From NCBI RefSeq assembly GCF_964204645.1, contig NC_134025.1, positions 15,659,001-15,723,000 of the forward strand: DNA of 64,000 bases, read 5' to 3'. This DNA comes from Tubulanus polymorphus (taxonomy: Eukaryota; Animalia; Nemertea). The notes under the pieces were generated by a model. That model was not told where the DNA came from. It did not search any database and worked only from the letters and a program-made list of their open reading frames with translations. A program made the position numbers and the translations under genes. Shown piece by piece: positions 1 to 64,000 of this stretch (its first letter is position 1; each line of letters opens with the position of its first letter).

Positions 1-493
1 ACAATACGCTTTTTGTTTGAACCAAAACTTTTCTTCATTCTGACAAAAATGTTTTCGAATAAAAAGCTATGTTATTGTTGAAATGAAGAACTTTTTTCGC
101 GGCAAAGAAATTTGGTAGAGCGAAAACAACTTTTTTGGAACGAATGTTTGAATGAAAACAATTCTCTTCGATTTGACGAAATACTTAATACTTTTGGTTC
201 GGAGAAAAAACTGTTACAAAACAATATACTTGTTCGAACGAAAAACTTTATGTTTTTGACAAGAAAATTATGTTCAAATTAAAATGATTCTGTTCGATCG
301 AATGATTGTTCGAACGAAAAACCTTACGTTTGGACAAAAAAAAGTTTGTTCAACTTTGTTCTAACGATTTTTTCAAGTTGGTTCAATCGAACAGAATATT
401 ATTGATTCGAACGAAATAAATTTTGTTCCGACGAAAGGATTTTCAAGCGAAAGGTCTTATGAACGAAAAAAAAATATATTTCTGGGGCTCCGC
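1..493. repeat. Degenerate TTCGAACGAAA-rich repeat, probably the right part of a non-autonomous DNA transposon
   Basis: Recurrent ttcgaacgaaa/gttcgatcg motifs; ends in ctggggctccgca (reverse complement tgcggagcc, close to the TAYGG termini seen elsewhere in the window). Left end lies outside the window. Confidence 0.4.
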
Positions 494-503
494 AGTACCT
501 TAA

Positions 504-826
504 AGCCGGACGTAGGTCGGCCTTGCGACGCGATGCGATCCTCGCGTTGCATCACAAGTTTCGATGCAAGTCGGTTGCGATACGATTGTCAGCGACTGTG
601 TGCGACTAGTATCTGCCAGTCGCAAGAGCGCGCAGGTCGGTTGTGACTGTCGCGTCGCAGAAAGTAGAACACGCGCGACTCCTTGTGACTGGCGTTGCTG
701 AGAGTCGCAACCCGTCGCAAGGGAGCGTATGTCGATGAGTCGTTGCGACACAGTCGTCGCTGGCGGTCGTAGTGAATGACGTCGCAGTGAGTCACAAGCC
801 GTCGCAAAGCCGACCTACGTCCGGCT
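504..826. mobile_element. PIF/Harbinger-type MITE
   Basis: TIRs AGCCGGACGTAGGTCGGC(C/T)TTGCGACG at 504 and inverted ending 826; TAA on both sides (501-503, 827-829); interior rich in GTCGCA/TGCGAC. Confidence 0.8.
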
Positions 827-2196
827 TAAGTCATTAGCAATTAATGAAATACCCGTTTCATTTATGATGAAAAAACTCAAATGAAAAGTCTGGCTTATAA
901 AGTTGTCTGCTCAGACGAAATTTCCAAAAAAAAATCTTCATTTTTGCCAATAAAATTGATAATTGTGATTGATCGTTGCAAGTCAGAACCAGTTAATCAC
1001 TAATTAACATGAATATTAATAAATCCTCCTTTACAGTGAACTTAGCTTTAACCTAGTAGAAGCTACTAGCCTATGTAGGCCTATGTATATGCGTAGGCCT
1101 AACATCCGGACAGATTGGTCGTAGGCCTATTGAATAACAACCCTCCTAAATATCGTAAATTTTGTTTTGAAGTTCAATCCAATGAGTCCGTTAATAAACG
1201 CAACAATTATACTGTGTTTGTTTGAGACAGTAAAGGTCAGTTCCGGTAGGCCTAAGCCTTAAGGTCGCGTAAAACTCGATAAAATCTTCAAGTGACACAG
1301 CGAACGACCTCCTTTCCTCTACAGCCAACGCTTACTCCGAATGTCAAGTGTGAGTCCAGCATACGGATATGAGTGTGTTATATACTTGTATTTATAAATA
1401 CCTTGTGCATTTGACAATGATCCGTATGTACTGTAGGAAATATAGAGTATTGATGGTATTGATATAGAGGTTGAAGCCCGTGGCCGAATATAGTAATATA
1501 TTCTTTTATTTTGATACCTCGTCGACATAACAGCTTTTCTCCGCTATATCTCTTTGGCGTGTTTAGTTTAGGCCTACGATTCCCCGGTGCACTAAAGATT
1601 TATCTTAGTAAATTCGGTAAAGAAAAATAGGTATTGTTAAAATTACTCCTTGAAACCCGCAGCAAAATCACTGGTAGTAATAAATTAATTTGTACTTGAT
1701 TTGATTCTCATGATGAGGAGAAACTCGCAGCTGATCCCCGGAACGACGATGTAGTAACACACGTCGATTCGTCGATGTTTACGGCTCGACAGTGCTTTTA
1801 AAATCTAAAGTAGTAAATTTCCAGTGTATCGGTAATATGATTTGACGAGGAAAATGGGCTATTGTTAAAATCACTGTTTGAAGACCGCGACTGAATGTGA
1901 AGTCTGCGGCAATAAATTAGTTCATTTATACTTGAATTGATAATCGAAGTGACAATCGGCCTGCGGGTTGATTTCGGGATGACGACTCGAAAAACATGTC
2001 GCCCCATTGAATGGGGCTAAATTTTCGATGTTTACGGCCCGACAGTGCTTTTGTAACGATGATTCGTGAAAAAACACGCGGAGTATTTGTAGATCTCAGT
2101 GAGCTGAACGATATCATACGGATTGTATCGACAACAGCGGCAAGGTAACAAAGCCTATGTTCTTTTGGTAAAAATAGTGTGGAAGAAAATAATAAT

Positions 2197-4856
2197 AAAT
2201 ATAGTGGCAAAGCAGCGATAACGGGTTTTCTGGATGCATGTGATCGAAAGGAAAAATTAATTACCGGGTATTCGATGGAAAAAATAAAATGAGATGATTT
2301 GGATATTATCGGAGCAATCCTCTTTTTGGTTGAATGGCCTAACCCCAGTATAGTCCCGTGATTTGGAAATTCTCGGAGCCCTCCTTCATTTACTTACTAA
2401 ATGACGTCACAATCTGTTATTTCACCGGTGCTTGTTGTCTAACAATTCAATTCAATTCTTTATTTACAGTAACCTGATAAGTAATTTTAAGTTTCAAATA
2501 GGGTGGAAAGTACATTCAGACAATCTGTTGGTTCAGAGAGACCGTTATTACAGTATCAATTTATACATTTCGTTTCGAAGCTGTCAGTTGCCGAATCTGA
2601 ATGAAGATGAATTTTATTTGACGAAATCGGCGGAAAATATATAATAATAAATATAGCTGCAAAGCAGCGATGACGGGTTTTCTGTAAAGCCATTCAGAAT
2701 GATGGTAATTGTAGTAAATTGAAATATCGATACATAGAATAAAATGCATTGACAGATTCGAACCTAATATGCTACCACTGTGTAAACGTCAAATATGATT
2801 CAGCTTTGAAACTGAACATACGCGGACGTACAATCACAAATATTAATATAGCTGCAAAGCAGCGATAACGGGTTTTCTGGATGCATGTGATCGAAAGGAA
2901 AAATTAATTACCGGGTATTCGATGGAAAAAATAAAATGAGATGATTTGGATATTATCGGAGCAATGCTCTTTTTGGTTGAATGGTCTAACCTCAGTATAG
3001 TCCCCCGTGATTTGGAAATTCTCGGAGCCCTCCTTTATTTACTTACTAAATGACGTCACAAACTGTTATTTCGCCGGTGCTTGTTGTCTAACAATTCAAT
3101 TCAATTCTTTATTTACAGTAACCTAATAAGTAATTTTAAGTTTCAAATAGGATGGAAAGTACATTCAGACAATCTGTCGGTTCAAGGAGACGGTTATTAC
3201 AGTATCAATTTATACATTTCGTTTCGAAGCTGTCAGTTGCCGAATCTGAATGAAGATGAATTTTATTTGACGAAATCGGCGAAAAATATATAATAAATAT
3301 AGCTGCAAAGCAGCGATAACGGGTTTTCTGAGCAGGCGTGCTATTCATAATTTGAAAAGTGGATAATAGAAATATATCAATACGGGATACGCATTTGATG
3401 TCATTTGGTGTCAAGTCACACCAATGCGGTTTAACATAACATAATTCATAGTTATAGTCAAATTGGGGGTTACTCGGGTCGTTTAGTTGTCTGTGGAGTC
3501 GAGTAGATTGGTTACCCGTCTGTATCATTGGTTACGGAGACTCGTCAGCTCGATGAGTTGTATGTATTATGATTGTGCACCACCTGCATTTTCCGAAATA
3601 ATGTTCATATAATTATTTGAAGGGACGATTGAAATCAATTATCAACGTACATCTGAATATGTAATAGTCCTTAGTAACTTTCTGTTGCAGAGGGCATAGA
3701 AAAGATTTTGAAATTATTTAATTAAAATATAAATTTTATTTACGAAAAATAAACTATTATGGTCAGTACAAATTGAAAATTCATAGTATATTTTAAAGAA
3801 CAAGCTTACATAGCTTACAGAATACATCACGTACATTTGAATTTTATAAGTGATGGGTAAAAATCAACATGTGGCAGAAAGAAATGTAGTTAATTATTTA
3901 ACAATATCGAAATATGTGCTCTCTTTTTAGACTAATGGAGTGATACGCAATTAATCACATGGCCTGTATTAAAAGATAGAACATACAAGTTGGATATTTA
4001 TAAGTCGAAACATGTGAACAGAAACTAAAACTTTGATGTCAGTGACCAGTATGGAATTACACAACGACAATTGGCTTTAAACTCAACAAACATTATTAAA
4101 GAATGTTTCAAACAAAATGCTTTATATAACGACATGAATAAACTTGTTTTACAAAACAAGAAAGTACATTTTGAACTTTTGAATAATCGAATCCCATTTA
4201 TTCACAGTAACCTGTGATGTGGCGATTCTCGGATTCATCCTTCTTTATGACGTCACTAACAAGTGGTCATGGCCGTACGCGTGCACTCATTTCTTTGAAA
4301 ATCTAGCTTCCTCGCGGAGCGGGACCTGCTGAGAAATATCTTATTCCCAGTCAGCAGAGACAGGTTCTAAAGATCATAGAGTGCATCGCTGGAGGGTTGT
4401 CGATCCATATAATTGAATTTGAATTGGTGCGGTGGCGCTCTCAATGCGGAAGTTTTTGTCACTAAATGACGGCACAAACTGTTATTTTGCCGGTGCTTGT
4501 TGTCTAACAATTCAATTCAATTCTTTATTTACAGTGACCTAATAAGTAATTTTAAGTTTCAAATAGGATGGAAAGTACATTCAAACAATCTGTTGGTTCG
4601 GAGAGACCGTTATTACAGTATCAATTTATACATTTCGTTTCGAAGCTGTCAGTTGCCGAATCTGAATGAAGATATATTTTATTTGACGAAATCGGCGGAA
4701 AATATATAATAATAATAATCAACAGAATTTCAAGAGGGTTTTTGACGAAAGTTAAAAAACCCTAATAAAAATCACGTGGATATCAATAGGGTTTTCTGTG
4801 AAATAACAGAAAACCCTAATAAATATAGCTGCAAAGCAGCGATAACGGGTTTTCTG
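2197..4856. repeat. Locally duplicated non-coding modules
   Basis: A ~280-bp block recurs at ~2405, ~3055 and ~4470; motif aaatatagctgcaaagcagcgataacgggttttctg recurs at ~2197, 2648, 2845, 3295 and 4820; 2200-2680 is duplicated at 2845-3330. Confidence 0.75.
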
Positions 4857-4869
4857 CTGTCTTAGAATC

Positions 4870-5200
4870 CTGTTCATCGGTGGATTTCGACAAAGCATTT
4901 GATAAGGCACAACATCAGCCATTACTAACTAAACAGGCTATTAGGAAACAGTATCAATGATAGTTCGCCCAAATGGCTCAGCAGTTATCTCTGAACGAAA
5001 ACTTATAGCCAAAATCAACGGAACGCCTCATCTTGGAATAAGTCGGTCTAACTAGTGGAGTCACGCTAGGTAGTATCCTAAGTCGTCTACTGTTTAATGT
5101 CCTGACAAATGACATACACATTAATCCAAAATATACCGCAAATCAATTGTGACAAAGTATTGATGCGAATGACCTATTTAATTCATCGACCATGTACCGA
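4870..5200 (+). pseudogene. Degraded LINE (CR1/L2-like) reverse transcriptase fragment
   Basis: Broken frames read DFDKAFDKAQHQPLLTK, KWLSSYL and SGVTLGSILSRLLFNVLTNDI, matching the D-x-x-KAFD and SGVPQGS-LGPLLF RT motifs. Confidence 0.7.
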
Positions 5201-5573
5201 ACACTTTTATTGTGCCCCAGCATTTGGGGTCATTCTACTTGAACCCCAACATGCAATATGTCCACCAGATTCTGGTGATGATAAAGTCATTTTAATTTTT
5301 CTGCCGATATCTCAATATATCGATGTAACTAGGAAGACCTTATTTAAAATGTCGTGATTTTTATGTCGACTATTTGCGATATTGTCTCAATAAATTGCCA
5401 TACGTATCACGACATTTTAGCTAAAGGAGTGATAATTATGTCGACGGTACGTGGTTATGTTGAGATACAGACGTCGACATTGGTGAAAGGCGTGATCCGT
5501 ATAATGATTTATCGTGATATTAACACGATATATCGACTTAATTATGTCGATAAATCGCGATATATCACGTTTG

Positions 5574-5989
5574 TACGGAAGCGATAAAGGGCCTCGAGTT
5601 GTCGCGTTCCAACTCGACAAGTCGCCATATTTATGTCGATATATCGCGATATATCGCGTCAAGTCGACATAAATATGTCGACATATCGTGACGTTTTCAC
5701 GACAAATTTCGCTTTTTCGCCCATTTTCCACGGGACAAGCCGTCATTTGAAGACATGTCTAAATGTAAGATGAGGACGCCAGTGATATGACGACTGAGTT
5801 TCAAGTCGTCATGAATATGTCGACTTGTCGCGAGGAAAATGGTCGAGAAAGCGAAATATGTCGTCAAAACGTCACGATATAGCGACATATTCATGTCGAC
5901 TTGACGCGATATATCGCGGTACGTCGACATAAATATGGCGACTTGTCGAGTTGGAACGCGACAACTCGAGGCCCTTTATCGCTTCCGTA
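5574..5989. mobile_element. Non-autonomous IS3EU-like MITE with long TIRs
   Basis: Termini TACGGAAGCGATAAAGGGCCTCGAG...CTCGAGGCCCTTTATCGCTTCCGTA, TIR over 100 bp; 6-bp TSD CGTTTG (5568-5573, 5990-5995). Confidence 0.85.
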
Positions 5990-6052
5990 CGTTTGTTCGA
6001 CATAATTTCGTCGTGATAAAAGGTCGCGACGGTTTTGTACGGGTCCCATATA

Positions 6053-6477
6053 TACGGAAGTACGTAAGCGATAAAGGGCCTCGAGTTGTCGCGTTCCAAC
6101 TCGACAAAGTCGCCATATTTATGTCGACATATCGCGTTATTGGCTTCAAGTCGACATGAATATATCGACATATTGTGACGTTTTGACGACATATTTCGTT
6201 TTCGCAACAATTCGACATATTCATGACGACTTGAAACTCAGTCGCCATATTACTGGCACTCCTCATCTTACATTTCGACGTGCCTTCAAATGACGGCTTG
6301 TCCCGTGGAAAATGGGCGAAAAAGCAAAATTTTTCGTGAAAACGTCACGATATGTCGACATATTCATGTCGACTTGACGCGATATATCGCGATATGTCGA
6401 CATAAATATAGCGACTTGTCGAGTTGGAACGCGACAACTCGAGGCCCTTTATCGCTTTTGACATATAAGCTTCCGTA
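6053..6477. mobile_element. Second copy of the same MITE family, opposite orientation
   Basis: Same TIR and interior as 5574-5989 in reverse complement; small insertions near both ends; TSD not clean. Confidence 0.75.
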
Positions 6478-6985
6478 CATCTTTAGAAAAAGAAATAATA
6501 TGTGATCTTTCATACGGAAGCGATAAGGGGCCTCGAGATGTCGCGTCGACAAGTCGATGCAGATACGTCGACTTGTTTTGACGTCGCGAAAAGTGTCCTA
6601 ATTTCTTAAACGCGCTCAACCGCTGGCGCCGCATCATTCAGGACTTTCAAAGCCGGTGTCGGGTAAAGCTTCACGTGTATGCTGAGGTAAGCAAAGGCAT
6701 GCATTGGATCTTTTTAAGCTCACCCGCCCAATGGGGGCCAGGCCTCTAGTCCCCGGTTCGTGGCACTGGCCGTACTTCCACTGAGACTTATGACCAAAAC
6801 TGCGCGACGGCCCCACGCGCACGAAGGCCGGGTTCATTTGCTATACTGTTGATAAAAATATCTTTTGTCGGCAAGCATGAGGCATAAGCCTAGGCCTCTG
6901 TGATAAACTAATATTTTTTCAACCTAACCTAGCCTAGTATTCACGTGAATATTTTGGCAGGTTTTGGAATTGTGGGGTTCGAACC

Positions 6986-6990
6986 ACACA

Positions 6991-7069
<79 letters not shown>
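6986..7069. repeat. (GCAC)n(CA)n microsatellite
   Basis: Directly visible. Confidence 0.95.
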
Positions 7070-7071
<2 letters not shown>

Positions 7072-7127
7072 GCGGCGGGTTTTTGCGATCTACGTTTTGT
7101 GCCACCTTTCATTTTAGATCCAACAAA

Positions 7128-7236
7128 ATGACAACGTCAACTACGAACAAGAAGAAGGCGATACAAGTTTGGGCGCGTGACGGAAACGTGCGGAAAGGTT
7201 TTTTTGTCGAAAAATATTCACAATTGAGGGAGTTAT
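7128..7236 (+). CDS. Putative first coding exon of a second transposon gene, CIDE-N-like N-terminus
   Basis: Acceptor cattttag at 7117, CAAAATG start, MTTSTTNKKKAIQVWARDGNVRKGFFVEKYSQLREL, then donor GTGAGT at 7237; resembles the CIDE-N pattern (F)xVW..DR..RKG....L.EL. Downstream exons not identified. Confidence 0.45.
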
Positions 7237-7369
7237 GTGAGTATCCATGCCCACCACCTTCCCGTACACAGTAGGCTACGCCTATACTAAGTCTTGTATT
7301 GTGCTCGTCAGAAAAAAAAAGATTCCGGCTACTACAATCACAGGGGCTCGTATCATAAGTTTGGGGGTG

Positions 7370-7778
7370 AGTAATAGGGGTAATGGGCTTTCAAATCAAA
7401 GGTCGAACGGTCGAGCTTATTAAAAACAAAACATTAAAAGTAATTTAAAACTATAATATATTTTCATAACCGTGTGCATTTTATATTATAACTAAATATT
7501 TATTCTAAGATATTAATAATTCAAATTTTAAAAGCATATTGTATTAAATCAATTGGTCGCTCCGCTTCGCTACCGCTCCACTCCGCGACCGATTGATTTA
7601 TTTACAATACACAAATTCATATAATCAAATATATTTTAATAATAATAATTATTCTATTATTCAACTGAAATGCACACGGTTTTGAAAATATATTATAGTT
7701 TTAAATTACTTTTAATATTTGTTTTTAATGAACTCGACCATTCAACCTTTAACCTGAAAGCCCATTACCCCTATTACT
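7370..7778. repeat. Left terminal fold-back palindrome of the Polinton (409 bp)
   Basis: AGTAATAGGGGTAATGGGCTTTCA at 7370 and its inverse ending 7778; arms pair for ~110 bp, an imperfect AT region follows, then an inner stem around a CGCT(C/T)-repeat loop at ~7557-7586. Confidence 0.9.
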
Positions 7779-8010
7779 CTTAAAATAATCATATACATGA
7801 ATAACATTTAAATTGACAGATTATTCAATATAAAAGTGTAAGCTCTTATAGAATAGATATATAGATATATTTACAACATTATTTCAATATTCATATTTGT
7901 ATGAGTTAGATTTTTAAACATTAAAAGTGTCAGTAAAGTGTGATTGAAATAATTCATATATAAATCATTGAACTTCTAAAATCAATTAAAAAAAAAAAAT
8001 TAGTATTAAA

Positions 8011-11000
8011 ATGGAAGCAAATAAGTACTACTGTCCAACATGTAATATCAATATACATAAATCCCAAAAATCAAGACACAATAAAACTAAAATACATTTA
8101 GAGAATAAATTGAAATTAGAATATAAGGATGATATATTAGAAACTAAATTAGAAGAATTAAAGAATGAAAAAGAAACATATAAATGTGATACATGTAATC
8201 AATCATTCAGTGATAAAAGATATTATAAAGAACATTTAAAATCTAAAAGTCATATTGGAAATATGAACAATGATATTTTAGGTGAGGATTATTTTGATAA
8301 AGATAATGATAAGAAACAGAAGACAATTAAAAGCATAAAAAATAAATTAAACAATAGAAGACCATACATGGAAGATGTAAGAAAATATATTAATTTATTG
8401 GATAATAAAAAAGATATAGAGACAACCGAAGCATTTAAAAGTGATATTGGTCCAGCAGCTATTGAGTTTAAATTTCATAAAGGAAAAACATTAGAAGAAA
8501 ATAAAAAACATTTAGAAAATATGAAAGAAATAATAAAAATAATAACTGATGTTGAATATCCTAAAATAAGTATTTCATCAAAAGTTAAATTCATAAAATC
8601 TGAAGATAAACCAATATATAATATAAATTCTCATTCACAACATATTATTTCAAAACAATATATAGATGATAACTTAGATAAATGTTATAATGAAGTAAAA
8701 ACTAAAATAGAAGAGAAATATTTTGATGGATCTGGTTTAATATTTGATGAAATAATATTTATGACTTTACATGTTTATAACACAAAATATAATAAGTTAA
8801 CTAAATCAAAACCAATTGATGAAAATAATGTATCATATTATAAAGAACCAGATATTGAAGCATCAAGTAATATTAAACTACCATTTAAAACTAATGCTGT
8901 AATAAATGGTCAAAATTTTGATGATAAATGTTTTCTATGGGCTATAATAAGTTGTTTACATCCTGCAATTTATAATATTTGTAGATTAACTCATTATAAA
9001 CCATTTGAAAATAATTATAAGATAGATAAGTATCCTGTTAGAATTAAAAACGTCCCAAAGATAGAAAGAGATAATAATTTAAGAATAAATGATTGATTTA
9101 ATCAAATTACCAAATACAAAAGGTAACAACATAAAACATTATACATTAGAACCTTTATACCTATCAAAAGATTATGATTCAAATGATGTTATAGATATAC
9201 TATATTATGCGAATCATTATATGTGGATTAAACAAATCGATTTATTTTTTAAATCAGAAAATGATCACCATAAAATATATCTTTGTAGAAAATGTTTACA
9301 TAGATTCAGTAATGAAAGTACATTATTAAATCATAAACAATTATGTGAAAATCATGATTATTGTAAATTAGTTTTACCAAATGAAAAGGATAAAATATTA
9401 GAATTCAAAAAATATGATTACAAAAATAAAGTACCATTTGTAATATATGGAGATTTTGAATCATTAAATAAAGAATTAACTGATCAAGATAGAAAAGAAA
9501 TATATTATAAAAGAAAAAAATTAAATTCTAATGAAAATGATTTTTCAGATGAACCACCAATAACAAATACAATTAAAAAGATCAGCTGCTGCTTTCGGGT
9601 TATATATTAAATCTGATTATCCAGAACTAATTGAAAGTGAATATTATAATTACAGAAATGAAAATGTTATCAATCATTTTTGTGACTTATTAATTGAATA
9701 TGAAATAGGATTTAGTAAATTATTGAATACAAATATAGAAATTATAATGACAGAAGAAGATAAAGAAGAATTTGCGTTTGCAGATAAATGTTATTATTGT
9801 GAAAAGATATTTAATTATAAAGATAAAAAAGTAAGAGACCATGATCATTTGAATGGAAAGTTTAGAGGCGCTGCACATGAGAATTGTAACTTACAAGCTA
9901 AGAAAATCAATTTTGTACCAGTTATATTTCATAATCTATCAGGATATGATGCACATTTATTTATCAAACAGTTATGTCATAAAATAGAAGAAATTAATAA
10001 TGAAATAGAAAGATTAAATTCAAATAGATCAAAAGATAAAATACCAACTCATAAATTTAGACTGTTAGCTAAAACATCTGAGAATTATATATCATTCCAA
10101 TTTGAGTGTTTAAGATTTATAGATTCATATAGATTTTTAAATAGTTCATTAGATAACTTATCAAAATCATTAGTTGATGATGAATTAAAAATATTAAAAC
10201 AACACTACCCAAATAATGATGATTTTCAATTAATGAGATATAAAGGAGCAATTCCATATTCTTTCTATAAAAATCATAATGATTTTAACATAACTGAATT
10301 ATTGAAAGAACAATTCTATGATGAATTAAAAAATGAATATGTTAAAGATGAAGTATATAATAGAACATTGAATATTTGGAATCATTTCAAAATAGAAAAT
10401 CATGGGCAATTAGTAGATTTATATTTAAAATCAGATGTATTATTATTAACCGATATATTCGAAAGGTTTAGAGATGTAAACCTAAAATATTTCAATATTG
10501 ATCCTTGTCATTGTTATTCTAGCCCAGGTTTAACATGGGATTGTGGATTAAAATTAACAGATATAAAAATGGATTTGTTAACAAATATAGATCAATTATT
10601 ATTATTTGAAAAATCTATAAGAGGAGGAGTTTCAGGTGTATTAGGTGATAGATATTTCAATGTAAATGATAACCCTGGATATAAGTTATTATATATAGAT
10701 GCAAATAATTTGTATGGTTGGGCAATGATGGAACCACAACCTTATGGAGTATTTGAATTAACTGAAGTTTTACAGAATGAAAATAATGATACATTTGATT
10801 GGAAGAAAAGAATCCTAGATATTGCAGATGATTCAGATACTGGTTACTTCTTTCTTGTAGATTTAGAATATCCTGAACATATTAAATTTAAATCTAGAAA
10901 TCTAGCATACTGTCCAGAACATAAAACTGTTACTCATGAAGAATTATCAAATTATCAAAAAAGAATTAAACCCGAAAATCTTATTCATACAGAAAAGTTA

Positions 11001-12104
11001 ATGGTAACTCAAGAAGATAAATATACTTATGTAGTACATTATAGAATGTTAAAGTTTTATCTAAAACAAGGAATGGTTCTAAAAAAAGTACATAGATATA
11101 TTTCATTTAGTCAATCTAAGTGGTTAGAAAAATATATAGATTTTAACACCAAACAGAGAACTGAAGCTAAAACTGATTTCGAGAAAGATTTCTTCAAGTT
11201 AATGAATAATGCATTCTATGGTAAGACTTGTGAAAATATTAGTTATAATGATATTGAGTTAGTTAGTAATGGTAAAAGAATTAGACATTTACAAGTATAT
11301 CCTAAGTTCATTGGTAACAGAATATTTGATGAAAATTTAGCCGCAGTTAAAATGAGAAGAACATCCATGAAATTTAATAAACCAATCTATGTTGGCGCTT
11401 CAGTTTTAGAATTATCAAAATTACTAATGTATGAATTCTATTATAATGTATTACAACCACTTTTTGGAGAAATACATATAGAAATATTATATTTTGATAC
11501 AGATGCTTACATATTAAAGATAAAAACTAATAACATAACTGATGATTTAAAAACATTAAAACATCATTTTGATTTCAGTAACTATCCTAGAAATCATGAA
11601 TTGTTTAGCAATGATAATAAAAAAGTTCCCGGTAAATTCAAAGATGAATTAGGTGGTGAAGAAATGATTGAATTCATCGGTATTAGATCTAAAATGTATT
11701 CATATAAAACTTAAGAACATGAAGCTAAAAAGTTAAAAGGAATAACCAAAAGTGTAGTAGAAAAGAATATTAATTTCAAAGATTACATCAATTGTATATT
11801 CAATGAAGAAGTTAGAAAACATAAGATGAAATGTTTAAGATCTGAAGATCATGAAATGTTTATTGAAGAAATTGAAAAGATAAGTCTAAACCCATTTGAT
11901 GGTAAAAGATATATTTTAGATGATGGAATTCATACAGTTGCTTATGGTTGCAATTTAGATGAATACTTAAAATTTAAAAGAGAAGAAACAAAAGAGAACG
12001 AGATAATGAAAAGAATTCTAACGTGTTCATCAAATTTTAATAAAAATATGTATTATAAATGGAGAGTAAACAAACACACAGTGAGAACAATAAATCATTT
12101 CTAG
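8011..12104 (+). pseudogene. polB: Protein-primed family B DNA polymerase (pPolB) with N-terminal C2H2 fingers and endonuclease VII-like insert; disrupted
   Basis: Exo motifs [23 protein letters not shown]; polymerase motifs [34 protein letters not shown]; CYYC...[20 protein letters not shown]. Frameshifts near 9090 and 9580, premature TAA at 11712. Confidence 0.93.
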
Positions 12105-12412
12105 ATAGAATAAAAGATACTTCAAATGTCAAATCAGTAGATTATAAATTTAAGAAGTTAAAAGAATTAATAATCCATAAGAAATATCTAATTACAAATA
12201 TTGATACAGTAACTAACAAATATGGAGATAAATTAGTTATACACGTAGAATATGAAGGATTAAAAGGAAATACATATAAATTCAGAACATATTTACCGGA
12301 TAGATTTCATAGATTATCAAGTGAAGACTTAGAAGAATTATGTTCTGGTTGTTTCTATTTCGTATACAAAGGTAAGAATGAAAAAGGGCACCATGAAATA
12401 GATTTCGAATAA
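12059..12412 (+). CDS. Small viral protein, possibly OB-fold ssDNA-binding protein
   Basis: Intact 117-aa beta-rich ORF directly after pPolB (KLKEL...TNKYG...YLPDRF...FVYKG). SSB function is inferred. Confidence 0.45.
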   Translation: MESKQTHSENNKSFLDRIKDTSNVKSVDYKFKKLKELIIHKKYLITNIDTVTNKYGDKLVIHVEYEGLKGNTYKFRTYLPDRFHRLSSEDLEELCSGCFYFVYKGKNEKGHHEIDFE

Positions 12413-12429
12413 GAAAATATGTAAAATAA

Positions 12430-13188
12430 ATGGTAGAATTAAAAGAATACAGAATATTTGTAGATTCTAGAAAACTTACAAATTATAAATCTCATAATTT
12501 ACTAGTTCAATTAGATAGAGAATTCAAGAATTGTGTAGATTTAAAATTAGTTAATATAAGTTTATGTAATTCTTTTTACAATGTATTGGATAAAACTGTT
12601 GAACATAGAGTCTTTTTAATTCATGATAGAAATAAAAGTAAATGGTTTCATCTTTATCTTAAACCAGGATTATATAATTTAGATACATTAGCGCAGGAAA
12701 TTAATAGAAGAGCTCGGTTGAAAATGGGTGCATCTGCTGGATTTGGATTAAGACTGATTAAAAGTGATAGCTCCGATAAAATAAGAATGAAATTAGGTAA
12801 TGAAGATCAACATCAATTTCTAGTTAGAAAACCTTTAGCTAAAATTTTAGGAATAACCCCAGATGTAAGGATACGCAATGCTGATGCTCCACCAAATATA
12901 ATGCCTTTTACACACTTTTATATTTATTGCAAATTAATCGATCCTACAAAAACATTCGAAGCAACTAAAGATATAACTTGTAATTCTGGTTTAATTAACA
13001 TTTTACCATTGAAGAATGTTAAAGAATTTGGAACGCAAATAAATTATAATTTAACAGAATGTGATTTCAAACCATGCATTCCTCGTTTTAATAATTTTAA
13101 ATTAGAAATTAGAAATCACAATGGATACTTAATTGATTTAAATAATTTCCCTGTAATTTATGAATTAGTTATAAGATGTAGAGAGTAA
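12430..13188 (+). CDS. Minor capsid protein (penton, single jelly-roll), putative
   Basis: 252 aa with IFVDSR N-terminus, LKPGLYN...LAQEIN, LAKILGI, YIYCKLI, LEIRNHNG.LIDLNN.P..ELVI C-terminus, typical of Polinton/virophage pentons. Confidence 0.7.
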   Translation: MVELKEYRIFVDSRKLTNYKSHNLLVQLDREFKNCVDLKLVNISLCNSFYNVLDKTVEHRVFLIHDRNKSKWFHLYLKPGLYNLDTLAQEINRRARLKMGASAGFGLRLIKSDSSDKIRMKLGNEDQHQFLVRKPLAKILGITPDVRIRNADAPPNIMPFTHFYIYCKLIDPTKTFEATKDITCNSGLINILPLKNVKEFGTQINYNLTECDFKPCIPRFNNFKLEIRNHNGYLIDLNNFPVIYELVIRCRE

Positions 13189-13205
13189 TTTTTTTCACTA
13201 TATAA

Positions 13206-13550
13206 ATGAATATAACTGTTGGACCGAGTATATGTTTTGGTTTTGATTTTAAACATGGCAAAGAAATGAGAATTAAACTAAATGATGTAATTACTGATAT
13301 AAAAAGTAAATCATTTAACAATTCATCAATGATTAATAAAGAAAATTATAATAAAGAAAAAGTAATTGATTTAATTAAATCACCTTTAGAATATTATGAT
13401 TTAAATGAAGATGGAATTATCGATGATATTAAAAACATATTATCCAAAATATATGATAATCATAAAAGTAGTAATGAAATAAATGTTGAATTAATCATCA
13501 CTAAGATAACTAAATATTTTGATGATAGTAATTTTTTGATAAATAAATGA
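13206..13550 (+). CDS. Hypothetical viral protein
   Basis: Intact 114-aa ORF in the gene array, preceded by T7-N7-TAAATG. Confidence 0.65.
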   Translation: MNITVGPSICFGFDFKHGKEMRIKLNDVITDIKSKSFNNSSMINKENYNKEKVIDLIKSPLEYYDLNEDGIIDDIKNILSKIYDNHKSSNEINVELIITKITKYFDDSNFLINK

Positions 13551-13768
13551 GTGATAATAAGTGGATAATAACTGGATTATATAATGGCGCATTACTATCA
13601 GTTGGAACTGTTGGTTATTCAATGGTTTTAAAAAAAGTATTCAAAATGGGAAGTGTTAATGTTGATAGATTTGATATAAATGATATTTTAAAATCAACAT
13701 TAGCAGTTACTTTATCTAATTTAACTATTGATTATTTAGAAAAACAAAAATATATTCCTCCCATATAA
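13547..13768 (+). CDS. Small hydrophobic viral protein
   Basis: 73 aa, hydrophobic segment IITGLYNGALLSVGTVGYSMVL; ATGA overlap with the previous gene. Confidence 0.65.
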   Translation: MSDNKWIITGLYNGALLSVGTVGYSMVLKKVFKMGSVNVDRFDINDILKSTLAVTLSNLTIDYLEKQKYIPPI

Positions 13769-13792
13769 ATGTGTAATTTTTTTACTAAATAA

Positions 13793-14215
13793 ATGGCTTC
13801 TGCAATTATAACTATTATAGGATCGGCAATTGTTAACGCTTTAACATTTACTGGTGGCGGTTATTTATTTAAGCATATTGATAAAAATGGTTCATTAACA
13901 GAACAAAAAAGACATAACTTAGCATTAGAGAAATATAATAAAGCAGCAGAAGAATATAGAGGAAAGAGGCAAAACTATATGGATTACATTAATAAAGAAT
14001 TATATGATCTGAAGATTTCACATAGAGATTTTCAATCAGTTGATGATGCAATGAGTTTATATAACGCAGAAACAAATAAAGAAAAATTACATCTACATAA
14101 ACCTACAATATCAGATTATTATACCCCAAGTAATGAACAGAAGAAGTATGAAATAATTTGGATTTTAGGCGGAACTGTTATTGTTATATTTGTAGCGTAT
14201 AAGTTTACTAATTAG
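13793..14215 (+). CDS. Viral membrane protein (N- and C-terminal hydrophobic helices, central coiled coil)
   Basis: MASAIITIIGSAIVNALTFTGGGYLF ... IIWILGGTVIVIFVAY; T7-N6-TAAATG upstream. Confidence 0.7.
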   Translation: MASAIITIIGSAIVNALTFTGGGYLFKHIDKNGSLTEQKRHNLALEKYNKAAEEYRGKRQNYMDYINKELYDLKISHRDFQSVDDAMSLYNAETNKEKLHLHKPTISDYYTPSNEQKKYEIIWILGGTVIVIFVAYKFTN

Positions 14216-14236
14216 TAATTTTTTTTTGCTAAATAA

Positions 14237-14662
14237 ATGGATGATAATATTGATATTATTCCTCATGATATAAATAAAACTGAATTAAAAACATATTTAG
14301 AAAAACAAATATTAGAATTTGAAAGTGACTTAAAAGTTAAAAAGAAAAAATATTTAAAAAGTAAAATTATATATTATTTTATTATTCGTGATTCAGTTAC
14401 AATTAGTTCTGTAATAACATTTCTAGCAATATTCAGTCCAATAACACCATTAGCTATATCAATTGGTGTATTAGGATTAAGTTCAAGTGTTTTAACCGGT
14501 ATAAGTTCAAAATTAAATATAAAAAGTAATAAAGAAAAAATTAAAACTAATATAAAAGAAATTAATAAATTAAAGAATACACTAGATTATATAATAAGTT
14601 TAAATGGTCATATAACAGTTGAAGAACAAGATATATTATTAAAAGAATTAGTTAATTATTAA
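14237..14662 (+). CDS. Two-TM viral membrane protein flanked by coiled coils
   Basis: SVTISSVITFLAIFSPITPLAISIGVLGLSSSVLTGI hydrophobic hairpin; T9-N6-TAAATG upstream. Confidence 0.7.
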   Translation: MDDNIDIIPHDINKTELKTYLEKQILEFESDLKVKKKKYLKSKIIYYFIIRDSVTISSVITFLAIFSPITPLAISIGVLGLSSSVLTGISSKLNIKSNKEKIKTNIKEINKLKNTLDYIISLNGHITVEEQDILLKELVNY

Positions 14663-14678
14663 TTTTTTAATTATATAA

Positions 14679-15968
14679 ATGGGGTTTCCAAAAGCTTTCC
14701 AATATAATAAATCAATTAAATATAATATTCCTGCAATAGATTTTAAGAAAAATATTACATATAGAAATGAAGTTTTAAATTCATTAATTGATTTATATAT
14801 TTATGTTACTGAAAGTAATAATTTTCACGTAAAGATGGAAAATATATTTCATGTGTATACAATTTATTTCAAAAATTTAAAATCTAATATAAAGTATTGG
14901 CAGAACCAATTAAATTTTGCTGTTTATTGCGCAACAACAGGATGTGGAATAAGTTGGAATGATCATTTAAACAAACCAAGTTTACCATTGATGGTATTAC
15001 TTTTTAGATTTCATATATATTTTCAAATAAAATTAATATTAGATGAATTAGAATGTCCTTTACCAAGTTCAAAATATTTTAAAGAATTGAATAATAATAT
15101 TAATTTTCCTAAGTTTTATAAAATATGTAATGAATTTAATATTAATTCAAATAAAGATTTTAGAGCAAAAATTGGAACAATGGGTGGATTAGGAATATTA
15201 TATACTAAAGAATTTGGAAAAATAATGACAAATTCAGATATAAGAACACTAAACTGGAATGAATTACCAAAATATTATAATAATGTACAACAACAAAATA
15301 ATAATGGTTAGGTTAATTTCATTTTAGAAAATAGTGAAGGTGTTACTGTAGCTGGTATACAAAGAATAAATCAATCTATTAGAACTTATTTGATATGTAT
15401 TTTAGGTGCGCAAGTTGAAACAAGATCCCCAATAATTGGAAATGATAACACTTCATTCGATGCGCAGAAACAATTCAAAGTATTATTTGAAGATTCAATT
15501 CATAATGATAAAAATAGATCTATTCCAGAAAACATTGTAAGATATCAAAATTATTTAGATAAATCACATATTAGATTAAATTATTGTATAGGCCCTAATC
15601 TATTAATTATTTCTAATGTATTAAAGATGGGAAATATAATTGGTTACAATAATCTAATTAAAACTGCAACAATAAATAATTCATTTGGATTAAATGATAT
15701 AAATAAAAAGATTATTACTGCTCCAAAATTAATTGAAGGTGAAAAAAATTAAAAACATATTCAATCAACAGAAACTAAAACTAATAATATTAAATTGAAT
15801 AATGATTCTAAAATAAAAGATTACAATACATCAGAAAATATTAGAACTGATAATATTCAACATGATATAATTAAACTAAATGATGATAATAAATCCCATG
15901 AAAATGCTAAATTAGCTTTAACTTGTATAGGAATTGTAATCGGAGGAATATTATATTTTAAATTTTAA
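14679..15968 (+). pseudogene. Viral protein with C-terminal TM anchor; disrupted
   Basis: ORFs 14679 and 15390 are in frame across a TAG at 15309; frameshift in the A-run near 15745; ends LALTCIGIVIGGILYFKF; contains FAVYCATTGCGISW..HL and LFRFHIYF blocks. Confidence 0.7.
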
Positions 15969-15984
15969 TTTTTTTATTATTTTA

Positions 15985-17437
15985 ATGGCAGAAGGTGGAG
16001 GAGATTATGAAATGGAAAACAGGGGAAATAATGATGATGCCAATACTAACAATGATGATTATATGACTGCTGATACTAATATTGATAATGATAATGATAC
16101 AACATATAATTCTAATTTAGCAGAGAGTGGTTCTAAAGCCCCATCAACAGATGAACATGATAGAAGAACTAGATCGAGAATACCTATTGAAAATTTAGAC
16201 CAAGGTTTAGAAAGAGAAAATATAGAAAATTATGAATTTATGTATGATTTTCAACGTGTATTTAAAGATTCTGGATATAATATAAATGATAGAGGCGCCA
16301 GACGTTTAGTAAAAGAATTAAAGTTTTTAGATGGTGAATATTATTATAAATTGAAAGATGATTATTATATTAACATCTCTTAAAATTCAAGACAAAATAT
16401 TAGCAAAATCAACTTTGCTTAGGTTAGACCTATCTAAAATTAAAAGAATAAGAAATAGTAATGAACCAGAAGATGTAACACAAGAATTAATTGATAAAAA
16501 TGAAAATGTATTTAAACAAAGAATTAAAAAATTATTTGAAACAATCAAAGATAATCCAGAAGCAGAAACAACTTCCGAACAGAATAAAATTTTCAAAACT
16601 AGTAAACTTAAATCAAACACTGAAGTTCAAACTGAAAAACTTTTACCGAAGGGATTACTTGATTCAACAGATCAAGAAATAGAAGCTTTAAGTATGTTTT
16701 CTAAAAAAAACAATTAGAGAAATAATAAGTATACGAGATGAAGCTGATAAAATTGCACGCGAAGAACATATTAGATATAATAAAATTAAACCTTTAGAAA
16801 ATAAATTATTTGACACCAGAAAAGAATTAGAACAATTAAAATTAGATAGAGAATTTAAAGTTATTGAAGAAATTGAATTTAAAAAAAGAAATGCATATTT
16901 AGAAAAAGAAATTGATGATTTAGAATATAACATAGAATTTCAGAAAGAAAAAATGAAATTATTATTAAATCATATGATTATTGTATTAATAGATTAAAAG
17001 TTGTTGTTAAAGAGTTAATACTGAAACCAAATTCTGAAATATCACTAAAAGATAGAATAAAATTATTATTTAAGTTTGAAGGAATCACAATTCTTTCAAT
17101 TCTAACAGCTGTAACTATGTTATTTACAACAATTGGTTTAGCAATATCAAATTCTTTGAAATCTACTCCTACTCCCAATAAACCAGATAAACCTCCAAGC
17201 AATAATTCTATACAAGATAAAGTTAAGGATGGTTTAAAGAAATTAGCAAAATATTTATGGGAACTATCAAAGAAATCTGCTGCAGCATTACCAGGAGTTA
17301 TTGCATCAATTGTTGGTTTTATATTGAAATCTGCAGGAAACATTATTAACTTTGCTGCTGAACATATTATTTTATTTTTAATTACAGTTGTAAGTGCTAT
17401 TATTTTTGGATTAGTAAACATGATAAAAAATAAATGA
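15985..17437 (+). pseudogene. Long coiled-coil protein with multiple C-terminal TM helices; frameshifted
   Basis: Acidic N-terminus, coiled-coil pieces in several frames, C-terminal ITILSILTAVTMLFTTIGLAI, ALPGVIASIVGFIL and IILFLITVVSAIIFGLV. Confidence 0.7.
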
Positions 17438-17457
17438 TTAATTTTTTTGTTAAATAA

Positions 17458-18705
17458 AAGAGTGGGAGTTATATCAATCCTTCTAAGAATCATAGAATAT
17501 CTAATGCTATTAAAGCAGAAAGATCACATCATATAATTACACATAATCCTTCTAATATTAATCCTGATGAAACTTTATATGTTAGAATTCCTCGATTAAC
17601 ACAAAATACTTTTTATGTTCCAAATAGTAATTATTTATCAGCCGATATAAAAGTAATCGGTAATAATAATAATTATGTTGTTGATAATGTTGGAAGGTAT
17701 TTGATTAAAAAGTTAACAATAAAGATTGGTCCAGAAACCGTTTTCTCATTAGATGATTATAATTTATTTATGCATTATAAAGATTTATGGTTAACTAAAG
17801 AAAATAGAAATAATATGATATTTCAAGGCATCCAATCAGAAAACCAAAATAAATTAAGATCAGGAGCTAATGACGCAATAGCAACTCGCACCGCAGATAA
17901 TTTCATAAAAAAGATTTATGGAAGCAAATATAAAATTCCATTAGACTTTGAATTGATAAATAACAATGCACCTTTATATAAATATGCAATTCAAGAAGAT
18001 GTTATATTCGAAATAACATTTGTTCCTGTAAATGGAATTGTATTATCTAGCGTTGTTAAAGATATGGGTTATAAATTATCGAATATATGTTTAGAATATG
18101 ATACAGTAACTGATGAAAATATTTCAAGTATAATTCAAACTAAATACAATCAAGGATTTTCATTATTATATGATTATATTGATAAATTTAAAACTGTAAC
18201 TATTAATGCAAATGATGAAATTATTAATGAGAGTATTAACTTCCCAAGAAGATCTATTAAAGGTATATTAATATTTTTTACCATTGCAACATATACTAAT
18301 GGCGCAATAAATGTTGATAATTATTATAATCCTGAAATAACAAAAGTAGAAATAACTATCGAAGGAATAGCAAATAAAATATTTTGTCAAGGAATGAGAA
18401 TGATAGATCAGTGGCCAGAAATTAGAAAACATTTTATGAATGAAAAAGTAAAATCATCTGAAAATTGTAATATTAATCAAATTGATTATTATACCGGTAA
18501 TAAATATGCATTATGGTTAGATTTTAGAACAACAGAGGATAATTCATTACATGGTTCTGGAAAAAAATTACAAAATACAAAAGATGGAATACAATTATTC
18601 ATGACAAAGAATAAAGGAATCAAACATTTTAAAATGCATATTTATATTATATCTGACGCGCAATTAAATATTGTAAATTCTCAATTGAATAGTGTTATGT
18701 ATTAG
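17458..18705 (+). pseudogene. Major capsid protein (double jelly-roll), start codon apparently mutated ATG to AAG
   Basis: Frame is open from AAG at 17458 (within T7-GTTAAA-TAAAAG, the promoter motif with one change) through HIITHNPSNINPDETLYVRIP to the 334-aa ORF: ~415 aa, beta-rich, with NICLEYD, RSIKGILIFF, YNPEITKVEITIEG, YALWLDFRT.DNSLHGSG. Confidence 0.75.
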
Positions 18706-18737
18706 AATTTCAACTTTAATAAAAATTTATATAATAA

Positions 18738-19259
18738 ATGGAAGGAGGTAAAGTATATAAACATATTCCATACATCGATACACATGCAAATAATGATGGT
18801 TTATATTATGTGATACCTTGTAATATAGCTTTGATATTTGATCCTATTTTCAAAATTTATGAAACTAAACTAATAGAAATAGATAATAATAAAAGTGAAG
18901 TTGTTGATGATTTAAGTAATGTAATACCTTCTACATCTAATAATGTAATACCTACTACATCTAATAATGTAACACCTACTACATCTAATAATGTAATACC
19001 TTCTACATCTAATAATGTAATACCTTCTACATCTAATAATGAAATAATATTAAATTATGGTGAAAATAAAAATTATTGTGGATATTGTAATGGTGAATTT
19101 TCAAACGCTCCATCTAATTGGAATAAACATATGAATACAAAGGTACACATTACTAATGCGGTAGAAAGGATGAAAAAGTATAAAAATAAAACAACTATTG
19201 ACGATGATACGGTAGAGAATTTGAATAAATTGTTAGGGTCTGATAGTGAAAGTGATTAA
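18738..19259 (+). CDS. Viral protein with five 8-aa repeats and a C2H2-type zinc finger
   Basis: 24-bp tandem repeat encoding (SNNVIPST)x5 at ~18915-19040; CGYC...WNKHMNTKVH. Confidence 0.7.
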   Translation: MEGGKVYKHIPYIDTHANNDGLYYVIPCNIALIFDPIFKIYETKLIEIDNNKSEVVDDLSNVIPSTSNNVIPTTSNNVTPTTSNNVIPSTSNNVIPSTSNNEIILNYGENKNYCGYCNGEFSNAPSNWNKHMNTKVHITNAVERMKKYKNKTTIDDDTVENLNKLLGSDSESD

Positions 19260-19289
19260 AATATTAATTATATTTAACACAAATAATAA

Positions 19290-19760
19290 TATTGGTGGAA
19301 AATTGTATAAAATAATAGTAAATAAAAAGGGGGTTTTAAGTATTTAAGGTATTTAAGGTATCTAATACATATCTAATACATATCTAATACAATCTAATAC
19401 ATAAAATATCTTATTTTATAAACTGATATTCATATGGAAATTGAAACCTCAGTAATAATAAATAACCTTTATTATTTTCAAACTTATTCATATATTAGTT
19501 GAAAAAATAAAAATAAATTGGTTGAAAATTGTATAAAAAATATTTATTTTAAAAAAGGGGGTTTTAAGTATTTAAGGTATCTAATAGGATATCAGGTATT
19601 AGGGTATCTAATAGGGTATCAGGTATTAGGGTATCATGTATTAGGGTATCTAATACATAGGTATATAACTAGTTATTTTATATATTTATATTCATATGGA
19701 AATTGTAGTCTCAGTAATAATTTTGAACCTTTATTATTCTTTAATTTATTCATATATTCA
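19290..19760. repeat. Duplicated non-coding segment between converging gene blocks
   Basis: 19290-19500 and 19515-19760 are diverged direct copies (gaaaattgtataaaa...aaaaagggggttttaagtatttaaggtat...catatggaaattg...ctcagtaataat) with internal 10-12-bp GGTATCTAATA-type repeats. Confidence 0.8.
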
Positions 19761-19765
19761 TCATG

Positions 19766-20284
19766 TTATTCAGTAGGTATAATTTGATTTTCTTCCAATG
19801 ATTGTTGCATAGATTTTCTATCTTTGTTATAAAATAAAACTAGAAATCTAATGTTTTCTCTAAAGTCTTTAACAATTGAATTATATTTTTGATTTAAAAC
19901 CCATGTTGTAATCCCAAAATGTCTCCCAGAGAAAGCTAGATAACATAACTCACTTTCTCTAACTTTTGAATCATGTAAATTTGCGCAATCATCTATGATA
20001 AATAATGTAGTTGATCCTTTATAAGTATCAATTGCTATTTTTATACAATTATCTAAATTTTCTTTTACTGTTTTAGGATTTAATATAATAAACTTTTTTA
20101 TCTTAACTATATCTCTATTATATGTTTTATTCATTTCATAAGTAGGACAAAATAATATTATATTATTAAAATGATTCTTATAAATAGTTTCTAACAAGTC
20201 TAATATGAAATGTGTTTTACCACAATTGGTTACTCCAGTAACTTACATATTATGCGGTTCAAATATAAATAAATCTTTATTCAT
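19766..20284 (-). pseudogene. A32/FtsK-like genome packaging ATPase; premature stop
   Basis: MNKDLFIFEPHNM*VTGVTNCGKT (Walker A), LFIIDD (Walker B), SGRHFGITTWVLNQ motif. Confidence 0.9.
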
Positions 20285-21376
20285 TTATTCTTTTAATTTT
20301 ACTAGATAAAATCCATTCATTAAATTTATCATCATATCCCTATATTTCACCAAAGAATACTTTTTTACTTTAAGAGTTTTTGTTTTCAATACTTTTTCTA
20401 TTTTGTATTCTATTTCATCTGGATTTGGTACAAGTGATAATTCTTGTTCATAGAAATATCCTAATATTTCTTCATCTTTTAGATCTTCTAGTTTATAAAC
20501 AAATGGTTTAGTTAATATTATCTTTTTAATCTTGAATATTTCTTCTGTAAAATTTGGGGTATAACCTTTATAAAATGTTTTTCTATATTTAGATATTCTA
20601 ACGTGTTGTCCAATTTTAAATTTAGGTTCTCCGAAATCATGTGTAACAAATGCTCCATATAAATTATTCCAAACTATTTCTGAATTATCTTCTTTTCTAG
20701 CTTGTATAGGTTTCATACCAATACTTGAATGTTTAGAATTATTATAACCTTTCACTAAATCATCTAACACATCGATATATTTATATGTTTCATTAGCAGT
20801 AAAATATTTCCACATTCTAGTTTTCAATGTTTTATTAAATCTTTCTATAATAGATGCTTTTTTATCTGAATGTGTTGAAAAATAATCTACATCGTTATCA
20901 GATAATAGTTTTTTAAAATGTTTGTTATAAAATTCCTTACCTTCATCAAATTGTATCTTATCTGGAATAGCTTCTTTAAATATATTCTTAAAAGCGTTTG
21001 TAACTTCTATTCCGGTTTTATTTTTGATTGGAATTGACCATGCGTATCGACTGAATATATCTATAACATTTAATATCCAGAAATATCCTTTGTTGTATTC
21101 CTCTAAGTTCTTCATGTCAATTAAATCTGCTTGCCATTGTTAATCGATATATGAAACCATAACTTTTCTTATTAAATAAGTTTTATCCATTTTCTTGTGG
21201 ATTTGATATGTTGGTTGATTTGGTAACCATGATTTCAACTCACTATATTTTATATTTTCATTATCAGATTTAATTTTACTCCATAATTCTGAAACGTTAG
21301 AATATGATACTTCACTTTCTGGGTTATAATATAACTCTCTTAAATATTGTTCTTTTTTCGTCTTATTTTAATCCAT
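20285..21376 (-). pseudogene. Retroviral-like (rve) integrase with C-terminal chromodomain remnant; disrupted
   Basis: LRELYYNP N-terminus, WQADLIDM, VIDIFSRYAW, QFDEGKEF, KASIIERFNKTLK, YNNSKHSSIGM.P, EYKIEKVLK; stops at codon 3 and near 21141. Confidence 0.92.
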
Positions 21377-21728
21377 TAATAATAGTTTAGATTTAGTTTC
21401 AATGGCTTTATGATTTGACTTATTTTCTGGTATAATAGGTTTATTGTCATTGGAATCATATTTATCATCAGATTTGAATTTTGATTTATATATTACACCG
21501 GATAATATGATAATTGTTACTAATCCAATTGTAATATATAATTTATAATTACTTCCAGCATTAGAAGAATCAGATGGATTATTACTTGAATCAATATCAG
21601 CTAAAGTCTGTGATTCATTTATATCAGTTAATTTCTTTGTCTTAGCTTTTTTAATTCTGAAGATCTTTTACCTAATTCTCTTGCCCATTTAATTTGTTTC
21701 TCGGATCTAGCCTTTTTCTTAACTCCAT
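21376..21728 (-). pseudogene. Small basic TM protein, frameshifted
   Basis: KKARSEKQIKWARELGK...YKLYITIGLVTIIILSGVIY read across a frameshift. Confidence 0.5.
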
Positions 21729-22330
21729 CACTCATTTATTTTAGTTAATTTTTGTTCTGATTCATTTTCTGTTTCACTGTTTGGTTGTAGTACATCTGTT
21801 TCGTTCTTACCTGATTTATATTCCATAGGCTTGATATTCGAAAATGTAATGACGCCAGTAGAAATTAATGTCATAACCGATCCTAATTGAAATGAAGCAT
21901 AACCAACCCATTTTTGTAATTCAGTCATAACTAAATAGTCATTTTTCAAATCACTATATAATTTATTTTCATCATTAATTGGTATTAACTGGTTACATAA
22001 CTTAGAATAACATTTGACAATACCATCTGAAATAGAATCATTTATTCTAGCTGATCTTGCTTCTTCATAAATCTTAAAATATTTTATTACTTTATCGGGT
22101 TTCATAGAGTCTAATTCTTGAAAAGTAATAATTCTATTTAAAAACTCTTTAGTTTTTCCACCGGCAATCAATAGTTCTAGATGATGCTTACAATATAAAT
22201 AGTATTCATAATCTATATTACAATTAACTTGAGCACAATTAGTTACAACTGTATCTTTATTATCACATATACCCAAATCATCTAATGTTTTTTCAATATC
22301 AATACTATTCTTATTAGTTTTCTTTGACAT
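21728..22330 (-). CDS. Hypothetical viral protein
   Basis: Intact 200-aa ORF; T8-CTAATA-TAAATG upstream. Confidence 0.7.
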   Translation of the reverse strand: MSKKTNKNSIDIEKTLDDLGICDNKDTVVTNCAQVNCNIDYEYYLYCKHHLELLIAGGKTKEFLNRIITFQELDSMKPDKVIKYFKIYEEARSARINDSISDGIVKCYSKLCNQLIPINDENKLYSDLKNDYLVMTELQKWVGYASFQLGSVMTLISTGVITFSNIKPMEYKSGKNETDVLQPNSETENESEQKLTKINE

Positions 22331-22631
22331 TTATATTAGAAAAAAAAGCAAAGAAGATATTATAAGTATTCTTCAAATGATACTAGCTAGTTAAAGCTAA
22401 AGAATTCTAGTATTGACTACTGATACTAGCTATTTGAATTTAAAGAATTTCTATTTGAATCTATTCAAAATATAAAGTATTCTCTTTTTGAAAAGAAAAT
22501 ATTAAAAATATAATAGAATTCACTAGCAGTTGAAGTTATTGTTTTTTTAATATATTTTATTTGAATTCTATTTGATATCTCACTACTTTTGTTTATCTAT
22601 TAGGAGCAGTAATTATAACTGTCCAGATAAG

Positions 22632-22847
22632 TCATTTCGGATCCTTGATATCAAATTCCTCAACGTATTGTTCATTATTTGGATCATTGTTCCATTGATC
22701 AATAAATTTCTTTGCATTTGTTAACTGTTCTAAATATAACTGTAAATCTAGTTTATTAGATTTGATTTGATTTTCTTTCTTTTCAAGAGGTCTTAAATTT
22801 TTCAAATTCCAAACAAGTTTTTTATTGTATTCATCATTCCTTTCCAT
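22632..22847 (-). pseudogene. Truncated paralogue of the HNH nuclease C-terminus
   Basis: YNKKLVWNLKNLRPLEKKENQIKSNKLDLQLYL is nearly identical to the C-terminus of 24621-25274. Confidence 0.8.
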
Positions 22848-23049
22848 TTATAAATCAAATTTTTATTAAAATTGATTAACATTTTAGAATCCTCTTCCAT
22901 TTCTTCGACTAACGTCATCCTTTTTCATTCCTCGCTGCTTTTTATGTCATTTCGGATCCTCGATAATAAATCCTCAACTGAAAATCAATTCAACGAAACG
23001 ACTGGTGGAAATATTATTTCATAAACACATATATTTATTATGTAAATTT

Positions 23050-23405
23050 TAGCGATCGATAATAGAACAATGGAGAACAATAGAAAAGCGGTCCAATCGG
23101 ACCGGTTATTGCGCAATACACAGTTATATTTTTATTCTGTAAACTACAGCATTCAAACATAGAAATGTAACCAATCAATATTGAGCAGCTGTTTCCGTCA
23201 ACAACGATCAATAATAGAACAATGGAGAACAATAGAAATGCGGCTAATCGGACCGGTTATTGCGCAATACTTAGTTAACAGTAAACAATCAATACAGAAC
23301 AACCGCCGCCATTAACAACGATCAATAATAGAACAATGGAGAACAATAGAAAAGCGGTTCAATCGGACCGGTTATTGCGCAATACTTAGTCAACAGTAAA
23401 CAATA
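23050..23405. repeat. Three tandem ~65-bp cores with palindromic motifs
   Basis: GATCAATAATAGAACAATGGAGAACAATAGAAAAGCGG..AATCGGACCGGTTATTGCGCAATAC at ~23055, ~23206 and ~23320. Confidence 0.9.
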
Positions 23406-23480
23406 CAATATTAAAACAGATATATACAATCGGGATTACATTTTTGATATCTATATTACAAAGACCTTCAGTGTTATAAT

Positions 23481-24209
23481 TTATAATTTTGTCCAGAATT
23501 CTTTAATCACTGGATTGTTTCCAATAATTTCTTCAATTTCTGGTAAATATCTGACTACTTCACTAAATGCTAATCCTAATATTTTGAATTTTTCATATTT
23601 TATTAATCTACCTACTCTTCTCAGTTTTCTTTCAAAGCCGGCACTGATATCTATGTTCTTTTTAACCCACAGCCCCCAAGAAATCCCCTCATTTTCTTTA
23701 TCAAACATTGAAAACCCTATATTTAGATAACCCCCGAAAATGATGTGGTCCCATAGGTGATTTGCTTTTCTATTTAATATGGTTTTATAACTTTTTTTTA
23801 AGATATCAGTAATTTCAGCAAATGAAATAACTTCTACACTTTGTATTTCCAGAAAGTTTAAATGATCTGTGTCAATGATTAATTTAGATTTTAAAAACTC
23901 GTTCAACTCTTCTCCACTCATTTTCTTAGTTTTCGATTCTTTGAGTCCCAACAGCAATTTAAGTCGCATTGCTGGTAATTTTGGTAATTGTAGTTCGCGC
24001 GGTAATTGTTTATTATGTATTACATCACTCAAAATTTTCACCATTTCTTGATGATAGTCCAAATGTTCTTGTAATTTTTGTGAAGTTTGTTCGTCAATTA
24101 CGAGAGTTTTATCCTCCATTTCTATTGATTCCTGTGTTTCACTATCCATCGTTTCTGGTTCCTCTTCCGATGGTTGACTTGGAATTTCTGGTTGTTCTCT
24201 GTATTCCAT
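23481..24209 (-). CDS. Hypothetical protein, acidic N-terminus, helical C-terminus (loosely DUF3102-like)
   Basis: Intact 242-aa ORF; G..L.....G.SW..WVKKN..IS....RKLRRV pattern. Domain call is tentative. Confidence 0.6.
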   Translation of the reverse strand: MEYREQPEIPSQPSEEEPETMDSETQESIEMEDKTLVIDEQTSQKLQEHLDYHQEMVKILSDVIHNKQLPRELQLPKLPAMRLKLLLGLKESKTKKMSGEELNEFLKSKLIIDTDHLNFLEIQSVEVISFAEITDILKKSYKTILNRKANHLWDHIIFGGYLNIGFSMFDKENEGISWGLWVKKNIDISAGFERKLRRVGRLIKYEKFKILGLAFSEVVRYLPEIEEIIGNNPVIKEFWTKL

Positions 24210-24620
24210 TTTAATCTAAAAGATGTCGTGAAAATGAATTACTGTACTTAAATATGTTTAAAGGTTTCCCTACTTCATAATATATGTACTTACATTTAGA
24301 TTTAGAACTGTAAACTGTGTTTTGAGAGAGAATATCCAATACGTAGTATGTATGTGAAAGTTGATTTCTAACTGCCGACGTGGCGCACGTTCAACCAAAC
24401 TAATTACTTCTGCATGTTTGCCTGGATTGTAACAGATGTTCCTTTGTGATGTAATTGATTAATCCTTTTCAACTGAAATAGCACATTCGATCAATATTCA
24501 AATGAGGTGCGCCCCATTCAAGTGAATATGAAATACGGCACAGATGTTTTTGTAAACAACCTAATACAATTACATATAGGCGGTTTGACATAGATCGAGA
24601 GTAACCGGTTTTCTAAGCGC

Positions 24621-25274
24621 TTAAGCTCCAACGTATTTTTCATTATGTGTTGAATTCCATAATTCAACAAATGTCTTTGCTTTATCCAGTTGATCTAAAT
24701 ATAACTGTAAATCTAGTTTATTAGATTTAATTATATTTTCTTTCTTTTCTAAAGGCCTTAAATTTTTCCAGTTCCATATTAGCTTCTTATTATAATCATC
24801 ACTCATGTCAAATTTAGAAATCGGCAACACATGATCAATATGAAAGTATTCACCATAATTATCTATATTCATTTTATCATCGAATTGATATATTATCCAT
24901 GATATGAAAAATTCATCTGAACAACCCAATAAATTAGATAGTGTTTCTGAATGCGTTTCTTTGTTGAATAATTGTGTTAATCTAGATCTTAAACATTGTT
25001 TTAATCTAAAATTAAGATCTGTTTGATATCTTTCTCTCATATATTCTGTCATATAATCATTATAAGCTTCTCTATTATCATCTCGATATTGTTTGGTATA
25101 TAGTTTAGTACAAGTTTTACAGCAATATTGAAAACCATCTTTGCTAATCTTACGCTTATTAAATTCTGTTATAGCTAATTTATCTATTTCACATTTAGAA
25201 CACTTCTTGTAGTATATGTTTATGACACCAGTGTTATTTGTAATATTGATAGTTTGTAGTTGTTCTGATTCCAT
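24621..25274 (-). CDS. HNH endonuclease with N-terminal zinc ribbon
   Basis: CSKC...CKTC, helical linker, FHIDHVLP...WKNLRPLEKKENIIKSNK (H-N-N type); intact 217 aa. Confidence 0.85.
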   Translation of the reverse strand: MESEQLQTINITNNTGVINIYYKKCSKCEIDKLAITEFNKRKISKDGFQYCCKTCTKLYTKQYRDDNREAYNDYMTEYMRERYQTDLNFRLKQCLRSRLTQLFNKETHSETLSNLLGCSDEFFISWIIYQFDDKMNIDNYGEYFHIDHVLPISKFDMSDDYNKKLIWNWKNLRPLEKKENIIKSNKLDLQLYLDQLDKAKTFVELWNSTHNEKYVGA

Positions 25275-25495
25275 TTATTATACATATTTTTTTTACTAAA
25301 TTGATTTTAGAAGTTCAATGATTTATATCATGTATTATTTCAATCACACTTTACTTACACTTTTAATGTTTAAAATCTAACTCATACAAATATGAATATT
25401 GAAATAATGTTGTAGATATATACTTTTATATTGAATAATTTGTCAATTTAAATGTTATTCATTTATATTTTATTCATGTATATGAATGTTTTAAG

Positions 25496-25683
25496 AGTAA
25501 TAGGGGTAATACGCATTCAGGCTAAAGGTTGAAGGGGCGAGTGAGTAAAAAATGAAAATAACAATAATTTCCAGTTGAATTAGGAGTGTGCGCGACTAAT
25601 TCAACTGGAAATTATTGTTATTTTCATTTTTTACAAGCTCGACCCTTCGACCTTTGGCCTGAAAGCCTATTACCCCTATTACT
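25496..25683. repeat. Right terminal fold-back palindrome of the Polinton (188 bp)
   Basis: AGTAATAGGGGTAAT at 25496 and its inverse ending 25683; perfect inner stem GTAAAAAATGAAAATAACAATAATTTCCAGTTGAATTAG with a 12-nt loop GAGTGTGCGCGA. Confidence 0.9.
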
Positions 25684-26043
25684 GGGGTGAACTGTAGCTT
25701 AGATCATCCAGTACTGGATGATCTAAGCTACAGTTCACCCCCAAACTTATGATACGAGCCCCTGTGACTACAATAGGCCATACAATACAATACAGTACAC
25801 ACTAGGCCTATCATGCCTATTGACATGTAAATTGTTTTGGCAATAGACTGATATCCAATGTCTATTTCTACTTGATTTAAGAGGATATCTATTTTCGTCT
25901 GACGAAAAGGTCTTAATTTTCTCATGTTGAATTGAGAAAATTTAGCCATTTTTAAAACGAAGTGGATATTTAACTGGCGTAGGCCTACGGCTAAGTGTTA
26001 ACTTCTACTATTTTACATTACATCATTACTTTTATAGTACGCT

Positions 26044-26430
26044 GTGGCTTCTCGTACGGACCCGTACGGATTACTCTGGAAGCTATTCGTACGGAACTAG
26101 GATCTGTACGCTAATAACTGTCGCTGATTGGCCGATTAACGCCGCGCATGCGTACAGAGGTGCACGACTTAGAAAATTCAAGAAAAGTGTGGAGAATAGT
26201 TAGAAAAAATAGCGGATCGAGCGAGACTCGAACCCGGGCTAGTAAATTACTAGCGCAGCATCATTCCACTAGACCACCGATCTCGCTGACAGTCGGTCGA
26301 ATGTTTTAACTACATATTGCCTCACCTTACCCTAACCCTATACCTTCCCGTACACATAATTCCAGAGTTATCCGACGGTTGCGTACGAATAGCCTACGGA
26401 ATTATTCGTACGGGTCCGTACGAGTAGCCA
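26044..26430. mobile_element. TIR element containing a tRNA-derived segment
   Basis: TIRs GTGGC(T)TCTCGTACGGACCCGTACG / CGTACGGGTCCGTACGAGTAGCCAC; minus-strand 26212-26286 has A box TGGTCTAGTGG and B box GGTTCGAGTC; adjacent cctaacccta. Confidence 0.65.
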
Positions 26431-26515
26431 CTTCGTTTATAGTATCAACTAATCAAAGTAAGAATAAAATCATTTTATTGGGTTTAGGGTTCGGGTTCTA
26501 AAGGACCCAGGTCCA

Positions 26516-26626
26516 GGACCCAGTTCCACATTACTGTGTTAAGATTTGAACATGGAGTTAAAACATCGGAAATTAACTGACTTTAACTCAGAGTTAACTC
26601 TAACTCACAACTTTGGAACTGGGCCC
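26516..26626. mobile_element. Short palindromic MITE (Harbinger-like)
   Basis: GACCCAGTTCCACA...TGGAACTGGGCCC ends; reverse-oriented homologue at ~30503-30610. Confidence 0.6.
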
Positions 26627-26860
26627 AGAGGGTTAGGATTAGAGTTAGGGTTAGGGTCCGTTTACCCCTAGGAATAGGATTAGGGTAAGGTGAGAAACCA
26701 TAGATAGTTAGGCCCCTAAAACATTTGATTGGTTTTCAGCGAGCTCGGTGGTCTAGTGGTATGACGCAGCGCGGGTCCTTCTTATTACCGAGATGACGTT
26801 ATTTACCGAGATGAAGATGAACCGAGATGACATGAAATATAACATATTTGTTTATTCCTT

Positions 26861-27140
26861 ATCGATTTTAACACTTGAAATCATGTTATATCAGTAATAA
26901 ATACCTTCTAGAGTCATCATATTCTACTTATTTTTCAGGATATTTTTGATAAAAAAAATTTTGACTTCAAATACGTCATCTCGGTTAGCAATAAAATTTC
27001 ATTGAATTTGATTGATTGACGATCTCATCTCGGTAAAGTTAAAAGTTATTTTTCTACAAAATATCCTGAAAAATAGGTAGAATGTGACTCTAGAAGGTAT
27101 TTATTACTGATATGATATGATTTCAAGTGTAAAAATCGAT
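26861..27140. repeat. Inverted repeat (~90-bp arms), MITE remnant
   Basis: atcgattttaacacttgaaatcat...tcaggatattt versus aaatatcctgaaaaat...tttcaagtgtaaaaatcgat. Confidence 0.7.
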
Positions 27141-27479
27141 ATATCGCGTCACGTCGACATGAATATGTCGATATATCGTGACGTTTTCACGACAAATTTC
27201 GCTTTTTCGCCCATTTTCCACGGGTAAAACCGTCATTTGAAGACATGTCTAAATGTAAGATGAGGACACCAGTAATATGACGACTGAGTTTCAAGTCGTC
27301 GTGAATATGTCGACTTGTCGCGAGGAAAGTGGTCGAAAAAGCGAAATTTGTCGTGAAAACGTCACGATATGACGACATATTCATGTCGACTTGACGCGAT
27401 ATATCGCGATATGTCGACATAAATATGGCGACTTGACGAGTTGGAACGCGACAACTCGAGGCCCCTTATCGCTTCCGTA
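27140..27479. mobile_element. 5'-truncated copy of the IS3EU-like MITE
   Basis: Matches 5640-5989 and ends ...TTATCGCTTCCGTA. Confidence 0.8.
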
Positions 27480-27561
27480 GATATCAACTCCTTTTCAAAA
27501 TAGAGGTGATCGACCATCAAATACAGCCACTACGGTAGCCATCTTGAATTTGTCAGCACAA

Positions 27562-27911
27562 TGTCGATATGTCGACATATCCCGTCAAGCCGACATAAAT
27601 GTCGACATATCGTGACATTTTTACGACAAATTTCGCTTTTTCGCCCATCTTCCACGGGACAAGCCGTCATTTGAAGACACGTCGAAATGTAAGATGAGGA
27701 CGCCAGTAATATGATGACTGAGTTTCAAGTCGTCATGAATATGTCGACTTGTCGCGAGGAAAATGGTCGAGAAAACGAAATATGTCGTCAAAACATCACG
27801 ATATGTCGACATATTCAGATCGACTTGATGCGATATATCCTGATATATTGATATAAGTATGACAATTTGACGAGTTGGAAAGCACGACAACTGGAGGTTA
27901 TCGCTTCCGTA
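27562..27911. mobile_element. More diverged truncated copy of the IS3EU-like MITE
   Basis: Same interior; ends TTATCGCTTCCGTA at 27911. Confidence 0.75.
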
Positions 27912-30502
27912 CAATAGCCTGGTTGGTATATTTGATTGATATCTATGAAACTTGATATGAGAGTAAAGACAATAATTCTGACAAACTCGATGAACAGTTA
28001 AATAAACTCAGCTGTTATGGAGTATGCAGTTTCAATTTCTTGCCCCTTTACTGTTCCCTTACCTCGAGGAGACGTGCCTAGTTCCAGATTTATTTTTCCT
28101 TGCTGGGGAACATCAGGGAATACTGACTTTTCTTTAAATCAGGGATTTTTCTATTTCCTTATCTGTAAGAACCCTGATAGATACACCATTCCACTATTTT
28201 GTTTTAGCCTGTTTAAATTTTAAGAGTTTTAAGATATGTATAAATACACATATATCATTAGCAGTGGCCAGTTTTAGGCTTGGACTTAAGGTAGTTAGTT
28301 TGCATAGTATCTAAACTCTAGACTCAAAATGTAAGGATTCTATGAAACATATGATTCTAAGTAATAGTGTAGAGAGTTGAAGGAAAACTATTCTTTTTAA
28401 ACTTCACGGAATAAACTTATTTTATAGCTCAAAGTTGTGTATTCAAATACTATATTCTCTGACTGAAAAATGAATGTGTATTTTGTATTTTTGAGTACAC
28501 TACGCCCTAGTAGGGTTTTAGACGCTTAGGAGAGAGAGTTGAAACAACTCTACCTTAAACACCTAGCTATGACCAGATAGATTTATAATCATCGAGCATG
28601 AGAAGAGCTTCGTTTTCTGACATATGCAAGAGAAATGTCTTTTTTTTTAAGCATGTAATTGTTTTAAACCCACTCGGTGCTTAGGTTAGTGGGGTACCAG
28701 TGTTAGTGTTCATTTTCTTTTTATAAGCAGAAAAAGATCTTTTACAATTAGCAGTAGCAAACTTGTTTCTAAGCTACGGGACCTGAACGTTTTTAACTTG
28801 CGTGTATGCAGATTTGGTAGTGAAATATATACAGAAAAAGTAGCGACTGATTAATAGTTGGACATGTAGTGTTACAGAAATGGTGTATATGTGCAATGGT
28901 GTTATTTGGTGTTATCCAATTTTCATGTATACCGTACGTGTCTGAATGAACTTCTTATACGTTTGAAATTGTTGTTTATTTTTTTTCCAGTCTGGTCCGT
29001 CAAGGTTCCTGACCATGTCTTGACATTTCACATTACAGTTTTTTGCCTGAAGCCCGTAGCCAGCTCTGTCTTTGGCCTCCATTTGCATGAAAGTGGAACT
29101 TTTATGAAGTGCAAACGCTTCCTCAGGCCTCAGGCGAAAAATTGATACCTTGTCTATAGAAAGCTTGTGAGAGCTGACTTTAGTTTCTCGGTAGGTTCTT
29201 AAAAGAGGATTACTAGAAGAGCCATTTATATAAGCTAACCATTCTTTAGAATGAGAGGGAGAGGGAGAGGGAGAAAGGGAGAAAGGGAGATTTGATTAAT
29301 AAACAAAGAGCCTTGGTTTTCCCACAGACAGTTAAAAATTGAAGTGACAGAGAGGCAGCAATAGACTTACCCCAGCTGGGAGGTTGATTTGATATGAAGG
29401 TTCATTAAGTTCGCTGTAACGAGGTTCCACTGTAGTTCCAGTAACGTGAAATTGTTGGAATGATTCTGATGAGAAGTGGAAATTGGACTAGTTCACCTCT
29501 AACTGCGACATTTGACGATTGTTTTTTTTTTTACTCTGCAAACCTCAACATCAACCTTCTATCTGGGATTGATTCACAAACATTATGCAAATTGGTTGAG
29601 CTGACGCCATCCAAATAGCTGACACTCAAACTTCAGCACAATATAACATGATAGGTGCAATAAGATTAAAAGTTTGTAGGCGATAGTGATATTGTTTCTA
29701 ACATTGATGGACGTTAAAATTTAAACATAGCCTTTTTTGCATGATCTAGAAGCCGTTAAAAAGCATTATTAAATTTACGAGGCAGAAAATAATATACCCA
29801 AGTAGCAATAGTTACGGACAATTTCAATCACCAAACCATCATAGTAAAAAGTGTGATTATTAAGGAGATTTCCTCTTTTATTAAAAATTACAATCTTAGT
29901 TTTATTCTAGTTCACTGTAAAGCCCCAGTTTCTACAGTAGGTGTCAAGATTGCCTAGAGCCTTCTGAAGACGCTGACTTAGAGATAAGGACGAGTTATTA
30001 AAAGCCAAAGGTTGCATGTAGAATTAGGTTAAAGAGGAGAGGATGAGGATCGCAACTGGACCTTTGGGATGCGATGTGCTAAAAACAACTGGAAGTTATT
30101 CCTATTGTTTTCAACTTCTATTCATCTATGCCCTCAGTTCTGCCTTGTGTTTTCCTTCTCCATAGCAGGGGTAGTCTAGAGTACATAAGATCGATCTACG
30201 AGCAAGATCATTTTAATTGCTCGTAGATCGATCTTATGTATTCTGATAAGATGAACGTCTCGTTAAATTTTTTTTAGTAAGCAGGCGCGGATCCAATGGG
30301 GCTTCAGCCGACCCGGACTCTATTTTTGATCGGGCTTACTTTCTCGCATGTGGGAAGCATATTGGAATGTTACTAAAAATGGCTGTGAGCATCATTTAAC
30401 CTTGGATGATTACTCCACGATTTAACACAGTACATTGTAACAGTGTACTTTATAGTAGTGACAAATTCCCTCTTAATTAAGTACCGGTAATACCTGCAAC
30501 CT

Positions 30503-30610
30503 AGACCCGGTTCCACAGTTGTGAGTTAGAGTTAACTCTGAGTTAAAATTAGTTCATTTTCAATGTGTTAACTCAGGGTCAAATCTTAACTCCGAACTGT
30601 GGAACTGCAG
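30503..30610. mobile_element. Short palindromic MITE, homologue of 26516-26626
   Basis: gttgtgagttagagttaactctgagttaaa is the reverse complement of the 26580-26611 segment. Confidence 0.6.
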
Positions 30611-31371
30611 CCTGGTTTTTATGATACTGCCACCAAACGTATATCATCTGAAAGCCACACGTCCTTTTCTGTTGAAAACCGTTTTAACTTATGTTCTATC
30701 TTGATTAGTTTACAAGATATCGGCTGATAAACCTTAGCCTGTAACGGCTGTCATTATGCCTCTGATACAAAAATGTATGTGAGTTGAAAAGTTTATAAAC
30801 AGTTTGCAATTTTCAGAATCATTTTAAGTGTGGTATCCATCGAAAACCGAAAACTTCGGGAACATTAATCAATATTAAATGAGTAATTAATTAATGAATA
30901 ATTTTCTCTATTCCAACATTTATCATGATTGGGACCATCAGTTATACTTTGTTCTTTTTGAATGTCCTTGAATGTCCTTGATTTCTTTTTTTAAATTCAT
31001 TTTTAATGTTCACCCGGATGTTATGATATGGGGTATAGCTTTACGACCAGTCAGTACAAACCTCAAACCTCCATTCAGACTAATTTTCATCGTCATCTCA
31101 AAAGGCAAGGTCAAATCTTCATTAAGGTGGTGGGACCTGGTTTAGAAATTCAACTTTTCCAGTCGGTAAAAAGCTGCCCGTCGTGTAACAAAGGACAGTT
31201 TTTAGCTCGGTATACTATTTGATAATCGTCCTTGAATCCTCAAAATTGTTGTCTCAGAATTTCTAATAATTCATAGCATTGAAAAATTTATCGATTATCT
31301 TTATAACATTTTATTGAATTACTAATTAAAGTATTTGTTTTATATTTGACATGTGAACACATATTACAATT

Positions 31372-32555
31372 TCATCTCATAAAGTTACGATCTTGAATCG
31401 TTTCGATCACTGCAATAACTGCTCGGAAAAGTTGCAGTGCATCATCGGGTGACGTAGGAAGAGGAAGTTGATTATTCTGTGCTCGACAAGCACGGCGAAT
31501 GAAGTCTAAGAATTCAGTGCTACACCCTCTTTCAGGATATTCGTCAACGTATTCTCCAAATACTTCATCTAGGTCATCAACACGACACGATGAAGGGAAA
31601 GAGTGATCGACGGCCCCAAATAACTCACACGATTCGTATGCAATATTGGGAATGAAACCCCCTTCCCCATTTCGTTGCTGCCTTATTCGGTGCGAATTCC
31701 ACATGGTCCTGTACGTGTCTAGGTGTCGTTGAATTACAGGCAGAAATCGGAGACATTGTACATGTATGGCATCGGCGTCATGAAATATGCCCGTGTCCCT
31801 CATGTCCAGGAAGATATTTCGCCAGAAGTCAGTGAAGTTTAATCTAAGTCGTGACCAGAAACTTTCAATTCGTTGGTTAGCAGTCGATCTACCATACATA
31901 AAGCTATTCATCCCACGCATAAGGTCGCCATGAGAGAATCTTAGTACAATTTGCATGTCCCTCAAAATAGCATTTTCTGTCCCTCGGTCATATCTTAGCA
32001 GTCTCGGTACTCGCCCTATTTCTTTCAAGAAATCCAGGTAAAATTGCGCTATGTATCGGGGGTTATTGTTAGACGGTCCACATTTGAGCCAAAGAAGCTT
32101 TCGAGAATAACCATCTATTGCAGCGTGGATGGCAATACCGAAAGGTTTTAGCTTATCGTAGCCATCGATCTGAATGAGAAAATTTGGACCTTGACTGATA
32201 TATTGTCTCCTCCGGGAGCGACGGTGTCGACGGAGAGAAACACCTTCGGGATCAATTGCTTCAAGGAATTGTCGGACGGTATCTTGGGAGACTCAGACAC
32301 CTTGCACCACATTGAGGAGCCTCCAAATGCTCCTGTAACCGTAATTTTCATAACCAGATTGATGTAGTTCCAAAATAAGTCTGATTAACTGAATCTGATC
32401 TCTGCCCGCCGAATCCTCAATCCTAGTCTCCTCTTAATGCGTTTTATTGTCTGTTCACTAATGAGTATACCGTGATTGGTTACCAAAGAGGCTCGAATTT
32501 CTGTCACGGTGTACATTCTTTCAAAATAATGACGGACTAAGACATCTATATCCAT
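31372..32555 (-). pseudogene. IS3/IS481-like DDE transposase (IS3EU-type), N-terminal HTH; disrupted
   Basis: MDIDVLVRHYF...ISEQTIKRIKRRLGL, GPNF...IDGYDKLKPFGIAIHAAIDGYSRKLLWL, LRYDRGTEN, GRSTANQRIESFW, WNSHRIR; frameshift near 32400 and an in-frame TGA near 32294. Confidence 0.88.
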
Positions 32556-33584
32556 CTCCTGAAATGATAATTACATGAGATAAAACGTGAGAACAAAACG
32601 TGTCAATAAAAACGTAAGGCCTGCTTGTAAACATTCAGGTGCAACGTGGACGCCCTGTAATTTTTTTTTTATATTTCGGAAGGGGAGGGGTGAATTTTCT
32701 TAAAAGGGCCATATAGACTAATTTTGTAACATATCTATGTACTGAAATGGCACAATGAGCCTTCGCCTGTGCACCATAGTGCTTGCTGATACGTCCATTT
32801 AGTTGGACTGAAAGATTCCAGCGTGCATATCAGTGTGTACTTACTGGGACACACAAACGATTCCTTGGACCTGTGTATGTCAGCGGCTCTGGTAACGGTG
32901 GTAGGCCTGCATCGGTTGCATGTACAAATTAGGACACTTTTCGCGACGTCAAAACAAGTCGACGTATCTGCATCAACTTGTCGGTGTATCCTCGCTAGTC
33001 GACAAAATCTTGTCGAGTTATCGAGAAGGCTATCGCGATCTGACGACATGATTTCAGTGACACGGCTTCACAGTCGACATTGGAAAGATGATTTGTCGAA
33101 TAAACTTCGTGACATGACGACATTTTTTGTCGACAAGTCGCAATAAGGTCACGACAAGTCGCCATAAATTTGACGACGCGCCGATATAGAAGACGAAGAC
33201 ACCAGAAATAAGACGACTGAGTATCAAGTCGTCATAAATATATCGACTTGTCGCGAGGAAAATGGTCGAGAAAACGGAATATGTCGTCAAAACGTCACGG
33301 TATATCGACATATTCATATCGACTTGACGCGATATATCGCGATATATCGACATAAATATGACGACTTGTCGAGTTGGAACGCGACATCTCGAGGCCCCTT
33401 ATCGCTTCCGTACTTTCATTAAGTAGGATCACTTGAATGATCGCTTTAATATCACTTTTTAAAAAAAGAATCTGCCAAAATGACCTTACTATTCGACACT
33501 ATATCAGATTAATCGACTTCAAAATAGGCGAAAGCATAAGTCTTTATTACGTTATTAATTGGCCTAATTATTCAAAAGCTAATA

Positions 33585-34137
33585 AAGTGGGCGACAAAAC
33601 CAAAAAAATGAATTGTCGCGGGCGATAAGACCAAAATAATCAATTGTCGCTGTCGATAAAACCAAAATATTGAATTGTCGCGGGCGACAAAACCAAACTA
33701 ATGAATTGTCGCGGGCGATAGAACCAAAATAATGAATTGTCGCTGGCGATAAAACCAAAATATTGAATTGTCGCGGGAAAACCAAAAAAATGAATTGTCG
33801 CGGGCGATAAAACCAAGATATTGAATTGTCGCGTGCGATAAAACCAAAATAATGAATTGTCGCGGGCGATAAAATCAAAATAATGAATTGTCGCGGGCGA
33901 TAAAACCAAAATATTGATTTGTCGTGGGTGACAAAACCAAATTAATGAATTGTCGCGGGCGATAAAACCAAAATAATGAATTGTCGCGGCCGATAAAACC
34001 AAAATAATGAATTGTGGGGGCTGACAAAACCAAAATTATTGTTTTGTCGCGTTATTTTAGTTTTGTCGTTTTGTCATAATGTCGCCCTCATTTGCATATT
34101 CGTGTTTTTTTACGCATGGCCCTTATCAGCGACCATA
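33585..34137. repeat. 29-30-bp minisatellite (~15 copies) inside a TAYGG-ended element
   Basis: Unit GATAAAACCAAAATAATGAATTGTCGCGGGC; ends GGCCCTTATCAGCGACCATA (reverse complement TATGGTCGCTGATAAGGGCC), similar to the IS3EU-like TIR. Confidence 0.8.
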
Positions 34138-34186
34138 CTAAAGCCTTAAGGTCGCGTAAGTTTTTTTTTCTTTCTTAGTTTAATTT

Positions 34187-34560
34187 AGTTCAGTTCAGTT
34201 CAGTTCAGTTCAGTTCAGTTCAGTTCAGTTCAGTTCAGTTCAGTTCAGTTCAGTTCAGTTCAGTTCAGTTCAGTTCAGTTCAGTTCAGTTCAGTTCAGTT
34301 CAGTTCAGTTCAGTTCAGTTCAGTTCAGTTCAGTTCAGTTCAGTTCAGTTCAGTTCAGTTCAGTTCAGTTCAGTTCAGTTCAGTTCAGTTCAGTTCAGTT
34401 CAGTTCAGTTCAGTTCAGTTCAGTTCAGTTCAGTTCAGTTCAGTTCAGTTCAGTTCAGTTCAGTTCAGTTCAGTTCAGTTCAGTTCAGTTCAGTTCAGTT
34501 CAGTTCAGTTCAGTTCAGTTCAGTTCAGTTCAGTTCAGTTCAGTTCAGTTCAGTTCAGTT
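34187..34560 (-). repeat. (CTGAA)n microsatellite, ~74 units, the 3' tail of the adjacent LINE
   Basis: Pure (AGTTC)n; on the minus strand it directly follows AATAAA at the LINE 3' end. Confidence 0.9.
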
Positions 34561-36510
34561 TATTGCTCCATATAAAATGAATATAATGAACACAGATAGT
34601 ACATATGAGGAGTGAAAGTACAATTACAGTGACAAGATGGTAGCATACAAAATACGTACACGAACCCGTCCAGCTTTACATGTAACACATTAATATTGAT
34701 AAGTGGTTTCACCGGTTGGTCTAATATAGACTTATAACCCGTATACATACTTCGTCACACTGAATATTGTTTGCAAAGCTTATAAGCTTGGTCTGTTTAA
34801 GAAGTAGCCAGGAAGATAACGTTGTCTAATTTGGTTATATAAGTCGCATTGGAAAATAAAATGATACTCGTCGCCCAGTTTGTTTCTATTACATTAGATG
34901 CAAATTCGATCTTCCCGGTTATTTTGTCATTAATTGTATTAACCTGACCTTGATTATTATTTCAAAGGGGGAAACAACCTAGTCATACCATTTGGAGTTG
35001 ACCGCTTGAGTTTGAGTATACACTTGCAAAAAAGGTGATGGACTCTTTCAATACATTGTACATCCTCGAAAACCCAAACCTCAGCCCAAAAAGTTAGAAT
35101 TGGTGCAAACATAGAGTAAAATAACTTAGGAGCTACATCCAGATCCAGTAACGGTTCTTTCACCTTTTAAGTACAAAAATAGACTTTCCTCGGCATGTTC
35201 ACAAATACTTTCCTTACACTTACTAAACGACCCAGTGTAGTTAAATATTATCCCTAGGTATCGAAAATCTTAACACTTTCTATTTCATTTCCGTCTCTAC
35301 TCTTTAGAGGCATCTTTAACATTGATACGATTACTATTACTATTAGTAAATCGATAGCGTCGTTTCGCTCTTCTAAAGTTTCTCTGATTCAGTTTTACAA
35401 TTGCATTATAGAATACCGAGTCTTTGCTTTGTGTACTTCTTGACCCTTTTTGTTGATTTTAAACCTACCCATTGACGCTTCAGCTGCTTAGACCAAGTGT
35501 TCACATAACCGCTCATTCGCAACGTTACAGTCAATTTTATTCAGTGATATATCTGATATTATATCATCTAAGATTTCTGAGGAAAAGATTCTCAAATTGC
35601 CGGGTTCAAGGGATTCCACTTTAACTTCTCTTTATTCCTTTAATTGTTGATACGAGGGGAAACATTACACTCGATACGGTCCAATGTATTTAGAATACAC
35701 TTAATTGGGCAGTGCACATCCGAAAACATGTGATTAAACTCTTTGACTTCGAACTCGGCACACTTTAGGATGTGGGGCGAGACAATGAAGTAATCTCCTT
35801 TAAGACATGTATGAGCACCGACACCTCTATCCCTACCAATTCTGCCATTTGCAATACGTTACCCGTGAGTTTTGCAGAAATCAGACAGGCGATAACCCCA
35901 ATAATGAACGTGTTATCTTTGTTGAGACGCTCAAGCAGAGTATCTGCTTTCAAATTAGAAATATCTACATTGGATTCGTCAAAGAAGTCCTCAGCTTCAA
36001 ACCTTTCAACGTAGAAAGCGAAGACTTGCATTTCTCTGGTGTGCGTTTTTAGATCTCAACGAATACAAATATGAGTTATTTAAAAATTGGGTTATATCGG
36101 TACTTAATTCATCAGAAAAAAATAAAAAAAATAAGGGCCACTGAATTTACTAGACTCGGGCGGGATAAGGGACCGCTCAGGTAAAAACTCTTAGTTAGAA
36201 CCACTTAAATGTGTTGATATCTTGATCCACTGTATTATATCACTAGTTTTCTTAACAGGATGTAAATATATAACTTCCAGTTTTAAATGCTATGAGTATT
36301 CCACCTGATTTTCTGGTACCCATATTTGAGTAATTAAAACAACAACTTGAAAATCAAGTAATACAAGAAAATTTGGAAACCCATATTTCATCTAGAGCAG
36401 TCAATTTAGTTTCCGTAAATATAAGTATATCAGCATATTTACACTCAGACATAAATTCTTTACAGATGATTTTAGATTAGAGACCACAATACATTTAAAC
36501 ACAACATTTC
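34561..36510 (-). pseudogene. Decayed LINE ORF2 (APE endonuclease start plus RT C-terminus and CCHC), internally deleted
   Basis: DILIFTETKL and RKSGGILIAF (36300-36450); FRYLGIIF, KLFYSMFAPILTFWAEVW, IERVHHLFCKCIL and RIC..C...LGDEYHFIFQC (34830-35290). Confidence 0.75.
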
Positions 36511-36791
36511 TAGCCGTTTGGATTTCTATCTAGCTCTGCGTGTTCATATTGTTCCATCAGGGCTTTCGTTAAGAACAGCGTTTGCTAATCTAATCGAAAC
36601 GCTCACATTTGTCTTAACGTCGTCGGTTTTTGGCCCGGTCGGATTGGGCTTATAAGCATGTAGCGGTTCTTCCGGCGATATGATCACAGTTGTAACTCGC
36701 GCGGTAAGGAATCGATCGGTTTTGAATATCCGGGGTTAGATTTCTCGAATGCAATTGATAAACCGGTCACAATCCTCTCTTTAATCGTTAT

Positions 36792-37283
36792 CTACAAAAT
36801 ACTTGAGTAAGGCCCTGGCGAGAGAACGTGTCCGTGCACAAATCCGAATGAATAAATTGAAATACCGGAAATATCATTACTTAAGTAAATTATGTCGGCG
36901 CCTGGCAACAAGAGAGCCTTTTTAGCATAATCGATAACTGCCTGGTTTCGTTCCAGGAAATCAACTCCGAGAATGAAGTCCGAGGTGACTCCATCCACCA
37001 CGTACATAGAATGTGACACGTCCAAATTTCCTAATACAAAATCTACGGAAATAACACCTTTTAAATAAAACTTAGTACCATCTACCCCACGGGCGGACTG
37101 AAATTGTCCCTCCTGCAAAGGGCCATTCGATATCTGAGGATGATTGATTAAGTAATTGTTTGACAGTACAGAAATTTCGGCACCCGTATCAATCAAAATG
37201 TTTAACGGTGTCCCTGAATGACTACCAGTCACTCGGTTGGCGGCAGTTGCCATGATTGACGGGGGAATAAGCCTCCGTTCCAA
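36792..37283 (-). pseudogene. Retropepsin (aspartic protease), truncated into the LTR
   Basis: LIDTGAEISVL catalytic motif and DFILGVDFL. Confidence 0.9.
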
Positions 37284-38340
37284 TAGTGTTGTTCTGACTG
37301 GAAAGGGACCCTATGTCGTTGGTTGGCGTGTTACCTAAAGTCGTCGTAACAGGTGGAAGTTGTTCCTGACAGTGAACAGTTGGTTGACAATCGGAGTTCG
37401 AATCTCCTATCCCAACATTTTCGTTGATTGGCATATTCGGTTTAGACGTGAGGACAACTTGACCTCTGTCCTGTTCATGGGACATTTCAAACGAGTGACA
37501 CAAATTCTCCGACATTGACTCCTGACTAGATATCTTTGACAAAATAGTTTCCATATTACTCTGATCATTAAGACATTCCGATCGTGAATTATTACTACTA
37601 CTTGAACCTGATGACACAAGATCACATTGTATTAGTGATTCGGAGGTTGCTGGGTACCTATACTGATCAAAAGCGCCTTCGTGACAATCTAAATGAGACT
37701 TCTTATCTCTAAAAAGGTCATCTTCTGCCGAATCCGTCGGACCATTAACCCCTCTAGGGTGTGACCTATCAACACTAATATTGTCACCCGAGCACGCCAT
37801 ATCTGCACGTACCTCCTGCAATTCAACTGGATCGCTAAACGTGACCATCCTGTGTCTTTTTACAGGCTCTCTAGTAACCGACAACTGGGAATTATTCCTC
37901 CAGCTGTCCTCAAAATTGGATCCCCGATCCATATAAAAATTTCCATTTAACGACAACTGGGTATTGTCCCTCCAGCTGTCCCCAAAGTTACGATCTTGAA
38001 TGTCATAAACGTCATCGGCACCCCATGAAGGAGTGTGATAATCAATAAACTTATCTAAATGTAAAGGGTCAGTGTCATCTAAGTAATCTGCATTACAGTT
38101 CCCCTCAGGTTCAAAATAAAGAGAAAATGAGTCAGCTAGCATGTCGCCCTGATCAAATGACATGTCAAATATATCATCCCTATCGTCCTCAAAATAATCA
38201 TCATCAAAAATATAATTATCAATTACCGGACTGTCATTATCATAACTATGATAACCCGAATATGTGTCATCCCACCAATAATCACTCCTTATTAACGAGT
38301 CCGGCGAGGGCTCAGTTGACCATTCATTGCGCGACCCCAC
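37222..38340 (-). CDS. Acidic low-complexity ORF between gag and protease
   Basis: 372 codons open, D/S/N-rich, internal repeat RNFGDSWRDNTQLS / SNFEDSWRNNSQLS. Confidence 0.5.
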   Translation of the reverse strand: MGSRNEWSTEPSPDSLIRSDYWWDDTYSGYHSYDNDSPVIDNYIFDDDYFEDDRDDIFDMSFDQGDMLADSFSLYFEPEGNCNADYLDDTDPLHLDKFIDYHTPSWGADDVYDIQDRNFGDSWRDNTQLSLNGNFYMDRGSNFEDSWRNNSQLSVTREPVKRHRMVTFSDPVELQEVRADMACSGDNISVDRSHPRGVNGPTDSAEDDLFRDKKSHLDCHEGAFDQYRYPATSESLIQCDLVSSGSSSSNNSRSECLNDQSNMETILSKISSQESMSENLCHSFEMSHEQDRGQVVLTSKPNMPINENVGIGDSNSDCQPTVHCQEQLPPVTTTLGNTPTNDIGSLSSQNNTIGTEAYSPVNHGNCRQPSDW

Positions 38341-38342
38341 CC

Positions 38343-39410
38343 TTATCGGTCCATAGGATGAGGTCTCCGGTCGTTTCCCTGACCAAATGTTCGACTAATC
38401 CGGTGGGAATCACGCCCAAGATTCTGTGACCAAAACTGACCCCTACCAGAATTTTGAGGACGGCGATTATCACGATGAAATGCGTCCCGGTTTGGCGAGA
38501 CCCGTGACCTTTGTTGGTCGTAACGCCAAGACGGACAATTCCTGGCGTAATGACCAGGGGCGTGGCATTGATAGCACACCACCTGTCCATCTTGCGACCT
38601 TTGTGATTGACGGTTCTCACTATAGTAGGTACCTCTATCATTTTGCTGAGTACGGGTAGATTTTTGAGTGTCCATGATCTGGCGAAACATGTCCCGTAGC
38701 TCAGTCATGACATCTCCTGTCGCCTTAATTGGTTCGGTCCCCATTTGCGATACCTTGGGAGACGACAGAGCCTTTCGTTGTTCAATATGTTCAGCCATTC
38801 TGGCTGCTTCCCATGCATCCCTAAACGTCGTAGGATGCTGTGACAACAAATAGACAGAAATATCAGGGCGGGAGTTATTAATTAATAACATCTTCTTCTG
38901 GTGGTCAGAAAATTTCAGACTTGAGGCCACACGATTAATCTCCTCTGCAAACCTATCGACCGATTGCGTTTCCCCCTGTCGCATTGTCGTCAAGGCTGAC
39001 TCCTTGACCAAGGCCCACGAGGTGGGGCTGAATTGCGTACAAAACGCACGGACAATATTTTCCCAGGGAGTGACAACTTTGCCACCGGCCGCATCGGTTC
39101 CCTGATCAATGCGAAGGTCATTGAATAGAACGAGGGCTGGGCCAGCCAAAAACCAATACAACTGTTTCTTTTTAGCGTCATCGTTCCAACCCCTTAGATC
39201 GGCCAAACGGTCAAATCCTTTGAACCAATCAGAGACGCACTGGTCATCTCGTCCCGTAAATTTAGGGAGCAAAGAGAAATTCATGAACGCCGTGGCTGTG
39301 CCCACCTCTTCGCGAAGGCCAGAGAGGGCCTGCAGAACAGTGTCGTTGCTTACAGCGGATCGTTCCCGTGAGCCACCCGCACCGTACGTCGTCTCCCCTC
39401 CAGTCGACAT
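38343..39410 (-). CDS. gag: Gag (retrotransposon capsid plus CCHC zinc knuckle)
   Basis: LPKFTG, WF..F...A...W, L.GPA, MRQGETQSV..F major homology region, CYQCHAPGHYARNC. Confidence 0.92.
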   Translation of the reverse strand: MSTGGETTYGAGGSRERSAVSNDTVLQALSGLREEVGTATAFMNFSLLPKFTGRDDQCVSDWFKGFDRLADLRGWNDDAKKKQLYWFLAGPALVLFNDLRIDQGTDAAGGKVVTPWENIVRAFCTQFSPTSWALVKESALTTMRQGETQSVDRFAEEINRVASSLKFSDHQKKMLLINNSRPDISVYLLSQHPTTFRDAWEAARMAEHIEQRKALSSPKVSQMGTEPIKATGDVMTELRDMFRQIMDTQKSTRTQQNDRGTYYSENRQSQRSQDGQVVCYQCHAPGHYARNCPSWRYDQQRSRVSPNRDAFHRDNRRPQNSGRGQFWSQNLGRDSHRISRTFGQGNDRRPHPMDR

Positions 39411-39479
39411 TGTATATCTTTATACGAATACTAATCTAAAATAACATTTTAAAATTTTCCAACCCAAAAAACAGATGTA

Positions 39480-39840
39480 GGTTCGATTCCCCATCCTGGC
39501 TGGACGGTTTTGGCAATTCACGAGGTGGAGGGTTCGAACCCCTCAATGGCTGTAGTGCAGCCCCATCGGTGTCGACCTGCATGGCGAGTGGGTTAGAATC
39601 CCACAGAGGTCCCCGACACTCCTCCGGTATTACACATGAGCGTGCAGTGGTGGGTTCGAATCCCACGACGGCTCTCGATGTTCCTCCGGAATCTCAAATG
39701 GTCGTGCACTTCGCGGGTTCGAATCCCGCAATGTCTCAACAGGGACGACCGGGGTTGGCAGTGGGTTCGAACCCCACAATGGTTCCCGAAACTCCACCGG
39801 AATTTCAAATGGTTTCGTTTGAGGTGGGTTCACCTCCCAC
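39480..39840 (+). repeat. Array of seven tRNA T-arm / B-box-like hairpins in the Gypsy leader
   Basis: GGTTCGAAYCC-like motifs in short stems at 39480, 39531, 39591, 39653, 39716, 39764 and 39827. Confidence 0.8.
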
Positions 39841-39993
39841 AATAGCTTTCCGAATGTTGGGCTGGTTGTAGCGCGGCGCTTCTTAGAAAATGCGTTCTTC
39901 GCACCACAATGTGAGCATATAAAAATGTGTACCATTTGAACAACAATTAATTAATAATGCAAAAGTTTCCGGCACAACTGAACTAAACAGTAT

Positions 39994-40007
39994 GGGTTTC
40001 GGCACCA
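39994..40007 (-). promoter_or_regulatory. Primer binding site, tRNA-Phe
   Basis: TGGTGCCGAAACCC next to the LTR end; complementary to the eukaryotic tRNA-Phe 3' end GGGUUUCGGCACCA. Confidence 0.85.
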
Positions 40008-41239
40008 GCGATACACCGGTCACAATCCTCTCTTTAATCGTTATCTATAAAATACTTGAGTAAGGCCCTGGCGAGAGAACGTGTCCGTGCACAAATCCGA
40101 ATGAATAAATTGAAATACCGGATGATAATCTTGAAGATAATATATTTTATTTACCTTGAACAAAGAATGATTTTCCTAATCCCTATTGTATATGAATCCC
40201 TATCGTTCCGAAGCTTCCCCTGTCCTGCTGTCGACACTCGTCTTACTAAGGTACCGATTCTTTTTTCTCTCTCGATAGCGGCCCCCTTTTGTAGAAAGAA
40301 CCGGCATGCTCAGAATTCCGATTCTCCCACGCAGGGTCTTCCGCTTTTTGGCAAGGAGCAGCTACCCAACTGTCATGACCGTTTTTAGTTACGGAAAATT
40401 TAGCCCTACTGATTTGCTGATCTAAAGGTTTTTTAGAAACTGATTTGCTGATATAAACTTTTTCTTCCAACCCTCCTGTCATGACGCGTTGTGATTTACT
40501 CACTCCTTGCTAGTCGTTGTTGAGAGAGCAGCTATTGTCTGTGAATTACCAACGAGCGCATACAGACAACAGAAACTTCAGACAGCTAGTTTTAACATTT
40601 AACACAAATTAATTTTTCTAAAACATTAGCGATTATTAACAATTTGTTCTTAAACAACATCTAGATTACTCAAATTAAATATCTTTTCAAAACTTTGTTT
40701 TCTTTTCTAATTACAGTACAAATTCATTGTTTCTTTTTTAATTATTATAATTAACTACGATTCGGAATACATTGTGATTGATTATCAATTCTTAAAATAT
40801 TTGAAATACTTATACTAATTATTTTATCTACAATTTAACTAATTCTATTTTAATACAGGATAAGCAAAGCAACCACATCTTCCTAAACTCCTTGTTTTTC
40901 CTTTTACGGAAAGTATCCGGGAATATCATCAAGTATCAGCGTGATCCCTTCACGAGCCTCATTATAAATACACTCCATTGTTCCGACCCAACCAAATATG
41001 GTTCCAACTATTTAAAAGTTTTATATAAAGATTTTCTGAATGTTTGCCAGATCTCACAGCAGAAGAACCGAGAAAGAATTGTTGTTTATAGACTGGTTTA
41101 TGGTTTGCGTTGGTAGATGAAAGCATCAAACAAGAACTTTCGTAATTCTTACTACTAGTACGTTCTTGTCTGACGGCTTTAACGTAACCCCCACGCATAC
41201 GGAAACAACATTAAGAACATTTCTAAATACTACGAAAAT

Positions 41240-41600
41240 CTAGCTGTGGATCACAATTCTTATTGCCCGACTGCAGTCAACGCTAGTAGTATCGGACCAT
41301 ACGTATCTGTATTCGGCTGTGTTGCATCTGGCCGGCGCGGTGGTTGTTTTCGGTTGAGCGGTTGGCGATTTACGTTTCTCTAGATATAGAATTTTCCCTC
41401 CGATCGATTTGAACACAGTGCCCTCGTGGATTAACTTAACGTATGTGACATAGCACTTTGACTGCGGATTACTGCTCTTAATTTCGTTAAGCTTCTCGAA
41501 AAGCATTTTGCGCTGATAGCGGATTTCTCGTGGAAAGTCTCTGAACTCAAATTCTACTGTCCACGCTGTTTTCCCTCGCTAAGTAACAGAATTACTAGGG
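41240..41600 (-). pseudogene. LINE ORF1-like fragment
   Basis: DFPREIRYQRKMLFEKL...YVKLIHEG..F resembles the C-terminal part of L1/CR1-type ORF1p. Confidence 0.5.
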
Positions 41601-44285
41601 ATTGACCAGGCGATCCCTCAAGACTATCATAAACGTATCTAATAGGCTATAGATTAACAGCCAATGCATCGTACAAGCGGGGCCAAATCTTCATAACCAA
41701 ATGCATAGAGAAAAAAGGACCGCCCGGCCAACCCCAAGCCAACATGACAAGCCATGTAAACGGGCAGCTAAGAGACCCGCGACTAGAGAGCTGACAGGAA
41801 CCCCAAATACTTAATATATCAAACTACATAATTGGTTGCATAATACAAGACAGGATGCAAAAGAAATCATTTCATCCAATCACCTTTCCCATCTACCTTA
41901 AAATTCTGTAACACAATAAACAAACTGTTCGACGTCTCTTAAATAACTTCACTGGCTATCCTAAAACTCTTGTTTACATGACGGTGGTTCTGAACTCAAT
42001 GAAATTAACCGTTCCAATAATGATCTTTTAGAATAATACATCGCAAGATGAAACCCACTATTAAAATCAAAAGCAGACAGCACTACCTAAGTTAGATCAG
42101 CTAAAATAAGACTTAGCCACACTCGCTACGCACCTGGAATAATACTATAAAAAGATATAATATACTTTCTGCATATAGACGAAAGGATTATGCCGGCTGA
42201 AAACAACGAGGGTGAAAGGTTGGGGACTCGCCAGAGGGTTCGAACATGGCCAAAAACATACAAACATACACCAACGCTCTCATAGAAAGTTTAGCAACAG
42301 TATTTTCCTAAAACTATTACTGTTACATTATATCTCCATATGACGTAGATGATCAGCACTTCACGATCTGTCAGTAACACACAAACTCTTCTTCCGTTAC
42401 GAATATTTAGCTTTATTTCGATCAGCAAGCAAATATAATTTTCGGCTAGCGGGCTTATCCCTGTCACGAAAATGTCGATGCGTAAAAGGGCTCAATGAGC
42501 CCTTTAACGCATCGACATTTTCGTTTTTCCGATAGAGGGAATATTTGATACGAAAACGTCTTTTCTCGCGCTGAACGACGTTTTCGCGTCGGAAAGTGCT
42601 TTTCCTGGCGATTTGAGCGCTTTTACCCATCGACATTGTCGTTTTTCCGATAGGGGGAATATTTGATACGAAAACGTCTTTTCTCGCGCTGAACGACGTT
42701 TTCGCGTCGGAAAGTGCTTTTCCTGGCGATTTGAGCGCTTTTACCCATCGACATTGTCGTTTTTCCGATAGGGGGAATATTTGATACGAAAACGTCTTTT
42801 CTCGCGCTGAACGACGTTTACGGGTCGAAAAGTGCTTTTCCTGACGATTTGAGCGCTTTTACCCATCGACATTGTCGTTTTTCCGATAGTGGGAATATTT
42901 GATACGAAAACTTCTTTTCTTGCGCTGAACGACGTTTTCGCGTCGAAAAGTGCTTTTCCTGACGATTTGAGCGCATTTACGTATCGACATTGTCGTTTTT
43001 CCGATAGGGGGAATATTTGATACGAAAACGTCTTTTCTCGCGCTGAACGACGTTTTCGCGTCGGAAAGTGCTTTTCCTGGCGATTTGAGCGCTTTTACGC
43101 ATCGACATTGTCGTTTTTCCGATAGGGGGAATATTTGATAGGAAAACGTCCTTCTCTCGCGCTGAACGACGTTTACGGGTTGAAAAGTGCTTTTCCTGAC
43201 GATTTGAGCGCTTTTACCCATCGACATTGTCGTTTTTCCGATAGGGGGAATATTTGATACGAAAACGTCTTTTCTCGCGCTGAACGACGTTTACGGGTCG
43301 AAAAGTGCTTTTCCTGACGATTTGAGCGCTTTTACGCATCGACATTGTCGTTTTTCCGATAGGGGGAATATTTGATACGAAAACGTCTTTTCTCGCGCTG
43401 AACGACGTTTTCGCATCGAAAAGTGCTTTTCCTGACGATTTGAGCGCTTTTACGCATCGACATTGTCGTTTTTCCGATAGGGGGAATATTTGAAACGAAA
43501 ACGTCTTTTCTCGCGCTCAACGACGTTTTCGCGTCGAAAAGTGCTTTTCCTGACGATTTGAGCCCTTTTACGCATCGACATTGTCGTTTTTCCGATAGGG
43601 GGAATATTTGATACGAAAACGTCTTTTCTCGCGCTCAACGACGTTTTCGCGTCGAAAAGTGCTTTTCCTGACGATTTGAGCCCTTTTACGCATCGACATT
43701 TTCGTTTTTCCGATAGAGGGAATATTTGATACGAAAACGACTTTTCTCGCGCTGAACGACGTTTTCGCGTCGAAAAGTGCTTTTCCTGACGATTTGAGCG
43801 CTTTTACGCATCGTCGTTTTTCCGATAGGTTGAATATTTGATACGAAAAACGTCTTTACTCGCGCAGAACGACGTTTTCGCGTCGAAAAGTGCTTTTCCT
43901 GACGATTTGAGCGCTTTTGCGCATCGACATTTTCGTTTTTCCGATAGAGGGAATATTTGATACGGAAACGACTTTTCTCGCGCTGAACGACGTTTTCGCG
44001 TCGAAAAGTGCTTTTCCTGACGATTTTAGCGCTTTTACGCATCGTCGTTTTCCGATAGTATAATATCCACACTGATGGGTGGTTTCTCGTTCCGCGTTTA
44101 TGTATTGATTGGGGATAAAAAACGAAACCCGGAACAAGTAGCCACATACGCTGGGTTTTTTTTTAAATATCTTAACCCATCCTGTATTTCATTGGCCCAT
44201 TCCCTCCACTGTACAAGGCACACCTGTCACACTCGACTCCCCATCTTCCGCAAACTAAGAAGTGACCGCGTCACTAGTGTCACAT

Positions 44286-44319
44286 GATCAGTGTGGATAG
44301 TATAATATCCACACTGATC
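44286..44319. promoter_or_regulatory. Putative recombination (circle-junction) site, 13-8-13 inverted repeat
   Basis: GATCAGTGTGGAT-AGTATAAT-ATCCACACTGATC at the B1/A2 junction. Confidence 0.75.
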
Positions 44320-44599
44320 GGTGGTTTCTCGTTCCGCGGTTATGTAGTGATTGGGGATAAAAAACGACCCAACCCCTTACTGATAACCACAACAAATACT
44401 AAAAACCTTTCCACAACTACACCCAAACCCCAACTATACTAGGCCGAGTGAAACGAGGCCAAAAATCAGAAGACAGAATATGCATCCGAAGTCGATTTAT
44501 TTAGACCCGCCTTAGAAATCGGGTATATTAATATACAAAATTCGTATTAGCGTCTAGTTTCTTATCGATATAAATTGGCGTACGTAGAACCTACATGGA

Positions 44600-45914
44600 T
44601 TAAAACATTGGTTTAAACCCGCTTGTAGCATTATTCAGGCGATATGATTCTACACTTTTATCAGTTAACTGTCCCATAGCTTGACCGAGAGAGTCAGAGA
44701 CTTTACCCTGCATCACACAAGCATGTTTGGTGTAATGCTTTGCCATGGACTGATGCTTCCAACCAATATAAGAAGTCACCTCTTTAGATGTATGGCCCAA
44801 AGAAGCCAACATAACGGAGCATCCAACCCTGAAACTATGCGGGGTCTCACCGTCATACATACAAATTTCTTTTAGGTAAGTTTTCAAACGGCTTCCCACC
44901 GCATTCGAGTCGAGTCCGTTATTAACGATAGCGCCCTCTTTATTCATTATCCGGAATAAGTAACCCCCTCCAAGGTCAACTCCAAGCGCCTTTACAACAG
45001 CAAAATACCTTTCAATCGCCAAAACCGGGCACAGAACCGGGTTGTTAAAACGAGTAACTACGGATGTCAAAACCGAACCATCCCGCAGTGTTTTCCCGAA
45101 CGTTAGATTTAAAATGATTACCCTTCCATCGTCACTCTGAGAGATCCCATCTGTCAAAACCCGACCTAAGTCTGCCGCCCTATGTCCTGTTAGAAAATCA
45201 AGTTTGAAGAAAGCCTGGTCCCTTGCTAAAATATACTCCGTTACCGCGGGTAAATCTGGGACAGCCAAGCGTTTATCAATACAGAGAATCATTGCCGTCA
45301 ATTTGCTAAGGTACATTGGGACGGCTTGTTTAGGGGTGATCATGGCCACCGATTGCTCTCAGGTATTGTTTTACCTCTTCTGATATGGTAGGATTCCCAG
45401 TTCCGCGCTCGGGATGCCAACAGCCAATTTTACCAATCGAGTTAAATATTGCCCTTATCTGACCCAGATAGGAATCAACCGTTCCGGCTGCCAGTCTTTT
45501 GGGGCATAAACAACCACCGGTCCTTGGTGAGGCCTTCGAGACTGCTTTCCAACCTCGTACCGGACAGGTTAAAGAGTGTACTACTGTTTTACCCCGAGCA
45601 TCCCTGAATACCATGAACCTACAGATATCCCTAGGTGATGCCGTCAACAAGGATCTCGATGGGCGCAGTGACCTGAGGAACAAGACCAAATCTTCTTCCA
45701 GTTTTGACTTCTTTCGGCCATAAACAGAGTTGCGCTCACTCTCTGACATAGAATTTAACCGGGCATCCAAATCTTTTAATGGTAAGGCTAGCAATGTACC
45801 GTTCTCGCCATCCGTATTGCTTAACTCTGAACCACAATTGTAGCAGAAATTTGAGTGCTGTCGCGAGCGATGTCCACAGTCCGCACAATGGTTCTCGTGA
45901 TGCAGAGACAGATC
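44600..45914 (-). pseudogene. Zinc ribbon + ALOG domain + tyrosine recombinase; frameshift near 45350
   Basis: CADC..FCYNCG; ALOG-like SP.DI.RF..FRD..GKT.VH...C...C.CPKRLAAGTVDSYLGQIRAIF...GNP; catalytic GHRAADL, GKT, HSFR, IGW, HY. Confidence 0.88.
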
Positions 45915-46101
45915 CTGTAAAATATGACAGATCTTAAAAGAACCATAATAAACGAGGTATATCAGAAAAGACAAAACGTTTATTAACGTAAAAGCAGAGT
46001 TATGCATCCGGATTTTACCGTGCATAGATCAGAGTAGAAAATAAAGACCACCGTTACGCAACACCATGTTATCGCTCAGGAAAACATGTCAATTTAATCT
46101 T

Positions 46102-48282
46102 TCAATCTAATCTATCAAGATCTATCCTATAAACAAACAGATCCCACGGTATGCCTACTGTATCCTCCACAAAACCTTTTTTAGTCGGATATTGCAAAAC
46201 ACCCACATCTCCCTTTTTGCCAAGCAGGCGACGTTTGGATGCACGAGAGGTTACCAAAGGCCACCAGAATGGCCTCGGAAAGATTTCTGGAATGACGATA
46301 GATGCTTCTTTGACTGCGTCTGCCAAGAATCGTAAAACCGCCGGTATCTTAGAAATTGGCGGAAACACATATGGATTAACCTCGTCGCATAGATTTTGTG
46401 CGAACAGATCTACACCACTAGAATCAGTAGATGGCGTTGGCGTAAAATGTCGTAGTGGAGAGCCTGACAAATCTACCATTACGTTCGAATCAAGGGCCAT
46501 CAAATCAACCGAGTGTCCGTTTTCACCCCCATATTCACGTTGCACGAGCTGCCATATACGCGGAGATAACATACATTCCGATTTTCGCAAAATTCGCGAG
46601 GGAGCGTCTGCTAGATTCTCTTTTGACGGTACATAATGCAATTTCAACAACACATTTTGTTCTGCTGTTAGTTCAAACAAAAGCTTAATTGCTTCTGACA
46701 GATCATGTGATTTGGAACCTTCATCAACCCATGCCGCAATCATAGTTTTATTATCTACAAAAGCGTCTACTCTACTGTCTCTAATTTTATCAGAAACCAC
46801 CATTAAAACGTTTTTAAGTGCCAGGGTTTCCTTTATTACAATGGGTTTTTGTACCAGCTCCTGTGGCCAATAATCGGAGGGCTCAAACCTCTGCTCACCA
46901 ATCGTGACTATCCCACCCCATCTATAAGAGGATGCGTCCGTATACATCTGAATTCTGACATGCCACTCTTGGCGCCACCTTACCACCCTTGGCAAACATT
47001 CAATTATCTTCCAGTACTCTATCTCAGTTCTGAGATTGCCCTCAACCCTAATGAGTCTCGAGTTTCTGAATGCCTTAGAAATAGCTAAGTTTGACTCCCT
47101 TGTATAAAGCTTCGCAGCTGGTACAACCAACGAGAAGGATATGATCTTACCCACAAACCGCTGAATCGTTTTAATGTTAACGAATTCGGACGATAAAATA
47201 TTGTCCCTTAAAATGGCAAATTTTACCACCTTATCATTTGGGATCTCAAAACGTTCCTCTATAGTGTTAACAAATAAGCCTAAATGCTTTAATAACTGAC
47301 ACGGTTCCAGGACGCATTTATGGAGGCCTAGAAAATACCCTAGTCTTGTTAAAACTTGGGCCGTCATATATAGAGCTAACCTAGCCTTTGTGATGGATTC
47401 TAAACCCCTAGCCGAGGAACTTAAAAGCTCCCCATTTAAACGGTCATCAATGTATTGAGTTATCTGTACTCCTAGGTCTCGAAGGTAACCCGTTGCAACC
47501 AAGCCAGTTTTCTGGTATATATAGGCCGAGGCCTTAAAACCAAAAGGAATAACGGTGTAAACGTAATACCAACCTTTCCAGCTGATTCCCAAATACACCT
47601 CACTTCCCGGTGTTACCCTGATGTGGTCGTAACCACTTTTATCATCGACAGAGGTCATAAACGCGCTTTTATGTAGCATGCGAGGTACGTTTACCAAAGT
47701 TTCCAAATGGAAAGGCGAGTCCCGAATCCATAGATTTAGAAATCGTTCGTCGTGGCACATTCTGGGTTTCGTGGGTTCAACCGTCAAGGGCATAACTAAA
47801 TGCGGGGGTGGATCGACCCCAACCTTTCCCCAGACCTTGAGTGATCCATTAGCCACCCGACCTTTTAATGTTGTAGAAATGAAATCTTCAAATTGTTCGC
47901 AGTTTCCAGAATTCGGGAACACCGTTTTTGGGGGCGCATCCCAATCATACGTCTTGCCTTTAAACTGACCCTTAAACCTCTTAAAGAAATCTGGGATATG
48001 AACACCATCTCGCACCCAAGATAATATCGTGTCTGACAACGGATCCTCTGACTGCCGTAGAATAAATTCCCATTCCTCCAGATGGCGACTCAGTTCACCT
48101 GCGACGAAATTCTCCGGGTCCCTGAGGGGCAGGTCAAAAATTGTCAAATTGTTATACTTGTCCGCCGATTTCGAAACGGTCTCGGCTGAGACGACCTCAG
48201 GCAACGGTAACTGGACGGATGAACCTCTAGCACCAACCCAAAACACGTCTTTACACACAGGTATCTTCAACGGAACAAAATC
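46102..48282 (-). CDS. pol: RT + RNase H + DNA adenine methyltransferase-like domain
   Basis: DDKSGYDH, PFG...S, QYIDD, HLG (RT); YTDAS..RWGG, ETLA, VDN, NLADAPSR (RH); VDLMA...DLFAQN...YVFPP (DIRS MT domain). Open for 727 codons after a splice acceptor. Confidence 0.93.
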   Translation of the reverse strand, partial: DFVPLKIPVCKDVFWVGARGSSVQLPLPEVVSAETVSKSADKYNNLTIFDLPLRDPENFVAGELSRHLEEWEFILRQSEDPLSDTILSWVRDGVHIPDFFKRFKGQFKGKTYDWDAPPKTVFPNSGNCEQFEDFISTTLKGRVANGSLKVWGKVGVDPPPHLVMPLTVEPTKPRMCHDERFLNLWIRDSPFHLETLVNVPRMLHKSAFMTSVDDKSGYDHIRVTPGSEVYLGISWKGWYYVYTVIPFGFKASAYIYQKTGLVATGYLRDLGVQITQYIDDRLNGELLSSSARGLESITKARLALYMTAQVLTRLGYFLGLHKCVLEPCQLLKHLGLFVNTIEERFEIPNDKVVKFAILRDNILSSEFVNIKTIQRFVGKIISFSLVVPAAKLYTRESNLAISKAFRNSRLIRVEGNLRTEIEYWKIIECLPRVVRWRQEWHVRIQMYTDASSYRWGGIVTIGEQRFEPSDYWPQELVQKPIVIKETLALKNVLMVVSDKIRDSRVDAFVDNKTMIAAWVDEGSKSHDLSEAIKLLFELTAEQNVLLKLHYVPSKENLADAPSRILRKSECMLSPRIWQLVQREYGGENGHSVDLMALDSNVMVDLSGSPLRHFTPTPSTDSSGVDLFAQNLCDEVNPYVFPPISKIPAVLRFLADAVKEASIVIPEIFPRPFWWPLVTSRASKRRLLGKKGDVGVLQYPTKKGFVEDTVGIPWDLFVYRIDLDRLD

Positions 48283-48528
48283 CTGAAAAGACACTAAGGT
48301 CCATCAGTCCAGCCCCGTTGCCAGCACGACATAAGCCGTGACAACAGACTTAGATAGCCTGTGACAACAAAGCCAACCGACCACAAACAACCGATAACAA
48401 AATGAATTATCCAACATATGATCAATTTAATGGAGAGAAAATAACCTTGTTTAACATCTTTAACAACACAATATAACGTTACGTATCATCCAAAACTAAA
48501 TTCAATCTAACTCTAAGTTCTAACTCAT

Positions 48529-49069
48529 TTAGACAACCTCACTTTCAGTCTTCGTTACCACTTGTGGTTGCTTATTCTCAGGACAGTCGCGAACAAAATG
48601 ACCCTTTGCGGCATAAGAAACAATTCCCCCTGGAACTTCTCCCTGCTCTCCTTGTACCGTAACCTCGGCGCCCAACATATCCCCTGCCTACACCCGACCC
48701 ACCCCAATAGCCGTAAGTTGGGTAATAATTGTTTGTGTGCGGCTTTTTAGCCCATTTTGCCTCCACTGATGCCACTTTTTCATCATCCGGGGAGCCAATC
48801 AAACGCCTACACAAAGCAGGTAAGTCTGGAGAATCGATATTTCTCTTGATACTTTTCAGCACAGAATCAAAATACCCTTTTTTCGGATCTGTGGTTTCAG
48901 CTTCCACCTCTACCAAGCCTTCCATACAACCGAGAAGGAAGTATGGATCAAAGAAAGAGCCCGGCCTTTGAAGCGCTGCCCTCACCTGCATCAGAGCGCT
49001 CTCTACTGAACGAGCTGGATGTGTAACCTTCTTCTCGAGTTCCTCCAGACGCTTTAACAATTTTTTGTC
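48529..49069 (-). CDS. Gag-like exon with RG-rich segment and a frameshift-damaged CCHC knuckle
   Basis: Acceptor tttcag|GAC at 49070; GGSGVGRGYVGRRG; CFLCRK then GHFVRDC in a shifted frame. Confidence 0.65.
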
Positions 49070-49543
49070 CTGAAACACACGAGATAAATACAAATATAGA
49101 CTAATCAGCATGACTTCGCAGTAAATAGTTTAAAAGATCGCCATGATTTCGGTTGACGAACAATCTATAGTCAATCTATCATCCTAAATGTTTCATGCTT
49201 CTCCTTCATACCATTACCTACATCTTAATGGGTTATCTTTACATTCCATCTTGCGTCTTACATTTTCAGAAGCTGTCTTTTAAAAAACCTAATCTCTATA
49301 AACTTTCTCCTCCAGTAAAGGAAACGAAAAATCCTCTAACTTAACCAAAACAGATCCCCATTCTGTACCCACTAAATCCTGGTATGTGCAAGGCCCAGAG
49401 CAATAAACCTTAAACGCACAGAGCTACACATGTTTTAAACAAATGTCTATTAATTTCCCAATAAATCTACCCAGTCCAGGCCTACCGACCAAACCCGGGG
49501 GCTACAAATACAGATATAAAACTGAGAAAATAAAAACACTCAC

Positions 49544-49936
49544 CGGTTCAGAAACCCCATCTGGGGTTACCGCATCACTCTCCGCACCGACCGTGCTTGT
49601 ACTAGGTGCGGGCACAGACTTCCTTTTCTTTGGTACCTGAGGGAGCTTGTTCGCGTTCTCGTTAGCAAAAATTATCAAGTGGTGCGCTAGCAGCGGACCT
49701 TCCGTCTCCTCCCAGTCCACCAGCGTTAACAGATCATTCATCTTTTTACCAGTCAGAGAAAATACCGCATCATTTACATACTTCCTCGGTGCCGCTTCTA
49801 GTGGCTTAAGCCTTTCGAACCTAGCGAAGGCTGTAGGCCGATCTACGTTCAAATCTAACCCTCTTAATTTCAATAACATGGGGATGATGTCCACCGTTTT
49901 CAAACCGTCTGACGATTTTAAAACCACCGGTTCCAT
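49544..49936 (-). CDS. Leader coding exon (131 aa) of the YR element
   Basis: Acceptor tttcag at 49939, ATG at 49936, ends CCG|GTGAGT donor in phase 0; contains PKKRK (NLS-like). Confidence 0.6.
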
Positions 49937-50629
49937 CTCTGAAACAGATAAGCGAAAAGAACATCAAAATTACTACCGCCTCGTACCAGGAATAAAATTT
50001 AAAAGTATTAGCAAACTGATCCTAACAACCGTCGACAAAGTTTAACCAAATATATACATGTGACCAGACCAGAAAAACGTTAAATTTTCGGCCACATGCC
50101 GTAATTTTTTCCCTAGCCACCATCTTAAATTAAACAAGAACTAATACGACAGTAATACACTAATAAAAACTCACCTTAACTCATCTGTACGATAGACAGT
50201 CAAACAAGTCTAATAATACCACCGAGCTCCAAAACTGTCCTCAAATCTGAAAAGCGATTTGACTAACAGGACTTGATGCTAACCCAACACTACCGCTAAC
50301 TACAAAACGAGACCAAGGACCAGGTAAAACGTCACCAGATTGCCTTTACACGCCCAGTAAGATTAAACCGAATTTTGAAAAGCCAATGAAATCCCACAAA
50401 AGAATTCCAAATCCAGACCTTGGAAATGCGCCTATGAATGAAATAAATCTAGCAAAATGCACGCACTGTGACTTACAGTATTTACCCACGTCCCAATAAA
50501 GGCAAAAGCAATCACGCATGTAGCACTGTAACCTAAATGTCATTGACGGTCAAAATGTACCAAAGTACCCTAGTACTTCTAACCTGACCGAGAATTTTGC
50601 CTCAATAAAATCACTATCAATCCATCTCC

Positions 50630-50970
50630 CGTGCTTCATCCAAAATACTGCACTTATCCCAGAAAATCTAAAAGACCATCTGCCCGTGCTTTAAACCCAA
50701 AATCACGGTACAGTATAACCCAAAACATCAAAATCAGTGTTTCATCCGAAATGACTGCACCAAAATTAACAAACCTAGTGCTTCATCCTAAATGACTGCA
50801 CTAAAACTAACAAAACCAGTGTTTCATCCGAAATGACTGCACCAAAAATAAATAAAAACCAGTGTTTCATCCGAAATGACTACACTAAAATCAATAAACT
50901 CCAGTGTTTCATTCAAAATGACTGCACTAAAACTAATAAACCCAGTGTTTCATCCAAGATGACTACACCA
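50630..50970. repeat. ~41-bp tandem repeat in the 5' leader of the YR element
   Basis: CAGTGTTTCATCCGAAATGACTGCACYAAAA... repeated about six times at 50735-50970, with degenerate copies upstream. Confidence 0.85.
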
Positions 50971-53900
50971 AAGTCTCCAAACCAGGCAAAAGGGGACCAA
51001 AACTAAAGAGGAAACCACAAACAAAGTTCCAAAGAAAAATACAAAATGCTACCGGAAAGGAACCACAGAAAATCGGCAAACGCAGGAGACAAAACTCACC
51101 ACAAAACAGCTGACCACACACGTCCGATAGCTTCGAAAGCAAACTAAGAAGTGACCGCGTCACTAGTGTCACATGATCAGTGTGGATAGGTTGAATATTT
51201 GATACGAAAAACGTCTTTACTCGCGCTGAACGACGTTTTCGCGTCGGAAAGTGCTTTTCCTGGCGATTTGAGCGCTTTTACCCATCGACATTGTCGTTTT
51301 TCCGATAGTGGGAATATTTGATACGAAAACTTCTTTTCTCGCGCTGAACGACGTTTTCGCGTCGAAAAGTGCTTTTCCTGACGATTTGAGCGCTTTTACG
51401 CATCGACATTGTCGTTTTTTCCGATAGGGGGAATATTTGATACGAAAACGTCTTTTCTCGCGCTGAACGACGTTTTCACGTCGGAAAGTGCTTTTCCTGG
51501 CGATTTGAGCGCTTTTACCCATCGACATTGTCGTTTTTCCGATAGGGGGAATATTTGATACGAAAACGTCTTTTCTCGCGCTGAACGAGGTTTTCGCGTC
51601 GGAAAGTGCTTTTCCTGGCGATTTGAGCGCTTTTACCCATCGACATTGTCGTTTTTCCGATAGGGGGAATATTTGACACGAAAACGTCTTTTCTCGCGCT
51701 GAACGACGTTTACGGGTCGAAAAGTGCTTTTCCTGACGATTTGAGCGCTTTTACGCATCGACATTTTCGTTTTTCCGATAGGGGGAATATTTGATACGAA
51801 AACGTCTTTTCTAGCACTAAACGACGTTTTCGGGTCGAAACGTGAGCCCTTTTACGCATCGGCATTTTCGTTTTTCCGATAGAGGGAATATTTGATACGA
51901 AAACGTCTTTTCTCGCGCTGAACGACGTTTTCGCGTCGAAAAGTGCTTTTCCTGACGATTTGAGCGCTTTTACGCATCGACATTGTCGTTTTTCCGATAG
52001 GGGGAATATTTGATACGAAAACGTCTTTTCTCGCGCTGAACGACGTTTTCGCGTCGAAAAGTGCTTTTCCTGACGATTTGAGCGCTTTTACGCATCGACA
52101 TTGTCGTTTTTCCGATAAGGGGAATATTCGATACGAAAACGTCTTTTCTCGCGCTGAACGAGGTTTTCGGGTCGAAAAGTGCTTTTCCGAAAGATTTGAG
52201 CCCTTTTACGCATCGACATTTTCGTTTTTCCGATAGAGGGAATATTTGATACGAAAACGACTTTTCTCGCGCTGAACGAGGTTTTCGCGTCGAAAAGTGC
52301 TTTTCCGAAAGATTTGAGCCCTTCTACGCATCGACATTTTCCTTTTTTCCGATAGGGGGAATATTTGATACGAGAACGTCTTTTCTCGCTCTAAACGACG
52401 TTTTCGGGTCGAAAAGTGCTCTTCCTGACGATTTGAGCCCTTTTACGCATCGACAATTTCGCTTTTTCCGATAGAGGGAATATTTGATACGAAAACGTCT
52501 TTTCTCGCGCTGAACGACGTTTTCGCGTCGAAAAGTGCTTTTCCTGACGATTTGAGCGCTTTTACGCATCGACATTGTCGTTTTTCCGATAGGGGGAATA
52601 TTTGATACGAAAACGTCTTTTCTCGCGCTGAACGACGTTTTCGCGTCGAAAAGTGCTTTTCCTGACGATTTGAGCGCTTTTACGCATCGACATTTTCGTT
52701 TTTCCGATAGGGGGAATATTTGATACGAAAACGTCTTTTCTCGCGCTCAACGACGTTTTCGCGTCGAAAAGTGCTTTTCCTGACGATTTGAGCGCTTTTA
52801 CGCATCGACATTGTCGTTTTTCCGATAGGGGGAATATTTGATACGAAAACGTCTTTTCTCGCGCTCAACGACGTTTTCGGGTCGAAAAGTGCTTTTCCTG
52901 ACGATTTGAGCGCTTTTTACGCATCGACATTGTCGTTTTTCCGATAGGGGGAATGTTCGATACGAAAACGTCTTTTCTCGCGCTGAACGAGGTTTTCGGG
53001 TCGAAAAGTGCTTTTCTGAAAGATTTGAGCCCTTTTACGCATCGACATTTTCGTTTTTCCGATAGAGGAAATATTTGATACGAAAACGACTTTTCTCGCG
53101 CTGAACGACGTTTTCGCGTCGAAAAGTGCTTTTCCTGACGATTTGAGCGCTTTTACGCATCGTCGTTTTTCCGATAGGTTGAATATTTGATACGAAAAAC
53201 GTCTTTACTCGCGCAGAACGACGTTTTCGCGTCGAAAAGTGCTTTTCCTGACGATTTGAGCGCTTTTACGCATCGTCGTTTTTCCGATAGGTTGAATATT
53301 TGATACGAAAAACGTCTTTACTCGCGCTGAACGACGTTTTCGCGTCGGAAAGTGCTTTTCCTGGCGATTTGAGCGCTTTTACCCATCGACATTGTCGTTT
53401 TTCCGATAGTGGGAATATTTGATACGAAAACTTCTTTTCTCGCGCTGAACGATGTTTTCGCGTCGAAAAGTGCTTTTCCTGACGATTTGAGCGCTTTTAC
53501 GCATCGACATTGTCGTTTTTTCCGATAGGGGAATATTTGATACGAAAACGTCTTTTCTCGCGCTGAACGACGTTATCGCGTCGGAAAGTGCTTTTCCTGG
53601 CGATTTGAGCGCTTTTACCCATCGACATTGTCGTTTTTCCGATAGGGGGAATATTTGCCACGAAAACGTCTTTTCTCGCGCTGAACGATGTTTTCGCGTC
53701 GAAAAGTGCTATTCCTGACGACTTGAGCGCTTTTACGCATCGACATTTTCGTTTTTCCGATAGGGGGAATATTTGATACGAAAACGTCTTTTCTAGCACT
53801 AAACGACGTTTTCGGGTCGAAACGTGAGCCCTTTTACGCATCGGCATTTTCGTTTTTCCGATAGAGGGAATATTTGATACGAAAACATCTTTTCTCGCGC

Positions 53901-56900
53901 TGAACGACGTTTTCGCGTCGAAAAGTGCTTTTCCTGACGATTTGAGCGCTTTTACGCATCGACAATGTCGTTTTTCCGATAGGGGGAATATTTGATACGA
54001 AAACGTCTTTTCTCGCGCTCAACGACGTTTTCGCGTCGAAAAGTGCTTTTCCTGACGATTTGAGCGCTTTTTACGCATCGACATTGTCGTTTTTCCGATA
54101 GGGGGAATATTCGATACGAAAACGTCTTTTTTCGCGCTGAACGAGGTTTTCGGGTCGAAAAGTGCTTTTCTGAAAGATTTGAGCCCTTTTACGCATCGAC
54201 ATTTTCGTTTTTCCGATAGAGGAAATATTTGATACGAAAACGACTTTTCTCGCGCTGAACGACGTTTTCGCGTCGAAAAGTGCTTTTCCTGACGATTTGA
54301 GCGCTTTTACGCATCGTCGTTTTTCCGATAGGTTGAATATTTGATACGAAAAACGTCTTTACTCGCGCAGAACGACGTTTTCGCGTCGAAAAGTGCTTTT
54401 GCTGACGATTTGAGCGCTTTTGCGCATCGACATTTTCGTTTTTCCGATAGAGGGAATATTTGATACGGAAACGACTTTTCTAGCACTAAACGACGTTTTC
54501 GGGTCGAAACGTGAGCCCTTTTACGCATCGGCATTTTCGTTTTTCCGATAGAGGGAATATTTGATACGAAAACATCTTTTCTCGCGCTGAACGACGTTTT
54601 CGCGTCGAAAAGTGCTTTTCCTGACGATTTGAGCGCTTTTACGCATCGACAATGTCGTTTTTCCGATAGGGGGAATATTTGATACGAAAACGTCTTTTCT
54701 CGCGCTGAACGACGTTTTCGCGTCGAAAAGTGCTTTTCCTGACGATTTGAGCGCTTTTACGCATCGACATTGTCGTTTTTCCGATAGGGGGAATATTTGA
54801 TACGAAAACGTCATTTCTCGCGCTCAATGACATTTTCGCGTCGAAAAGTGCTTTTCCTGACGATTTGAGCGCTTTTACGGATCGACATTGTCGTTTTTCC
54901 GATAAGGGGAATATTCGATACGAAAACGTCTTTTTTTGCTCGCGCTGAACGAGGTTTTCGGGTCGAAAAGTGCTTTTCCGAAAGATTTGAGCCCTTTTAC
55001 GCATCGACATTTTCGTTTTTCCGATAGAGGGAATATTTGCCACGAAAACGACTTTTCTCGCGCTGAACGACGTTTTCGCGTCGAAAAGTGCTTTTCCTGA
55101 CGATGTGAGCGCTTTTACGCATCGACATCGTCGTTTTTCCGATAGGTTGAATATTTGAAACGAAAAACGTCTTTACTCGCGCAGAACGACGTTTTCGCGT
55201 CGAAAAGTGCTTTTCCTGACGATTTGAGCGCTTTTACGCATCGTCGTTTTTCCGATAGGTTGAATATTTGACACGAAAAACGTCTTTACTCGCGCAGAAC
55301 GACGTTTTCGCGTCGAAAAGTGCTTTTGCTGACGATTTGAGCGCTTTTGCGCATCGACATTTTCGTTTTTCCGATAGAGGGAATATTTGATACGGAAACG
55401 ACTTTTCTCGCGCTGAACGACGTTTTCGCGTCGAAAAGTGCTTTTCCTGACGATTTGAGCGCTTTTACGCATCGTCGTTTTTCCGATAGGTTGAATATTT
55501 GATACGAAAAACGTCTTTACTCGCGCTGAACGACGTTTTCGCGTCGGAAAGTGCTTTTCCTGGCGATTTGAGCGCTTTTACCCATCGACATTGTCGTTTT
55601 TCCGATAGTGGGAATATTTGATACGAAAACTTCTTTTCTCGCGCTGAACGACGTTTTCGCGTCGAAAAGTGCTTTTCCTGACGATTTGAGCGCTTTTACG
55701 CATCGACATTGTCGTTTTTTCCGATAGGGGAATATTTGATACGAAAACGTCTTTTCTCGCGCTGAACGACGTTTTCGCGTCGGAAAGTGCTTTTCCTGGC
55801 GATTTGAGCGCTTTTACCCATCGACATTGTCGTTTTTCCGATAGAGGAAATATTTGATACGAAAACGACTTTTCTCGCGCTGAACGACGTTTTCGCGTCG
55901 AAAAGTGCTTTTCCTGACGATTTGAGCGCTTTTACGCATCGTCGTTTTTCCGATAGGTTGAATATTTGATACGAAAAACGTCTTTACTCGCGCAGAACGA
56001 CGTTTTCGCGTCGAAAAGTGCTTTTCCTGACGATTTGAGCGCTTTTACGCATCGTCGTTTTTCCGATAGGTTGAATATTTGATACGAAAAACGTCTTTAC
56101 TCGCGCTGAACGACGTTTTCGCGTCGGAAAGTGCTTTTCCTGGCGATTTGAGCGCTTTTACCCATCGACATTGTCGTTTTTCCGATAGTGGGAATATTTG
56201 ATACGAAAACTTCTTTTCTCGCGCTGAACGATGTTTTCGCGTCGAAAAGTGCTTTTCCTGACGATTTGAGCGCTTTTACGCATCGACATTGTCGTTTTTT
56301 CCGATAGGGGAATATTTGATACGAAAACGTCTTTTCTCGCGCTGAACGACGTTATCGCGTCGGAAAGTGCTTTTCCTGGCGATTTGAGCGCTTTTACCCA
56401 TCGACATTGTCGTTTTTCCGATAGGGGGAATATTTGCCACGAAAACGTCTTTTCTCGCGCTGAACGATGTTTTCGTGTCGAAAAGTGCTATTCCTGACGA
56501 CTTGAGCGCTTTTACGCATCGACATTTTCGTTTTTCCGATAGGGGGAATATTTGATACGAAAACGTCTTTTCTAGCACTAAACGACGTTTTCGGGTCGAA
56601 ACGTGAGCCCTTTTACGCATCGGCATTTTCGTTTTTCCGATAGAGGGAATATTTGATACGAAAACATCTTTTCTCGCGCTGAACGACGTTTTCGCGTCGA
56701 AAAGTGCTTTTCCTGACGATTTGAGCGCTTTTACGCATCGACAATGTCGTTTTTCCGATAGGGGGAATATTTGATACGAAAACGTCTTTTCTCGCGCTGA
56801 ACGACGTTTTCGCGTCGAAAAGTGCTTTTCCTGACGATTTGAGCGCTTTTACGCATCGACATTGTCGTTTTTCCGATAGGGGGAATATTTGATACGAAAA

Positions 56901-59900
56901 CGTCATTTCTCGCGCTCAATGACATTTTCGCGTCGAAAAGTGCTTTTCCTGACGATTTGAGCGCTTTTACGGATCGACATTGTCGTTTTTCCGATAAGGG
57001 GAATATTCGATACGAAAACGTCTTTTTTTGCTCGCGCTGAACGAGGTTTTCGGGTCGAAAAGTGCTTTTCCGAAAGATTTGAGCCCTTTTACGCATCGAC
57101 ATTTTCGTTTTTCCGATAGAGGAAATATTTGCCACGAAAACGACTTTTCTCGCGCTGAACGACGTTTTCGCGTCGAAAAGTGCTTTTCCTGACGATGTGA
57201 GCGCTTTTACGCATCGACATCGTCGTTTTTCCGATAGGTTGAATATTTGAAACGAAAAACGTCTTTACTCGCGCAGAACGACGTTTTCGCGTCGAAAAGT
57301 GCTTTTCCTGACGATTTGAGCGCTTTTACGCATCGAAATTTTCGTTTTTCCGATAGAGGGAATATTTGATACGAAAACGACTTTTCTCGCGCTGAACGAC
57401 GTTTTCGCGTCGAAAAGTGCTTTTCCGAAAGATTTGAGCCCTTCTACGCATCGACATTTTCCTTTTTTCCGATAGGGGGAATATTTGATACGAAAACGTC
57501 TTTTCTCGCGCTGAACGACGTTTTCGAGTCGAAAAGTGCTTTTCCTGACGATTTGAGCGCTTTTACGCATCGACATTGTCGTTTTTCCGATAGGGGGAAT
57601 ATTTGATACGAAAACGTCTTTTCTCGCGCTGAACGACGTTTTCGCGTCGAAAAGTGCTTTTCCTGACGATTTGAGCGCTTTTACGCATCGACATTGTCGT
57701 TTTTCCGATAGGGGGAATATTTGATACGAAAACGTCTTTTCTCGCGCTCAACGACGTTTTCGCGTCGAAAAGTGCTTTTCCTGACGATTTGAGCGCTTTT
57801 TACGCATCGACATTGTCGTTTTTCCGATAGGGGGAATATTCGATACGAAAACGTCTTTTTTCGCGCTGAACGAGGTTTTCGGGTCGAAAAGTGCTTTTCT
57901 GAAAGATTTGAGCCCTTTTACGCATCGACATTTTCGTTTTTCCGATAGAGGAAATATTTGATACGAAAACGACTTTTCTCGCGCTGAACGACGTTTTCGC
58001 GTCGAAAAGTGCTTTTCCTGACGATTTGAGCGCTTTTACGCATCGTCGTTTTTCCGATAGGTTGAATATTTGATACGAAAAACGTCTTTACTCGCGCAGA
58101 ACGACGTTTTCGCGTCGAAAAGTGCTTTTGCTGACGATTTGAGCGCTTTTGCGCATCGACATTTTCGTTTTTCCGATAGAGGGAATATTTGATACGGAAA
58201 CGACTTTTCTCGCGCTGAACGACGTTTTCGCGTCGAAAAGTGCTTTTCCTGACGATTTGAGCGCTTTTACGCATCGTCGTTTTTCCGATAGGTTGAATAT
58301 TTGATACGAAAAACGTCTTTACTCGCGCTGAACGACGTTTTCGCGTCGGAAAGTGCTTTTCCTGGCGATTTGAGCGCTTTTACCCATCGACATTGTCGTT
58401 TTTCCGATAGTGGGAATATTTGATACGAAAACTTCTTTTCTCGCGCTTAACGATGTTTTCGCGTCGAAAAGTGCTTTTCCTGACGATTTGAGCGCTTTTA
58501 CGCATCGACATTGTCGTTTTTTCCGATAGGGGAATATTTGATACGAAAACGTCTTTTCTCGCGCTGAACGACGTTTTCGCGTCGGAAAGTGTTTTTCCTG
58601 GCGATTTGAGCGCTTTTACCCATCGACATTGTCGTTTTTCCGATAGGGGGAATATTTGCCACGAAAACGTCTTTTCTCGCGCTGAACGATGTTTTCGCGT
58701 CGAAAAGTGCTATTCCTGACGACTTGAGCGCTTTTACGCATCGACATTTTCGTTTTTCCGATAGGGGGAATATTTGATACGAAAACGTCTTTTCTAGCAC
58801 TAAACGACGTTTTCGGGTCGAAACGTGAGCCCTTTTACGCATCGGCATTTTCGTTTTTCCGATAGAGGGAATATTTGATACGAAAACGTCTTTTCTCGCG
58901 CTGAACGACGTTTTCGCGTCGAAAAGTGCTTTTCCTGACGATTTGAGCGCTTTTACGCATCGACATTGTCGTTTTTCCGATAGGGGGAATATTTGATACG
59001 AAAACGTCTTTTCTCGCGCTGAACGACGTTTTCGCGTCGAAAAGTGCTTTTCCTGACGATTTGAGCGCTTTTACGCATCGACATTGTCGTTTTTCCGATA
59101 GGGGGAATATTTGATACGAAAACGTCTTTTCTCGCGCTCAATGACGTTTTCGCGTCGAAAAGTGCTTTTCCTGACGATTTGAGCGCTTTTACGGATCGAC
59201 ATTGTCGTTTTTCCGATAAGGGGAATATTCGATACGAAAACGTCTTTTTTTGCTCGCGCTGAACGAGGTTTTCGGGTCGAAAAGTGCTTTTCCGAAAGAT
59301 TTGAGCCCTTTTACGCATCGACATTTTCGTTTTTTCGATAGAGGGAATATTTGACACGAAAACGACTTTTCTCGCGCTGAACGACGTTTTCGCGTCGAAA
59401 AGTGCTTTTGCTGACGATTTGAGCGCTTTTGCGCATCGACATTTTCGTTTTTCCGATAGAGGGAATATTTGATACGGAAACGACTTTTCTCGCGCTGAAC
59501 GACGTTTTCGCGTCGAAAAGTGCTTTTCCTGACGATTTGAGCGCTTTTACGCATCGTCGTTTTTCCGATAGGTTGAATATTTGATACGAAAAACGTCTTT
59601 ACTCGCGCTGAACGACGTTTTCGCGTCGGAAAGTGCTTTTCCTGGCGATTTGAGCGCTTTTACCCATCGACATTGTCGTTTTTCCGATAGTGGGAATATT
59701 TGATACGAAAACTTCTTTTCTCGCGCTGAACGATGTTTTCGCGTCGAAAAGTGCTTTTCCTGACGATTTGAGCGCTTTTACGCATCGACATTGTCGTTTT
59801 TTCCGATAGGGGAATATTTGATACGAAAACGTCTTTTCTCGCGCTGAACGACGTTTTCGCGTGGGAAAGTGCTTTTCCTGGCGATTTGAGCGCTTTTACC

Positions 59901-62900
59901 CATCGACATTGTCGTTTTTCCGATAGGGGGAATATTTGACACGAAAACGTCTTTTCTCGCGCTGAACGATGTTTTCGCGTCGAAAAGTGCTATTCCTGAC
60001 GATTTGAGCGCTTTTACGCATCGACATTTTCGTTTTTCCGATAGGGGGAATATTTGATACGAAAACGTCTTTTCTAGCACTAAACGACGTTTTCGGGTCG
60101 AAACGTGGGCCCTTTTACGCATCGGCATTTTCGTTTTTCCGATAGAGGAAATATTTGATACGAAAACATCTTTTCTCGCGCTGAACGACGTTTTCGCGTC
60201 GAAAAGTGCTTTTCTTGACGATTTGAGCGCTTTTACGCATCGACATTGTCGTTTTTCCGATAGGGGGAATATTTGATACGAAAACGTCTTTTCTCGCGCT
60301 GAACGACGTTTTCGCGTCGAAAAGTGCTTTTCCTGACGATTTGAGCGCTTTTACGCATCGACATTGTCATTTTTCCGATAGGGGGAATATTTGATACGAA
60401 AACGTCTTTTCTCGCGCTCAATGACGTTTTCGCGTCGAAAAGTGCTTTTCCTGACGATTTGAGCGCTTTTACGGATCGACATTGTCGTTTTTCCGATAAG
60501 GGGAATATTCGATACGAAAACGTCTTTTTTTGCTCGCGCTGAACGAGGTTTTCGGGTCGAAAAGTGCTTTTCCGAAAGATTTGAGCCCTTTTACGCATCG
60601 ACATTTTCGTTTTTCCGATAGAGGGAATATTTGACACGAAAACGACTTTTCTCGCGCTGAACGACGTTTTCGCGTCGAAAAGTGCTTTTCCTGACGATGT
60701 GAGCGCTTTTACGCATCGACATCGTCGTTTTTCCGATAGGTTGAATATTTGATACGAAAAACGTCTTTACTCGCGCAGAACGACGTTTTCGCGTCGAAAA
60801 GTGCTTTTCCTGACGATTTGAGTGCTTTTACGCATCGAAATTTTCGTTTTTCCGATAGAGGGAATATTTGATACGAAAACGACTTTTCTCGCGCTGAACG
60901 AGGTTTTCGCGTCGAAAAGTGCTTTTCCGAAAGATTTGAGCCCTTCTACGCATCGACATTTTCCTTTTTTCCGATAGGGGGAATATTTGATACGAAAACG
61001 TCTTTTCTCGCGCTGAACGACGTTTTCGAGTCGAAAAGTGCTTTTCCTGACGATTTGAGCGCTTTTACGCATCTACATTGTCGTTTTTCCGATAGGGGGA
61101 ATATTTGATACGAAAACGTCTTTTCTCGCGCTGAACGACGTTTTCGCGTCGAAAAGTGCTTTTCCTGACGATTTGAGCGCTTTTACGCATCGACATTTTC
61201 GTTTTTCCGTTAGAGGGAATATTTGATACGAAAACGTCTTTTCTCGCGCTGAACGACGTTTTCGCGTCGAAAAGTGCTTTTCCTGACGATTTGAGCGCTT
61301 TTACGCATCGACATTGTCGTTTTTCCGATAGGGGGAATATTTGATACGAAAACGTCTTTTCTCGCGCTGAACGACGTTTTCGCGTCGAAAAGTGCTTTTC
61401 CTGACGATTTGAGCGCTTTTACGCATCGACATTGTCGTTTTTCCGATAGGGGGAATATTTGATACGAAAACGTCTTTTCTCGCGCTGAACGACGTTTTCG
61501 CGTCGAAAAGTGCTTTTCCTGACGATTTGAGCGCTTTTACGCATCGACATTGTCATTTTTCCGATAGGGGGAATATTTGATACGAAAACGTCTTTTCTCG
61601 CGCTCAATGACGTTTTCGCGTCGAAAAGTGCTTTTCCTGACGATTTGAGCGCTTTTACGGATCGACATTGTCGTTTTTCCGATAAGGGGAATATTCGATA
61701 CGAAAACGTCTTTTTTTGCTCGCGCTGAACGAGGTTTTCGGGTCGAAAAGTGCTTTTCCGAAAGATTTGAGCCCTTTTACGCATCGACATTTTCGTTTTT
61801 CCGATAGAGGGAATATTTGACACGAAAACGACTTTTCTCGCGCTGAACGACGTTTTCGCGTCGAAAAGTGCTTTTCCTGACGATGTGAGCGCTTTTACGC
61901 ATCGACATCGTCGTTTTTCCGATAGGTTGAATATTTGATACGAAAAACGTCTTTACTCGCGCAGAACGACGTTTTCGCGTCGAAAAGTGCTTTTCCTGAC
62001 GATTTGAGTGCTTTTACGCATCGAAATTTTCGTTTTTCCGATAGAGGGAATATTTGATACGAAAACGACTTTTCTCGCGCTGAACGAGGTTTTCGCGTCG
62101 AAAAGTGCTTTTCCGAAAGATTTGAGCCCTTCTACGCATCGACATTTTCCTTTTTTCCGATAGGGGGAATATTTGATACGAAAACGTCTTTTCTCGCGCT
62201 GAACGACGTTTTCGAGTCGAAAAGTGCTTTTCCTGACGATTTGAGCGCTTTTACGCATCTACATTGTCGTTTTTCCGATAGGGGGAATATTTGATACGAA
62301 AACGTCTTTTCTCGCGCTGAACGACGTTTTCGCGTCGAAAAGTGCTTTTCCTGACGATTTGAGCGCTTTTACGCATCGACATTTTCGTTTTTCCGTTAGA
62401 GGGAATATTTGATACGAAAACGTCTTTTCTCGCGCTGAACGACGTTTTCGCGTCGAAAAGTGCTTTTCCTGACGATTTGAGCGCTTTTACGCATCGACAT
62501 TGTCGTTTTTCCGATAGGGGGAATATTTGATACGAAAACGTCTTTTCTCGCGCTGAACGACGTTTTCGCGTCGAAAAGTGCTTTTCCTGACGATTTGAGC
62601 GCTTTTACGCATCGACATTGTCGTTTTTCCGATAGGGGGAATATTTGATACGAAAACGTCTTTTCTCGCGCTCAACGACGTTTTCCCTTCGAAAAGTGCT
62701 TTTCCTGACGATTTGAGCGCTTTTTACGCATCGACATTGTCGTTTTTCCGATAGGGGGAATATTCGATACGAAAACATCTTTTCTCGCGCTGAACGAGGT
62801 TTTCGGGTCGAAAAGTGCTTTTCCGAAAGATTTGAGCCCTTTTACGCATCGACATTTTCGTTTTTCCGATAGAGGGAATATTTGATACGAAAACGACTTT

Positions 62901-64000
62901 TCTCCCGCTGAACGACGTTTTCGCGTCGAAAAGTGCTTTTCCTGACGATTCGAGTGCTTTTACGCATCGACATCGTCGTTTTTCCGATAGGTTGAATATT
63001 TGATACGAAAAACGTCTTTACTCGCGCAGAACGACGTTTTCGCGTCGAAAAGTGCTTTTCCTGACGATTTGAGCGCTTTTACGCATCGACATTTTCGTTT
63101 TTCCGATAGAGGGAATATTTGATACGAAAACGTCTTTTCTCGCGCTGAACGACGTTTTCGCGTCGAAAAGTGCTTTTCCTGACGATTTGAGCGCTTTTAC
63201 GCATCGACATTGTCGTTTTTCCGATAGGGGGAATATTTGATACGAAAACGTCTTTTCTCGCGCTGAACGACGTTTTCGCGTCGAAAAGTGCTTTTCCTGA
63301 CGATTTGAGCGCTTTTACGTATCGACATTGTCGTTTTTCCGATAGGGGGAATATTTGATACGAAAACGTCTTTTCTCGCGCTGAACGACGTTTTCGCGTC
63401 GAAAAGTGCTTTTCCTGACGATTTGAGCGCTTTTTACGCATCGACATTTTCGTTTTTCCGATAGGGGGAATATTTGATACGAAAACGTCTTTTCTCGCGC
63501 TGAACGAGGTTTTCGGGTCGAAAAGTGCTTTTCCGAAAGATTTGAGCCCTTTTACGCATCGACATTTTCGTTTTTCCGATAGAGGGAATATTTGATACGA
63601 AAACGACTTTTCTCCCGCTGAACGACGTTTTCGCGTCGAAAAGTGCTTTTCCTGACGATTCGAGTGCTTTTACGCATCGACATCGTCGTTTTTCCGATAG
63701 GTAGAATATCTGATACGAAAAACGTCTTTACTCGCGCAGAACGACGTTTTCGCGTCGAAAAGTGCTTTTCCTGACGATTTGAGCGCTTTTACGCATCGAC
63801 ATTTTCGTTTTTCCGATAGAGGGAATATTTGATACGAAAACGTCTTTTCTCGCGCTGAACGACGTTTTCGCGTCGAAAAGTGCTTTTCCTGACGATTTGA
63901 GCGCTTTTACGCATCGACATTGTCGTTTTTCCGATACAGGGAATATTTGATACGAAAACGTCTTTTCTCGCGCTGAACGACGTTTTCGCGTCGAAAAGTG

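Follow-up and report, generated by a model that had tools for sequence, protein, structure and literature searches.

Described systems resemble the locus reported here in parts of its design. The closest are the ALOG-containing DIRS1-like retroposons (Iyer and Aravind 2012, PMC3537659), which share with it a zinc-knuckle Gag, an RT-RNase H with an inactive adenine-methylase-like region, a zinc ribbon, ALOG domain and tyrosine recombinase, direct repeats and marine invertebrate hosts. In the portion of that paper's main text considered here, the terms 'splic', 'intron', 'exon' and 'frameshift' do not occur and metazoan copies are regarded as inactive, whereas the present family is multi-copy, with copies about 99% alike and with spliced joints. 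PAT elements, with whose Pat1-like echinoderm form we compared our element (PMC4157794 and PMC6681497, in excerpt), often have overlapping ORFs (PMC6681497), and these excerpts describe neither introns nor a shared leader exon; our element differs in these respects. A balance between structural and catalytic proteins set by splicing and early termination, as proposed here, is described for plant Ty1/Copia, which makes a gag mRNA that is spliced and ends prematurely (Oberlin et al. 2017, PMC5580714, in part), and for Drosophila copia (PMC2194720, in part); according to these excerpts, however, Pol is made there from unspliced RNA as Gag-Pol, whereas in our element all three proteins would need splicing and unspliced RNA would yield the leader alone. 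Foamy virus likewise makes RT apart from Gag, through its own spliced pol mRNA, but it is an integrase-based retrovirus and the passage concerned (PMC2194720) includes no shared coding leader. The LAP2alpha and ZNF451-L2a exons come from a DIRS1-like gag that, by its authors' inference, brought a splice acceptor and a polyadenylation signal with it when it colonised the host (Abascal et al. 2015, PMC4495291), an arrangement like that of the gag exon described below, but these are host exons derived from the inverted-repeat Dirs1 group. Pfam gave no match indicating homology of LAP2alpha to our gag. The adenovirus major late unit splices a multi-exon leader to one or another of several acceptors, which have poly(A) sites of their own; this is an unrelated DNA virus whose leader is non-coding, whereas the leader described here codes. 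Overall, we found no report of spliced expression in DIRS or PAT elements, and could find no description, for this element class, of a leader exon shared by three proteins of one transcript; Goodwin and Poulter (2004), Poulter and Butler (2015), Repbase and the supplement of PMC3537659 may mention introns.

The window analysed here is a 64,000-nucleotide stretch of the genome of Tubulanus polymorphus, a marine ribbon worm, in which an ALOG-bearing tyrosine-recombinase retrotransposon occupies positions 51189-44054 on the minus strand (Table 1). It lies in a 118-bp satellite array, whose uninterrupted target motif was found 16 times (empty sites) and includes the CTATC core with which the element begins. 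Satellite-specific targeting was considered and rejected: the loose ends at the left end in runs X1, X2 and X4 are non-satellite sequence. The element carries split direct repeats in the order A1-B1-A2-B2 (A of 51 nt, B of 72 nt), which had been absent from the initial annotation. RT-RNase H and a tyrosine recombinase stand on one strand with no DDE integrase, as in PAT/Pat1-like elements; in agreement with the Pat1-like echinoderm form, gag has a zinc finger and the B1A2 pair follows the recombinase, so that no internal repeats separate the methylase-like region from the recombinase. Judged by domains and split direct repeats the element is PAT-type, in a family whose RT tree has no named reference elements. 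The split repeats would also fit Ngaro, which lacks a methylase domain, yet a methylase-like region lies after RNase H, and the ALOG recombinase points to the DIRS1/PAT side. A Dirs1-like assignment was rejected, as the ends are split direct repeats that give just short inverted matches and no inverted terminal repeats. No relative of the element was found among viral contigs.

The RT and ALOG-recombinase identities proposed initially were borne out by Pfam, which placed RVT_1 at residues 201-324 of the RT exon, ALOG (ALOG_dom, E 5e-21) and a zinc ribbon at 45914-45333, N-terminal of the recombinase catalytic domain, and Phage_integrase at 45358-44603. RNase H families were matched on aligned RT homologs, and the YIDD and recombinase motifs were located. 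Some 170 conserved residues, including DLMA and YVFPP, follow RNase H and may form a methylase (MT) domain; this region had no Pfam methylase match and no PDB sequence match. The gag knuckle corresponds to PF13696 on a homolog (P0001). As regards a retroviral or LTR-type CA fold, the gag exon gave a confident helical model with generic bundle matches alone. The window copy is frameshifted in the knuckle near 48603 and in the recombinase near 45355, and both frameshifts are absent from the main contigs of all four sequencing runs, X1-X4, of which X4, a single run of one study, is taken to be RNA and is not on record as RNA.

Table 1. Features of the element and its flanks, in positions of the window
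Feature	Position	Strand	Basis
Split direct repeat A1, left end, starts with CTATC core	51139..51189	-	100% identical to A2
Non-coding exon 0, putative 5' limit	51100..51189	-	donor gtg/GTGAGT at 51099; X4 joint 50299/51100, side 29
5' UTR intron 0, 800 nt, contains 41-bp tandem repeat	50300..51099	-	weaker X4 GT-AG joint
Non-coding exon 1 with two-codon upstream ORF	50175..50299	-	X4 joints
5' UTR intron 1, 236 nt	49939..50174	-	X4 GT-AG joint, side 126
Leader coding exon, ATG 49936, 131 codons, phase-0 donor	49544..49938	-	sequence; homologs
Leader-to-gag intron, 474 nt	49070..49543	-	X4 GT-AG joint, side 194; RefSeq junction SEP/DKK
Gag-like exon with a CCHC knuckle, a helical domain and an RG-rich stretch	48529..49069	-	ORF, structure model, RefSeq junction
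Candidate poly(A) signal ATTAAA after gag	48426..48431	-	motif; family enrichment
Predicted Y-shaped (three-way junction) RNA	48311..48374	-	z -4.51, 0/200 shuffles
RT-RNase H-methyltransferase-like exon, 726 aa, phase-0 acceptor 48283	46102..48282	-	ORF, Pfam
Candidate poly(A) signal AATAAA after RT	45979..45984	-	motif; X4 contig end 45971, weak
Zinc ribbon-ALOG-tyrosine recombinase exon, phase-0 acceptor 45915	44600..45914	-	ORF, Pfam
Candidate terminal poly(A) signal AATAAA	44496..44501	-	motif; family enrichment
Split direct repeat B1	44296..44367	-	96% to B2
Split direct repeat A2, adjoins B1, circle-junction-like, CTATC core	44250..44300	-	repeat comparison
Split direct repeat B2, right end, last letters CTATC	44054..44125	-	repeat comparison
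118-bp satellite flank	42496..44044; other side 51190-64000	.	repeat analysis

The initial annotation proposed that one leader exon is spliced alternatively onto gag, RT and recombinase. The splice sites it named are all present: exon 1 ends at donor aag/GTGAGT (donor G at 50174), the leader acceptor tttcag is followed by AG ATG, the leader frame closes at ccg/GTGAGT (donor 49543), and acceptors in phase 0 with the leader directly precede 49069 (gag), 48282 (RT) and 45914 (recombinase). GGTGAGT occurs three times in the element against 0.74 expected, and these three heptamers are the three donors in use in X4. The ORFs are separated by non-coding gaps, as had been said. That none has a start of its own proved true cleanly for RT alone, whose first Met is residue 164 and which has an in-frame stop 7 codons above its acceptor; the upstream gaps of the other two hold an in-frame ATG, 14 codons above the gag acceptor and 31-37 codons above that of the recombinase.

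Direct evidence for splicing comes from X4, in which the leader-to-gag intron and intron 1 are bridged by exact GT-AG joints. Intron 0, which the initial annotation had not included, is bridged by a weaker GT-AG joint with a side of just 29 letters, listed as 'between: not known'. Three RefSeq loci fuse the leader to gag at the same residue as the X4 joint, though these models may share X4's underlying data. In one locus (L011) the leader is contiguous with gag, at a phase-0 junction that matches the acceptor of a relative (L086), and it is likewise contiguous with gag in one ORF call (P0127). No splice joints were found in X1-X3, whose contigs run across these introns, which is consistent with unspliced RNA being the genome that is copied. 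A fifth run, X5, presumed to be RNA, gave no contig on the element and is not counted as evidence. Of the three junctions predicted initially, 49544-49069 was seen, while 49544-48282 and 49544-45914 were absent from the X4 joint list. Within the introns X4 has little or no coverage. Its contigs break off close to the RT acceptor and to the AATAAA at 45984, but contigs are no measure of transcript ends or levels, and the stop of the contig over RT at 45971 is a weak hint of a 3' end.

The three-way scheme accordingly stands on different footings for its three products, with a joint for gag, two gene models and acceptors for RT, and conserved acceptors alone for recombinase. Gene models from scallop and Lineus (XP_069129670.1 and XP_064641919.1) attach RT to a homologous leader without an intervening gag (36% over 101 aa, E 4e-11, and 28% over 100 aa, E 3e-10); these are two of the 120 RT homologs listed, most of which are plain ORF calls. 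No leader-recombinase protein was found, a weak negative, and none of 7989 candidates in a profile search proved to be a leader-bearing protein of 365-2000 aa. A search of representatives with the leader gave nine matches, of which two (P0124 and P0126) were discarded as repeat artefacts without a leader match. An all-against-all search of loci for clean GT-AG deletions returned three gaps, none at a leader junction.

Across families, the best acceptor-like site lies in phase 0 before RT in 27 of 38 (p 2e-6), before recombinase in 23 of 28 (p 2e-7) and before gag in 18 of 25 (p 9e-5), compared with about one third in upstream non-coding controls (13/33, 11/27 and 7/24 for RT, recombinase and gag, respectively). 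For the window element itself, the scorer ranked the RT acceptor, which lies 11 bases downstream of another AG, below a phase-1 site. The expectation that splice sites and phase are conserved in relatives held for the acceptors. For donors, a blind test on 20 families showed no preferred phase (9/7/5), and a homology-anchored test found a phase-0 donor in 4 of 6.

Taken together, we consider it probable that this PAT-type element splices its 131-codon leader onto gag and likely, alternatively, onto RT-RNase H or recombinase, which would give all three proteins a common N-terminus. It is improbable that only gag is spliced, the leader being the first half of an intron-containing gag, with RT and recombinase made from a longer RNA or internal promoters through in-frame ATGs that lie within the ORFs or in the gaps. 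The joints seen are indeed those of gag and the UTR alone, and an in-frame Met precedes the domain in 19 of 38 RT and 8 of 28 recombinase families (it is lacking in 19/38, 20/28 and, for gag, 14/25) as well as above the window recombinase exon; Met164 of RT precedes the RVT_1 match. However, conservation of the phase-0 acceptors is as good before the two enzymes as before gag, their offset is frequently fixed (-24 for many recombinase exons), the acceptor itself is frequently an in-frame TAG, the RT stretch N-terminal of Met164 is conserved across the family, and the two gene models fuse leader to RT.

We also regard it as quite unlikely that the RT and recombinase acceptors are real but pair with other donors (exons 0 or 1, a hidden mini-exon, a trans-spliced leader or host exons), giving enzymes without the leader domain. 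The X4 contig over recombinase continues into 474 foreign letters, not leader, that begin 5 bases above the exon start and end in CAG at the acceptor, and the blind test gives no donor conservation. The foreign join may, however, equally be a truncated or intronic genomic copy; a non-coding partner exon would place no selection on phase, against the phase-0 enrichment observed; and the window RT exon has no Met for 163 residues, while the leader-RT models come from two species. A single leader-gag-RT-recombinase polyprotein, made by serial splicing or by frameshift or read-through across the gaps, is largely refuted and very improbable. Two automatic gene models (P0048 and P0122) do join RT to recombinase parts, but no donor is conserved at gag or RT ends: strong donors occur in the last 60 nt of RT in 3 of 40 families, against 3 of 77 interior control windows; the final 90 nt of gag, examined in 37 families, held no such donor in phase 0. 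Moreover, the gaps (102-1125 nt between gag and RT, 22-1184 nt between RT and recombinase) contain stops and poly(A) signals.

The leader is predicted to form a helical domain (1-97) followed by a disordered tail with PKKRK. Pfam had no match for the leader or gag of the window copy. A fold search gave a top Z of 3.5 and none above 5; several members of the HeH superfamily (SAP/LEM/Rho-N) were among these weak matches, the best being 9i5y_B (Z 3.3, rmsd 2.4 over 42 residues), and Atlas scores were all 0.79 or less. One branch of the family has a short, unfolded Pro/Ala/Val-rich leader instead, and so a co-assembly role of the leader in its folded form would not be general; leader-driven co-assembly into particles is best treated as a hypothesis. 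What the leader most surely does is supply a start codon and, in the window branch, a basic nuclear-import-like tail.

Two features are new here. One is a set of candidate poly(A) signals, which follow gag and recombinase and, in some families, RT; internal signals of this kind had not been noted initially. The other is a predicted Y-shaped RNA that precedes the RT acceptor. AATAAA follows gag in 15 of 26 families (shuffle mean 3.7; seven control hexamers 3-8), recombinase in 15 of 23 (shuffle mean 2.3; control hexamers 1-8) and RT in 7 of 25 (shuffle mean 1.7; control hexamers 0-3), compared with 4 of 25 in a control region above gag; on the reverse strand it is also common (11/26 after gag). 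Such internal signals would probably make gag, RT and recombinase alternative last exons. From the end of the predicted Y-shaped RNA to the RT acceptor is a distance of about 30 nt, and one hairpin loop of the structure holds or adjoins a branch-point-like CTAA. A Y-shaped fold occurs above this acceptor in 23 of 37 families, against 1/25 and 2/28 at the other acceptors. RNAalifold gave no consensus fold for 19 of these elements and two hairpins for a set of 8 (3 of 9 pairs with double changes); a model built from the 8 missed the window copy, and Rfam had no match for the element or 11 related loci.

We propose that, besides the removal of intron 1 and the leader-to-gag intron seen in X4 and the more weakly shown removal of intron 0, donor 49543 would also pair with the RT and recombinase acceptors, and that the choice of acceptor and poly(A) site would set the Gag:RT:recombinase ratio in place of frameshifting, the RT signal being used in the window element and other long-gap families. 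The Y-shaped RNA, with its branch-point-like motif, may tune the RT acceptor or mark unspliced RNA. Full-length unspliced RNA would be the template, copied via the A/B split repeats into a circle that the recombinase would insert at the CTATC core. Far more tentatively, and with doubt prevailing, the nemertean, mollusc and cnidarian branch might share the layout of a cellular gene that has three alternative last exons, its leader tagged onto Gag, RT and recombinase through their own acceptors and often their own poly(A) sites; the Y RNA might then cage the RT branch point and double as a packaging or priming signal for the unspliced genome, and ready-made exons could explain the repeated capture of DIRS-order gag and ALOG domains by host genes.

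The literature we found does not explain by what means DIRS-order elements, with their separate or overlapping ORFs, produce RT and recombinase; the present family suggests a concrete answer in the form of three junctions and three 3' ends. If the proposed scheme is true, the genome RNA of the window element encodes no enzyme unless it is spliced. The family also shows that the proteins of such elements are truncated in automatic ORF calls. For PAT elements, the Y-shaped RNA is a first candidate for a signal acting in cis in packaging, priming or splicing. Finally, built-in acceptors and poly(A) signals would make such elements exon donors, matching the inference drawn for LAP2alpha.

By the definitions in the accessible parts of PMC4157794, the element belongs to the PAT group in its Pat1 echinoderm form, and its ALOG domain connects it with the retroposons that Iyer and Aravind describe in the available text of PMC3537659. 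Its coding parts comprise a leader of 131 codons, a gag-like exon, an RT-RNase H-MT-like ORF of 726 aa and an ORF for zinc ribbon, ALOG and recombinase. A RefSeq protein with 99% identity comes from the ribbon worm Tubulanus polymorphus; the window copy is frameshifted near 48603 and 45355, and the main contigs of four sequencing runs have neither frameshift. Since CTATC is present at both element ends and at the B1/A2 junction of the split direct repeats, and the surrounding satellite holds 16 occurrences of the uninterrupted target motif, the insertion, into a variant satellite unit, is clean at this 5-base core.

Features of the element and its surroundings (window coordinates)
Feature	Position	Strand	Basis or remark
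Element	51189 to 44054	-	inserted in 118-bp satellite
Split direct repeat A1	51139-51189	-	repeat comparison
Split direct repeat B1	44296-44367	-	repeat comparison
Split direct repeat A2	44250-44300	-	repeat comparison
Split direct repeat B2	44054-44125	-	repeat comparison
Y-element (Y-shaped RNA fold above the RT acceptor), branch-point-like CTNA	48311-48374	-	predicted fold; no Rfam match
Candidate poly(A) signals	48431, 45984, 44501	-	AATAAA/ATTAAA search
118-bp satellite, large, with higher-order variants	42496-44044, 51190-64000		flanks of element
AT-rich element	~7400-25700		terminal inverted repeats 7710-7813 / 25461-25564, 82%; presumably Polinton/Maverick-like
Gag (CCHC knuckle) and protease remnant	36800-39420	-	presumably LTR-retrotransposon-like
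306-aa ORF	31372-32292	-	presumably integrase-core-like
170-200-nt inverted repeat family, MITE-like	5570-6460, 27130-27890, 33240-33410		
(AGTTC)75 microsatellite	34187-34560		
31-bp array	33589-34051		

The ORFs of the AT-rich element resemble, in our assessment, protein-primed DNA polymerase, capsid, packaging ATPase and integrase.

The initial annotation proposed that one leader exon is spliced alternately onto gag, RT and recombinase. All six of its splice-like sites exist where it placed them and are in phase 0, and GGTGAGT occurs three times in the element (51100, 50175 and 49544) against 0.74 expected. Its claim that the downstream ORFs have no start of their own applies cleanly to RT only: the window copy carries in-frame ATGs in the gaps upstream of gag and of the recombinase. 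A two-codon upstream ORF (50175-50184, minus strand), which might dampen leader translation, stops one base short of the donor of exon 1.

Contigs from five runs (X1-X5), none on record as RNA, were compared with the element; X5 had no contigs on it. No GT-AG joints were found in X1, X2 and X3, whose contigs span the introns. In X4, a single run of one study, contig comparison revealed three joints with ends CT..AC: leader to gag (474 nt, short side 194), intron 1 (236 nt, short side 126) and, as a weaker joint, a new upstream intron (800 nt, short side 29). Because X2 and X3, from the same sample, are without these joints, we infer that X4 is RNA. Among the three leader junctions proposed for checking in RNA, leader-gag is thus seen, and leader-RT and leader-recombinase are not listed for X4. 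The X4 contig over the recombinase (window 44411-45919) carries 474 letters that do not belong to the element, starting 5 bases above the exon start and ending in CAG, which may represent a truncated copy or a host exon joined at this acceptor by splicing. In three RefSeq loci leader is joined to gag at the exact predicted residue, and a fourth model is leader alone; all of these models may rest on X4's data. A low-depth copy in X1, with a joint at 44702/48169 whose ends are not GT-AG, is missing 3466 nt of RT and recombinase and is an internally deleted, non-autonomous derivative.

For conservation, we grouped 86 related loci (the best 80 of 342 in metagenomes and 6/6 in genomes) and the window into 57 families. 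A simple fixed score was used to choose the best acceptor-like site at most 200 nt above each domain, in loci extending as far as the domain start; the window's own RT acceptor was scored as a miss. This site was in phase 0 in 27/38 families for RT, 23/28 for recombinase and 18/25 for gag, versus 13/33, 11/27 and 7/24 in upstream non-coding windows and 49/156, 15/44 and 9/31 in coding interiors. An in-frame Met lies ahead of the domain in 19/38, 8/28 and 11/25 families respectively. Donor conservation is less well shown than that of acceptors. A blind donor-phase test was flat (9/7/5 by phase, 20 families); anchored on the leader, a strong phase-0 donor closes the frame in 4 of 6 helical-leader loci, with none in one and a frameshift in another. 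Locus L011 carries leader and gag without an intron, and their phase-0 junction coincides with the acceptor of the related locus L086. Serial splicing to a polyprotein is unsupported: the end of RT has a strong donor in 3/40 families (control 3/77), and the end of gag has a strong phase-0 donor in 0/37.

Elsewhere among these loci, a further intron apparently interrupts the helical leader at L009:815-1397, and a transposase fragment, which we take to be pogo/CENP-B-like, adjoins the RT frame at L019:188-950. Six contigs of these animal retrotransposons (L081-L086) are placed in bacterial MAGs, most likely through host contamination.

Of 467 RT homologs found, 120 were listed, and two of these, computational NCBI models for Argopecten and Lineus, place a leader homolog immediately before RT, without an intervening gag. 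A hydrophobic-FQ/LQ stretch, the phase-0 reading of a pyrimidine tract plus CAG, is present in 14/40 other homologs that begin at least 15 residues before the acceptor position, against a control mean of 2.3 and a control maximum of 7; the pattern was picked after inspection of the sequences. Leader and gag are contiguous in P0127, an ORF predicted on a short contig from an assembly, and representative and profile protein searches found no leader-recombinase protein. The initial three-protein interpretation is supported in part: the leader-gag junction is demonstrated, leader-RT is likely, and leader-recombinase we infer. In a Branchiostoma IGSF22 model (P0125), host immunoglobulin/fibronectin exons are fused to two leader-plus-gag pieces, possibly by exon capture or a mis-joined model.

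AlphaFold predicts leader residues 1-97 to be a compact helical domain (mean pLDDT 76), followed by a disordered tail containing PKKRK; several helical-type homologs have basic clusters at a similar position. Structure matches are weak (top Z 3.5), with several SAP/LEM/Rho-N domains among them. A second leader type is short and Pro/Ala/Val-rich. In a quickly built RT tree (45 rows, types hand-labelled) a single branch (SH-aLRT 96) separates the two types, and the acceptors are present on both of its sides. Because the other branch's leader is low-complexity, the function common to all leaders is most simply provision of a start codon. K/R-rich, NLS-like stretches occur at the RT exon start in six loci (L021, L024, L028, L042, L063 and L086), mostly on the branch without the basic leader tail.

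By a heuristic filter, 23/37 families have a compact three-way junction, the Y-element, upstream of the RT acceptor, versus 1/25 and 2/28 for the other two acceptors; L021, L028 and L084, counted among the 23, appear to be other folds. The window fold has a z of -4.51. Nineteen of the 23 were aligned (L013, L021, L028 and L084 excluded); one A is invariant, and CTNA, which resembles a branch point, occurs in 17/19. RNAalifold gave no common fold for these 19. A model built on 8 loci recovered two held-out loci (E < 0.01), each at the correct place, and missed the window copy. Look-ups found no description of this Y-element.

AATAAA occurs downstream of gag in 15/26 families, of the recombinase in 15/23 and of RT in 7/25, exceeding all 200 shuffles and seven control hexamers; reverse-strand counts are likewise high (11/26, 8/23 and 5/25). 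Upstream of gag it is not enriched (4/25). After RT, AATAAA or ATTAAA is found in 9/9 families with a gap above 160 nt and in 1/16 with shorter gaps. Look-ups on poly(A) features of such elements found no description. The layout agrees with the acceptor and poly(A) signal inferred by Abascal et al. (PMC4495291) for the DIRS1-like gag that gave LAP2alpha.

Searches of the openly accessible literature found no account of splicing in the native expression of this order, nor is it described in the accessible parts of PMC6681497, PMC7192593, PMC9341512, PMC6431247, PMC5753468 and bioRxiv 10.1101/2020.06.13.149070. The best reading, which we consider probable, is a single transcription unit in which two non-coding exons and a coding leader would precede three alternative exons, and whose unspliced RNA would be the copied genome. 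As far as the available texts describe them, this resembles the spliced, early-terminated gag RNA of copia (PMC5580714, PMC2194720) and pol expression in foamy virus (PMC2194720); unlike in either, all three proteins would here need splicing and would share their N-terminus.
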